In this document: piece after piece, positions 1 to 64,000 of the stretch
How the letters are laid out: every line of letters begins with the position of its first letter
How positions within the stretch are numbered: position 1 is the first letter of the stretch
NCBI GenBank assembly: GCA_951406725.2
Contig: OX597833.1
Span: 70,928,001 to 70,992,000, forward strand
DNA from: Octopus vulgaris
Taxonomy: Eukaryota
Direction: 5' to 3'
DNA: 64,000 bases
Program-made: the position numbers and the translations under genes
The notes under the pieces: generated by a model
What the model saw: the letters and a program-made list of their open reading frames with translations, nothing else
Database searches by the model: none
Told to the model about the DNA's origin: nothing

Positions 1-565
1 TCTTTTTCTTTTTTTTATTCCTCCTTTTTATTTCATTGTCATTTAAACACACTTCCTTATCACTTTCCATAGCTTCAAAGGAAATAAATACCACACACAC
101 ACACACACACACACACACCTTAGCTGCTTCTCAAGATAATATTTAATATCCTATATTTTAAAGTATTTCTAAGGAGAGCAAGGGGGGGAGCACTTTCCCA
201 TTATCTTCCTCTAAACCACCACCTCCTGTCTTCTCTTCCTTTATCCCTCTGCATTTCCCTTCTTCCCTTCCACACTCTCTGTCTCTCTCTCTAACCACCC
301 CCAGGAACCCCCTCCCTCTCTCACCTGTCTCTCTCTCTCTCCGTCTCTTTCTTCCTCTCTTTGCATTCTCCACATAGCTGAGAGAAATAGCAGGCTTCCT
401 GCTAACACATTTATTTGTTCTAGTTATCATCACAAACCAATTCTCAAAGGAGATTTCTGCACACATTCTGTCATTAGCACCAGCCATTCAATTTATTGCA
501 TTAGCCTCTCCCATACATTAAACCTCTTTTGATTCTCCTAAAAACCCTGACTAACCTTCCCCCTC

Positions 566-610
<45 letters not shown>

Positions 611-702
611 TTCTCTCTAATGGTGCCAATGTATTTCATATTTTGTCTTAGAGACAAATAATGAGAATACAAAAACACAACAGCTGTGCATGTGTATCCA
701 TA

Positions 703-890
703 TCATCATCATCGTCATCGTCATCGTCATCATCTAACGTCCTCCTTCTATGCTAGCATGGGTTGGATGGTTTGACTGAGAACTGGTGAACCAGGAGGCT
801 GCACCAGGCTCCAATCTGATCTGACAGAGTTTCTACAGCTGGATGCTCTTCCTAATGTCAACCACTCCGAGATTGTGTAGTGGGTGCTTT
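703..890 (-). mobile_element. RTE-type LINE 3' end / RTE-tailed SINE copy
   Basis: (CAT)n tail followed by ctagcatgggttgga...ggatgctcttcctaatgtcaaccactccg; recurs more than 10 times in the window. Confidence 0.7.
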
Positions 891-1602
891 TTACGTGCCA
901 CCAACACAGGGGCCAGTCAGGTGGTTCTGGCAACGACCAAGCTCAAGAAGTGTTTTTTTACGTGCTACCTGCACAGGGGCCAGTCAGGTGGTTCTGGCAA
1001 CGACCAAGCTCAAAAGGTGTTTTTTTATGTGCTACCTGCACAAGGCCCAGTCAGGTGGTTCTGGCAACGACCAAGCTCAAAAGGTGTTTTTTTACGTGCT
1101 ACCTGCACAGGGGCCAGTCAGGTGGTTCTGGCAACGACCAAGCTCAAAGGTGTTTTTTATGTGCTACCTGCACAAGGCCCAGTCAGGTGGTTCTGGCAAC
1201 GACCAAGCTCAAAAGGTGTTTTTTTACGTGCTACCTGCACAGGGGCCAGTCAGGTGGTTCTGGCAACGACCAAGCTCAAAAGGTGTTTTTTTACATGCTA
1301 CCTGCACAGGGGCCAGTCAGGTGGTTCTGGCAACGACCAAGCTCAAAAGGTGTTTTTTTACGTGCTACCTGCACAGGGGCCAGTCAGGTGGTTCTGGCAA
1401 CGACCAAGCTCAAAAGGTGTTTTTTTACGTGCTACCTGCACAGGGGCCAGTCAGGTGGTTCTGGCAACGACCAAGCTCAAAAGGTGTTTTTTTACGTGCT
1501 ACCTGCACAGGGGCCAGTCAGGTGGTTCTGGCAACGACCAAGCTCAAAAGGTGTTTTTTTACGTGCTACCTGCACGGGAGCCAGTCCAGTGGCACTGGCA
1601 AT
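890..1602. repeat. Minisatellite, ~67-bp unit, ~10 copies
   Basis: gtgctacctgcac recurs at 962, 1029, 1096, 1161, 1228 ... 1563; contiguous with the RTE-tail element. Confidence 0.95.
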
Positions 1603-1770
1603 GAGTGGATTTAGTTGATGGACAGAAAAGTAACTTCATTTTGTGTGCGTTCTTGCCTTGACTTCCTATGACAGTTGTAAACAAGTGTCACCATCATGCA
1701 AGCAGTGTCTCTTGTCTTCCATGAAAACATGTCTGGTTATGGAGAAGTATTGCCTTGCTCAGCAAACATT

Positions 1771-2157
1771 TCTCTTTCTCTTTTACTTGTTTCAGTCATT
1801 TGACTGCGGCCATGCTGGAGCACCGCCTTTAGTCGAGCAAATCGACCCTGGGACTTATTCTTTGTAAGCCCAGTACTTATTCTATCGGTCTCTTTTGCCG
1901 AACCGCTAAGTGACGGGGACGTAAACACACCAGCATCGGTTGTCAAGCAATGCTAGGGAGACAAACACAGACACGCACATACATATATACATATATACGA
2001 CAGGCTTCTTTCAGTTTCCGTCTACCAAATCCAATCACAAGGCATTGGTCGGCCCGGGGCTATAGCAGAAGACACTTGCCCAAGATGCCACGCAGTGGGA
2101 CTGAACCCGGAACCATGTGGCTGGTTAGCAAGCTACTTACCTCACAGCCACTCCTGC
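1771..2157 (-). mobile_element. tRNA-derived SINE family A
   Basis: Near-identical to the + strand copy at 13162-13576. Confidence 0.85.
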
Positions 2158-2804
2158 AGGGGTTAGTGACAGGAAAGGCATCCAACCTCGGTGAATTCAG
2201 TCTGATCCATGCAAGCATGGGAAAGTGGACGTAAAAACTGTGATGATGATGATGATGAAGATGATGATGAGTCTAGGTAGTCTCATCCAAGGCACATGAT
2301 CACTAGGGATGTTCCATAAATGGCTTATAACAAGCATCTATGTTCATGCTTTATGAATTTCTTTTGACCATCACTTCTTTTAATTTTATTAAAAAAACAC
2401 TTATGTCCAGTTCTGTCCAGCCCAAATATTCTGTTTTATGTCCAAACCAGCCAGATCTGGCCTCTCACACTGACCCTACAACGGCCTTTTATAAACCCAC
2501 AATCTTGTCATTGAAATCTCAAAGCTACAATCTGGAGGATGACTAACTCAAATCAATCAGGATAAATAAGCTTTACGCTTGACTGAGTAATCTAAATTGC
2601 TAAAAGCATTGATCACTTTTCCAACGTTCCCTTCCTACAATTCAATGCCCTGCCCCCCGCCCCGTCCTCACCCCCTATTTTTAAACGTGCATACACATAA
2701 TAGCAGTCAGTCCAGAGTAGCTTAGTTCCGGGTACTAGTTTGATATGAGTGACTACTTACCACAACAACATTAACCTTACCATAAGTGGAGTAGGATAAG
2801 TGTG

Positions 2805-3150
2805 GGTGGTGGCTGTTGTGGTAAGAAGCTTGCTTCTCGAACACAGGGTTTTGGGTTCAGTCCCACTGCGTGTCCCCACTTGTCAAGTGTCTTCTAATGT
2901 AGTCTCAGGCTGACCAAAGTTTGTGAGTGGTTTTGGGAAACAGAAACTGAAAGAAGCCTGTCGTATGTGTGTGTGTGTGTGTATCTTTGAGTCTGTTTGT
3001 CCCTTGTCGCTGCTTGACAACTGGCGTCGGTGTGTTTACATTCCTGTAACTTAGCAGTTTGGAATTGATTGATTTGATTAAAAAATCTTCCAAGGCAGTG
3101 CTCCATCATGGCCACAGCCTGATGACTGAAACATATAACAGATAAAAGAG
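2805..3150 (+). mobile_element. tRNA-derived SINE family A, diverged
   Basis: gtggctgttgtggtaag...gggttcagtcccactg head and conserved body. Confidence 0.7.
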
Positions 3151-3639
3151 TTCAAAGTCTATTTTTTATTGTTGTTATTGTGATTGTTGCAAAATAAAAA
3201 TAAGCAGTTTTATCAAAATGTTGCACAGACTTGGCACCATTTCTTCTGGGTCATTATGTTCTGAATTCAGATCTTGCTGAGGTTGACTCTGCCTGTCACC
3301 CCTTCTGCATCAATGAAGTAGAGTTAACATATAGACACTCACACACACACACATCCACGTAATTATAGGCGCGTGCATGTATATGTATATATGTGTAGGT
3401 GTACATTTTGCTCAGTGTGCTAATGGTTCTGCCAGCTCAACGCTTTTCTTAATAATAATAATAATAATAATAATCCTTTCTGTTATAAACACAAGGCCTG
3501 AAATTTGGAGGGAAGAGACTAGTCAATTATATTGACCCCAGTGTTTCACTGGTACTTAATTTATCGACCCCCCTCCCCCAAGGATGAAAGGCAAAGTCAA
3601 CCTCAGTGGAATTTGAACTCATGGTTATGGTTGCAAAAA

Positions 3640-4296
3640 GTAAAGCTGAAAAGGGAGACAGAAAGTGTGTTAGTAGCTCCATAAGATCAAGCATTAAGGA
3701 CTAATTGGATAAAAGCCAAGATAGGCAAAAACCAAGTAGATTCCCAATGTAGATTATGCAAATCAAAAGAGGAAAGCATTACTCATACAGTAAGTAAATG
3801 TAGAATGCTGGCACAGGAAGAATACAAGAAAAGACCTGACAACCTACGGAGAGTAATCCACTGGGAGTTATGTAGAAAGCTAGGATTTGAACACACTGAT
3901 AAATGGTATGAACATGAACCTAGTAAAGTTGTAAAGATGTTGTAGGCCTTTAACAGATTGACAGAGTAATAGAAGCTAGAAGGCCTGATCTAGTAGTTGT
4001 AGATAAAGAGAATAGAAAGTGGCAGATAATTGACTTTACAGTCCCAAATGATGAAAAGATCAATATGAGAGGTATAGAGGAAATAGCAAAGTACCAGGAC
4101 CTAGCCATTGGGTTACAAAGACTATGGAAAGTGTGGGGTTAACTGTATCCCAGTAGTTATAGGTGCATAGGGAACTATCCCTAAAGATCTGAACAGATGG
4201 ATAGAGGAAATAGGCATAAAACCCAGTTTAGTACAGCTCCAGAAAAAAGGGTTATTAGGGACAGCTTGGATGCTTAGGAGGGTTCTTGGCATCTAA
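3640..4296 (+). pseudogene. Decayed non-LTR retrotransposon C-terminus (CCHC + restriction-like endonuclease, R4/NeSL-type)
   Basis: Frameshifted translation includes CRLCKSKEESITH..C, KWYEHEP, RRPDLVVVDKE, IIDFTVP, KYQDLA, LQK..LLGTA..LRRVL. Confidence 0.8.
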
Positions 4297-4787
4297 GGTT
4301 ACTTGTTGTAACCCAATGTTAGGGTTTTTTTCCCTTTTCCAACAGTCTGCTCCGCTGTGTATATAAAAATACCAATGATAATATTGATCCGTTCTACTCC
4401 AGGCACAAAGCCTGAAATATTTTAGGGGACAGTGTTGGGTGTTTACACCCACCCCTTCCCCCACTCAACTGGCACATATTTTAACCCCCCAAAAGGATGA
4501 AAGACAAAGTCAATCTGAACGGAGTTTGAACTCAGTACGTTAAGATGGACGAAATGCCACTATGCACTTTCTTTGGTGTGCGACCGATTCTACCAGGTCA
4601 GTGGTGGTGGTGGTGGTGGTGGCGCTGGTGGTAGCGATTGTTGTTGCTGCTGCTGTTGCAGTTCTTATGTGCTTTAGTAAAAGAACTTATTACAAATAGA
4701 CTAATTAATATGTTTATGTGTATATAATATATATAATGGAAAGAAGAGGGGGAAATGGTACTCAGAGGTGTCTAATCTTTGAATAGT

Positions 4788-4821
<34 letters not shown>

Positions 4822-4919
4822 ATGCACACATGTCCACCTAGAGATATGCAGAGAGAGAGACACAGAGAGAGATCTACTCTAAATACAAACACACATACAT
4901 ACATACGTTATATATATGT

Positions 4920-5270
<351 letters not shown>

Positions 5271-5844
5271 CGCATGCAAGATGACACATGTGTATATAAC
5301 ATGAGTTGATGAATAATTTATTCTTGACCGTCCATTAAGTATATTACCTTTGCTGTCATGGAACCAGGCTAAAAACTGGGCAATAAATATTAATTCCTTT
5401 TGTTTGGTTCCATTCGCCAATTCAGATAATGGAATTATTCCCGGGGTAAATATAGAAAAGAAACAAAACAACAAAGGATTTGTGTGTGTGTGAATGGAAA
5501 ACAAATGCCAATGTTGACATTAGTAATGGCTACACATGGCAAGTGTGTATGTAATATATATATATATATATATAAATATGCATGTATGTATGTACAAATA
5601 TATTTGTGCATATATATATGTGTCTATATGAGTGTGTGTATACATATATATATACTTGTATATATATATATATATATATATACATATATATATACATGTA
5701 TATATATATATATAAGTAAGATGTATATATGTATGTATGTATATATATATATATATAACGCATACATATGTGTATATATATGCATGTATCTATATATATA
5801 TTTATATGTATTTATATATGCATGTATGTATGTATATTTATATG

Positions 5845-5885
<41 letters not shown>

Positions 5886-6300
5886 GCACACATACATACT
5901 TGTGTGTTTGTGTAATTTGTAACCTTTAGCAGCAGATATGCCTTGGTTGTTGCAAACATCTCAGTCACAGAAGTCTGTGTCAAGTTCTGCAGATTCAGGA
6001 CACAAAAGAATTCTGCTGCCATTCCAATATGAAAAAAAAACGAATGAAAGTGTTTTTATGTAATTTTTATTTGCTGAAATTTCCGAAATCTTCCATTCGT
6101 GACCTCAGCATCGTCAGAGTCTGTTAGTAGTGAACAAGAATTGCCCCTAAAGAAGGAATACATACCAAAAGTGGTCCCTAATATCTTTGTCTTTGATTTC
6201 TGTCCTAAGCTGCTTTGGGTCCATCTTTGAATGTTACATTGAACCATTTCTTTGTATCTCTGTCTTGTCTTTTATGATTTCTTGCATGATCAAACAGCTG

Positions 6301-6705
6301 TAAGTTAGTTAGTTAATTTTTTGGCTCAAAAGCAAAAAGTAAGGCCATGTAGGGGGACATGGAGTTACGTACAGGGTGGTGTTCATGTAAAGAGTTCAGG
6401 CCACTTGTGGTCAAGGGAGACTTTGAACCGAGCGGTCGTCGGCATCTTCACCATCTCGCCTGGCAGCTTATTCCACGGATCCGCAACCCGGACGGAGAAA
6501 GCCCCTCTCCTCTTCTTCGATTGAGATGAAATCGTCGCAGATAGAGCTTTTCGGAATGACCCCGCAGCCGACGCTCTGGAGCAGGAGTGAAGAACAGCTC
6601 CTTCGAGAGGTTACACTTTCCGCTTATGATGTTGTGAGCAAGAATGAGATCACCACGGCGGCGGCGTTTTTCTAGAGAATAAAGGTCGAGCTTCTTCAGC
6701 CTTGA
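6301..6705 (-). mobile_element. CR1-type LINE 3' fragment, family 1, (TAAC)n tail
   Basis: Minus translation RRRRGDLILAHNIISGK...LRGHSEKL...AFSVRVADPWNKLP...FKVSLD, typical CR1 RT C-terminus. Confidence 0.8.
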
Positions 6706-6949
6706 GGATTATTTGTCTTGCTGAGTTTTCTGCAGCCTTTGGACATGCCAAGCCAGTGGAGGTTTTGCTACACCAACATCTCTTCTATGTTCAAGAAGAT
6801 GGCTTCATGTGGTGTTCATGGTTTATCTCAGGTGATGCGTGGAGATGGTTTTTTTTTTTTGTTTTTTCTTTCTCTATTTTTACTCAGTTTGTAGTATAAT
6901 GTATAAGCCTCCAGTCTGTACAGTTAGCTAATAATACCTATTTCTAAAC

Positions 6950-7168
6950 ACAGAGGGGCTAAACACAGAGAGGACAAACAAGGACAGACAAACGGATTAA
7001 GTCGATTATATCGACCCCAGTGCGTAACTGGTACTTATTTAATCAACCCTGAAAGGATGAAAGGCAAAGTCAACCTGGCGGAATTTGAACTCAGAACGTA
7101 ACGGCAGACGAAATACCACTAAGAATTTCGCCCGACGTGCTAACATCTCTGCCAGCTCGCCGCCTTTG
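6950..7168 (-). mobile_element. tRNA-derived SINE family B
   Basis: Minus strand aaggcggcgagctggcag...gagttcaaattcc (B box)...ggggtcgat; same family at 44140-44376 and many decayed copies. Confidence 0.75.
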
Positions 7169-7337
7169 ACTAATAATATGATGGCTTTGGCATGGTTGTA
7201 TAGTTATGAGGTTTGTTTCACCACCACATGGCTTCAAGTTCAGTCCAGCTTCAGTCAATCTTCTACAATAACCTTAGGCTGACCCAATGCCTGGTCAGTA
7301 AATTTCTTACAGAAAATGCAGAAACTTGTCATGAGGT

Positions 7338-8537
7338 CATTGCCAGTGCCTCTGGACTGGCTCCTCTGCAGGTGGCACATAGAAAACCCCATCTGAGCAT
7401 GGCTGTTGCCAGTGCCGCTGGACTGGCTCCTCTGCAGGTGGGACATAGAAAACCCCATCTGAGCATGGCTGTTGCCAGTGTCACTGGACTGGCTCCTCTG
7501 CAGGTGGCACATAGAAAACCCCATCTGAGCATGGCTGTTGCCAGTGCCACTGGACTGGCTCCTCTGCAGGTGACACATAAAAACCCCATCTGAGCATGGC
7601 TGTTGCCAGTGCCGCTGGACTGGCTCCTCTGCAGGTGGCACATAGAAAACCCCATCTGAGCATGGCTGTTGCCAGTGCCACTGGACTGGCTCCTCTGCAG
7701 GTGGCACATAGAAAACCCCATCTGAGCATGGCTGTTGCCAGTGCCGCTGGACTGGCTCCTCTGCAGGTGGCACATAGAAAACCCCATCTGAGCATGGCTG
7801 TTGCCAGTGCCACTGGACTGGCTCCTCTGCAGGTGGCACATAAAAACCCCATCTGAGCATGGCTGTTGCCAGTGCCGCTGGACTGGCTCCTCTGCAGGTG
7901 GCACATAGAAAACCCCATCTGAGCATGGCTGTTGCCAGTGCCACTGGACTGGCTCCTCTGCAGGTGGCACATAAAAACCCCATCTGAGCATGGCTGTTGC
8001 CAGTGCCGCTGGACTGGCTCCTCTGCAGGTGGGACATAGAAAACCCCATCTGAGCATGGCTGTTGCCAGTGTCACTGGACTGGCTCCTCTGCAGGTGGCA
8101 CATAGAAAACCCCATCTGAGCATGGCTGTTGCCAGTGCCGCTGGACTGGCTCCTCTGCAGGTGGCACATAGAAAACCCCATCTGAGCATGGCTGTTGCCA
8201 GTGCCACTGGACTGGCTCCTCTGCAGGTGGCACATAAAAACCCCATCTGAGCATGGCTGTTGCCAGTGCCGCTGGACTGGCTCCTCTGCAGGTGGCACAT
8301 AGAAAACCCCATCTGAGCATGGCTGTTGCCAGTGCCACTGGACTGGCTCCTCTGCAGGTGGCACATAAAAACCCCATCTGAGCATGGCTGTTGCCAGTGC
8401 CGCTGGACTGGCTCCTCTGCAGGTGGGACATAGAAAACCCCATCTGAGCATGGCTGTTGCCAGTGCCGCTGGACTGGCTCCTCTGCAGGTGGCACATAGA
8501 AAACCCCATCTGAGCATGGCTGTTGCCAGTGCCACCT
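7338..8537. repeat. Minisatellite, 65-66-bp unit, ~18 copies
   Basis: Unit gccagtgccgctggactggctcctctgcaggtggcacatagaaaaccccatctgagcatggctgtt. Confidence 0.95.
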
Positions 8538-8779
8538 GAAAAACAGGCATTAATGGAACAAAGAAATGAATGGATTTCATTCAGGTTATTTGAGGTAAGG
8601 TGATACTAAAAGAGTTAAGGCTGTGTATATATAAAGCTGTGATGTACATTAAAAAAAAAGACTCTGATGTGTGTATAAAGCCATAATTTTATTAGAGATG
8701 TAAATCTTTCCATTGTCCCTGGATTATTAATATTCAATGTAATCTTTTATTTACCTCAGGCAGCTCCATAACATGCAAG

Positions 8780-9240
8780 CATTTGTGTGTGTGTATGTGT
8801 GTGTGCATGTATGTATGTATGTATATATATATGTATGTGTATATATATATGTATATATATATATGTATGTATATGTGTATATGTATGTATATATGTATAT
8901 ATATATATGTTTGCATGTAGGTATATACATATGTATATATATATATATGTGTGTGTGTGTGCATGTGTGTATGTATGTATGTGTGTGTATATATATATAT
9001 AATGTGTGTGTGTGTATATGCGTATATTTATGTATATATGTATGTATATATATGTATGTATGTATATGTGTATATTTATGTATATATGTATGTATATACA
9101 TATGTATATACATATGTATATACATATGTATATATGTATGTATCTATATATATGTGTGTGTGTGTATTATATATGTATGTATTTATATGAATATATGTAT
9201 ATATACTTACATATGTTTATATGTGTATATTTGTATGTTT
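8780..9240. repeat. TA/TG low-complexity microsatellite
   Basis: Mixed (TA)/(TG)/(TATG) tract. Confidence 0.9.
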
Positions 9241-10472
9241 ACAATGATCTCCTTTGGATCGTTTTGCTTGACTGTCATTGTAAAAATGTTCTGTTTGTTA
9301 AAAAATTGACAAGGCTTTCCACCACCACCCCTTTTACCCCCCTGGGGCAGGTGAGGCAGTGTGTTGAACTTTTCTTCTTACAACTTAACCCATCACCTGA
9401 CCCCTAAGTACCTTCAATCAGGCCCACTCAGTTGCAAGCACCTCCTTTCTTCTTCCCTTCCTTCCACCAATCTCATAGACCCTGTAAAAGGGTCACGGGT
9501 ATTCCCTGCCCACCTGACTAAATCATCATCATCATCATTTAATGTCCATTTTCCTGGCATGGGTTGGACAGTTTGACTGGAGATGGCAAGGCTGGAGAGT
9601 AGCACCAGGATCTAATTATCTCTTGTGGCACGGTTTCTACGGCTGGTTGCCCTTCCTAATAATGCCAACCACTTTACAAAGTGTACTGGGTGCTTTTTCT
9701 GTGGCACCGGCACAAGGGCTTTTTACGTAGCACTGGCACAAGGGCTTTTTCTGTGGCACTGGCACAAGGGCTTTTTATGTGGCACTGGCGCAAGGGCTTT
9801 TTCTGTGGCACTGGCACCAGCAATAAACGGGAAAAAAAGACTCTGCCCTTGAGAATGTCTGAAGAAATTCTGGATGGACAAAACCTCACCAGGAAATTGA
9901 ACTCAGAACGCTGTGAGTGCAAGCAAATGCTGTTAGGCATTCCATTTGATGCTGAAACAAATCTTACCGATTCATTGCCTAAAAACTCAATGAGAAGAAA
10001 AGCAAAGATTAGAAAATGTCACTTTATGATTCATGAACCAGAAAAAACTCTGAGGTGATTGTCACAGCAGGAACACCTTTGTTTATATGTCGAACTACTT
10101 GATTAGGTGAAAGCTGCGCTTAGCAACAACATGTGTTGGTGATCGAGATTTAACCCCAAGTTCCATAAATAATGGTTATTTTCAAAACTTCAGTGTCCAG
10201 CTTGATTTCTTGGTTGTAATAATTTAATTAAGTGTTGTTCTAATTTTTTTAACGAGCAGATAAGGAGCAATTGTGCCTAATTCAAGATCTGGGACCACAT
10301 ACCTCGTTACTTTGCGGAGGACCATTTGCAATCCACTTTGGAAGTGGAGATGGATTACAATCTAAAGAGGCTCAAAGCTTATGATAATCCGCTTCCTGTT
10401 TACTTTGTCTTTCTTTTTAAGTTTCCATGAGACTCTTATTGTTTATTCACACACAACAATAAACCTATGTAT

Positions 10473-10512
<40 letters not shown>

Positions 10513-10827
10513 CATATATATATGAATAAACAAATGGAGAAGATTGCATTGTTTATACCATTTATTCTTTTGAATAGTATCAGTGGAATTTTCGAAACAT
10601 GTGTCGGAAGTAAAAATATTTGATTACACCTGCGTTAAACTCCATTTATTTATTCATATATTATTCAAAATATTCAACGTAAACACGAAGTTTCTACCTT
10701 TATAAACAAGGAGTTACAGCACCTTTACTTGTGAGATTTTTGCTGCCCTGGTAACTATTTATTTCTTTTTTCCGTGTTAATTGTTAACAAGGTAAAAATA
10801 CACTCATCTATTTATATATATATATAT

Positions 10828-11072
10828 TGTGTTGTGTCTGAGGAGAGTCATTTTCTTTTTGTGCCTTATAATCTAACACACTCACCGGTAAAATTTCCAC
10901 TTTTTTCTTATTTTTATTTTCCTAAAATTTTCGTTGCATCTTGCAACCTTTTCAATAATCTTGACTATCTATTTTTTTAGGAAAATAAAAATAAGAAAAA
11001 AGTGAATATTTTACCGGTGTGTTTGTTACATTATAAGGCACATAAAGAAAATGACTCTCCCCAGACACCACA
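10828..11072. repeat. Inverted repeat, ~100-bp arms (inverted Penelope-like termini)
   Basis: 10828-10927 is the imperfect reverse complement of 10975-11072; hammerhead motif in the spacer. Confidence 0.8.
10922..10958 (-). ncRNA. Minimal hammerhead ribozyme motif, U3-A8 core
   Basis: Minus strand TTA-TTGAAAA-G-GTTGC aagat GCAAC-GAA-AATT-T-TAG: stem II 5 bp, palindromic stem III, short stem I. Confidence 0.5.
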
Positions 11073-11359
11073 GAATATGCTTCAACACACGAACTCACAT
11101 AAAGAATCTTGCAAACCAAATCCCAAAACGAAATATATATATATATATATATGAGCAAAAATGCCAATTCTAAAATGTCTCTAAGAGATCAACGCAGTAG
11201 TTGTAACTTCATCATTAATCAGCGCAAGATGTTCTCTTGAGGTTAAAAAATTGCAACAAAGTCCGTTCGAACGGACAGCCATATTGAAAGGGCTACGAAT
11301 ATTATATATATATATATATATATATACTTTATTTAAAAGCAGCAGAAATTCAACAAAAC

Positions 11360-11397
11360 CTGTTACTCGGAGTTTCATGTTCCCGTTCGTCAAACAG
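11360..11397 (-). ncRNA. Minimal type I hammerhead ribozyme motif (partly decayed)
   Basis: Minus strand CTGT-TTGACGA-ACG ggaa CAT-GAA-ACTC c GAGT-A-ACAG: stem I CTGT/ACAG, GUA cleavage triplet. Confidence 0.6.
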
Positions 11398-11500
11398 TTT
11401 GTTAAAATTTCTGCTGCTTTTAAATTAAGTATATTACTCTACCCCTGGTATTTGAGCACTCTTTTTTCCACTTTGTTTCACATTTATGTGTTTACTCCGG

Positions 11501-11532
<32 letters not shown>

Positions 11533-11625
11533 TAATCCAAACGGGAAAACAGAAAAGACAACAACACGTGGAACAATTAAAGTATTATTATTAGGCGCTC
11601 AGGAAAAAGGGAAGAAGGAGGGTAT

Positions 11626-11652
11626 GACGTTTCGAGCGGAGCTCTTCGTCGG
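11626..11652 (-). ncRNA. Hammerhead-like core (variant or degenerate)
   Basis: Minus strand CCGACGA-A-GAGC tcc GCTC-GAA-ACGT-C; stem I not evident. Confidence 0.4.
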
Positions 11653-13161
11653 GGGATTAAGTTATTGGCTTCAGAAATACCTGGTTACATGTTTGGTTAT
11701 ACAGCACAGAACCACGGTTGACTTTGTGTTTCTGTTGGCTTAGATTGCCCAACACTTGTGAGTAGAATTTGGTTGGTGGAAACTGTGTGGAAGCCAATTT
11801 TGAGTTAGAGTGTGTGTGTGTGTGTACATACAATGGAAACTGTGGCACTGAAGGACAGCAAAGAATTTATAGAAAAACAAAAATGTAAAAGTTGCATAGA
11901 CTGGATACTGATCGGGTCAGTTTCTCATCAGTTGTTGACCAAATATTGTCACCATTTTGACACCTTCTGACAATACCGTTCAATTCTGCAGTGTCAGCAA
12001 TCCAAGCTGCTGAGGGTCGAGATGAGTGGACAGAAAAATTTAAACAAAGACTGTAAGAGAAAAACAAAATATGGTCTGTCAATGGAATGGTAAATAAAGA
12101 TGAGTTTTGAGAAGAGGCAGAAATACAAAATGGAACAAATATACATACACATAAATGTGTATGTGTGTGTGTATATATATATATATATGTTCATTCATTC
12201 TGCAAGACATGAATATTTCAAAGTCTTTCATTAGGATTCAAAGAATCCTGGATTTTGAAATATTTATGCCTTTCTTGAAGAATGAATAGATGCAGGTAAA
12301 CAGCTTGTTTCTCTGCCACAAAGTTCCAGGTTCAGTCCCACTGCATGGCACCTTGGGAAAGTGTTTTCTACCATAGCCTCGGGCCGACCAAAGCCTTGTG
12401 AGTGGATTTGGTAGACGGAAACTGAAAGAAGCCCGTCATATATATATATATATGTATATTTATGATATGTGTGTGTGTGTCTGTTTGTCCCTACCACCAT
12501 CGCTTGGCAACCGATGTTGGTACGTGTAACTTAGCAGTTCGGCAAAAGAGAATGATAGAATAAGTACTAGGCTTACACAGAATAAAGTTCTGGGGTTGAT
12601 TTGTTCGACTAAAAGCGATGCTCCAGCATGGCCACAGCCAAATGACTGAAACGAAACTATATGTGTGTGTGTGTGTGTATTTGTTTGTTGAAGCCGTCAA
12701 GGAAGTTTCTGTATGATTGCTCAACTTGATAAAAATAGCTTCCAAATTATCTCCAGTTCCTTTGACCTCTGACCCTGTTGTCTGAACCCTTTTGATAGCA
12801 AACCATCTGAGACCCACTCCTGGTTGCATGAAACCATCTTCCTGTTTTACAACGAACTAAACTATCTTAGAACCTTCTGTGAAAATTTCATCTTAGTCTG
12901 TGTTCCAGACATTCACTTAATAATGCCAAAGTTATTTTACCAAATTCTTTATTACTTTAGAAATAAATTGAAAAAAAAGGCAGCTTAAATTCAACAGAAA
13001 TAAGGTTTTAAAAAATGGTTGAAACTTTCATTACATATTTCTAATGAAATTTCTATGTGGTTCAGTTAAGTTTTTAAATTAATTTAGAATTTCAAGGAAT
13101 TTAGTGAAATGACTTTTTCGCTATCAATCATTTTGTTACTTTATTGAAGACACTGCCTGTA

Positions 13162-13576
13162 GGGCGCAGGAGTGGCTGTGTGGTAAGTAGCTTGCTAACC
13201 AACCACATGGTTCCGGGTTCAGTCCTACTGCGTGGCACCTTGGGCATGTGTCTTCTACTATAGCCCCGGGCCGACCAAAGCCTTGTGAGTGGATTTGGTA
13301 GACAGAAACTGAAAGAAGCCTGTCGTATATATGTATATATATATATATATGTATATATATATGTGTGTGTGTGTCTGTGTTTGTCCCCCTAGCATTGCTT
13401 GACAACCGATGCTGGTGTGTTTACGTCCCCGTCACTTAGCGGTTCGGCAAAAGAGACCGATAGAATAAGTACTGGGCTTACAAAAGAATAAGTCCCAGGG
13501 TCGATTTGCTCGACGAAAGGCAGTGCTCCAGCATGGCCGCAGTCAAATGACTGAAACAAGTAAAAGAGTAAAGAGT
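13162..13576 (+). mobile_element. tRNA-derived SINE family A, full length
   Basis: A box tggctgtgtgg, B box ggttcagtcc, internal (TA)/(TG) tract, (AAGAGTA)n tail; further + copies at ~12290-12655 and 14420-14815. Confidence 0.85.
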
Positions 13577-13862
13577 ATGCTCCGACATAAATTAACACGA
13601 AATTCCAACATGAGGTTTTGTCATCGTTGTCATCGTCATCATTTAATGCTCGTTTTCGATGCTGACGTGGGTTGAATGCTTTGACAGGAGCCACACCAGC
13701 TTCCATTGACTACTTTGGCATGGGTTCTATGGCTGGATGCTCTTCCTAACACCAACCGTTTTACAGAGTGTGTTGGGTGGTTGGGTATGTGGCACCAGCA
13801 CTGACGGGGATCACCAACACCTCCAACTAGGTGTGGCTTGTACCAGGTAAGGGATTTAAGGT

Positions 13863-14091
13863 TTAGCCCTTTCATTACCAACCCGGCTGAAACCGGCTCT
13901 GGCTCTGTAGTACAAATGTCTTGTTTTCATAAGTTTTGAATTAAAATCTTCCACCAAACCTTTGTCACAATTTATGTTCCTAACACTAACTGAATGGTAA
14001 CTAAGTTATTTTATTAAATTCTTTGCTATATTTAAAGTAATTAAAAGAAACACAGAGCATCTCAACAGAAATATGGTAACAAGAGGGTTAA
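13863..14091. mobile_element. piggyBac-type MITE family 1
   Basis: CCCTTTC...AGGG termini next to TTAA; same sequence as 19329-19558. Confidence 0.75.
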
Positions 14092-14553
14092 AGGGGACAA
14101 ATATAGGTGTCTTGCTGTTGAACAGAAAGTTTAAATTGAGTTGGAATTATGAGAGGGAATTTGTATCGTTAGGGCTAGGATCCGTCTCAGTTGGGTCTGT
14201 AATAAAAAGGTTTGCCTGGTGCTTCAAACATAGATTAGCAAAAGCTTCTAATATAAATTATGAAGAAATTTTCTTGTAAAACAGAAGGTTTTCTGATAAT
14301 AGAACTGGGGATAATCAGGTGAGTTGGTGTCAAAAGATTTGGGATTATGTCACTCTTGATCAGTATTTCTTAGCTGTGACCCTCAAGCATCTTGCTGGCA
14401 GACCCCTATCATATTCCTTGTTTACCAACCACATGGTTCTGGGTTCAGTCCCACTGTGTGGCACCTTGGACAAGTGTCTTCTACTATAGCCTCAGGCCGA
14501 CCAAAGCCTTGTGAGTGGATTTGGTAGATGAAAACTGAAAGAAGCCTGTCGTA

Positions 14554-14609
<56 letters not shown>

Positions 14610-15616
14610 TGTGTGTGTGTCTGTGTTTGTCCCCCTAGCATTGCTTGACAACCGATGCTGGTGTGTTTACGTCCCCGTCACTTAGCGGTTCGGCAAATGA
14701 GACCGATAGAATAAGTACTGGGCTTACAAAAGAATAAGTCCCAGGGTCGATTTGCTCGATTAAAGGCGGTGCTCCAGCCTGGCCGCAGTCAAATGACTGA
14801 AAACAAGTAAAAGAGAGAAAAATCTCCTCCTCCTCCAAGCAGCAGCATTATTCTTCTTTTGCATCCAGCGTTCAGTACATAATTCCTCCAACTTATCCAA
14901 ATTCATGCCTATGTCCATTTGAGTTACCTCCCTTAGCTCATTTATCTACTTATTCGTTTATTTTAGAACCCTGTCACTCAAACATCTGCTGTTTCGTGAT
15001 CCAGGCTTCGTCCCCTGCTGTGTCGGCAGCCCCAATATGCTTCTTCTCTCGCAGCAAGCACCAAAACCAAAGCCATTTCGAAATTCTTGGTATTTTATTC
15101 CTCCTCAGGGATGTAATTTAATATCCACGATAACGAATGGATTTAATTTTCTCATTTCTGCTGATTCTGGTATTCTTCTACTTGCTTCAGTCATTGGATT
15201 GTGGCCATACCGGAGCACTACCTTTAGTTGATCAAATCGTGCCCAGTGCTCATTATATTATCATAAGGGATTTATTCTTTATTCTCCCAGCTTCTTTTTT
15301 CCAAACTGTTAAGTTATGGGAACATAAACAAACCAACACCGGTTGTCAGGTGGTAAAGGACAAATGTACACACATGCCCACATAAATTCTATGCTCCCTG
15401 AAATTCCCCAACGCTACCCATGACGTACCTCGGTGGTCCTTTCCTTTTTCGGGCTCTTTGGTTGTATCGCAAGAAGTTTGCTTCCCAACCACACTGTTCC
15501 TGTTTCTATCCCTCTGTGTGGCACCATGGGTAAGTGTCTTCTACAATAACCTTGGGCTATCCAAAGCCTTGTCAGTGGATTTGGTAGACGGAAACTGAAA
15601 GAAGCCCATCGTGTGT

Positions 15617-16895
15617 ATCATCATCATTTAGCATCCATTGTCCATGCTGGCATGAGTTGAACAGTTTGGCCAGGGCTGGCAAGGCTGGAAGGCTGCACCA
15701 GACCCCAGTCTGATTTGGCATGGTTTCTACAGCTGGATGCCCTTCCTAATGCCAACCACTCTCAGAGTGTAATGGGTGCATTTATGTGCCACCGACACAA
15801 GTGCCAATTGCGTGACACTGGTATTTGCTACAACTGCAATTTTACTTGCGTTGATGGGTCTTCTTCTCAGGCACAACATAATGCCAAAGCTCTCAGTCTT
15901 TGCCTCTGTGAGGCCCAACACTTGAAAGGAACTCAACCACTTTGCCTCCATGAGGCCCAACACTCAAAAGATGCTTTTTATATGCCACTGGCACCGGTGC
16001 CAGTTACATCACTCCATCATCGGCCATGACTACGATTTCACTTGGCTTGAGGGGTCTTTTCATGCATGACATATCTCCAAATGTCTCAGTCACAAGTCAT
16101 TGCCTCTGTGAGGCACAAAGTTCAACGATCATGCTTCACCACTTTGTCCCATGTCTTCCTGGGTCTACCTCTTCCACAGGTCCCCTCCACCATTTGAGTG
16201 TGACACTTCTTCACACAGCTGTCCTCATCCGTATGCATCACATGACCATACCAGTGCAGTCGTCTCCGTTCCACACCACATCAGATTCCTCTTATGCCCA
16301 ACTTTTCTATGAAGATGTTTACACTTTGTTTGTGCATGCACACTGACATTGCACATCCAGCAACGCATACTAGCTTCATTTCTTTCAAGCCTGTGCATCT
16401 CCTCGGCTGTCACAGCCCATGTTTCACTACCATGTAGCATAGCTGTTCACACACAAGCTTCATACAATCTACCTTTCACTCTGAGAGAGAGGCCCTTTGT
16501 TGCCAGCAGGGGAAGGAGCTCTCTGAACTTTGCCCAGCCTGTTCTTATTCTCACAGCTATGCTCTCAGATCATCCACCTCCACTACTAATTTGGTCACCT
16601 AGGTAACAGAAGCTGTCTTCTACCTCTAGCTTACTCCCCTGGCAGTTGATGGAGTAATTTACTCTGTTTACTGCACCTATGCATCTTCCACACACAAAAG
16701 CTATTTTCCCTCTTACCCTTCCTCTGGTATTGCTGCACCTTTTACGCATCCAAAAATTACACCAGGTACATCTTATGGAGTTTTTACCTGCATCTTTTCT
16801 ACAGATCGAGCAGGGCCATCTACCTGAAGGGATTTGGGATTTGTCTGTCTTCCTACTGACTAAGATTTGTTTTTTTGCAAGGTTCACCCTAAGGC
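15617..16895 (-). pseudogene. RTE-clade LINE 3' relic (RT C-terminus, 3' UTR and (GAT)n tail)
   Basis: Minus ORFs NLAKKQILVS..., LEVEDSFCYLGDQISSGG, MLHGSETWAVT...LERNEASM; continues into the tail element at 15617-15870. Confidence 0.8.
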
Positions 16896-17083
16896 CCTTA
16901 TATATATATGACCTTCTGCATGGTCATTGGATCTACTAAAAATAGAAGCTAACCTCCCCCTCAAAGCATACCCTATCCTCTTATATATTATTGTAGTCTT
17001 AAAAACGGAGAAGACCCGCTTAAAGACCCGCTTCGTCAAGCCTGACCTGGGGTTAAACAACAAAACAAAATTCTGATGTGCAT

Positions 17084-17684
17084 ACTCTTTTACTCTTTTA
17101 CTTGTTTCAGTCATTTGACTGCGGCCATGCTGGAGCACCGCCTTTTAATCGAGCATCTCAACCCCGGGACTTATTCTTTGTAAGCCCAGTACTTATTCTA
17201 TCGGTCTCTTTTGCCGAACCGCTAAGTGACGGGGACATAAACACAGCAGCATCGGTTGTCAAGCAATGATAGGGGGACAAACACAGACACACAAACATAT
17301 ACACACACATATATATATATATATATATACATATATACGACGGGCTTCTTTCAGTTTCCGTCTACCAAATCCACTCACAAGGCTTTGGTTGGCCCGAGGC
17401 TGTAGTAGAAGACACTTGCCCAAGGTGCCACGCAGTGGGACTGAACCCGGAACCATGTGGTTGGCAAGCAAGCTACTTACCACACAGCCACTCCTGCACC
17501 TATATATATATATATATATATTATATACGACAGGTTTCTTTCAGTTTCCGTCTACCAAATCCACTCACAAATCTTTGGTCGGCCGGAGGCTATAGTAGAA
17601 GACACTTGCCCAAGATGCCACGCAGTGGGACTGAACCCGGAACCATGTGGTTGGTAAGCAAGCTACTTGCCACACAGCCACTCA
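17084..17684 (-). mobile_element. SINE family A plus an adjacent partial head copy
   Basis: Full copy 17084-17500, second head 17525-17684. Confidence 0.85.
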
Positions 17685-17979
17685 CAGATTTATTTGTTTA
17701 TGTTTTATTTATCTGCTCAACTAAATTTTTCCAGTTGTAACCCAACACTTAATATTAACAGTATGTTTGTAATTTCATGCAAGAAGTAGGTCAACCAAGC
17801 TAAGAACTGGTTACAAACTACAGATTCACGGTGTCTCTTTCTTTCTTTTTTTTTCTTTTTTATATATATTTTATATTTTCATTTTGATTTTATTTTTTAC
17901 ATTTTAATTTTTTTTTTTCTTCTTCATCATAAGATCTCTTACTTCCGTCGGTGAATAACAACTTGACAATTAGGTTGCG

Positions 17980-18148
17980 TGTGTGTGTGTGTGTGTTGAT
18001 TGTATATACACATGTATGTATATATGCATGCCAGGGTTTATGCAGCTATGTGTATGCACAGATATGTGTGTGTAAACATGCATTTGTGCATATATGCATA
18101 TATATATATATATATACATATGCATATTCGCATTAATGCACATAGGTA

Positions 18149-18188
<40 letters not shown>

Positions 18189-18287
18189 TATACATATATA
18201 AAATTATAAATTAGGGTATCTACGAGATACCACCATGCTGAAAATAGCAGCATCCTTATTTATATAAATTTATATATATATATATAT

Positions 18288-18364
<77 letters not shown>

Positions 18365-18401
18365 CAGAAACATACATATATATATATATATACACACATA
18401 T

Positions 18402-18452
<51 letters not shown>

Positions 18453-18520
18453 CACATATATACATACACATATATATATATATATATATAAACACACACA
18501 CGTGTGTGTGTGTGTGTGTG
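17980..18520. repeat. TA/TG microsatellite complex
   Basis: Direct reading. Confidence 0.9.
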
Positions 18521-18692
18521 TGTCCTTGAATGTATCTTTATCGTCACCACCATCACCACCATCATCATCATCATCATAGTTCCAATGTCTATTATTCGGT
18601 GTGTTTGTAGGGTAGGGGTGCAGCTGCTGCTGCTGCAAGTGTTTGTGGTTGGCATTTTGTTGCAGTTGGGTGCAGAGGTAACACAAGAAGGG

Positions 18693-18723
<31 letters not shown>

Positions 18724-18955
18724 GCAGTAGCAGCAGAGCAATTAGGAATGGGCTTAAAATAGTTAAGAATGTGTGAAGAACTAGTTCAGAAACAATGGTG
18801 TGTCTGAGCAGAAGATGTGCTGGAACAGAAAAAAAAAATTGGAAACCTAATAAATATAGGATTATCCTTCGTGTTGCCATAATCCTGATGAACTCCACTG
18901 CCTTCATTTCGATTAATGGTTAAAATAATGAAAATTTAGTAAAAACACTTTGTTA

Positions 18956-18986
<31 letters not shown>

Positions 18987-19016
18987 GGAACAAATTAATG
19001 CAGTTTTAAGCATTGT

Positions 19017-19212
19017 TTAGTTAGTTAATTAGTTAATTTTTTGGCTCAAAAAGCAAAAAGCAAGGCCATGTAGGGGAACATAGAGTTATGTACAGGGTGG
19101 TGTTCATGTAAAGAGTTCAGGCCACTTGTGGTCAAGGGAGACTTTGAACCGAGCGGTCGTCGGCATCTTCACCATCTCATCCAGCAGCTTATTCCACGGA
19201 TCCGCAACCCGG
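19017..19212 (-). mobile_element. CR1 family 1 3' fragment
   Basis: Matches 6301-6490. Confidence 0.8.
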
Positions 19213-19328
19213 ATTCAAATTAGTATTCAAATTGTATACTAATTATACAAATTGTATACTAAATATGTAATGCATATTTATTGACATTGTTTTTAATTTA
19301 TCATGGACCATCTCATAGCTTTGTGATT

Positions 19329-19558
19329 TTAACCCTTTCGTTACCAACCCGGCTGAAACCAGCTCAGGCTCTGAGTACAAATGTCTTGTTTTCATAAGTT
19401 TTGAATTAAAAATCTTCCACCAAACCTGAGTCACAATTTATGTTCCTGACACTAGCTGAATGATAACAAAGTTATTTTACTAAGTTCTTTGTTATATTTA
19501 AAATTAATTGAAAGAAACACAGAGCATCTCAAGATAAATACGGTAACAAAAGGGTTAA
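19329..19558. mobile_element. piggyBac-type MITE family 1 nested in MITE family 2
   Basis: TTAA-CCCTTTCGTTACC...GGTAACAAAAGGG-TTAA; the flanks join to form family-2 sequence. Confidence 0.85.
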
Positions 19559-19810
19559 TGATGTTAATGTTTATTTTTAGAAGGACATTGTAGGATAGGT
19601 GTGAGAGGCCGGATCTGACCAGTTTAAACATAAAACAGGTAGAACATTTGGGCCAGATGTGGGCAGTTTAAATGCTGAAGGGGTTGAGCTGGTTTCTGGA
19701 CCTGATTAATACATAACTTTGATTTGGATCACTTTAAAGCAGGAAGTTTGTTTCGTAGAATCCGGTGGCTTGGAATTAAAATGGTTAGCAACAGCAGCAG
19801 CAGCAGCAGT

Positions 19811-20080
19811 AGTTAGTTAGTTAGTTAGTTAATTTGGCTCAAAAGCAAATAGCAAGGCCGTGTAGGGGGACATGGAGTTAAGTACAGGGTGGTGTTCATG
19901 TAAAGAGTTCAGGCCACTTGAGGTCAAGGGAGGCTTTGAACAAAGCGGTCGTCGGCATCTTCACCATCTCGTCTGGCAGCTTGTTCCACGGATCCGCAAC
20001 CCGGACGGAGAAAGCTCCTCTCCTTCGATTGAGATGAAATCGTCGCAGGTAGAGCTTTTCGGAATGACCCCGCAGCCGAG
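19811..20080 (-). mobile_element. CR1 family 1 3' fragment
   Basis: Matches 6301-6570; followed by a (AGC)/(AGT) microsatellite. Confidence 0.8.
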
Positions 20081-20087
20081 TTGTAGT

Positions 20088-20152
<65 letters not shown>

Positions 20153-20449
20153 CAGCAGCAGCACAGCACTTTGAAATTTTGGTGCAAGGCCAGCAGTTTT
20201 GAGGAAAGAGGGTAAATCAGTTACATGGACCTCAGTATATGACTGGTACTTTGTTTTTTTTTTACCCTGAAAGGATGAAAGGCAAAGTTGACCTAAGTAG
20301 GATTTCAATTCAGAACGTAAACAGCTACCAGGGTGGTGGTGGTGGTGGCGGCACCGTTGCTAGTGGCAATGACAATGAGAACAATGATGTCATAGTAGTA
20401 ATTGTAGTAGTATCCAAATAGAAAGTGGCTTTAGGATATCATTTCTGCA

Positions 20450-21011
20450 GTGGTGGCCAGGTCTCCTCAAGCATAGCAAACCACCAATCATCTCTGTGAT
20501 GATCTGGGGAGGCTGTATCTTGGAAATTCCGCCAGCCCAATGGTTTCCCTTCATGGCAGAATTAATAGTCAGGACTAAGCATTTTATCTGATCAAATTCA
20601 TCCTGTGGTTGCGGAACTGTTTCTGGAGGGAAACACAATCTTTCAGGATGAGAATGCACCAATTCACACAGCTAAAGTTGTTATTGAATGGCATGAGGAA
20701 ACATTCTAGTGAAGTTGAACATCTTATCTGGCCACCACAGTCCCCAGATCTCAATATTACTGAACATTTATGGTGCATTTTAGAAAAACAAGTAAGGAGT
20801 CCATATCGTCCACCATCATCACTACAAGAACTGGAGACTGTTTTAGCTGAAGAATGGACAAAACATTCCTTTGGAAACAATTCAAACTTTGTACGAGTCC
20901 ATACCTCGTAGAATTCAAGCTGTAATTACTGCCAAAGGCAGTCCTACTCCATATTAAAATAAATTTGTTTGAAATTTTATGGGGTTTCCATTATTTTGTC
21001 CAACCCCTGTA
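20450..21011 (+). pseudogene. Tc1/mariner transposase relic with right terminus
   Basis: SVMIWG, FQDENAPIH, WPPQSPDLNITEHLW, IPRRIQAVITAKG motifs with frameshifts; ends ...ccaacccctg-TA. Confidence 0.88.
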
Positions 21012-21156
21012 TGTGTATATATATATAATGGCCTTCTTTCAGTTTCTGTCTAAGTCTGTAGTAGAAGACACTGACCCAAATGTCACACAGTAGGACTGAA
21101 CCCAAAGCCATGTGGTTGGGAATCGAGCTATTCTTACCACTCACCCACAACTGCAC

Positions 21157-21195
<39 letters not shown>

Positions 21196-21360
21196 GTGTT
21201 GCTAATGATCAACACATGCTATGGATTGTATTCAGGTGATGCCTTCTGTGATTACTCAAACTTTCATAAATGTTTGCAAGGGCAGAAACAAACAACATTG
21301 TTATTGCCAACTGTTTGTACAACCCAAAACCTCAAGATTCTCACTTTATTTGGCCACATC

Positions 21361-21903
21361 TTAACCCTTTCATTACCGTATTTATTTTGAGATATTCTGT
21401 GTTTCTTACAATTACTTTAAATATAACAAAGAATTTAGTAAAATAACTTAGTTATCATTAAGCTAGTGTTAGGAACATAAATTGTTACTAAGGTTTGGTG
21501 GAAGATTTTACTTCAAAACTTTTGAAAACAAGACATTTGTATTACAGAGCCAGAGGTGGTTTCAACCAGGTTGGTATCCAAAGGGTTAATTTGCAGATTT
21601 TGTTTCACATAGTTGTTTGACTTGTTAAAAATAGCAGCCAAATCTTGTGCAAATTGAAGACACATTTGACTGTCTTTAACCCTTTTGTTACCATATTTCT
21701 GTTGAGATGCTCTGTGTTCCTTACAATTACTTCAAATATAACAAAGAATTTAGTAAAATAACTTGGTTATCATTAAGCTGGTGTTAGGAATGTAAATTGT
21801 GACAAAGGTTTGGTAGAAGATTTTAATTCAAAACTTATGAAAACAAGACATTTGTACTCAAAGCCTAAGCTGGTTTCAGCCAGGTTGGTATCGAAAGGGT
21901 TAA
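21361..21903. mobile_element. Two piggyBac-type MITE family 1 copies (21361-21589, 21676-21903)
   Basis: TTAA-CCC...GGG-TTAA on both copies. Confidence 0.85.
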
Positions 21904-22611
21904 ACAAGAGATAAGAGAGTTAATTGTTGTGTCATCTATACAAAGAAGGTGAGGCTTGAAGCTTTGAAACCTTCACTGGTTCAGTGGAATTTTTTGAACT
22001 TCCAACTCCCTGAATCTATGGCTGACTCATTAGATTGCCAAGACATTTGATACTGAAATGAAGTTTAAGCTAATGACAAGCCAAGCATGACAGTCACTCC
22101 CATTTCCCTTGAGAAAGACATGTTCTTACTTGGTGTCAGGTGAATGGAAGTGGGTAAGAAACCTGACCTGGAAGCTTAAAATTAAAGCTAAAAGTCTGAT
22201 TGCAGATATCTCACCTGTCTTCGCGTATGATTTACTGCCGTCAACGCATGAGAAAGACTATGAAAGCATTTTTAGATAATCATGGAAATCGTTAAGCACT
22301 GTCTGGCACTCGAGCATCGCATGTGGAGCGTATAATTGCTGTTGTTGTTGCTGTTGTGTGTCCTCCACTGTTAATCAGCACTTGTCATATTTACGTCATC
22401 GTACTTGAACTTTTTATTAAGATCGTGTTTCCGTGAATTCACGGATTCTATGTCACTTGACACACACACACACACACACACACTGTAGCAGAAGGCATCA
22501 AGGTGGTGGTGTTGGTGGTGGGGATATAAAGGAAATTGGAATAGAGTGTTCAGTAGAACTGTTAGAAAAGGTTTGCCTCCTTGGCACGACCAGAATCTGC
22601 AGGAGAATTAT

Positions 22612-22940
22612 TCATCATCATCATCATCATCATCATCGTTTAGCGTCTGCTTTCCATGCTAGCATGGGTTGGAGGGGTTTGACTGAGGTCTGGCAAACCA
22701 GGCTCCAATCTGATCTGGCAGAGTTTCTACAGACGGATGCCCTTCCTAACGCCAACCACTCCGAGAGTGTAGTGGGTGCTTTTACGTGCCACCGGCACGA
22801 GGGCCAGTTTGGTTGTACTGGCAATGGCCATGCCCAAATGGTGCTGTTTACGTGCCACCTGCATAGGAGCCAGTCCAGTGGCACTGGTGACGACCTCGCT
22901 CGAATGTTTCACGTGCCACCAGCACAAGTGTTAGTAAGGC
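22612..22940 (-). mobile_element. RTE-tail element copy, preceded by a short RLE-LINE end at 22520-22610
   Basis: (CAT)n followed by the conserved ggatgcccttcctaacgccaacc motif. Confidence 0.75.
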
Positions 22941-25472
22941 GACGCAGGTAATGATCAGTATATAGTTGAAAAGAACAGATAGCATGGTACCGTAGTCTGC
23001 TGGTAGCAAACCTGCTATGCATGCAAGACTCCAGGAGTTCTAACATACAACAACAGCAACAATAATAAACTAAATGATCTGGAAATGAGAAAGTAAAGAG
23101 ACGAAACTTCAAGTATAAAAAAGTATTAGCTTCAGTAATTTTTCCACCTTTTTGCATTTTAATGTTGTATTAGCTCCAGGCCAATGTTTGGTTGCGCAGA
23201 CCTTTAACCAAAGGATTTTCGGCTTTGACCATCAAACCTTTTTTTTGTATATCTATATCTACTTTCTGTATGGTAAAATGTGATTAGAGGGAGATTTAGC
23301 TGCTATTTTATTTCAGGTTGGGGGATTAAACAGTGACACTTCATTAGCTCTGTTGGTGGTGTTGTTGTTGTTGTTGTTGTTGTTGTTGTCATTTAGTCTC
23401 AGATCAAACCTAATTGACCAAATATCTGATCTGTGTTCCATGCATGACCACCTCATCTGTTTATATAATTTAAAATACTTTGTTTTGAAGATAATAAGGT
23501 GTAATCAGGAGGATATTAGCTGCCATTTCTAACAACTACAGTATAGAAATCCCTTCTTTGACTCATTGGTTCCTTATTGATGACTCACAAAGTCGGATGA
23601 ATGCAATCCTTTAACTAAAACAACCACATTTCCCAGCATCCAGTCGTGAATAACTGCTCCAGCTGGGCAGTGACCATTTTTTTTTTTCTCCCCATTCTGC
23701 TGCAACTTGTTGCCTCTGCCACTCATGCAGCCACCAATAATCACAGACACCCCCTCCCACGTGTCTCTCAGCTGTTCAACCAACCAATAACCTCTGCACA
23801 CCACCACCACCACCAGCAGGATATACCTGAACTAAACAAACTACTTCAAACTCTGCAATGAATATTTCCTTCCCCCCATGACTCTTGAAATCTTTGTTTT
23901 TACGAAGATTCAATTTGAAATAATTATGTAAACCACTTTTCTCTGCCAATAATATCCGGGTCGACTTTTGTTTTGCTTTCTTGTTTTTTTGGGGTTTTTT
24001 TTGCTTTGTTTCATAACATTTTCTCATCTAAGAATCATTTTCCTGTTATTCTTCTCTTTCTTTCTCAACCTTGTGGTTAACAAGTTCACTTCACATTTAC
24101 GTAATTCCAAGGTTAACCCTTGTCCTTCCCCACTGCTTGATGCCACTTTTCATAAACTATTTCTCCTGCAGACACACAACAACCAGATCTTAGTCACTGA
24201 AATTCAGTACAAACTGAAAAACTGTGTGGGAGCCTTTTGGAAGGAGTGTTTCCATTGTTGAGTAGTGGATTTATTTAATTCCTTGCTCAGTTTTAAATTA
24301 CCATTTGGTCTATGTCTGCTTTTTAGCAGAATTACACTCTCTTGCCAAGAATTTGAGACAAGTCCCTAATCAGAGAATCACTTTCTGCCCTCCTTTCAAC
24401 AGGCTTGGAACCCTGAATTAAAGGTAATGGCTGATGATTCTTCTTCTATTTCTATATTTTTATCCTCCACTTTATCTCATTTTGGCCACTGACCACTGTT
24501 CATCTTCGTGTGGTTAAGTGAATAAGATTGTCAGGATATCATAACTCGTTAACGTTTAGATTATTTTATAAAATGTAATGATTATTTATTCACATTGTTC
24601 GGAGTCAATCATGCTTTATCTTGTAGTTTCAAGATTTTGGCGCTGTGTTCGTATATTTTTAGAATGGCATTGTAGGGTAAGTGTGAGAGGCTTGATCTGG
24701 TCACTTTTAACAAAACAGAAAGAGAATATTTTGGGCTGGACATCACCTGGGTAAATGCTTAAAGGGTCAAAGTTCAGTTTGTGTTAAATATTTACTGCAG
24801 GGAACATTTAAATCTTTCGTTACCATATTTCTGTGAAAACAGTTTAGAAGATGGGGTAAGTACCCTTAGAAGACTGGGGGTAAAACCGGACAGCCAGCCA
24901 CTATAGAGAATCGAAGCCTGTCCTTCTCAAATTCTGGTTGAGGGCTCTCTACCATTAAGCTAAGTCACCCCTGACCACAAATTCCACCTTTTATGTTTAG
25001 CGTTATAAGTTTGGTTGGAGGGGACAGTTCATTCATATAAAACTGCAGCATCATTTAATGTGTCCTTCCACACATGACCAATGCTATATTAATCCTTATA
25101 TTTTTAAGATATTTTAAAGATTTTTGTGTGATTTGAAGGACATCTAGCTGCTGGTTAGTTGTGGCTTTGACCTTGTATTACAGAAGTAATTGATCGAGTT
25201 CTTTGAAGCAACCTACATATTCAACACACACACTCGTGCACATACACACACACACACATTGTCTGGCATTCACATTTGTTACAGAGGCACAAGACCTAAA
25301 CTTTGGACTCAGTTGGTCAACTAAATCAACCTCAGTACTTGACTGATTCTATATTAAAAACCATTTTTATGTCAAAATACATTTCCTTTGCTTCTTCAAA
25401 TAATTCTTAAAATAATGAAGAATCTTGTAAGATGACTTTGTCGTTACTAAGTGACTTTTAGAACATAAATTA

Positions 25473-25755
25473 GTGGAGGCACATGGCCTAGTGGTCGAGG
25501 AATCGCAGGTTCGAATCTCAGACTGGGCGATGTGTGTGTTTATGAGCGAAACACCTAAGCTCCACGCGGCTCTGGCAGAAGGTAATGGTGAACTTCTGCT
25601 GACTCTTTCACCACAACTTTCTCTCACTCTTTCCTCCTGCATCTTGCAGCTCACCTGTGACGGACCGGCGTCCTGTCCAGGTGGGGAACCTATACGCTAA
25701 GGAAACTGGGAAACCGGCCCTTATGAGCCAGGCATGGCTCGAGAAGGAACAAACA
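25473..25755 (+). mobile_element. tRNA-derived SINE family C with V/Meta-like central domain
   Basis: A box tggcctagtgg, B box ggttcgaatct, then cctgtgacggaccggcgtcctgtccagg...ggaaaccggccc. Confidence 0.65.
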
Positions 25756-26744
25756 GAACATAAATTAACAGGAAATTTTGATGAAAGGTTGTAATTTGGT
25801 TCTCTTGAAAGCAGGGAGTTTTTATATCAGAACCAGGGGCAGCCTCAGGTGATTTGATATCAAAAGGGTTAATTGACCCTCGAAGGATTGAAAGGCAAAG
25901 TTAGCCCTGGCAGGATTTGAATTCTAAACATTAAGGGCTATAACTAAATGGTTTGCTCGTTGTCTTCTAAATGATTCTGTCAGCTTGCTGCCTTACACAG
26001 GTTGAACATTAATGGTCATTTTACTAAAATACTCCATTATTTTCAACATCACTTGTATAAATGATGGTTGATTTCAATAGAAATCTGGTGATGAAAGGGT
26101 TATAGCAGGAAACATCAGGGACAGGGCCAGCAAAATGTAAATACTTTGAAACAAGAGGGTCTCTTTTAAACAACATAAAGTCAGATCAGGTTTTTTGCAG
26201 CAGCAATTAACCAGGTTCAGTGGTGGTTATGCTGGTGGGTCTTTCCAACTTGGATTGTTTGACATAAAAGAGAAACTTAGCAGGTCATGGAGTACCTCGA
26301 CAAACACGGAGCTAGAAGCTAAATCGTGGATTCTCTGAGGAGGAAGAACAGCTATTTCCTTTATCAAAACAATGACCGTCGTTTGCCTTGTTGACATTTT
26401 CCTCAAGAGTAAACAAACGAACAACGGAATCAACGCTGTCATGTGGAGAGCAGGGGAGAGGAAAGTTGTTTGTATCAGGTGTGAATTGTAATTACAAAAG
26501 AACCTGTTGGTGACATATCTGTGCTGGGGGGAAATTACTAATCTGAAATATGTATTTGTGTGTGTGTGTGTGCCTGTTATCTATACTATAATGAAGTCTA
26601 TTTAAACGTATTTACTGTCAAAGTGTTTGCTTGTTATCTACCTGTCTGTTTTATGATGATTAAATGTTGGTACATAATTCTGTGTATGTGCACCTTTGAT
26701 CAGTTGTAGTGCACCTGAGCACTATACACAATAATTTCATTATT

Positions 26745-26995
26745 ATTATTAATATTTACATTATTTACATTTGACGGATATTTGTCCTCATCTTGTTTGT
26801 TGTTAACACAGCGTTTCGGCTGATATACCCTCCAGCCTTCATCAGGTGTCTTGGAGAAATTTCGAACCTGGGTTCTCATTCCTAAGGTATTTTTCAATGT
26901 TGTTGTTGTTGTTATTATTCAGGTCACTGCCTGGAATCGAACTCAGAATCTTGGGGTTAGTAGCCCGCGCTCTTAACCACAACGCCATTTGCCTT
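26745..26995 (-). mobile_element. tRNA-headed SINE with hammerhead-bearing tail
   Basis: Minus head tggcgttgtggttaagagc...gagttcgattcc, (AAC)n linker, hammerhead motif, (AAATAATGT)n-like end. Confidence 0.65.
26805..26850 (-). ncRNA. Minimal hammerhead ribozyme motif in the tail of a tRNA-headed element
   Basis: Minus strand GACAC-CTGATGA-A-GGCTG gagggtatat CAGCC-GAA-ACGC-T-GTGTT; stem I GACAC/GTGTT; C at 16.1 probably inactivates this copy. Confidence 0.65.
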
Positions 26996-27289
26996 ATCAT
27001 TATTATTATTATTATTATTATTATTTCAAATAATGATTTTTTTTTTAAATGTTTAACACTGCCACATGAAGTATCTTTCCTATTTCTCTCACTAATTTAT
27101 TAATTTGCACGTACTAATTAATACCCTGAAAATTTAATTCATACAAGTTGTCTGTCTACCAAACGAATCTCTGTGTGTCTGTTTAATGAAATTATAAAGA
27201 AACAGAGAGGAATTACCTGGAAATTAATAAAATTCAACGAGTTTCTCTTCTCCTTTCAGTTTTGATGTATTGACCAAGTGTTTAATGAT

Positions 27290-27415
27290 ATGGGCATGGC
27301 AGAAGACGAACCGCTTTTTAGGCTGGATGAGGACATTATTGATTCTGGTAAACCTTGTAAGATTCCTGTTCCACGAAGGGCTGATGGCAAATTGGGTTTC
27401 AGCATAATTATTCAA
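27290..27415 (+). CDS. Coding exon 1 (MGMAEDEPLF...RRADGKLGFSIIIQ), start of PDZ1
   Basis: Acceptor ctcttctcctttcag at 27259, ATG in gatATGG context, GLGF-like carboxylate loop GKLGFSI, donor caa|gtaaga. Confidence 0.85.
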
Positions 27416-27966
27416 GTAAGAATTGGTTATTTTTTCTTTTTTACATATCTTTGATGCCTCTCACTATCCCTCTTACTCTCTCCCCCTTTTTCACAGCCTA
27501 AGACTGACCCCTCTTCTCTCGGGGTTTCTAGTCTTGTGAGCTGCATAACAACCTCAATAGTGATCATCATCATCATCATCATCATTGTTTAATGTCCGCT
27601 TTCCATGCTGGCATGGGTTGGACGATTTTGACTGAAGGCTGGCGAACCAGATAGCCGCACCAGGCTCCAATCTGATCTGGTAGGGTTTCTACAACTGGAT
27701 GCCCTTCCTAACGCCAACCACTCCGAGAGTGTAGTGGATGCTTTTTACGTGCCACCGGCATGGGGGCCAGTCAGGCGGCACTGACAACGACCTCGCTCGA
27801 ATCTTTTACACATGGCACAGGTGCCAGTAAGGCGACGATGTATAAAAGCATCCAGTCCACACTCTGCAAAGTGGTTGGCATTAGGAAGGGCAGCATCCAG
27901 CCGCAGAACCCATCCCAAGGCTGACACAGGAATCTGATGCACTTGTGCAATGGGAAACTGGCTTTA

Positions 27967-28000
<34 letters not shown>

Positions 28001-31000
28001 GTGCAGTTGTTATTTTCTTTTCTTTTACTGGTCTTAGTCATTGGGCTGTGACTGGTCCAGCTGGAGCACTTTCTGACTTCTAAAATGTAACAAGTAAAAA
28101 TATGGAACTTTGGCAGCATTTAGTCCCATTGGAGAGTTCCTGGAATCCCTTCTCCAGTGCCCTTATACTCACCTCATAATACCGATTCTGGCATTACAAA
28201 TCTGTTTTGTATGTTTGGTGTGTGTGTCTGTGTGTCTGTGTACACAAGGTCTGACTGAATATTGCAGTCTGTGGATATATATACCCTGGCGATTTCAGCT
28301 GTTGCACCAACTGTATTTTTATACTTCTTGACTTTTGGCCCACCTTGTCAGGTGTTCATGACATGTGTGTGTGTGTGTGTGTGTGTGTGCATGAGTGTCT
28401 CCTAGATGTATTACTCTTACTCTTTACTCTTTTACTTGTTTCAGTCATTTGACTGCGGCCATGCTGGAGCACCGCCTTTAGTCGAGCAACTCGACCCCGG
28501 GACTTATTCTTTTGTAAGCCCAGTACTTATTCTATCGGTCTCTTTTGCCGAACCGCTAAGTAACGGGGATGTAAACACACCAGCATCGATTGTCAAGCAA
28601 TGCTAGGGGGACAAACACATACATATATATATGTATATATATACACACACGGGAGGCTTCTTTCAGTTTCCGTCTACCAAATTCACTCACAAGGCTTTGG
28701 TCGGCCCGAGGCTATAGTAGAAGACACTTGCCCAAGGTGCCACGCAGTGGGACTGAACCCGGAACCATGTGGTTGGTAAGCAAGCTACTTACCACATAGC
28801 CACTCCTACGTCTACGTATTCTTTAATTGCATTCTAATTCACTCATCCATTTTTTTTTTCTTTCTGTTTTCCAGAAATGTTCCAGTGGAAACATCGCCAA
28901 GGTGACGCAGGTGAAAGACACCTGTTTGTCACGAGAGTTGACCAAATACCACTACATCACAAAAATCGACGAAATTGACATCCGTCACTTGAAGACTCCA
29001 ATGGAGGTTGAGAGTGTGCTGAGTCTGTCGTCCGGCACCGTTGTCCTCTTGGAGGCGTACCGATCTCTCTATCATGATTCCAATGATAATATTCAGAGGA
29101 TGAGTTTGAACTCGAGTGTGTGCAGCAGCAGCAACAGCAGCAGCACAAACAGCATGAATTCTCTGCTGCTGGATGCTGATGGTAGCTGCCATTCTCAACC
29201 GGTGCCAAGACCCATCGCTACTGATACAGTCTCACTGAAAGATGCTGTCTTCAAGAATCCGGATAGCATCCAGTGGGATGCCAAACCAAAAACTGTGATA
29301 TTGAAGAGATCCAGTAGCGGCAAATTTGGATTTGTCTACGAAGTCCTTCTTTCCTCGGTAAATATTTCACTGCCAAGATTGTTGTTTCTCTTTACGTTTC
29401 TCATTTTGCATTCCACCAAGTTCTGCTTTACTTTTGCATCCTTCCAGGGAGGAAACGAATAAGTCCTTGGCCTCCTTGTGCCGACACACTGACAAACGGA
29501 CCCAGGTGGCTTCTTTCATGAGTGGTGGCCACTGTCATTGGTTTTGGGTAGTTTTCATTTGGATACCATTCTCCAATATGTCCTTTTAGTAAATCATTAT
29601 ATTCTTTACCACAGCAGTGAGTCTGCAGAGCTGTCAGCATTCTGGGCAAACTGCTTTGTGGCATTTCATCTGTTTTTAAGTTCTGAGTTCAAACTCTGCC
29701 AAGGTCAACTTTACCTTTCACCCTTTCTGGGTCGATGGAATACACCAGTTGCACCCTGGGATTGATGTAATTGACTCACTCCTGCTCCCAAAATTTCAGG
29801 CCTTGTGTCTGTAGCAGTAAAGGTTATTCATATATTATTTCATATCTAACAAATCTCTTTTCTTCTTCTTTTTTTCAGTTGGTTCCTAAAAACTCGGTGA
29901 ACACTTCTATGGTGAGTAAACCTGTGCGTTTCCTAATCCTTTGTAGCTTGTTCTGAATTTTAACCCTTTGGCTTGTTTAAACTGGCCAAATCCGGCCCAA
30001 ATATTCTACCTATTTTATGTTCAAACTGGCCAGATTCAGCCTATCACACCTATCCTACAATGTCGTTCTAAAAATAAACAGTCACATCACTGAAATCTCA
30101 AAGCTATGAGATACAGGGCACAGGTTTGCAAATGTGGTTTACTGAAGGAGAAAATGCATTTATTATAAAACAGCTGCAAGCGTTACCTTTTGTGCCACCT
30201 AATGACGTAGATACTGTTTGAACAATTCCTTCATTCTTTGAGTGTTCAAATTGATGAAATTTTGGAGGAATTCCTGTCTTATTTTGTGTGTACTCGGGTA
30301 GTAATCGTGCAATGTGGATGACGTCGAAGACCCCTATCTGACATTTCTTTATGGCAGTGCTACCACAGAGTTCTCAATGATCTCCCGGAAACCAACAACT
30401 CCCTAGGAGGTTGGCACCATGCCTTCAGTAGAAGAATTAACATCCATCACCCTAACATATCCAAATTGAGAAGCTTAACCTTTTCGTGACCAACCCGGCT
30501 GAAACTGCCTCTGGCTTTGTAGCACAAATGTCTTGTTTTCATAAGTTTTGAATTAAAATCTTCCACCAAACTTTAGTCACAGTTTATGTTCCTAACACTA
30601 ACTGAATGATAACTAAGTTATTTTACTAAGTTCTTTGTTATATTTAAAGTAATTGAAAGAAACTCAGAGCATCTCAACAGAAATATGGTAATGAAAGGGT
30701 TAACCCTTTAGTGTTCAGATTATTCAATCAAACATAATGTCTATTGATTCCCATTGATTTGAATTAATCATGCATTATCTCATATCTTCAAGATCTTGAT
30801 GGTGTAATTACTTAATGTAGAATAACATTGTAGGGTAGGTGTGAGAGCCTGGATCTGGTCAGTTTGAACATAAAACAGATTAGCTATTTTGGCCGGATAT
30901 GGCCGGTTTAAATACTAAAGGGTTAAGGTAGAACAGTTCCAAACCGAAATGGTAATAAAACTGGCCATATCAGGGATTGAAGTGGCAAGGAAAAGCAAAA

Positions 31001-34000
31001 AATAAATTCACCCAAAGGAAAGACTTAAAACTTTTGTTCTTCATTACAATGATGAAGCTGGGTTGGAATTTTGAAGGACAGGTGTCCATAATTGTATACT
31101 CTTTTACTTGTTTCAGTCATTTGACTGCGGCCATGCTGGAGCACCGCCTTTACTCGAGCAACTCAACCCCGGGACTTATTCTTTTGTAAGCCCAGTACTT
31201 ATTCTATCGTTCTCTTTTGCCGAACCGCTAAGTGACGGGGACATAAACACACCAGCATCGGTTGTCAAGTAATGCTAGGGGGACAAACACAGACACACAA
31301 ACACACACATTATATATATATATATATATATATATACGATGGGCTTCTTTCAGTTTCCGTCTACTAAATCCACTCACAAGGCTTTGGTCGGCCCGAGGCT
31401 ATAGTAGAAGACACTTGCCCAAGGTGCCACGCAGTGGGACTGAACCCAGAACCATGTGGTTGGTAAACAAGCTACTTACCACACAGCCATGCCTGTATGT
31501 GATTTCTGTATTTCTATTTGTAAGACAAACAAAACCTTTTGTGCTTTTTTTTCATGTTGACCTATTTTGCGTAATATCTTTTTATAAATAAATTACTTTT
31601 ATTTGTAAGTCTAATAAAACTTTTTCATAATTTTTACTTTGTTTTTTAAAAATTGTCGACATATTGTCCTTTTGGCAAATTGTCCAATCGGTCAATTGTC
31701 CTGTCTGTAAGTTGTCTCTCGGCCAACTATCTGTTGATGAATTGTCTGTCTACCATTTTTTAGCGTACAGGTATTAGGAAGAGCATCCAGCCATAGAAAC
31801 CAGGCCAAGCTGGAGCCTGTTACAGCTCTCCCACTGACCAATTCCAGTTAAACTATTAAACCCATGCCACCATTGAAAGCAGACACTAAATGAGGGAGTA
31901 AGCACTGGGCTCTGGAGAGATTCTCCTGTCCTCAACCAAACTTTAGGCCCCTCTTCACTCTGCATCCGCTGCTTTCATTTGTCGACCACCTTACAGAGCA
32001 GACTGGACACAGTCTGGGGTTGCCTTCTTATCTACAAGTGTCTGGATGCTCTGCTGTGTCTCTTGTTCAAACGTCATCAATTCTTCTGTGAACTCTTTTA
32101 TAATTAACCCTTTTAGTGTTCAGGTTATTCTATCAAACATAATGCTTATTGATTCCCATTGATTTGAATAAATCATGCATTATGTCATATCTTCAAGATC
32201 TTGATGGTGTAATTACTTAATGTAGAATAACATTGTAGGGTAGGTGTGAGGGCCTGGATCTGGTCAGTTTGAACATAAAACAGATTAACTATTTTGGCCG
32301 GATATGGCCGGTTTAAATACTAAAGGGTTAATTATTGGTCAGAAAGCAAATCCACCTGATTGAAAAAAAAGTAGAAAGAAGACAAGTGGAAGTTTTGAAA
32401 TTTAGTAATTTTTCTTTCTTCTATTTTTTCCAGTATTTTCTTATAACCAAGCTATCAAATGATGCCGCCAGGAAGCTAAAAGTTGGTGACCTCATCCTCT
32501 CTCTAAATGGTATTGCTTGTCAAGACCTAAGTGTGGTGAGTGTATATATTTCTGGATCTATATATATATATATATATATGTATGTATAAGGGTGAAAAGG
32601 AACACACGAGTTGATATATATGAAAAAACAAGTCAAAATAGAAAATGCTAAAATAATTTTATAAAGAACATTTCAGTACCGGTTTCGGTCATTTTGAGAC
32701 CTTTTCAACTGTAACGATTAAATAATTAAATTTAGATAAATTAAAAGAAAAGTTTTTTTAAAGGAATATTTGTATAGTGTTCAAATATAAGTGGCATTTT
32801 CCTTGTTTCTGCCTTTCTCTGTCTCTCTTGTTAACCGCTCTACAATATATATATTGTAAGGTGGTTTAACATATTTAATTATCTTTGGTGTTTGACGAAA
32901 ATCCTATCAAACATATTATTTAATTATTGTCAAAAAACTTAATTGATTTCGAGAGCAACTTTGAAAGCTAGGGACACATGTGAGGGTTATACTAATCTTG
33001 TATTATTCCAAAACTTAAATAATTACATTTGTCATTGAACTTTGGAAATTTCCCACAAATGTAATCAGGTGTACAGGCCATACCTCAATAAGCCCAATAA
33101 ATTTAATGGAGTATATTTTTACTAAATTGGCTAATTTGACATTACTGAAATGCAACATTTAATTTTAGAATAAAACATTGATATCGTTTTTTTCTTCTTT
33201 TTTTCTAGATAAAATAATATTTCTTTTGATTAATTTTTTTCTTCAATTTTTAAATTAAATTCTTTTCTTTTATTCTCCAGAAAAAAGTTATTGACCAGAA
33301 AATAGAAACCGAATCTGAGCTACGACTAATTATTCAAAGACCCGTCAAATTCAAACATAGAAACAATCCGTGTGTTGAACAGAAGAGGATTTGTCCAATA
33401 AAAAGGGTGTTCTTGTGTGGCCCTGCTGCCATGGTGTATTACAACTTCCTGGTGAACAGACTGAAGTCGAACCGTCACAAAACGTCTCAGAATTATCCAA
33501 TGCCAGAAACAAATCTCAATAATGATACAGCTGCTTTCAAAGCTTCCTGTGTGTGGACCCAGCGAGGGACATTTTTTGTTGAGTCCTGGAGTAAACGATC
33601 CTGGTTTTACCATTTGGACGTGAAGCATCTGATAGCGCTTGAGCTACTCGCTTCATCGGACGAGTCTTTCTTTCATCATTGCATGAAACTCACTTTTACT
33701 AAAAACAGCATTTTCTTCATCATGCTGGACTGTCAGCTGTCAAGCGTTACGCAAGGATCCAAGCAAGCGGAACTGCGAATGCTGAAGAGATACATCCATA
33801 CGATTCAGTCTTGCGTTGGAAAAGAGGTACAAATTAAAGTGAAATGTGTCTGTCAGGATAACAGTGAACAATGTCGCAATCAACACAATTACTTCATTGA
33901 CAAAATAATGGTGGAACCCATTGTTATTCCTTCAAATTCTGACCAAAACAGTGACACATTTGTAAATTCTGTCTTTGAACTCGCTAAACAAAAGGAAATC

Positions 34001-36884
34001 TCAATGAGTTACCATGCGGCTTATGCGCTGCACAAGCTCTACCATCTTGGTCTCTGCAAAAGTATTGCAACTGACTTTTTCAAAACTGTTCACAAAGTCT
34101 TTGATAAAATTTCTCAGCAGGATCTTCATCAAACGGTGCGTGAAATGAGTTCCTTCAAATATTATATTGGAGGTAAGTCGTTAGTTGGAGTGGGGAAAAT
34201 ATTTCTTATTTTATTGTAATTTCATCAATTAACTTTTATCATTGTAATAATATTAAAGATTAATTAATTAAATTAATACAACTAAAGAAGGAGGAGGAGG
34301 GCAATAATAATCAAAATCTTGATTGCAATTACTATCATCATCAGCATCATCATTATCAATTTATAAACATTGAGGTTGCTGGTTCTAAGTTTCCAGTAAA
34401 CCAGCCAATGACTCACAGCATTTTTGATGCTCAGGGTCCCAACATGACCATCCAATACAATTTGGATGTAACAGAGACCAAGGATTTTTGTTTAAAAGCA
34501 CCTGTTTATTGGGTTCACATCTTTCATTGATTGGCGCAGGCTTGATGTTAAGATGTTTATCAACAACATGGCTTCAGGTTCGATCCCACTACGTGGCACC
34601 TTGGGCCAATCAAATCCATGTCGTTAGATTTGGTAGACAGAAAATGCAAGAAACCCACAGTTGTGCTCAGACTTTTCCATTCAACAGATCGTATTTAACT
34701 CAATCCACTGCTTACCATTCTCTGTTACCTGTCTTTCACAAGCCAATGTAGGAAACCTCTCTGTGGTTGCTTATCCTACAAGAAACAGTAAGCTGTGCTC
34801 TTGAGCAAGGTGCACAACTCTGCTTGGTTAAGGAAAAACTGGCTCTTCTTGTATTTTGTGGTTGCAGTATTTAGAAAGGATGTCCATACAATTGCCATTT
34901 GGTATCCAAGAAATCAAAGCCTGCTAAGATGCTGGGGAAATGACATACATGGTGAAAAAATTGGGGCTCAAATGAAAGAGAAGGGAACAATCCAAGGGAG
35001 AATGGAATAACTTTGTGACCATCCCAAGAAGTCCAATGCTCATCATCATCATCGTTTAACGTCCGTTCTCCATGCTGGCATGGGTTGGACGGTTCGACCG
35101 GGGATCTGGGAAGCCAGAAGGCTGCACCAGGCTCCAGTCTGATCTGGCAATGTTTCTACAGCTGGATGCCCTTCCTAACGCCAACCACTCCGTGAGTGTA
35201 GTGGGTGCTTTTTACGTGCCACCTGCACAGGTGCCAGGCGAGGCTGGCAACGTCCATGGTCGGATTGGTGCATTTTACATGCCACCGGCACGGAAGCCAG
35301 TCGAGGCGGTGCTGGCTTTGGCCACAATTCGGATGGTGCTTTTTACGTGCCACCGGCATGGAAGCCAGTCGAGGCGGCACTGGCTTCGGCCACGATTCGG
35401 ATAGTGCTTTTTATGTACCACCAGTCCAGGGGTCCTGGCATCTGCCAGGTGCCAGTCATAGGATTGGTTCGCTCGGTGAAGAAATTTAGTTAATAGAAAC
35501 TGCAAGAAGCTTGTTGCATATGTGTGTGTGTGTGTACTTTATTCTACATTGTGTGTTTATGATGTTTTACTTGAACCGACTTGTGGTGGTGATGTTGGCA
35601 TTCTTTGTTGACATTATGACCAATGGCTCCGTGTTTTTGAATAGGAATTCTGTAGACGAGGTCAGAACAGTTACTGGTGGAGTATTTTTCATCACGGAAA
35701 AGTGAATTCCAGAAGAGGGGTCTTGCAAGTCTACCAGTTAGTTGGAAGAGCATTGTAGAAAATAAAGGAGAGGATATTTTAGAATAAAAAAGAACTTTAT
35801 CTTAATTTTGAAAAAATAAAAGAATTATAAAAAACCTGCATTATTTATGGGATGAGACCCAATCTATGTATAAATGCATGATGGGAAGATAAGGCAGTAT
35901 TGGTCTGTTGAACAAAATATCGTATGAAGCCCTTTGCACTCAATTGATTTTGCTTTGCTTCTGTTCTTAATTATGAGGTAAGAACCAACCAAAGAATAGG
36001 ATTCAATATGATTAATTAAAACTCTCTAAAGTGGTGCCCTAGCAATGGCTTCATTCCAGTGACTGGAGCCAGTACCAAGAGAAAGAACCCTGGTAATTGG
36101 AAACTGTGGGGAAGCCTATCAGATACGATGATGATGATGATGATGATGATGATGATATGGAGTCCCTCCTTATAAACAAATTGAGATCGGCCGTTAACAA
36201 CAGGAAGGAACCACATCTAGCAAACTGGTTGCTATAGCAACACCAGTCTATACATATTTCCTTCCTCCCACACACATTTCAGCAACAAATTTTCCATTCC
36301 TTGCTTTTTATCCAAATGTCCTGAAGAAGGTGTCATAACCCCAAAATATAGAAATGCAAAGGTCAAGCGGTCACTTTGTTTTCTTTTTCCTTCTGTTGTT
36401 AACTTTGTACCTTCTCACATTGACCAGCGGCCCTTACACAACAAACCCCTTTAAAGCTGCATCACACACTGCTTCACCAAAAACTTCTCCATTTTAATAT
36501 ATCTACGTGGGGGGGGGGGGGAGTATTTGTTTGAAAAGAGATGGGGGTTGGTGAGAGGAGGGGCATCCAACCATAGAAAGTTTGCCTCAGTGAAATGCAT
36601 TTGACCCATCCAAGCACAGAAAGGTGGACAGTACAACAACGATGATGACATAATACTCTTTACTCTCTTTTACTCTTTTACTCGCTTCAGTCATTTGACT
36701 GCAGCCATGCTGGAGCACCGCCTTGTAGTCGAGCAAATCGACCCCGGGACTTATTCTTTTGTAAGCCCAGTACTTATTCTATCGGTCTCTTTTGCCGAAC
36801 CGCTAAGTGACGGGGACGTAAACACACCAGCATCGGTTGTCAAGCAATGCTAGGGGGACAAACACAGACACACAAACACACACA

Positions 36885-36942
<58 letters not shown>

Positions 36943-39900
36943 TACAACGGGCTTCTTTCAGTTTCCGTCTACCAAATCCACTCACGAGGCATTGGTCGGC
37001 CCGGGGCTATAGCAGAAGACACTTGCCCAAGGTGCCACGCTGTGGGACTGAACCCGGAACCATGTAGTTCGCAAGCAAGCTACTCACCACACAGCCACTC
37101 CTGCGCCTATTCATATAAAATGTAAACAGAATCATCCACATCATCATCATCATCATCATTTTGTCTGCTTTCCATGCTGGCATGAGTTGGATGGTCAAAC
37201 AGAATCCAATAAGTTGGACGACCATGTCTTCTTCCAATGTCACATTTTTAGCAAGGTTTCACCATTTTAAAGTGTGTGTGTGTGGCTTACTTCACACCTT
37301 CAAATACTTGAGAAATAGGAGATCTCATACTTGAGAAACAAGGAAGGTTTGGTGATGTGAGGGGTGTCCATTGCTGAAATGAGAGCTCAAAATCTCTCGT
37401 GGAAGCGCCATCCAACCAAAATGCAAATATATGGGAAACTACCACCTGTGTCATCCCTTGTGAAAGGTAGGAGAGTCCAGTTTGCTGGACATTGTTGTAG
37501 AGCTTAAAAAGAGGTCATTTCTACTCTTCTCCTCTGGAAGCCATCTACTCGCAATACCAGAGGGCGCACACTCTCCTACCCTGATGTAATCTCCAGGGAT
37601 ACAGGCATCCAGCAACAGGACCTCCGTAATGCCATGATGGACCGTGAAGTCTGGCGTAGCATGGTAAATTCCATTGTCTTGACCACGGTCGAACAATGAT
37701 GATGATTGCTAAAATAGTACTTCAATAATATATTAGTCTAACCCATGGAAAAGCAAACATAAAAACAAGGAAACAGATATGATATACGTGTGTGTGTGTG
37801 TTTATTTTCATACAGATATATGTCTATGTAAAATACGAAACTCAATGCAAACCATTTTTTGAATTTATGAATGTGCATCTGTCTTTGATTTTCACTGAAA
37901 AATGTAAACATTGGTGAGGAAAACCAATAAAAACCATTGATTCCAAGCCAAAATACCTTGTATATTTGTTCTGTTACAGCTGCACATATACTCCCTTCTT
38001 ATTCTCACTGTGAAAAATACAGGGAATCCATGACTGGTGCCGCTGGAAACCTGTTCTTCACAAAATGGTGTAAAAATTAAAATTAAATTAGTAGAATATT
38101 CGTTTGTTTCTGTGTCTGGTTTGCAAGATTTTTGATGTGAATTTTGTGTGTTGAAACAAATTTTGTGTTTTGGGAGGGTCATTGCACCAACAATAACACA
38201 TGCACTGACTGTGTGTTATTATTGACATAATGACCTTTTCAGCACACAACAAGAAATAGAATATATATTTTCCAATTTATATTAACTTTTTTTATTTATT
38301 TCTATTTTCCAGTAAATTCCAGAAAATCTGCTCTTTTACCACAAGGAAATAGTTTATATGTAAACATTGAGTACGTTTTAAACTCCATGTCTCAGCTTGC
38401 ATATCAACCAATTTCTTTAGTGAGCAGAAGTCACACTTTCTCTCAATACCACAAAATACCCAACGGAATAGTGGACCAACAGGTTCTGGTCGACAACTTG
38501 TATCCCAGTGATGTCTTCAGCCATTCAGTCCTTGCGTTACTCGAGAGCCACAATGTGATATTAAGCTTAAAGGAGTCGGGCCAGTACGCCTGCACCAAAT
38601 ACTACATCCCCTGTTTGCAGCACAGTTACCAAATGGAAGTGCAGAACCCGTTGATGCATAATGTTTTCTCACTCTACATTCAGTTCTGCAGCAGTGCACA
38701 GCACACGGACTTTCTCAGGCTGGTCATTTCCTTTGGAAATTTATACGGCTGGGAATTACCTCAAGAGATCCAATTATCCCAGTGCAACATCATGGTCGGA
38801 ACACATATGGTTCACTTTCAATACCAGTGGCAGACCCAGCAGGTCAAAATCACCTCAGAGTGAGTTACCTTTTGCATTCGATTAATTTCTCGTTAACCCT
38901 TCAGCATTCAGATTACTCTGTCAAATATAATCCTTATTTATTCTCATTGTTTCGAATTAAAATCATGGATTATCTGCGGAATCCATAAGTGGAAAGTGTA
39001 ACCTCTCGTAAGAGCTGTTCTTCACTCCTGCTCCAGAGCGTCGGCTGCAGGGTCACTCCGAAAAGATCTATCTGCCCCTCTCAAAAGAGAGGGGCTTTCT
39101 CCGTCCGGGTTGCGGATCCGTGGAATAAGCTGCCAGATGAGATAGTGAAGATGCCGACGACTGCTCGGTTCAAAGTCTCTCTCTCTTGACCAGAAATGGC
39201 TTGAACTCTTTGCATGAACACCACCCTCCTTGTACATAACTCCATGTCCCCCTACATGGCCTTGCTTTTTGCTTTTTGAGCCAAAAAATTAACTTAACTT
39301 AACTTAACTATCTCATAGCTTTGAGATTTCAATGATGTGATTGTATATTTTGGAATGACATTGTAGGGTAGGTGTGAGAGGCTGGATCTTGACAGTTTGA
39401 ACCCAAAACGTTGAATATTTGGGCTGAATGTGACTGGTTTGAATGCTAAAGGCTTAGTCATAATTAGAAAGTGTCTCAACCTTTTGCTTATCATATTTCT
39501 ATTAAAATACTCTTTGCTCCATTTAATTATGAAAATAATGAAGAATTTATTATTGAGCTGGCATTTAGAGTATAAATTAACATGAGCCTTTGATGAAAGG
39601 ATTTTAGATCACCTTAACTGTTTTTTGTTACCATATTTCTATAGAAATGGTCTTGTTTCAATTCATTTTGAAATAATGAAGGATTTTATAAAATAACTTT
39701 TCATCATTAAGCTGGTGTTTGAGACATCATCATCATCATCATCATCATCATTTAACGTCCACTTTCCATGCTAGCATGGGTTGGACGATTCGACTGGGGT
39801 CTGGGAAGCCAGGAGGCTGCACCAGGCCCAGTCTGATCTGGCAGTGTTTCTACAGCTGGATGCTCTTCCTAACGCCAATAAATCAATATTAAATTTTTAT

Positions 39901-42900
39901 AGAAGGTTTCAGTTTAGATCATTTTGAAATAAACACACGCACACACACACACACACATATGAACAAACAAACAACAGATCTCCACACATTCTCTCTCTAC
40001 TAAATTCCTTTACAAGGCATTTGTCAGCAACGGGTATAGTAAAAGACACTTTCCCAAGGTTCCGCACAGGAGGAACTGAACCCAGAACCCTTTTTATTTT
40101 CTTCTCTTTCTTAGATCCAATACCTGTGAGATCAACTTGTTTGATCATTATTTGGAGGAAATGTTTGCACAAAAACATACGCAAGGAAGGAATTTTTAGA
40201 AAGCTGGCATTCTGCAGAATGAACACGGGGCTTGAAAGAATGTGTGTGTGGTGGAGGGGTGCATAGTACATATATGTCTATATATATATATATATATTAA
40301 CCTGGCTTTTATTTTCGTTTTATTTTCCTCTAGAATCACAACTCAGTCCAATGAAGAAACTCTATTTCACATATTCCAACAACTTCATCAAGTCTGCGTG
40401 GCTGTATTCCCATACAGCTTCTTCAAGTATTACGGACGATGCCACAACCCACAGTGCATCTACTGTTGCCATTCTCAGAGGAAACATGAATCTCCAATCT
40501 TTTGCACACATCTCATCAATGAAACCCAAGTGAAGCAAATCGTAAGTTATTCCTCTCTGTGTGTGTTCTTTACTGTTTTGGTCATTAAGCTGTCTTTGGA
40601 CTGCAATGTCATCATCATCATCATTGTTTAACGTCCGTTTTCCATGCTAGCATGGGTTGGACAGTTCGACCAGGATTTGGAAGGAGGCTGCACCAGGCAC
40701 CAGTCTGATCTGGCAAGGTTTCTACAGCTGAATGCCCTTCCTAATGCCAACCACTCCATGAGTGTAGTGGGTGCTTTTTACATGCCACCGGCACAGGAGC
40801 CAGAGGAGTCCATTGCAGAATTTCTTGTTCCCTCACCATTTATTTGATCTCTTATCATTATGCTCTGTATTCAACTAATGCTTTATTCTGAGGCATATAT
40901 CTATTGAGTTCTAACCCCAAGTTATTACTATCGCTATGCCTAAGTAAAACATGTATATATATATATATATATATATCATCATCATCATCATCATCGTTTA
41001 ACGTCTGCTTTCCATGCTAGCAGTGGTTGGACGGTTCAACTGGGGTCTGGGAAGCCAGAAGGCTGCACCAGGCCCAGTCTGATCTGGCAGTGTTTCTACA
41101 GCTAGATGCCCTTCCTAACGCCACATATATATATATATAGAGATAGATAGATAGATAGACAGATATGTATACTAACACATTCATACATGATGGGCTTCTT
41201 TCAGTTTCTGTCTACCAAATCCACTCACAAGGCTTTGGCCTGTCCAAGGCTATAGTAGAAGACACTTGCCAAAAATGCCATGCATTGGTATTGAGCCTGG
41301 AACCCCATGGCTGGGAAGCACGCTTCTTAACCATGAAGCCAGGCCTGTGCCAAAGTTATTTTCAAAAGATTTAAAAAGAAGCCATGTTGAACACTGCTAT
41401 TTCGAGTTCCTTTTCATCTTTTTTCTTTCTTTTTATTCCGTTTTCAGGGTAAAGTGATCGATGTTGAAAAAATGTCTGTACTTGAGTTGAATTCCAAAAT
41501 TCTCTTTCACATCTGTCTGGAACTAAATTCTAACCCAAGTCTCAACTGGAAAATGCTGGCTGGTAAGAGAACCTACAACCTACATCCAACACCTTTGTCG
41601 TTGTTTTAAATGTCCTCCTTTCCATGCTTGTAAGGGTCTCCCTGACTCTGTCAAAGCTGACTTTTTCATGGCCTGATGTGCTTCTTCTCATTAACCCTCA
41701 CCTGTTTCCAGATAAGATTAATATTTCCCCATGGTTGAATGTGTTTCCAAGGAAGACAGGAAACGAATGACACTGCTTGTATGACAGTGACACTCGTTTA
41801 CAACTGTCACACCATGTCAAGACAGACATTCACACACTCACACACACACGTGTATGTACAACGGGGTTATTCCAGTTTCAGGGTCTTTGGTTGCAGTAAA
41901 GGCTGTAGTAGAACACACTTGTCCAGGGTGCTGTGCAGTGGGTTTGAAACTAAGACCTTCCGGTTTGGAAGCATTGAAATCTCTTACTCTTTACTCTCTC
42001 TTTTACTTGTTTCAGTCATTTGACTGTGGCCATGCTGGAGCACCGCCTTTAGTCGAGCAAATCGACCTCGGGACTTATTCTTTTGTAAGCCCAGTACTTA
42101 TTCTATCGGTCTCTTTTGCCGAACCGCTAAGTAACGAGGACATAGACACACCAGCATCGGTTGTCAAGCAATGCCAGGGGGACAAACACAGACACACAAA
42201 CACACACACGCATATATATATATATATACACGACAGGCTTCTTTCAGTTTCCGTCTACAAAATCCACTCTAAAGGCATTGGTCGGCCCAGGGTTATAGCA
42301 GAAGACACTTGCCCAAGATGCCACACAGTGGGACTGAACCCAGAACCATGTGGTTGGTTAGCAAGCTACTTACCACACAGCCACTACTGCGCCTATTTAT
42401 TTTTCGGACATTTCCATTTTCGTTGTTTATTCTTGAAGAATTGCAACTAACTGATTGGGAAGGGCAATATTGGTGTTGTACCCCCCCTTAATTCAGCCCT
42501 GATCAAGCGGACATGTAGTCAGAGGCCTTCCAGTTATGACTCTCCCATTGGAGAGCGACGAGATTTTATTGGAGTTATCTCCCTTGCTAAATCTTTCTTA
42601 TTAAAACTTCTGAATAATTTTGATGCAGAATAATTAAACGGATGCAAAACCTGTTTGTTCTTTCGTTAATATTAAGGGAGGTTGGGCTCATTCGTAAGTT
42701 TGAGAACTTTTTCCCCGAAGGCAGGGGGAGGGGATATTTGTCCCTCAGTTTTATGCATAATCTCTGTGTAGGTTCATTGATTCTTTATCACTGGCATGGC
42801 TCTGCGTTTTTTGGCTTAAGCCAGTGTTAACACATCTTATGCAGGGAGCTCTGATGCTTTTGTTTTCTATCTTTGCTCTCTCTCTCTCAAAATTTACATT

Positions 42901-44673
42901 TGAAATCCAAATGGGATAAAAAAAATGTTTAAAATAATAATGAAATTATTGTATACGGTGCTCAGGTGCACCACAACTTGTTAGAGTACATGCAGTAGTG
43001 TACAAATGTCTGGAAAGCGAAGAATGCATGAGTAAGATACATGCCTGTGTGTGTATGGAGGGGAGAAAATCAGGTGTAGTGTTGGCGAATCTCAGGAAGC
43101 ATGGAAGTTTTGAAGGATGCAGTGCTCCGACAACTAACAACTGATGCCGGCAGTTTGTTCCATGCTTCAGCAACTCTCAGCGTGAAAAATGTTTCCTGAA
43201 GTCATGGGAGCTGTGCTGTTTTCTGACTTTGTAAACATGTCCACGGGTGTTAGACGGGTGGAGTTTGAAAAGGTGCTCAGAGTTATTGTTTGTACGATGG
43301 TTGATAATTTTATGGGTGTCTGCCAAGTCAGCTGCCAGACTCCGGAGTTGATGGACGAGGAATTACTCTATATCACTCTCGGATGAAAGAGGCTGGGGAT
43401 GTAACACAAGATGGTTTTTTTATGTTTTTATGGGATGTCTAACATGTTGGGCATGCAGTTACAATTTGATGTTTGTTGCTGGTGGCACTAAAGAAAATTG
43501 AAATATGGACCTGGCGATTCCATCTCTGCTGCTGCGGCTGGACACTTTTACATCTGCTTCTAAGACTTCTGTGCTTTGTGGTGTGGTGGAGATTTGAAAC
43601 TGAATCCCTGCTTACATGGTCAGACATCAGGAGCAAAACACCACATGTTCCACGTGATCAGTCTATTGACTGGTCAGTGTGAAGTGATGGTGGGGGGCAG
43701 GTTTTCTTGGACATTCTGGACATTACCCATGACTTTCAGAAATGTCCTGTTGTTTGGATTTATAAACATGTCCACAAATGGTAGAATTTCAAAAAGGTGG
43801 ACATGTTTACAAAGTCAGAAAACAGCACAGCTCCTTCCAGGACTTTCAGAAACATTTTTCATGTTAAGATTTGCCGAAGCATGGAACAAACTGCCGGCAT
43901 CAGTTATTAGTTGTCGGAGCACTGCATCCTTCAAAACTTCCATGCTTCCTGAGATTTGCCAACACTACAACTGATTTTCTCCCCTCCATACACACACAAG
44001 CATGTATCTGACTCATATACTGTTCACTTTCCAGACATTTGTACATTACTGCATATACTTTATACACACTTTTGACAAGTTGTGGTGCACCTGAGCACTG
44101 TATACAATAATTTCATTATTATTATTATTTATATACCATACCTATTTCTTTACTACCCACAAGGGGCTAAACACAAAGGGGACAAACAAGGACAGACATA
44201 GGTATTAAGTTGATTACATCGACCCCAGTGCGTAACTGGTACTTAATTTATCGACCCCGAAAGGATGAAAGGCAAAGTCGACCTCGCCGGAATTTGAACT
44301 CACAACGTAACGGCAGACGAAATACCTCTAAGCATTTCACCCGGCGCGCTAATGTTTCTGCCAGCTCGCCGCCTTTATATACCATACCTGTTTCCTGCTT
44401 ATTACACACACACACACATATTAAAATATTTCTTGATCAATGTTCTGTTTTCTTTCCTCAGGTCATTTGAACTGTGATCTTTCTTTGGTCGGAAGATATG
44501 AAAGCAGCCAGGATCCCTGCATAAATGTTTTGGTCGACTGGAATAATACATCACTGAACAGCACTGCAATAAACTTCCGTAAGATTCTTCATGACATGAA
44601 GCGATACGACCTGGCTAAACTCGTTGAAGAGGAATTGGACAAACTTAGAAGAGAACAGAGTAGTGACTGCTAA
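27290..44673 (+). CDS. Spliced 9-exon gene, 905 aa: PDZ-PDZ-degenerate Roc-COR-Death domain protein (Roco-like scaffold)
   Basis: Exons 27290-27415, 28875-29357, 29879-29911, 32434-32535, 33281-34172, 38313-38859, 40334-40541, 41448-41562, 44462-44673 join in frame (phases 0,0,0,0,1,2,0,1; 2718 nt). Each acceptor has a pyrimidine tract plus AG and each donor is GTRRR-type. In-frame TGA upstream of ATG 27290; AATAAA at 44697-44702. Confidence 0.88.
27565..28000. mobile_element. Inverted pair of RTE-tail elements in intron 1
   Basis: 27565-27840 on the minus strand abuts 27841-28000 on the plus strand ending in (GAT)n. Confidence 0.7.
28412..28808 (-). mobile_element. SINE family A
   Basis: Sequence identity to other copies. 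Confidence 0.85.
28875..29357 (+). CDS. Coding exon 2: rest of PDZ1, Ser-rich linker, start of PDZ2 (KRSSSGKFGF)
   Basis: Acceptor ttctgttttccag, open frame inside ORF 28827-29462, donor tcg|gtaaat. Confidence 0.88.
29879..29911 (+). CDS. Coding exon 3: 33-nt microexon LVPKNSVNTSM within PDZ2
   Basis: ctaac branch-like motif, long pyrimidine tract and cag, donor atg|gtgagt, phase 0-0. Confidence 0.75.
30475..30926. mobile_element. piggyBac-type MITE 1 and MITE 2 sharing one TTAA
   Basis: Junction gaaaggg-TTAA-cccttta at 30700-30703. Confidence 0.85.
31097..31493 (-). mobile_element. SINE family A
   Basis: Sequence identity to other copies. Confidence 0.85.
32104..32331. mobile_element. piggyBac-type MITE family 2
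   Basis: TTAA-CCC...GGG-TTAA, nearly identical to 30700-30926. Confidence 0.85.
32434..32535 (+). CDS. Coding exon 4: PDZ2 core (YFLITKLSNDAARKLKVGDLILSLNGIACQDLSV)
   Basis: Classic PDZ motif LKVGDxILxxNG; acceptor ttttttccag, donor gtg|gtgagt. Confidence 0.9.
32674..32711 (-). ncRNA. Minimal hammerhead ribozyme motif, U3-A8 core, intron 4
   Basis: Minus strand CAG-TTGAAAA-GGTC tcaaaat GACC-GAA-ACCGGT-A-CTG: all three stems, GUA triplet. Confidence 0.65.
33281..34172 (+). CDS. Coding exon 5: end of PDZ2, degenerate Roc domain, start of COR
   Basis: 892-nt open exon; RVFLCG (G1 position), FFHHCMKLTFTKNSIFFIMLD (Roc post-G3 pattern); donor gag|gtaagt. Confidence 0.88.
35040..35460 (-). mobile_element. 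RTE-tail element with ~4 internal subrepeats
   Basis: Conserved tail followed by repeated ttttacgtgccacc units; shorter copies at 39725-39877, 40608-40803, 40977-41123, 54030-54300. Confidence 0.75.
36654..37108 (-). mobile_element. SINE family A
   Basis: Sequence identity to other copies. Confidence 0.85.
37460..37706 (+). pseudogene. RTE-like LINE C-terminal fragment
   Basis: Translates, with a frameshift, to QFAGHCCRA...WKP...RGRTLSYPDVISRDTG...LRNAMMDREVWRSMV, then (TGA)n tail. Confidence 0.65.
38313..38859 (+). CDS. Coding exon 6: COR-like domain
   Basis: Phase-1 acceptor tattttccag; NGIV...LALLESHNVI...YYIPCL pattern typical of COR; donor ga|gtgagt. Confidence 0.85.
38976..39309 (+). 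mobile_element. CR1 family 1 3' fragment inserted in a MITE family 2 copy (38893-39456)
   Basis: FSVRVADPWNKLP motif, (AACTT)n tail, tatct repeated at both junctions. Confidence 0.8.
40334..40541 (+). CDS. Coding exon 7: COR C-terminal part with Cys/His-rich segment
   Basis: Phase-2 acceptor ttttcctctag; RCHNPQCIYCCH...FCTH; donor atc|gtaagt. Confidence 0.85.
41448..41562 (+). CDS. Coding exon 8: Death domain N-half (LELNSKILFHICLELNSNPSLNWKMLAG)
   Basis: Acceptor ccgttttcag; death-domain WKxLA motif; donor ctg|gtaaga. Confidence 0.85.
41985..42394 (-). mobile_element. SINE family A
   Basis: Sequence identity to other copies. Confidence 0.85.
42930..43400 (-). mobile_element. CR1-type LINE family 2 3' fragment
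   Basis: Minus strand RGHVYKVRKQHSSHDF..LRVAEAWNKLPASVV..FK, (ATT)n tail. Confidence 0.8.
43790..44129 (+). mobile_element. CR1-type LINE family 2 3' fragment, inverted relative to 42930-43400
   Basis: FFMLRFAEAWNKLPASVISCRSTASFK, (ATT)n tail. Confidence 0.8.
44140..44376 (-). mobile_element. SINE family B
   Basis: Matches 6950-7168; flanked by tataccatacct direct repeats (possible TSD). Confidence 0.8.
44462..44673 (+). CDS. Coding exon 9: Death domain C-half and stop
   Basis: Phase-1 acceptor tctttcctcag; DPCINVLVDW...LHDMKRYDLAKLV matches death-domain PxxxLLxxW...LxxMxRxD; TAA at 44671-44673. Confidence 0.88.
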
Positions 44674-44696
44674 ATCTTAGTTTAATTCTCAGATTT

Positions 44697-44702
44697 AATA
44701 AA
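44697..44702 (+). promoter_or_regulatory. Candidate polyadenylation signal
   Basis: AATAAA 24 nt after the stop, followed by a U-rich tract; second AATAAA near 44886. Confidence 0.45.
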
Positions 44703-45049
44703 ACGACTTTTTTTTTTTTTATTATTTGGGGCAAATTCTTCTGAGAATTCACTGCTTGATATGTTGTTTTTATCAATTTTGTAAATATTTTTTTTTTTTT
44801 TTTTAATATATACACAATTATACCCTTTCGCATGAGACTTTACTGCAGTTTCAAATAAGACAAGAATTTCAACCAAATCTTATCCAATAAACTTCCAAGT
44901 TACAGTGTCTTGAAATCTGGGCAATTTTTCTTTTTTTTTTCTTTTTTTTTTTTTTTTTTTTTTAAATTTAAAGCCAAATGATTTTGTCCAAATTCTTGTT
45001 TTCTGTAAATAATCTGGAGTAGCAACTCTCCTCGATGTGTTTTATCCTG

Positions 45050-45490
45050 GTATATATATTTATATATATATGTATATATATTTATATATATATATGTATA
45101 TTTATATATGTATATATATTTATGTATATATATATATATATATGTATATTTATATATGTATATATGTATATATATTTATATTTATATATGTATATATATT
45201 TATATTTATATATGTATATATATTTCTATATATATATATATATATGTATATATATGTATATATATTTATATATATATATGCATATATATTTATATATATG
45301 TGTGTGTATATTTATATATATATATGTGTGTGTGTATATTTATATATATATGTGTATATTTATATATATATATATGTGTGTGTGTGTATATTTATATATA
45401 TATATGTGTGTGTGTATATTTATATATATATATACATATGTGTATATATATGTGTATATATATTTATATATATATATATGTGTGTATATA

Positions 45491-45535
<45 letters not shown>
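45050..45535. repeat. TA-rich microsatellite
   Basis: Direct reading. Confidence 0.95.
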
Positions 45536-45536
<1 letters not shown>

Positions 45537-46149
45537 TCTTTGTTTGAATTCTTATTTGTAACTTTAAGTGATAAACAGCATTAGAAATAACCTTGATCTT
45601 TGTTATTGTTGTTAACGATGATGTGATTATCTTGTCCTTAACGAGGTTGTGTTGTTCATTATGCAAAATTTAGGTTTTAAGACCCTACCTGGACCCTATT
45701 GTTTGAAGGCCCCATGTGGGTTTTAAACAGTGATTCAAAGAGACTAGAAAAGTGTTTCAAATAGAAAGTCAGTTTGTTGACATTGCAGTTGTTTAGCCCC
45801 GGGTCAGACCTGTCTGAGAGAAGCCCATGATCAGAGGCAGTGCAGATAGGGTCATCTTGTGTGTTTATTCAGTGCATTTGTGTATCTAGGACTGCACTGT
45901 TGTGTCTTCTCATGAAGATGCTAGGGTGTGGTGGTGGGAAGGATTTGGTTGCTATTTCTAGGAAGTTGAGCAACCAATTAAAACCTTCCTTGGTGGGTCA
46001 TTGTTATTGCTGGTTTTTTGTTGTTATTGTTGTTGTTGACTGATGGTGGTGGTTGTAGTAATGTTGTTTTGAGTCATTATTCGCATTGTGAATCAATTCT
46101 TTTGGTGTAGAGTGATGAGATTTGTATGCATAACCCTGCATCACTTGTA

Positions 46150-47002
46150 TACTCTTTTACTTGTTTCAGTCATTTGACTGCGGCCATGCTGGAGCAGCGC
46201 CTTTAGTCGAGCAAATCGACCCCGGGACTTATTCTTTTGTAAGCCCAGTACTTATTCTATCGGTCTCTTTTGCCGAACCGCTAAGTGACGGGGACGTAAA
46301 CACACCAGCATCGGTTGTCAAGCAATGCTAGAGGGATAAACACAGACATACAAACATGCACACACACATATATATATCATCATCATCATTTAACGTCCGC
46401 TTTCCATGCTAGCATGGGTTGGACGGTTCAACTGGGGTCCGGGGAGCCCGAAGGCTGCACCAGGCCAGTCAGATCTGGCAGTGTTTCTACAGCTGGATGC
46501 CCTTCCTAACGCCAACCACTCCAAGAGTGTAGTGGGTGATTTTATGTGCCACCGACACAGGTGCCAGACGAGGCTGGCGAACGGCCGCGCTCGGATGGTG
46601 TTTTTATGTGCCACCGACACAGGTGCCAGACGAAGCTGGCGAACGGCCACGCTCGGATGGTGTTTTTATGTGCCACCGACACAGGTGCCAGACAAGGCTA
46701 GCAGACGACCACGCTCGGATGGAGTTTTTATGTGCCACCGACACAGGAGCCAGATTAGGCTGACGATCGGCCACTATTGGATGGTGATTGTTACGTGCCC
46801 ACAGCATGGAGGCCAGTCGGTGTGGTACTGGCTACGGCCACGTTCGGAAGGCTTCTTTCAGTTTCCATCTACCAAATCCACTCACAAGGCATTGGTCGGC
46901 CCGGGGCTATAGCAGAAGACACTTGCCCAAGATGCCACGCAGTGGGACTGAACCCGGAACCATGTGGCTGGTTAGCAACCTACTTACCACACAGCCACTC
47001 CT
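46150..47002 (-). mobile_element. SINE family A split by an RTE-tail element (46378-46848) carrying ~62-bp subrepeats
   Basis: SINE tail half 46150-46375 and head half 46850-47002 flank the insert. Confidence 0.8.
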
Positions 47003-47449
47003 GTGAATTCTGCATAATTTATTCTATGACCTCTGCATAATTTATGTGACCTCTGCATAACTGCATAATTACATCTGAACTCCCCTTAACTTCTATGTGA
47101 TCCCTTTGTGACTTATACCTCCAATTTGCATAATTTATGTGTAACCTTTCTCCCATTTTTTTTTATTTTTCTGCTCAAACACACTGCCTTTGGTTTTACT
47201 TAATTTGTAAAATAATGCAAAAATTTAACGAAACGACTTTTGTTATTAATTAACCTGATGCTCTGAACAAAAAATTAACCTGAAATTTGGATGCAAGTTG
47301 TTAATTCAGATTCCTTTAAAAGATGAAGGTTTGTATTAAAGAACCAGGGCCAGGTTGGTATCAAAGGAATTATGCATGAGTTCTTGGTAACTTAGGAGCG
47401 ACTTCTACACAGCTTAAGGATCATCTCTTATTTGGAAACCATGGGTAAA

Positions 47450-50400
47450 TTATGTGTGAGTCATCTACATATATTAAGTGTAACTCCTTTGCATAAATTA
47501 TTTCTGACACTTCTGCATAGATTATTCGTGACTTCTCTGCATAGATTACTTGTGACTTCTCTGCATAAATTATACATTACTCATTTGCATAAATTATTTG
47601 TGACTCCTCTGCATAGATTATTTGTTACTCCCCTGCATAGATTATTTGTGACTCCTCTGCATAGATTATTTGTGACACCACTGCATAGATTATTTGTGAC
47701 TCCTCCGCATAGATTATTCGTGACTCCACTGCATAGATCCTTTATGACTCCTCTGTATAGATTATTTATGACTCCTCTGCATAGATTATTCGTGACTCCT
47801 CTGCATAAATTATTCGTAACTCCTCTGTATAGATAATTTGTGACTCCTCTGCATAGATTATTTGTGACTCCTCTGCATAGATTATTTGTGACTACTCTGC
47901 ATAGATTATTTGTGACTCCTCAGCATAGATTATTTGTGACTCCTCTGTACAGATTATTTGTGATTCCTCTGCATAGATTATTTGTGATTCCTCTGCATAG
48001 ATTATTTGTGACACCTCTGCATAGATTATTTGTGACTCCTCTGCATAGATTATTTGTTGACTCCCTGCATAGATTATTTGTGACTCCTCTGCATAGATTA
48101 TTCGTGACTCCTCTGCATAGATTATTCGTGACTCCTCTGCATAGATTATTCGTGACTCCTCTGCATAGATTGTTTGTGACTCCTCTGCATAGATTATTTG
48201 TGACTCCTCTGCATAGATTATTTGTGACTCCTCTGCATAGATTATTTGTGACTCCTCTGCATAGATTATTTGTGAGTCCTCTGCATAAATTATTTGTGAC
48301 TCCTCTGCATAGATTATTTGTGACTACTCTGCATAGATTATTTGTGACTCCTCAGCATAGATTTTTTGTGACTCCTCTGTACAGATTATTTGTGATTCCT
48401 CTGCATAGATTATTTGTGATTCCTCTGCATAGATTATTTGTGACTCCTCTGCATAGATTATTTGTGACTCCTCTGCATAGATTATTTGTGACTCCTCTGC
48501 ATAGATTATTTGTGACTCCTCTGCATAGATTATTTGTGACTTCTTTGCATAGATTATTTGTGACTCCTCTGCATAGATTATTTATGACTCCTCTGCATGA
48601 ATTATTTGTTACTCCCCTGCATAGATTATTTGTGACTCCTCTGCATAGATTATTTGTGACACCACTGCATAGATTATTTGTGACTCCTCTGCATAGATTA
48701 TTTGTGACTCCTCTGCATAGATTATTTGTGACTCCTCTGCATAGATTATTTGTGACTCCTCTGCATAAATTATTCGTGTCTCCTCTGCATAGATAATTTG
48801 TAACTCCTCTGCATAGATTATTTGTGACTCTTCTGCATAGATTATTGGTGACTCCTCTGCATAGATTATTTGTGACTCCTCTGCATAGATTATTTGTGAC
48901 TCCTCCGCGTAGATTATTTGTGACTCCTCTGCATAGATTATTCGTGACTCCTCTGCATAGATTATCTGTGACTCCTCAGCATAGATTATTTGTCACTTCT
49001 CTGCATAGATTATTTGTGACTCCTCTGCATAGATTATTTGTGACTCCTCTGCATAGATTATTTGTGACTCCTCTGCATAGATTATTTGTGACTCCTCTGC
49101 ATAGATTATTTGTGACTCCTCTGCATAGATTATTTGTGACTCCTCTGCATAGATTATTTGTGACTCCTCTGCATAGATTATTTGTCACTTCTCTGCATAG
49201 ATTATTTGTGACTCCTCTGCATAGATTATTTGTGACTCCTCTGCATAGATTATTTGTGACTCCTCTGCATAGATTATTTGTGACTCTTCTGCATAGATTA
49301 TTTGTGACTCCTCTGCATAGATTATTCGTGACTCCTCTGCATAGATTATTTGTGACTCCTCTGCATAGATTATTTTTGACTCCTCTGCATAGATTATTTG
49401 TGACTCCTCTGCATAGATTATTTGTGACTCCTCTGCATAGATTATTTGTGACTCCTCTGCATAGATTATTTGTGACTCCTCTGCATAGATTATTTGTGAC
49501 TCCTCTGCATAGATTATTTGACTCCTCTGCATAGATTATTTGTGACTCCTCTGCATAGATTATTTGTGACTCCTCTGCATAGATTATTTGTGACTCCTCT
49601 GCATAGATTATTTGTGACTCCTCTGCATAGATTATTTGTGACTCCTCTGCATAGATTATTTGTGACTCCTCTGCATAAATTATTCGTGACTCCTCTGCAT
49701 AGATTTTTGTGACTCCTCTGCATAGATTATTCGTGACTTCTGCATAGATTATTTGTGACTCCTCTGCATAGATTATTTGTGACTCCTCTGCATAGATTAT
49801 TTGTGACTCCTCTGCATAGATTATTCGTGAGTCCTCTGTACAGATTTTTCGTGACTCCTCTGCATAGATTATTTGTGACTTCTCTGCATAGATTATTTGT
49901 GACTCCTCTGCACAGATTATTTGTGACTCCTCTGCATAAATTATTTGTGACTCCTCTGCATAGATTATTGTGACTCCTCTGCATAGATTATTTGTGACTC
50001 CTCTGCATAGATTATTTGTGACTCCTCTGCATAGATTATTTGTGACTCCTCTGCATAGATTATTTGTGACTCCTCTGCATAGATTATTTGTGACTCTTCT
50101 GCATAGATTATTGCTGACTCCTCTGCATAGATTATTTGTGACTCCTCTGCATAGATTATTCGTGACTCCTCTGCATAGATTGTTTGTGACTCCTCTGCAT
50201 AGATTATTTGTGACTCCTCTGCATAGATTATTTTTGACTCCTCTGCATAGATTATTTGTGACTCCTCTGCATAGATTATTTGTGACTCCTCTGCATAGAT
50301 TATTCGTGACTCCTCTGCATAGATTATTTGTGACTCCTCTGCATAGATTATTTGTGACTCCTCTGCATAGATTATTTGTGACTCCTCTGCATAGATTATT

Positions 50401-53400
50401 TGTGACTCCTCTGCATAGATTATTTGTGACTCCTCTGCATAGATTATTTGTGACTCTTCTGCATAGATTATTTGTGACTCCTCTGCATAGATTATTTGTG
50501 ACTCCTCTGCATAGATTATTTGTGACTCCTCTGCATAGATTATTTGTGACTCCTCTGCATAGATTATTTGTGACTCCTCTGCATAGATTATTGTGACTCT
50601 TCTGCATAGATTTTGTGACTCTCTGCATAGATTATTTGTGACTCCTCTGCATAGATTATTTGTGACTCCTCTGCATAGATTATTTGTGACTCCTCTGCAT
50701 AGATTATTTGTGACTCCTCTGCATAAATTATATCTGACTCCTCTGCATAAATTATACGTTACTCATTTGCATAAATTATTTGTGACTCCTCTGCATAGAT
50801 TATTTGTTACTCCTCTGCATAGATTATTTGTGACTCTTCTGCATAGATTATTTGTGACTCCTCTGCATAGATTATTTGTGACTCCTCCGCATAGATTATT
50901 CGTGACTCCTCTGCATAGATCCTTTTGTGACTCCTCTGCATAGATTATTTGTGACTCCTCTGCATAGATTATTCGTGACTCCTCTGCATAGATTGTTTGT
51001 AACTCCTCTGTATAGATAATTTGTGAATCCTCTGCATAGATTATTTGTGACTCTTCTGCATAGATTATTGGTGACTCCTCTGCATAGATTAATTGTGACT
51101 CCTCTGCATAAATTATTTGTGACTCCTCTGCATAAATTATTTTTGACTCCCCTGCATAAGATTATTTGTGACTCCTCTGCATAGATAATTTGTGACTCCT
51201 CTGCATAGATTATTTGTGACTTCTTTGCATAGATTATTTGTGACTCCTCTGCATAGATTATTTGTGACTCCTCTGCATAGATTGTTTGTGACTCCTCTGC
51301 ATAGATTATTTGTGACTCCTCTGCATAGATTAATTGTGACTCCTCTGCATAGATTATTTGTGACTCCTCTGCATAGATTATTAGTGACTCCTCTGCATAG
51401 ATTATTTGTGACTCCTCTGCATAGATTATTGTGACTCCTCTGCATAAATTATTGTGACTCCTCTGCATAGATTATTTGTGACTCCTCTGCATAGATTATT
51501 CGTGACTCCTCTGCATAGATTATTTGTGACTCCTCCGCATAGATTATTTGTGACTCCTCTACATAGATTAATTTTGACTCCTCTGCATAAATTATTTGTG
51601 TCTCCTCTGCATAGATAATTTGTATCTCCGCTGCATAGATTATTTGTGACTCCCTGCATAGATTATTTGTGACTCCTCTGCATAGATTATTTGTGACACT
51701 TCTGCATAGATTATTTGTGACTCCTCTGCATAGATTATTCGTGACTCCTCTGCATAGATTATTTGTGACTCCTCTGCATAGATTATTCGTGACTCTTCTG
51801 CATAGATTATTTGTGACTCCTCTGCATAGATTATTTGTGACTCCTCTGCATAGATTATTTGTGACTCCTCTGCATAGATTAATTGTGACTCCTCTGCATA
51901 GATTATTTGTGACTCCTCTGCATAGATTATTTTGTGACTCCTCTGCATAGATTATTTGTGACTCCTCTGCATAGATTATTGTGACTCCTCTGCATAGATT
52001 ATTTGTGACTCCTCTGCATAGATTATTTGTGACTCCTCTGCATAGATTATTAGTGACTCCTCTGCATAGATTATTTGTGACTCCTCTGCATAGATTATTT
52101 GTGACTCCTCTGCATAGATTATTTGACTCCTCTGCATAGATTAAATGTGACTCCTCTGCATAGATTATTTGTGACTCCTCTGCATAGATTACTTGTGACT
52201 CCTCTGCATAGATTATTTGTGACTCCTCTGCATAGATTAATTGTGACTCCTCTGCATAGATTAATTGTGATTCTTCTGCATAGATTACTTGTGACTCCTC
52301 TGCACAAATTATTCGTGACTCCTCTGCATAGATTATTTGTGACTCCTCTGCATAGATTATTTGTGACTCCTCTGCATAGATTATTTGTGACTCCTCTGCA
52401 TAGATTATTTGTGACTCCTCTGCATAGATTATTTGTGACTCCTCTGCATAGATTATTTGTGACTCCTCTGCATAGATTATTTGTGACTCTCTCTTATCTC
52501 TGCATAGATTATTTGTGACTCCTCTGCATAGATTATTTGTGACTCCTCTGCATAGATTATTTGTGACTCCTCTGCATAGATTAATTGTGACTCCTCTGCA
52601 TAGATTAATTGTGATTCTTCTGCATAGATTACTTGTGACTCCTCTGCACAAATTATTCGTGACTCCTCTGCATAGATTAATTGTGACTCCTCTGCATAGA
52701 TTAATTGTGACTCCTCTGCATAGATTACTTGTGACTCCTCTGCATAGATTATTTGTGACTCCTCTGCATAGATTATTTGTGACTCCTCTGCATAGATTAT
52801 TTGTGACTCTTCTGCATAGATTACTTGTGACTCCTCTGCATAGATTATTTGTGACTCCTCTGCATAGATTATTTGTGACTCTTCTGCATAGATTACTTGT
52901 GACTCCTCTGCATAGCTTATTTGTGACTCTTCTGCATAGATTATTTGTGACTCCTCTGCATAGATTGTTTGTGACTCCTCTGCATAGATTGTTTGTGACT
53001 CCTCTGAATGAATTATTCGTGTCTCCTCTGCGTAGACTATTTGTGACTCCTCTGCATAGATTATTCGTGACTCCTCCGCATAGATTATTCGTGACTCCAC
53101 TGCATAGATCCTTTGTGACTCCTCTGCATAGATTGTTTGTGACTCCTCTGCATGAATTATTCGTGACTCCTCTGCATAGACTATTTGTGACTCCTCTGCA
53201 TAGATTATTCGTGACTCCTCTGCATAGATTATTCGTGACTCCACTGCATAGATCCTTTGTGACTCCACTGCATAGATTATTTGTGACTCCTCTGCATAGA
53301 TTATTTGTGACTCCTCTGCATAGATTAATTGAGACTCCTCTGCATACATTAATTGAGACTCCTCTGCATACATTATTTGTGACTCCTCTGCATAGATTAA

Positions 53401-53460
53401 TTGTGACTCCTCTGCATAGATTATTCGTGAGTCCTCTGCACAAATTATTCGTGACTCCTC
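47450..53460. repeat. Minisatellite, 24-bp unit TTATTTGTGACTCCTCTGCATAGA, ~250 copies
   Basis: Direct reading; source of the LFVTPLHR/NNLCRGVT/IIYAEESQ pseudo-ORFs. Confidence 0.97.
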
Positions 53461-54454
53461 AAATTCCATGAAGGCCAGTTTAGCCTTTAATTCTGGCCGG
53501 GTGAATAAAACAAAGGACCGATCAAGTACTGGAAAGTCATTTTCATAATAATCGTCATCATCATCATCACCATTCAGTGTTCATTTTCCTTGATGGCATG
53601 GGTTTAATAGTTTGAAAGGGGTTGTGTGAGCCAGAGAAGAGTAGCAAGCTGTTGTTGTCTGCTTTGACATAGTTTCTAAGCTAGATGCCTTTCCTAATGC
53701 TGCCAATCACTACAGAATGTCCCAGGTGCTTTATATGAGGCACTGGCAGCCACAAAATCACAAAGGGACTTGCAATTGAGAGGGGTGGCTTTATGCCAGG
53801 TATGAATCTCTCAGATTCAACATGTCTCGGGGTGAAAAACGTTCCAGTTATGGCCAACCTGTCATTTTTGTTCAGGTATCACACAGCTTACTTTACACCT
53901 ATCAATTTCTTTTAAGATGTAAGGGAAATTTGGCTTCTCTTTCCAGCAAGTCAAGAGACCGTGTTGAGGCTCAATGTGAATGTGCGATTCAAATTTATGC
54001 AAATGAGAGAGCACAAATGGAATAAGAGACATCATCATCATTTAAGGTCCGCTTTCCATGCTAGCATGGGTTGGACGATTTTGACTGAGGGTTGGTGAAC
54101 CCGATGGCTGCACCAGGCTCCAATCTTGATCTGGCAGAGTTTCTACGGCTGGATGCCCTTCCTAACGCCAACCACTCCGAGAGTGTAGTGGGTGCTTTTA
54201 CATGCCACTGGCACGGGCGCCAATCAGGCGGTACTGGCAATGACTCGCTCAAATCTTTTACACATGCCACCGGCACAGGTGCCAGTGAAGTGACGTTGGT
54301 CATCAGGAGTATTAACAGGTGTTTTATATACTGGAGGTCTGACCCTGCTAGTTTGTGCTTACAAAGCTTTTGGATGAAGAAGCAGTGGAAAGAACAAGTT
54401 GGATATAAAGAACAGATTAATTATAGCAATAGGGGACCGTCTTATCAGGTATGC

Positions 54455-54666
54455 TCTTTACTGTTTTACTTGTTTCAGTCATTTGACCGCAGCCATGCTG
54501 GAGCACCGTCTTTAGTCGAGCAAATCGATCCCGGGACTTATTCTTTGTTAAGCCCAGTACTTATTCTGTTGGTCTCTTTTACTGAACCGCTAAGTGACGG
54601 GGACGTAAACATACCAGCATCGGTTGTCAAGCAATGCTAGGGGGACAAACACAGACACACACACAC

Positions 54667-54709
<43 letters not shown>

Positions 54710-54882
54710 TACATATATACGACAGGCTTCTTTCAGGTTCCGTCTACCAAATCCACTCACAAGACATTGGTCGGCCCGGGGCTATAGCAGAAGACACTTG
54801 CCCAAGGTGCCATGCAGTGGGACTGAACTCAGAACCATGTGGTTGGTAAGCAAGCTACTTACCACACAGCCACTCCTGTGCC
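54455..54882 (-). mobile_element. SINE family A
   Basis: Sequence identity to other copies. Confidence 0.85.
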
Positions 54883-55504
54883 TGGATATTAAAAAAAGAA
54901 AACAACATCGAAACCCTTGGACTTCATAGAAAAGATGACACAAAACATGGAAAGATGTGGAAGCTTGTGGATGATGGTTTTGTAAGAGAAAACCCCACCT
55001 ACAGAGATCTTTTTAGTTGCATCATGCTTCTGCTCGGCTGAGCCCCATTGCTGCTGTTGTTATTGTTGTTGTTGTTAAGCAACAAGACGGGTCAGGGTGG
55101 TTAGGTGATGGTCTAGGGCTTAGGGGCGGGAGACCCCAGACCTTGGAAAAAAAAAAAGAAAAAACTTTGGTCGTTTTGTAGTCGAGGGCTCTTCGTTGAC
55201 GCCCAACACCACAGGGAAGTGGCCCTCAAAGTCGCTGGAAATGGAGATCTCCAGGTCCAAATTCTTGAACAGCTGCTGCTGCTGTTCCCTGTGACGTACA
55301 GCAATGGATTGGATAGACCTGTTGTGCTTTCTTGTATCGCATCAGAGTGAAGGTGTGTGGCTTAATGGTTAGAGTGTTTGGCTCATGATCAGAAGGTCAT
55401 GAGTTCAATTGCTGGCAGCATGCCGTGCCCTTGAGCAATAAAATATTAGTAATTCACAGGTGGTCAATTGCATTGCCTCTATCCACTTGCCTTACACTGA
55501 AGAA

Positions 55505-55540
<36 letters not shown>

Positions 55541-55905
55541 GAGTGAGAGAGCAGTTCATGCCATCAAAGTGACACTGGAGTAAAATATACGAAGCCCAAT
55601 ATACCCATCATGACTACCCGTCTAATAAGGGTACACTAGGCACATGCATCACAACCATATGTGCACAACATGGTGATCTCATATCAAGATAAACAGCACA
55701 TGACCTTGCAGGTGGAGCCCAGTTAGAATTTTCTTCTGGTCGAGTAACCCATCCTACACAAAAGATCCCTGAGTAAGGGTTGTTTAAGGATGATGAACGA
55801 AACACCCATGTTTCCAGAGGTGAATTATTCAAACCCCAAAGAATCCCTCTCAACACATGGCTATGATGCTCCCCTACTACTTCTGCTCACGATCAGAGAT
55901 GCACA

Positions 55906-55939
<34 letters not shown>

Positions 55940-56327
55940 AAGGCAGTGAGCTGGCAGAATCATGACCATGCTCAGCAGCCTTTCACCTGTCTTTCTGAGT
56001 TCAAATTCTGCCAGAGTTGATTTTATCTTTCATCCTTTTGGGGTTGATAAATTAAGGACCAGTGACGGAGTTGATTTAATCAACTCGTCCCCCTTTCAGG
56101 CCTTGTGCCTAGAATAGAAAGAATTATTATTATTATCAAGGCATAAGGTGGCACATAAAAAGCACCCACTACACTCGCGGAGTGGTTGGCGTTAGGAAGG
56201 GCATCCAGCCGTAGAAACTCTGCCAGATCAGACTGGAGCCTGGAGCAGCTGGCTTCCCAGACCCCAGTTGAACCGTCCAACCCGTGCAAGCATGGAAAAC
56301 GGACGTTAAACGATGATGATGATGATG

Positions 56328-56370
<43 letters not shown>

Positions 56371-57006
56371 GCTTGGCATAGTTGTTAAACATCAGATAGA
56401 ATATTTTGTGGTATTTAATAATGATTCTGTGGATTGTGAGTTCAAATCCTGCCATGGAAAACTTTACCTTTCATCTTTTTAGTAGGGTTTGATAAAATGA
56501 AATGCCAGTCATGTAATGGGGGTCAATGATATCAACTAACTCCCTTCTATAAATTTCAGACTTTTTGTCTAAATTAAAAACAATTATTATTTTTATTGTC
56601 ATGGTTTGAAAAATGTATCAAGAGTTTCCTTTTTCAAAACAAGAATCTGGAGAGACAACTTGGAAAAGATGCCTGGAAGTGTTCAGAGTAAACGAGGGTG
56701 TTAATAATGGAAAACATTTAACGAGGAATGATCAAGGTTAATGAGAATGTATCAGGTTAACAAAGAATGATCAAGGTTAATGAGAATGTGTCAGGTGAAC
56801 AAATATATTTATGATGAGCAAAAATGTTTCATGGAAGAATAAATACACTATGTTTACAGATCCTAAAATTGCTATTTTCTGGAATGTGCCTATGTCTACA
56901 TTGGAGGTAATTTGTCAATGTCCCTAGAGAAATAGTGGAGTATCACTTCAGTTAGAAAATTACTATTTGTAACTCTCACAACGTGAGATATTCAACAACA
57001 GTACTT

Positions 57007-57295
57007 TGGAGTAAAGGTTGTTTGCCAACATAACATAGCAGTCCTGGTTTAGGACGAATGTTGCTGTAATTTAGCCCCAGGAGACATCGTCTCCAGCTGG
57101 GCTATACGACACGATCTGTGTCCTTATATTGTTTTGAGCTGAGTAGGAGTGCTAGATTCCTTTGTTCGAAAATATAAGGACATAGATCGTGTTGTATAGC
57201 CCAGCTGGAGATGATGTCTCCTTGGGCTAAATAACAGCAACATTCGTCCTAAACCAGGACTGATATGTTTATGTTGGCAAACAGTCTTTACTCCA
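57007..57295. mobile_element. Foldback/MITE-like element, ~125-bp inverted arms
   Basis: tggagtaaag...tccttatatt / aatataagga...ctttactcca with ~40-nt loop. Confidence 0.8.
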
Positions 57296-57755
57296 TCACT
57301 TCAATTGTTTGCTAATTACAAATGGAATGACAGGACATGTAATGTTTTCTTAAGTTCAAACTGATAGGGTGATATTCTTATTGTGACCATCTTGGCCTTT
57401 CGTCCTGTCACAACAGATAAAAAGGGTTTCAGCTGAGCAGTGGGGGGTGGAAGGGGTTGATATAACTGGCAAACATGCTTCCTACAAATGTCAGACCTTC
57501 TGCTTAGAGTAGAAAGAATTATTAATAAAGGAGGACAACTGGCAGAATTGACAGTACACGGGGCAGGAACGCACCTAGTGGCAGTTCATCTGCCTCTATG
57601 TTCTGAGTTCAAAATCCATCAAGGTCTCAACTTTGCCTTTCATCCTTTCAGGGTTGATAACATAAAGTACCAGTTGAATACTGGGGTTGATGTAATCAAC
57701 TAACTCCCTCCCACAAAATGTCAGGCCTTGTGCCTATAGTTTTATTTTCATTATG

Positions 57756-57799
<44 letters not shown>

Positions 57800-59192
57800 G
57801 AAGGTGGGGGACTGTCAGAACCATTAGTAATGCATCGGACAAGATGCCTAGCAGCATCTCTTCCAGCTCTTTGTGTTCTGAGTTCAAACTCCACCATGGT
57901 TAACTTTGCCTTTCATCCTTTCAAGGTTGGCAAGATAAAATAACAATCATGTACTAGTTGAGTACACGGACTAACATTATCGACAACCACCCCCCACACA
58001 CACCTCCTGTAAAATTTCAAGCCTTCTGCCTATAGTAGAACGGTTTCTTCTTCTTCTTTTTCTTCTAATTATTATTATTATTATTATTATGCTGCGCTCA
58101 CCTTTGGCTTTCATCCTTTTGGGGGTTGATGAAATACCAGCTGAATACTAGGGTCGATGTAATCAACTAGTCCCCCTCCCCACAAATTTCAAGCCTTGTA
58201 CCTATAGTAGAATTATTATTATTATTATTATTTATTATTCCAGCCATGTACTGGGGTCGTTTGTATCAACTAACGCTCTCTCTCCCTCAAATTTCAGTAT
58301 CAGAAATAATAATAATAATAATCATGATTATAGCAATAAAGAATTTTAAAAATCCCTATTATTACACTAAATCTCGTCCCTCGATTATTCAATACAATAA
58401 TAATCTCTCTATTCACCTTGTTAGAAATATCTATTTTGTTAGTTTTTCATTTTATAATAATAATAATAATGAAATTATTGTATACAGTGCTCAGGTGCAC
58501 CACAACTTGTCAGAAAGTGCATATAAAGTACATGCAGCAATGTAGAAATGTCTGGAAAGCGAACAATGTATGAGTCAGATACAAGCTTTTGTCGAAACCC
58601 TTGGACTTCATAGAAAAGATGACACAAAACATGGAAAGATGTGGAAGCTTGTGGATGATGGTTTTGTAAGAGAAAACCCCACCTACAGAGATCTTTTTAG
58701 TTGCATCATGCTTCTGCTCAGCTGAGCCCCATTGCTGCTGTTGTTATTGTTGTTGTTGTTAAGCAACAAGACGGGTCAGGGTGGTTAGGTGATGGTCTAG
58801 GGCTTAGGGGCGGGAGACCCCAGACCTTGGAAAAAAAAAAAGAAAAAACTTTGGTCGTTTTGTAGTCGAGGGCTCTTCGTTGACGCCCAACACCACAGGG
58901 AAGTGGCCCTCAAAGTCGCTGGAAATGGAGATCTCCAGGTCCAAATTCTTGAACAGCTGCTGCTGCTGCTGTTCCCTGTGACGATACAGCAATGGATTGG
59001 ATAGACCTGTTGTGCTTTCTTGTATCGCATCAGAGTGAAGGTGTGTGGCTTAATGGTTAGAGTGTTTGGCTCATGATCAGAAGGTCATGAGTTCAATTGC
59101 TGGCAGCATGTCGTGCCCTTGAGCAATAAAATATTAGTAATTCACAGGTGGTCAATTGCATTGCCTCTATCCACTTGCCTTACACTGAAGAA

Positions 59193-59225
<33 letters not shown>

Positions 59226-59587
59226 GAGTGAGAGAGCAGTGCATGCCATCAAAGTGACACTGGGGTAAAATATACGAAGCCCAATATACCCATCATGACT
59301 ACCCGTCTAATAAGGGTACACTAGGCACATGCATCACAACCATATGTGCACAACATGGTGATCTCATATCAAGATAAACAGCACATGACCTTGCAGGTGG
59401 AGCCCAGTTAGAATTTTCTTCTGGTCGAGTAACCCATCCTACACAAAAGGTCCCTGAATAAGGGTTGTTTAAGGATGATGAACGAAACACCCATATTTCC
59501 AGAGGTGAATTATTCAAACCCCAAAGAATCCCTCTCAACACATGGCTATGATGCTCCCCCACTTCTGCTCATGATCAGAGATGCACA

Positions 59588-59626
<39 letters not shown>

Positions 59627-60020
59627 ATAAGGCAGTGAGCTGGCAGAATCATGACCATGCTCAGCAGCCTTTCACCTGTCTTTCTGAGTTCAAATTCTGC
59701 CAGAGTTGATTTTATCTTTCATCCTTTTGGGGTTGATAAATTAAGGACCAGTGACGGAGTTGATTTAATCAACTCGTCCCCCTTTCAGGCCTTGTGCCTA
59801 GAATAGAAAGAATTATTATTATTATCAAGGCATAAGGTGGCACATAAAAAGCACCCACTACACTCGCGGAGTGGTTGGCGTTAGGAAGGGCATCCAGCCG
59901 TAGAAACTCTGCCAGATCAGACTGGAGCCTGGTGCAGCCTTCTGGCTTCCCAGACCCCAGTTGAACCGTCCAACCCGTGCAAGCATGGAAAACGGACGTT
60001 AAACGATGATGATGATGATG

Positions 60021-60063
<43 letters not shown>

Positions 60064-60703
60064 GCTTGGCATAGTTGTTAAACATCAGATAGAATATTTA
60101 GTGGTATTTAATAATGATTCTGTGGATTGTGAGTTCAAATCCTGCCATGGAAAACTTTACCTTTCATCTTTTTAGTAGGGTTTGATAAAATGAAATGCCA
60201 GTCATGTAATGGGGGTCAATGATATCAACTAACTCCCTTCTATAAATTTCAGACTTTTTGTCTAAATTAAAAACAATTATTATTTTTATTGTCATGGTTT
60301 GAAAAATGTATCAAGAGTTTCCTTTTTCAAAACAAGAATCTGGAGAGACAACTTGGAAAAGATGCCTGGAAGTGTTCAGAGTAAACGAGGGTGTTAATAA
60401 TGGAAAACATTTAACAAGGAATGATCAAGGTTAATGAGAATGTATCAGGTTAACAAAGAATGATCAAGGTTAATGAGAATGTGTCAGGTGAACAAATATA
60501 TTTATGATGAGCAAAAATGTTTCATGGAAGAATAAATACACTAACAATGTTTACAGATCCTTAAATTGCTATTTTCTGGAATGTGCCTATGTCTACCTTG
60601 GAGGTAATTTGTCAATGTCCCTAGAGAAATAGTGGAGTATCACTTCAGTTAGAAAATTACTATTTGTAACTCTCACAACGTGAGATATTCAACAACAGTA
60701 CTT

Positions 60704-60992
60704 TGGAGTAAAGGTTGTTTGCCAACATAACATGGCAGTCCTGGTTTAGGACGAATGTTGCTGTAATTTAGCCCCAGGAGACATCGTCTCCAGCTGGGCT
60801 ATACGACACGATCTGTGTCCTTATATTGTTTTGAGCTGAGTAGGAGTGCTAGATTCCTTTGTTCGAAAATATAAGGACATAGATCGTGTCGTATAGCCCA
60901 GCTGGAGATGATGTCTCCTTGGGCTAAATAACAGCAACATTCGTCCTAAACCAGGACTGACATGTTTATGTTGGCAAACAGTCTTTACTCCA
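60704..60992. mobile_element. Second copy of the foldback element
   Basis: Lies within duplication copy 2. Confidence 0.8.
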
Positions 60993-61452
60993 TCACTTCA
61001 ATTGTTTGCTAATTACAAATGGAATGACAGGACATGTAATGTTTTCTTAAGTTCAAACTGATAGGGTGATATTCTTATTGTGACCATCTTGGCCTTTCGT
61101 CCTGTCACAACAGATAAAAAGGGTTTCAGCTGAGCAGTGGGGGGTGGAAGGGGTTGATATAACTGGCAAACATGCTTCCTACAAATGTCAGACCTTCTGC
61201 TTAGAGTAGAAAGAATTATTAATAAAGGAGGACAACTGGCAGAATTGACAGCACACGGGGCAGGAACGCACCTAGTGGCAGTTCATCTGCCTTTATGTTC
61301 TGAGTTCAAAATCCATCAAGGTCTCAACTTTGCCTTTCATCCTTTCAGGGTTGATAACATAAAGTACCAGTTGAATACTGGGGTTGATGTAATCAACTAA
61401 CTCCCTCCCACAAAATGTCAGGCCTTGTGCCTATAGTTTTATTTTCATTATG

Positions 61453-61487
<35 letters not shown>

Positions 61488-62132
61488 GAAGGTGGGGGAC
61501 TGTCAGAACCATTAGTAATGCATCGGACAAGATGCCTAGCAGCAGCTCTTTGTGTTCTGAGTTCAAACTCCACCATGGTTAACTTTGCCTTTCATCCTTT
61601 CAAGGTTGGCAAGATAAAATAACAATCATGTACTAGTTGAGTACACGGACTAACATTATCGACAACCACCCCCCACACACACCTCCTGTAAAATTTCAAG
61701 CCTTCTGCCTATAGTAGAACGGTTTCTTCTTCTTCTTTTTCTTCTAATTATTATTATTATTATTATTATGCTGCGCTCACCTTTGGCTTTCATCCTTTTG
61801 GGGGTTGATGAAATACCAGCTGAATACTAGGGTCGATGTAATCAACTAGTCCCCCTCCCCACAAATTTCAAGCCTTGTACCTATAGTAGAATTATTATTA
61901 TTATTATTATTTATTATTCCAGCCATGTACTGGGGTCGTTTGTATCAACTAACGCTCTCTCTCCCTCAAATTTCAGTATCAGAAATAATAATAATAATAA
62001 TCATTATTATAGCAATAAAGAATTTTTAAAATCACTATTATTACACTAAGTCTCATCCCTCAATTATTCAATACAATAATAATCTCTCTATTCGCCTTGT
62101 TAGAAATATCTATTTTGTTAGTTTTTCATTTT

Positions 62133-62480
62133 ATAATAATAATAATAATGAAATTATTGTATACAGTGCTCAGGTGCACCACAACTTGTCAGAAAGTGCA
62201 TATAAAGTACATGCAGCAATGTAGAAATGTCTGGAAAGCGAACAATGTATGAGTCAGATACATGCTTGTGTGTGTATGGAGGGGAGAAAATCAGTTGTAG
62301 TGTTGGCGAATCTCAGGAAGCATGGAAGTTTTGAAGGATGCGGTGCTCCGACAACTAACAACTGATGCCGGCAGTTTGTTCCATGCTTCAGCAACTCTCA
62401 GCGTGAAAAAATGTTTCCAAAAGTCATGGAAGGAGCTGTGCTGTTTTCTGACTTTGTAAATATGTCCACGGGTGTTAGAT
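62133..62480 (-). mobile_element. CR1 family 2 3' fragment
   Basis: Matches 42930-43260; the copy at 58455-58583 is cut by the duplication junction. Confidence 0.8.
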
Positions 62481-62887
62481 GGAATGAAATGCCATCTGAG
62501 CTCTCTTTCTCCCCTTCACACTTTTTTCCTAATTCTCTCTCTCTCTCTCTTTAATCAAATATATTTCATATACCAGCAATAACTGAATGGAATTGTGTCC
62601 AAAACACTTCAGGTTCCATTCATTGATTCAAACTCTTCTCTGCATTTTATATTTGGATTTCCGATTTATCTCCCTTGCCCTTTCTTTTTTATCTTTCACA
62701 CAACTTCGTCATTAACAATTAATGATTGTTTTTGCTCTTCATTACGGGTGTAATTATAATTAAGTCGAAATTCTTTTCCATGGCTCATCATATTAAGTAT
62801 CTTATCTCCCATTTATATATATATATATAGTAGTAGTAGGCATCTATTGGTCTTGAGAGGCCAAAGTTAACAGTGTGGTCATTTGTA

Positions 62888-62927
<40 letters not shown>

Positions 62928-64000
62928 TGTAATAGGATTTACTAATCCAGACTGAGTTTAATTAAGCTTTTTGTATGAAGGAAAAATGTATTTTTCTTGT
63001 TAATTTTATATCGTACATGATGACGTGTCATATTTCTGCGTTTCAAATATTGTAACATTTTTAATAAAATAATAAACATGGGAAAAAAAAGTTTGTTTTT
63101 TTTCACACAAAAATATAAATTTTTTTTTTTCTTTTGGCATTTGTATGTTATGAAGGTCACAGGAAGACTGGCAGAATTGCAGGAACAATGGGACAAACTG
63201 ATAAAGTCTAATATTTGGTCATGTTCTGGTTTTACATTCTAGGTTCAAATCAACTGGGTAGAATTTCGTTTTCATCTCTTAGGGGTACCAAATGAAATTA
63301 AAGTACAAATCAAGTGCTGGGGTTGATAGAATCAATGACAATTCCCTACCTTTAACCCCAAAATTTATAAACTATTTGATGTAATAAAGGGCAGCGAGTT
63401 GGCAGGAAGAGTAGAGGGAGCAGACCAGACCTATCTCCCTATTTCTCTTGTCTTCCCATTTCAAGGGTTTGGCTCAGTGGTTAAAAGGTTTGCTTTGGAA
63501 CTACATAGCAACAGGTTCAATCTCATGTATAGCACTTGAAACAAGTGTCTTTCACCAAAACTTCAGATTAATCAAAATCTGGGTGACAGAAACTGTGAAG
63601 AATCCCCACTGAAGGGATCACTAATCCCGTTTTGGGGTTGTTGGGGTTTAATTTGTTGTCCAGTTTAATAATCACCATCACTTGGTCACTTTGGAAGTGT
63701 TTAGCAATGTCCACTTTGTTGGAAGTTTTTGGGCCAGGTGACCAGTTTGAGGAGAATTCCTGCCTACCAGTCTCAGAATCCCTGAAAAGGGTCAGAGATG
63801 AGATGCTATATTTGCTCCTTTAACTAATTTATTAAAATAATAAAGGCTCAGTTTTTCCATTCATCTCCTCACAGATGTGACAAAATGGCTAACAGTATGA
63901 AAATTATATTTATGAAATCAATTATATTTCTCGTTGATAAACATCAATTGTCTTTTTGTCAAGAAAAGATATTACTCTTATGTACCAGAGCGGAATGGTC

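Follow-up and report, generated by a model that had tools for sequence, protein, structure and literature searches.

The octopus protein described here combines two PDZ domains, a predicted pseudo-GTPase Roc domain, a COR domain and a death domain in one polypeptide, and is likely an ancient signalling scaffold that works without a nucleotide switch, because the same loss of motifs is seen in other molluscs, a brachiopod and echinoderms. Profile comparisons identify the middle region as a Roc-then-COR tandem homologous to those of Roco proteins and missed by Pfam. The gene lies on the forward strand of the window, the 64,000-nucleotide stretch of Octopus vulgaris DNA that was analysed, and its features are listed in Table 1.

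Gene model and transcript

The nine coding exons encode 905 amino acids and a stop codon, with GT..AG at 8/8 introns, as the earlier note had read them, and all the sequence motifs cited there are found in the octopus protein. The product is identical to CAI9738002.1 (P0001) of O. vulgaris, which clusters with XP_029647517.1 (O. sinensis) and XP_014781956.1 (O. bimaculoides). The description of the gene as hidden applies only to its Roc-COR core, which is invisible to Pfam; the gene itself is already annotated as "uncharacterized" (LOC115221472). An in-frame TGA at 27263 lies 5' of the ATG at 27290, and the assembled contigs extend 121-186 nt beyond the acceptor before 27260, so that a further non-coding exon upstream is likely. 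At the other end, contigs from 3/4 runs stop at 44735-44737, beside a T-run.

Splicing was judged by joined exons in contigs, which are not single molecules, from four runs that are presumed to be RNA, none being so recorded. All nine exons are joined on a single contig in 2/4 runs, from two sequencing studies (X1, 2740 nt; X13, 2999 nt), placing the PDZ and COR/death exons on one presumed transcript as the single-gene reading had proposed, and in X5 and X7 the nine exons are split over two contigs each. Six of the eight junctions are recorded as joints in 4/4 of these presumed RNA runs, and those between exons 5 and 6 and exons 8 and 9 are deduced from contiguous record coordinates. The gene gives one match in the octopus genome. 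Among the coding differences listed, 13/13 are synonymous, compared with 21% of random single changes, and on this measure the gene is under purifying selection.

Table 1. Positions of the exons and domains of the octopus gene in the window
Feature	Position	Strand	Description
Coding exon 1	27260..27415	+	acceptor before 27260; ATG 27290; aa 1-42
Coding exon 2	28875..29357	+	aa 43-203: remainder of PDZ1, Ser-rich linker, start of PDZ2
Coding exon 3	29879..29911	+	33 nt, aa 204-214, within PDZ2
Coding exon 4	32434..32535	+	aa 215-248, PDZ2
Coding exon 5	33281..34172	+	aa 249-545: end of PDZ2, entire pseudo-Roc, start of COR-A
Coding exon 6	38313..38859	+	aa 546-727: COR-A and COR-B
Coding exon 7	40334..40541	+	aa 728-797: end of COR-B and Cys/His-rich motif
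Coding exon 8	41448..41562	+	aa 798-835: N-terminal portion of death domain
Coding exon 9	44462..44673	+	aa 836-905 and TAA: remaining death domain
Candidate polyadenylation signal AATAAA	44697..44702	+	sequence motif
PDZ1	27347..29060	+	~aa 20-104; crosses intron 1; GKLGF loop; weak alone, clear at family level
PDZ2	29241..33346	+	~aa 165-270; GKFGF loop; N-terminal P..W extension of the family
Pseudo-Roc (predicted)	33389..33997	+	~aa 285-487
COR-A and COR-B with terminal Cys/His motif	33998..40520	+	~aa 488-790
Death domain	41469..44646	+	~aa 805-897

The Roc-COR core and its missing G motifs

The core profile was built without the PDZ or death domains to exclude their contribution. It scores 119 bits against the intact Roco protein P0032 and 13.6 bits against an octopus LRR-Roc-COR protein, the best of 400 shuffles reaching 6.4. 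In HHalign the core matches P0032 with an E of 4.7e-27 and six cyanobacterial Roc-COR sequences at 95.8% (E 7.4e-9), where the reversed control gave 0.30% and the best of 20 shuffles 0.38%. The ESM Atlas comparison gives 0.91 to Roc/COR clusters, and P0032 itself matches LRRK2 (E 8.5e-10) as well as Pfam Roc and COR-A. Together with the family-level matches of the PDZ and death domains, these controlled comparisons bear out the domain order that the earlier note had read from the octopus sequence. Pfam detects neither Roc nor COR in the octopus protein, Roc in 0/22 family members and COR-A in only 2/22 (best E 0.002). Searched against the PDB, the core-only profile finds no Roco structure with an E of 10 or less, and single echinoderm members find none either; three Ty1 Gag matches (E 0.1-0.2) from the PDB searches were dismissed as chance. 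Relatives of P0032 were absent from GTDB contigs and those of P0029 from plasmids. In local alignments the profile homology to Roc starts at β3/G3, and the register of β1 and the P-loop is taken from a forced global alignment.

The G1 motif GxxxxGK[ST] is present in 0/18 cores, all of which have a shortened P-loop without Lys or Ser/Thr. At the octopus G1 site (aa 290-300) the β1 residue Gly295 is found without GK[ST], and in the forced global alignment the bacterial GKT sits in a three-column gap. The DxxG of G3, as DF/YA/GG, is likewise found in 0/18 cores, the octopus residues A372-S-S-D375 aligning with DFGG, and THxD/NKxD of G4 in 0/18, with octopus C437-V-C-Q-D441 aligning with GTHRD and only the Asp kept. 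Class i pseudoGTPases lack at least one G motif; with G1, G3 and G4 gone in 18/18 cores, the Roc domain is predicted to be such a pseudo-GTPase. The best-conserved stretch of the pseudo-Roc is the segment that follows G3, which packs onto COR in Rocos according to PMC6337361, and its conservation would fit selection on the fold rather than on the switch. The Roc domain might instead bind nucleotide or metal through an atypical site and act as a slow switch, as Gly295 is invariant (32/32 rows), acidic residues are kept at the G3 site in molluscs, Asp441 occupies the octopus G4 Asp position, and some pseudoGTPases still bind GTP (excerpts of PMC5593906). Such a switch is highly improbable with the P-loop shortened and devoid of its Lys and Ser/Thr in every core, and with the acidic G3 residues missing in echinoderms.

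The family and its PDZ and death domains

An exhaustive profile search recovered PDZ(1-2)-pseudoRoc-COR-Death proteins in octopods, bivalves, gastropods, Lingula and echinoderms, whereas word-based protein searches returned only cephalopod-level relatives and multi-PDZ proteins. From 34 matches, P0032 was kept as the outgroup and 22 members with 18 cores were examined; the multi-PDZ protein P0011, the fragments P0016 and P0024, and the death-domain-only or death-RING proteins P0022, P0023, P0025, P0030, P0033, P0035, P0036 and P0037 were left out. The architecture, which the earlier note had proposed to seek in molluscs and other lophotrochozoans, is thus present in molluscs and a brachiopod and, beyond these, in echinoderms, a family-wide occurrence that had escaped that note. 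A cephalopod-only innovation is ruled out by the bivalve, gastropod, Lingula and echinoderm members. In the literature covered, mostly open-access, no account of the PDZ-PDZ-pseudoRoc-COR-Death architecture was found, six member locus identifiers are unmentioned, and "pseudoGTPase" with "Roc domain" is unmatched.

The core of the octopus protein is 92-97% identical to that of O. bimaculoides and 69-77% identical to that of Argonauta. Two hemichordate relatives carry the same two PDZ domains and the death domain without the core, and in the short record P0031 a PDZ and a death domain are likewise found with the core absent. The hemichordate proteins point to the linking of PDZ to death domain as the basic job, and the core could be a drifting relic, a mere linker in what is effectively a PDZ-death-domain adaptor; in line with this, the octopus core is only 26-34% identical to those of P0055 and P0038, compared with 44-58% for the PDZ domains. 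We consider this quite unlikely, as 18/18 cores, from three phyla, retain their full length and their collinearity with Roc-COR, the core is as conserved among octopods as the rest of the protein, and one of the hemichordate records is an isoform X2, the only isoform seen.

The family forms a single clade in the tree, with an order that follows the mollusc classes and with the kinase-less Roc-COR-Death protein P0032 as the nearest sampled active relative. In this quick tree with long branches, Lingula joins the echinoderms (SH-aLRT 97) and a tree with Lingula among the molluscs is rejected (p-AU 0.025), so that members from different phyla may not be strict one-to-one orthologues. The family profile aligns with P0032 across 547 collinear columns, Roc-COR-Death proteins are common in molluscs (ESM Atlas; excerpts of PMC9334734), and Roco dimers complete one another's active sites (excerpts of PMC6337361). 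The protein could accordingly be a pseudo-enzyme partner that forms a COR heterodimer with an intact Roc-COR-Death or TIR-Roco protein and damps or locks its GTP cycle, the PDZ domains placing the pair. This is rather improbable, since the core has diverged strongly from active Rocos, hemichordate forms lack it, and a strict search of the octopus genome with P0032, which sets a floor, found only the LRR-Roc-COR locus.

The two PDZ domains and the death domain are firm at the family level of sequence comparison. In the octopus protein alone, PDZ1 has no Pfam match and its best PDB match is the LIMK2 PDZ domain (E 0.046), and PDZ2 falls under the Pfam cut-off (E 9e-4). The carboxylate-binding GLGF-type loop, GKLGF and GKFGF in octopus, is kept in most of the 32 aligned family PDZ domains. 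Class I PDZ specificity depends on a His at the start of αB, which by eye is absent in the 32 aligned rows, including both octopus domains. Since αB is also poorly conserved in these rows, peptide binding is not assured. Met-Gly occurs at or near the start in 13/18 members, three of which, octopus not among them, fit the N-myristoylation consensus; the match in P0002 is an internal Met-Gly.

Pfam Death matches octopus exon 9 with an E of 0.021 and is found in 17/22 members (best E 7.5e-13; Argonauta 3e-6). The closest PDB matches of the family death-domain profile are p75NTR (7e-15) and MyD88 (3e-11), with NRADD, IRAK4 and UNC5 also near and UNC5B and NRADD ranking high. Within octopus, the best match of this profile is a MyD88-like domain, at 43 bits, compared with 30 bits for a ZU5-UPA-Death protein. 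These likenesses do not identify the partner of the death domain. The same kind of scaffold may act outside immunity, at junctions or synapses, for death-domain receptors with neural or developmental roles (p75NTR, UNC5), as the top PDB match is p75NTR and as the single octopus genome match and the class-wise tree are unlike the immune death-domain proteins of invertebrates, which have expanded in individual lineages (excerpts of PMC8195603). The higher score of the MyD88-like domain in octopus speaks against this, and we regard it as a minor possibility.

Proposed function and relation to known systems

The chances are about even that the octopus protein is a Roco-derived, nucleotide-independent scaffold, anchored by its PDZ domains and recruiting death-domain partners. 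The pseudo-Roc would keep its fold yet bind no GTP, like class i pseudoGTPases, because its P-loop is shortened and lacks Lys and Ser/Thr. COR-B may still dimerise as in CtRoco, placing two death domains side by side without GTP gating, and the dead Roc-COR would serve as dimer and spacer. The PDZ domains may hold membrane or cortical proteins by their tails and thereby set the location, the death domain would enter MyD88/IRAK- or p75/UNC5-type assemblies, and control would be exerted through PDZ-driven clustering instead of a GTP cycle. More tentatively, the family could represent a nucleotide-dead Roco branch that goes back to a single inactivation before protostomes and deuterostomes separated and has been retained ever since. 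Its members would use COR to pair with active Rocos or with each other and so form PDZ-positioned death-domain platforms. If true, this would add a pseudo-enzyme layer to Roco signalling, akin to pseudokinases next to kinases.

Reviews describe Roco proteins as GTP-binding Roc-COR tandems in three architectures (excerpts of PMC6337361 and PMC6320773), and PDZ is unmentioned in their main texts. That the G motifs were lost in molluscs, a brachiopod and echinoderms while the whole tandem was retained suggests a structural role for Roc-COR that can be separated from the switch, which bears on the LRRK2 debate over the coupling of nucleotide state with dimerisation. A Roc-COR predicted to be naturally empty would also lend itself directly to structural work and dimer assays, and the family adds to invertebrate signalling a conserved death-domain adaptor that was overlooked because Pfam is blind to its core.

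DAPK1, of Roco group 3, has the order Roc-COR-Death with no LRR (excerpts of PMC6337361 and PMC6320773). The octopus family shares this order without LRR and differs in having lost the G motifs and in lacking the kinase and ankyrin repeats, for neither of which is there a Pfam match in 22/22 members; in octopus the in-frame stop also precedes the ATG. The family profile aligns with an octopus DAPK-like exon, which carries Pfam COR-A, COR-B and Death, at the death domain only (96 columns, one partial sequence). An origin from DAPK was rejected on this alignment, and the proposal that PDZ domains had replaced the kinase on the C-terminal half of DAPK1 is not supported, as these 96 columns compare with 547 for the kinase-less P0032. 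LRRK1/LRRK2, MFHAS1 and bacterial Rocos such as CtRoco share the homologous Roc-COR tandem but bind GTP and carry LRRs, whereas the octopus family has PDZ domains and lacks G1, G3 and G4. In known pseudoGTPases such as p190 pG1, G motifs are likewise degraded in a conserved domain of a scaffold "middle region" missed by domain libraries; these belong to other G-domain lineages without COR, and for p190 pG1 the fold and non-binding are demonstrated, whereas for the octopus family they are predicted.

To describe the other Rocos of animals as LRR proteins is too narrow, given the mollusc-rich Roc/COR/Death clusters and the Aplysia TIR-Roco and MyD88-Roco proteins, in which Roc-COR is fused to innate-signalling adaptor domains (excerpts of PMC9334734). 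The Aplysia proteins and the octopus family have in common a molluscan Roc-COR joined to adaptor domains; the former differ in their TIR domains and in a Roc/COR detectable by InterProScan, and the main text of PMC9334734 mentions neither PDZ nor the Aplysia family member LOC101853914. The ESM Atlas Roc/COR/Death clusters (Roc 92%, Death 63%, COR-A 62%) are commonest in Mollusca. P0032 is collinear with the family from G3 onward, over COR-A and COR-B and on to the Cys/His motif and death domain, and differs in its intact P-loop, DYAG and GTHRD, a hydrophobic insert in Roc and the absence of PDZ domains.

Gene structure, transcription, and coding constraint

The nine exons splice in frame as the earlier note had proposed, with GT..AG boundaries at all eight introns and a translation of 905 residues followed by a stop. 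An in-frame TGA lies 27 bases upstream of the ATG within the same exon, and therefore no kinase can be joined N-terminally via the first coding exon. The product is identical to CAI9738002.1 (P0001), an uncharacterised Octopus vulgaris protein at NCBI that clusters with O. sinensis XP_029647517.1 and O. bimaculoides XP_014781956.1 and has an Argonauta orthologue of 71–74% identity. The gene is thus already annotated and not hidden as first described; only its middle region had gone unrecognised. Four runs from four studies (X1, X5, X7, and X13, presumed to be RNA) were aligned over window positions 27150–44900 as contigs, which are not single molecules. All nine exons lie on one contig in X1 and in X13 and on two in X5 and X7, and the PDZ and COR exons share a contig in three of these presumed RNA runs, in agreement with a single transcript. 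Joints are recorded for six junctions in every run; those of exons 5–6 and 8–9 were deduced from contiguous record coordinates. The coding differences listed are synonymous in 13 of 13 cases, compared with 21% for random single changes, and the octopus genome contains a single match to exon 6. Within intron 6, a pyrimidine tract with an AG precedes a short frame closed by a stop; this may be an unused alternative exon, and none of the run joints listed leads to it.

Features of the window and of one further octopus locus (window positions unless a locus is named)
Feature	Position	Remarks
66-67-bp arrays	888-1601, 7340-8533	
Met-Gly start of the octopus protein	27290-27295	
Intron 6 segment	~40114-40200	
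Cys/His-rich motif closing COR-B	40430-40500	aa ~760-786
24-bp satellite	47449-53460	~250 copies, 92% match; long repetitive open frames on minus strand
LRR-Roc-COR single reading frame and death-domain exon downstream	L016:844-4047 (G000:C10, ~44.437-44.441 Mb), L025:1453-1761	frame of 1068 aa; G1, G3, and G4 intact

Domains of the octopus protein and loss of the G motifs

Pfam finds a sub-threshold PDZ2 and a weak death domain match in exon 9 of the octopus protein, and nothing else. Over 22 family members it finds PDZ in 20, Death in 17, COR-A in 2, and Roc in none, which upholds at the family level the two PDZs and C-terminal death domain read earlier. Octopus PDZ1 does not match the family PDZ2 profile and is assigned from its motif, a LIMK2 match (E 0.046), and 58% identity with PDZ1 of the database protein P0055. 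Both PDZs have a GLGF-type loop and a family-specific P..W extension, and by eye a class I His is seen in 0 of 32 aligned family PDZ rows.

A profile of 18 cores (pseudo-Roc and COR-A/COR-B), with PDZ, death domain, and every active Roco left out, scores 119 bits across residues 446–894 of P0032, a kinase-less Roc-COR-Death protein with intact G motifs, and 13.6 bits with the octopus LRR-Roc-COR frame, the top score in 400 shuffles being 6.4. Pfam Roc and COR-A hits together with an LRRK2 match (E 8.5e-10) mark P0032 as a true Roco, and core-only HHalign against it gives E 4.7e-27. In an independent comparison, six cyanobacterial Roc-COR regions match the 18 cores by HHalign at 95.8% (E 7.4e-9, 300 columns), with 0.30% for the reversed control and a maximum of 0.38% over 20 shuffles. 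As a lead of a separate kind, the ESM Atlas gives 0.91 to Roc/COR clusters for residues 280–800. On the other side, a core-only search of solved structures returned no Roco match. By the profile comparisons the octopus middle region is a Roc-COR tandem, in keeping with the Roc-like and COR-like segments originally read. The Cys/His-rich motif closing COR-B, a possible metal site, occurs in most family members and P0032 and is missing from four gastropod-clade cores. P0032 (1054 aa) itself carries a long hydrophobic insert between G1 and G3, likely multi-pass membrane, which would make it an odd membrane-embedded Roco.

G1, G3, and G4 are absent from 18 of 18 cores. The strand ahead of the P-loop and the first P-loop Gly are retained (Gly295, unchanged across all 32 rows), but in a global alignment the bacterial GKT falls in a three-column gap. 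A372-S-S-D375 of octopus aligns with DFGG, and C437-V-C-Q-D441 with GTHRD. The octopus protein is homologous to Rocos but fails the Roco motif tests and is therefore classed, on sequence, as derived from Rocos rather than as one of their active members. Its Roc is a predicted class i pseudoGTPase by the definition in the part of PMC5593906 consulted, where helix 1 fills the phosphate site of p190RhoGAP pG1; by analogy, the shortened P-loop would fill it here. Atypical nucleotide binding appears very improbable. The best-conserved part of the pseudo-Roc is the stretch directly after G3, which in Rocos packs on COR (PMC6337361), and this suggests that selection acts on the Roc-COR fold rather than on the switch. 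The reading of the whole core as a relic linker we consider improbable.

Family distribution and phylogeny

An exhaustive profile search started from three octopod sequences gave 34 proteins, from which multi-PDZ, death-only, and fragment matches were dropped. Named members come from Argopecten, Mactra, Mya, Potamilus, Haliotis, Aplysia, Babylonia, Lingula, Asterias, Acanthaster, Antedon, and Diadema. The 20 matches checked include no named protein from vertebrates, arthropods, annelids, or cnidarians, which, with this starting point, does not imply absence. The number of PDZs is two in Lingula and in full-length members from molluscs, and one in echinoderms. In P0012 (Glandiceps) and P0018 (Ptychodera) the two PDZs and a death domain are present without a Roc-COR core, one record being labelled isoform X2, and P0031 (234 aa) is likewise of a coreless PDZ(-PDZ)-Death type with the family PDZ extension. 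P0010 (Mactra antiquata KAL4226970.1) is named MyD88 at source, likely a mislabel, its Pfam domains being PDZ and death with no TIR. Met-Gly stands at or near the N-terminus in 13 of 18 members checked, few of these starts matching the myristoylation consensus; the 13 include P0010 and P0013, whose NCBI models start further upstream and may be mis-started.

When eight active Rocos serve as the outgroup, a single branch (SH-aLRT 99) sets the 17 cores apart, and the active sequence closest to them is P0032. Molluscs cluster by class and Lingula falls with echinoderms; since forcing Lingula with molluscs is rejected (p-AU 0.025), old paralogy or a long-branch effect is possible. The simplest reading would be one inactivation earlier than the protostome-deuterostome split.

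Proposed scaffold and known systems

About evenly balanced in our judgement, and favoured, is a nucleotide-independent scaffold, every step of which beyond the sequence is inferred: the PDZs would fix its location, COR-B would dimerise as in CtRoco, and the paired death domains would recruit partners. Among solved structures, the family profile best matches the p75NTR, MyD88, NRADD, IRAK4, and UNC5B death domains, together with many PDZs, and a neural p75/UNC5 scaffold is a minority possibility. The family death-domain profile scores 43 bits with an octopus domain that we take to be MyD88-like, 36 with a DAPK-like one, and 30 with ZU5-UPA-Death, a ranking that does not identify its binding partner. 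Death-domain exons resembling one another are clustered at G000:C29 and C31 (L026–L043) and likely represent an expanded gene family. A death-domain exon also lies ~10 kb downstream of the LRR-Roc-COR frame on the same strand, so this locus may encode an active LRR-Roc-COR-Death protein. That the octopus protein serves as a dead partner of active Rocos is rather unlikely, and the nucleotide-independent scaffold remains our preferred reading.

The main text of two Roco reviews (PMC6337361, PMC6320773) does not mention PDZ. The Aplysia immunome (PMC9334734), in the part consulted, describes TIR- and MyD88-Rocos but not the PDZ-pseudoRoc-COR-Death gene, and the Roco, COR, and PDZ passages of PMC8195603, on related bacterial and invertebrate death-domain systems, are without this architecture. 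In the literature covered, no description of the architecture was found; the component domains are all known already.

One partial octopus sequence, an exon that encodes COR-A, COR-B, and Death and is presumably DAPK-like, aligns with the family across the death domain only and is not matched by the core profile, and identity as a modified DAPK was rejected on this basis. The octopus protein is not in the DAPK1 group, and the earlier proposal that PDZs replaced the kinase and repeats of DAPK1 is not supported. Closer kin of the octopus protein are the Roc-COR-Death proteins without a kinase, a type common among molluscs.

Follow-up and report, generated by a model that had tools for sequence, protein, structure and literature searches.

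The question raised by this locus is whether a Roc-like domain stripped of its GTPase motifs belongs to a working gene, and what such a domain could do in the protein that carries it. The window, a 64,000-nucleotide stretch of Octopus vulgaris DNA to which all coordinates refer unless another locus is named, holds nine segments between 27290 and 44673 (+) that together encode all of P0001, a 905-aa octopus protein recorded as the uncharacterised LOC115221472. The initial annotation had singled out an intact, open exon, and this was borne out: exon 5 (33281-34172, +) consisted of 297 open codons, its translation was identical to P0001 residues 249-545, and all of the quoted peptides fell inside it.

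The nine coding exons, all on the + strand, encode domains in the order PDZ-PDZ-Roc-like-COR-like-Death. Exon 1 (27290-27415; aa 1-42) contained the start of PDZ1, matched P0001 exactly, and was followed by a GT donor, while exon 2 (28875-29357; aa 43-203), matched by both contigs and P0001, encoded the remainder of PDZ1, a Ser-rich linker, and the start of PDZ2. Exon 3 (29879-29911; aa 204-214) was flanked on both sides by GT..AG joints in 4/4 runs. PDZ2 continued in exon 4 (32434-32535; aa 215-248), with a Pfam PDZ E-value of 9e-4 and a PDZ fold at Z 11.0 in VIA with the full model, and ended in exon 5, which also held the entire pseudo-Roc domain and the start of the COR-A-like region. Exon 6 (38313-38859; aa 546-728) encoded the end of the COR-A-like and the start of the COR-B-like region, with low model confidence, and this part gave full-model matches to Roc-COR structures. 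Exon 7 (40334-40541; aa 728-797) closed the COR-B-like region with a Cys cluster in which C764, C769, and C785 were invariant; this Cys/His cluster is a possible zinc site. The death domain started in exon 8 (41448-41562; matched by contigs and P0001) and was completed, together with the stop codon, in exon 9 (44462-44673), with a death fold at Z 12.7 in VIA with the full model. As a side observation, the PDZ pair (27290-32535) may stem from a tandem duplication, and octopus PDZ2 with its N-terminal extension aligned to PDZ1 and extension of abalone (pairwise E 1e-5).

GT..AG exon joints were present in the contigs of all four runs, which came from four studies, and two single contigs each spanned exon 2 to exon 9; the stretch covered by this comparison runs from exon 2 onwards and leaves out exon 1 (27290..27415). 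The joints point to mRNA as the source of these runs, which are not recorded as RNA. A paralogue search within the octopus genome returned one match, the P0001 locus itself. Downstream, the gene is adjoined by a satellite array (47449-53460) in which a 24-bp unit is repeated about 251 times with 92% matches, and shorter tandem arrays at 825-1618 and 7210-8605 yield long repetitive open frames.

The initial annotation had further proposed that the G1, G3, and G4 motifs were all lost, and the motif scans agreed with it at each position. Neither GxxxxGK[ST] nor GK[ST] occurred anywhere in the 905-aa protein, and its Roc-like part contained neither DxxG nor [NT][KH]xD. The degenerate G1 (33419-33430, +), located within the peptide RVFLCGPAAMVYYNFLVNRL (33404-33463, +; exon 5), reads G295-P-A-A298, and both G295 and Ala298 are invariant in the family. 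Since β1 ends at 294 and helix α1 begins at A298 in the full-protein as well as the exon-only model, while in ten control ORFs chosen from the same genome for GxxxxGK[ST], including the intact LRR-Roc-COR gene, the distance between the first Gly and the Lys is six residues, the P-loop of P0001 is apparently three residues short, with Ala298 at the inferred position of the Lys in a register that, like that of G4, was set by hand.

The degenerate G3 and switch II (33650-33700, +) overlap the peptide LELLASSDESFFHHC (33638-33682, +; exon 5) and have Ala372 in place of the Asp and Asp375 in place of the Gly, followed by a conserved FFH...FT stretch. G3 reads A/V-x-x-D/N, not DxxG, in 7/7 sequences shown, and from β3 to the threonine of FLT the family is in gapless register with the intact octopus Roco; a DFLG in the relatives from two transcript-sized clusters sits after helix α1 and not at G3. 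The peptide VKCVCQD, which had been read as G4, was located at 33839-33859 (+) in exon 5, and the degenerate motif itself (33842-33859, +) has KCVCQD where the intact Roco has VGTHAD. It was not conserved among relatives: Asp441 occupies the G4 Asp position in P0001 alone, with E, H, P, or L elsewhere. The pattern said to survive around these motifs did so only in part. The FFH...FT stretch is conserved, with F378, F379, H380, F387, and T388 as switch II invariants, but TQRGTFFVESW (33557-33589, +; exon 5) is not: its Thr is found only in the octopods, and W351 and R354 are the only invariant residues near it. The G2 Thr is not conserved. SIFFIMLD (33707-33730, +) and YIHTIQS (33791-33811, +) were likewise located in exon 5.

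Word-index searches for relatives found the octopus cluster, Argonauta, and two transcript-sized clusters and nothing else, an exhaustive single-sequence search added abalone alone (E 8.7e-4), and no relatives were found in the scanned genome and metagenome contigs. Identities to P0001 were 96% for O. bimaculoides, 74% for Argonauta, 35-36% for the two transcript-sized clusters, and 24-25% for abalone, and the O. sinensis relative showed 4 differences, none of them in Roc. The Haliotis asinina protein P0012 has two PDZ domains, a Roc-like region, and a death domain with the same motif loss and, unlike H. rubra P0009, continues through the COR-like and death domains; the H. rubra model ends at 812 aa, past the Roc-like domain, and is possibly truncated. 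When the abalone Roc region was searched against the octopus genome, the single locus found was the P0001 gene (E 6e-6), its putative orthologue. In the Roc-like domain, 21 invariant residues concentrate in β1-α1, switch II-β4, and α3.

The family motif scan found G1, G4, and a DxxG at the G3 position absent in 13/13 sequences, and the P-loop Lys loss expected of orthologues was shared throughout, since none of the 13, abalone included, keeps GK[S/T] at G1. Because the motifs are missing from each of the 13 relatives examined, which range from Octopus through Argonauta to abalone at about 25% identity, the loss is old. Selection on the exon, also suggested initially, was supported: across the six large exons, 13/13 coding differences seen in contigs were synonymous (3.9 expected randomly, P about 5e-8), a figure that reflects alleles or very close species and not a cross-lineage dN/dS, and in the Roc exon the count was 5/5 (1.2 expected, P about 4e-4). 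The numbers tabulated per exon agreed with the individual differences. The Roc-like gene is under purifying selection. A gene in decay, or a functionless loss specific to octopus, would fit the fast evolution of the family (35% identity to the transcript-sized clusters and 24% to abalone), but the intact spliced contigs from four studies, the exclusively synonymous differences, and the same motif loss in abalone largely refute this reading, to which I assign hardly any probability. The octopus pseudo-Roc gene is real and not an artefact, with a conserved pseudo-Roc domain in a PDZ-PDZ-Roc-COR-Death protein.

Sequence profiles by themselves fail to identify the Roc-like domain. Pfam, the check proposed for its identity, matched neither Roc nor COR when the exon and 10 proteins, together 11 distinct family sequences, were scanned; it reported a weak PDZ on P0001, PDZ and Death on relatives with Death over the cut-off, and no kinase or ankyrin repeat in the full-length family proteins. 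A PDB sequence search with the exon returned no match, and a family profile searched against PDB sequences matched two PDZ regions (PDZ1 included) and the death domain, with only PDZ and death domains in the best 60 of 147 rows. The pseudo-Roc G domain (33386-33991, +; aa 284-485) was recognised from the AF2 model and VIA instead. The order of strands and helices is that of a G domain at about 288-485 in the full-protein AlphaFold model (8-sequence alignment, family members only; mean pLDDT 52) and again in the exon-only AF2 model (pLDDT 66, pTM 0.68), so that two models, both of middling quality, predict a G domain where a different fold would have spoken against the initial annotation. All 50 matches listed by VIA for the exon-only model were GTPases or complexes containing one, and the G fold of the Roc-like region is, at the level of modelling, well supported.

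The family from which this G domain derives was less sharply indicated by the exon-only model, for which VIA ranked LRRK2 best (Z 10.4, rmsd 3.9, 181 residues aligned) but gave Rabs and Roco2 scores within 1 Z of it; in Foldseek the leading matches were Rabs, and LRRK2 came 14th. An origin in another Ras-like family, Rab-like or other, followed by a C-terminal region that is not a true COR, would agree with this Foldseek ranking, with the failure of Pfam to match Roc or COR, and with the low confidence of the COR model. I consider it distinctly unlikely, as the full model best matches Roc-COR proteins over about 500 columns: the first four places in Foldseek went to two chains of C. tepidum Roco, LRRK1, and RocCOR 3dpu, with 487-538 columns and E-values of 3e-8 to 1e-7. 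LRRK2 was also first in VIA, and the alignment extends beyond the G domain, with residues 283-782 of the full model aligned to LRRK2 1329-1831 (Z 10.8, rmsd 21). The stretch from G3 to FLT is gapless against a Roco, and a Cys cluster closes the region as it does in the intact octopus Roco. The top ESM Atlas clusters for the octopus and abalone proteins, counted as one evidence source, were Roc or Roc/COR (score 0.91). Roc ancestry of the G domain is likely.

The assignment of the C-terminal region as COR is probable on low-confidence modelling. The top Roc-COR matches in Foldseek, including LRRK2, covered about 490-560 columns but with an rmsd of 24-27 Å, and the Atlas clusters carry COR-A whereas the COR-like region of P0001 has no Pfam COR match and a low pLDDT. 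The modelled COR identity is weaker than the Roc identity because the COR part of the full model has a pLDDT mostly under 50-60 and the Roc-COR matches in Foldseek have an rmsd of about 24 Å.

With a shortened phosphate loop, Ala in place of the Lys, and an acidic residue in place of the G3 Gly, the Roc-like domain very likely binds no GTP. By its sequence and predicted fold, P0001 fits the class i pseudoGTPases as defined in the excerpt of PMC5593906, and since it failed the Roco GTPase motif tests at G1, G3, and G4, it is Roco-derived and not a Roco GTPase. Residual binding of a nucleotide or another small ligand in an atypical manner, which would make the domain a class ii pseudoGTPase or a ligand sensor, is unlikely in my estimation. 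G295 is invariant, two relatives (P0006 and P0010) retain a second Gly (G-S-G), Asp441 stands at the G4 Asp position in P0001, and the class i definition itself, in the same excerpt, allows atypical nucleotide binding; against this stand the apparent lack of three loop residues, the Ala in place of Lys across all lineages, the Asp or Asn in place of the G3 Gly, and a G4 Asp position occupied variously by D, E, H, P, and L.

The explanation that I prefer, and hold to be probable as a full mechanism though well short of secure, is that a nucleotide-free (class i) pseudoGTPase forms the core of a PDZ-PDZ-Roc-COR-Death signalling scaffold. Because the switch II aromatics are kept while the nucleotide contacts are gone, the conserved FFH...FT stretch may still pack on COR and fix the module in a single conformation. 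What such a scaffold connects is suggested by the PDZ pair and the death domain at the C-terminus, neither of which the initial annotation mentions. PDZ domains recognise C-terminal tails, and the partners of death domains are other death folds, so that the protein would connect death-fold signalling to a site at a membrane or junction: by analogy, the PDZ pair could anchor it to membrane or junction proteins through their C-terminal tails, and the death domain could bring in partners with a death fold that act in immune or cell-death signalling. The output would then be governed by where the scaffold is localised or how it clusters, and not by a GTP cycle. In Aplysia, TLR- and MyD88-like proteins carry ROCO domains (excerpt of PMC9334734), which makes a role in immunity or cell death plausible by analogy.

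A rival reading, which goes back to the initial annotation, has the protein pair through COR with an active Roco, as its dominant-negative or regulatory partner. A candidate partner exists in the same genome, an intact LRR-Roc-COR gene with a 1068-codon open frame (L024:1844-5050) and intact G1, G3, and G4, here labelled MFHAS1-like by architecture alone, and according to the excerpt of PMC6337361 COR mediates dimerisation of C. tepidum Roco and contributes to it in LRRK2. Between octopus and abalone, however, no folded part is less conserved than the COR-like regions (18-19% identity, as compared with 26% for the Roc-like domain), and when the family Roc-COR was compared by HHalign with the intact octopus Roco, the probability was below 1%, a weak comparison with a single-sequence template. 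The proposal is thus unsupported, and I regard it as improbable. The nucleotide-free scaffold is the preferred reading, and more speculatively its family may be an ancient, overlooked animal Roco branch of PDZ-pseudoRoc-COR-Death proteins, in which Roc-COR acts as a nucleotide-free, locked scaffold between PDZ-bound membrane proteins and death-domain signalling; I would put this forward only tentatively.

Literature searches, covering largely non-subscription papers without their supplements, found no pseudoGTPase Roco, and within the same largely non-subscription scope nothing was found on five locus and protein identifiers, nor any degenerate or inactive Roco with a COR domain. No protein combining Roc-COR with PDZ was apparent from titles and the starts of abstracts, and term searches of the accessible text of PMC4104024, PMC11378527, and PMC8195603 found no inactive Roc. 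The pseudoGTPase examples in the excerpt of PMC5593906 include no Roc domain, and the term 'Roc' does not occur in that of PMC12490416. By definition Roco proteins are GTPases, and with the P0001 family Roc would join a short roster of pseudoGTPases. Retention of Roc-COR in gastropods and cephalopods without G1, G3, and G4 would mean that its structural role is separable from nucleotide binding. These two lineages split roughly 500 million years ago. If the ancient-branch reading is true, it would amount to a natural experiment on Roc-COR function without a GTP cycle, and the family offers a ready test protein for the role of Roc-COR, a matter of interest since the relation of the GTP cycle to COR dimerisation is described as still debated for LRRK2 (excerpt of PMC6337361). 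Surveys based on Pfam miss such members, which are annotated as uncharacterised or PDZ-containing only.

Compared with the Roco GTPases (LRRK1/2, MFHAS1, C. tepidum Roco), P0001 shares a predicted G domain, a probable COR-like region directly after it, the conserved switch II aromatic stretch, and the best structural matches, but it is without G1, G3, and G4, has no LRR or kinase, and carries two PDZ domains on one flank and a death domain on the other. No other part of active Rocos is as conserved as switch II, which contacts COR, and G4-G5 is somewhat variable even in true Rocos (excerpt of PMC6337361). MFHAS1 genes are stated in the excerpt of PMC4104024 to exist only in deuterostomes. The C-terminal half of DAPK1, as described in the excerpt of PMC6337361, resembles P0001 in having Roc-COR followed by a death domain at the C-terminus, while the N-terminal kinase and ankyrin repeats of the DAPK1 group are absent from P0001 by Pfam and a PDZ pair is present instead. 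The look-alike clusters in the Atlas contain Roc (82-92%) and Death (56-63%), with Mollusca as the commonest taxon, and the mollusc Roc-COR-Death clusters mostly match the Pfam Roc model, which the P0001 family does not. Among known pseudoGTPases, the examples in the excerpts include neither a Roc domain nor a Roc-COR tandem, and lack of binding has been measured in them, whereas in P0001 it is inferred. The short loop of P0001 is comparable to p190 pG1, in which an extended helix α1 occludes the phosphate cavity (excerpt of PMC5593906), and the pseudoGTPase domain of AAGAB is a protein-interaction module (excerpt of PMC12490416).
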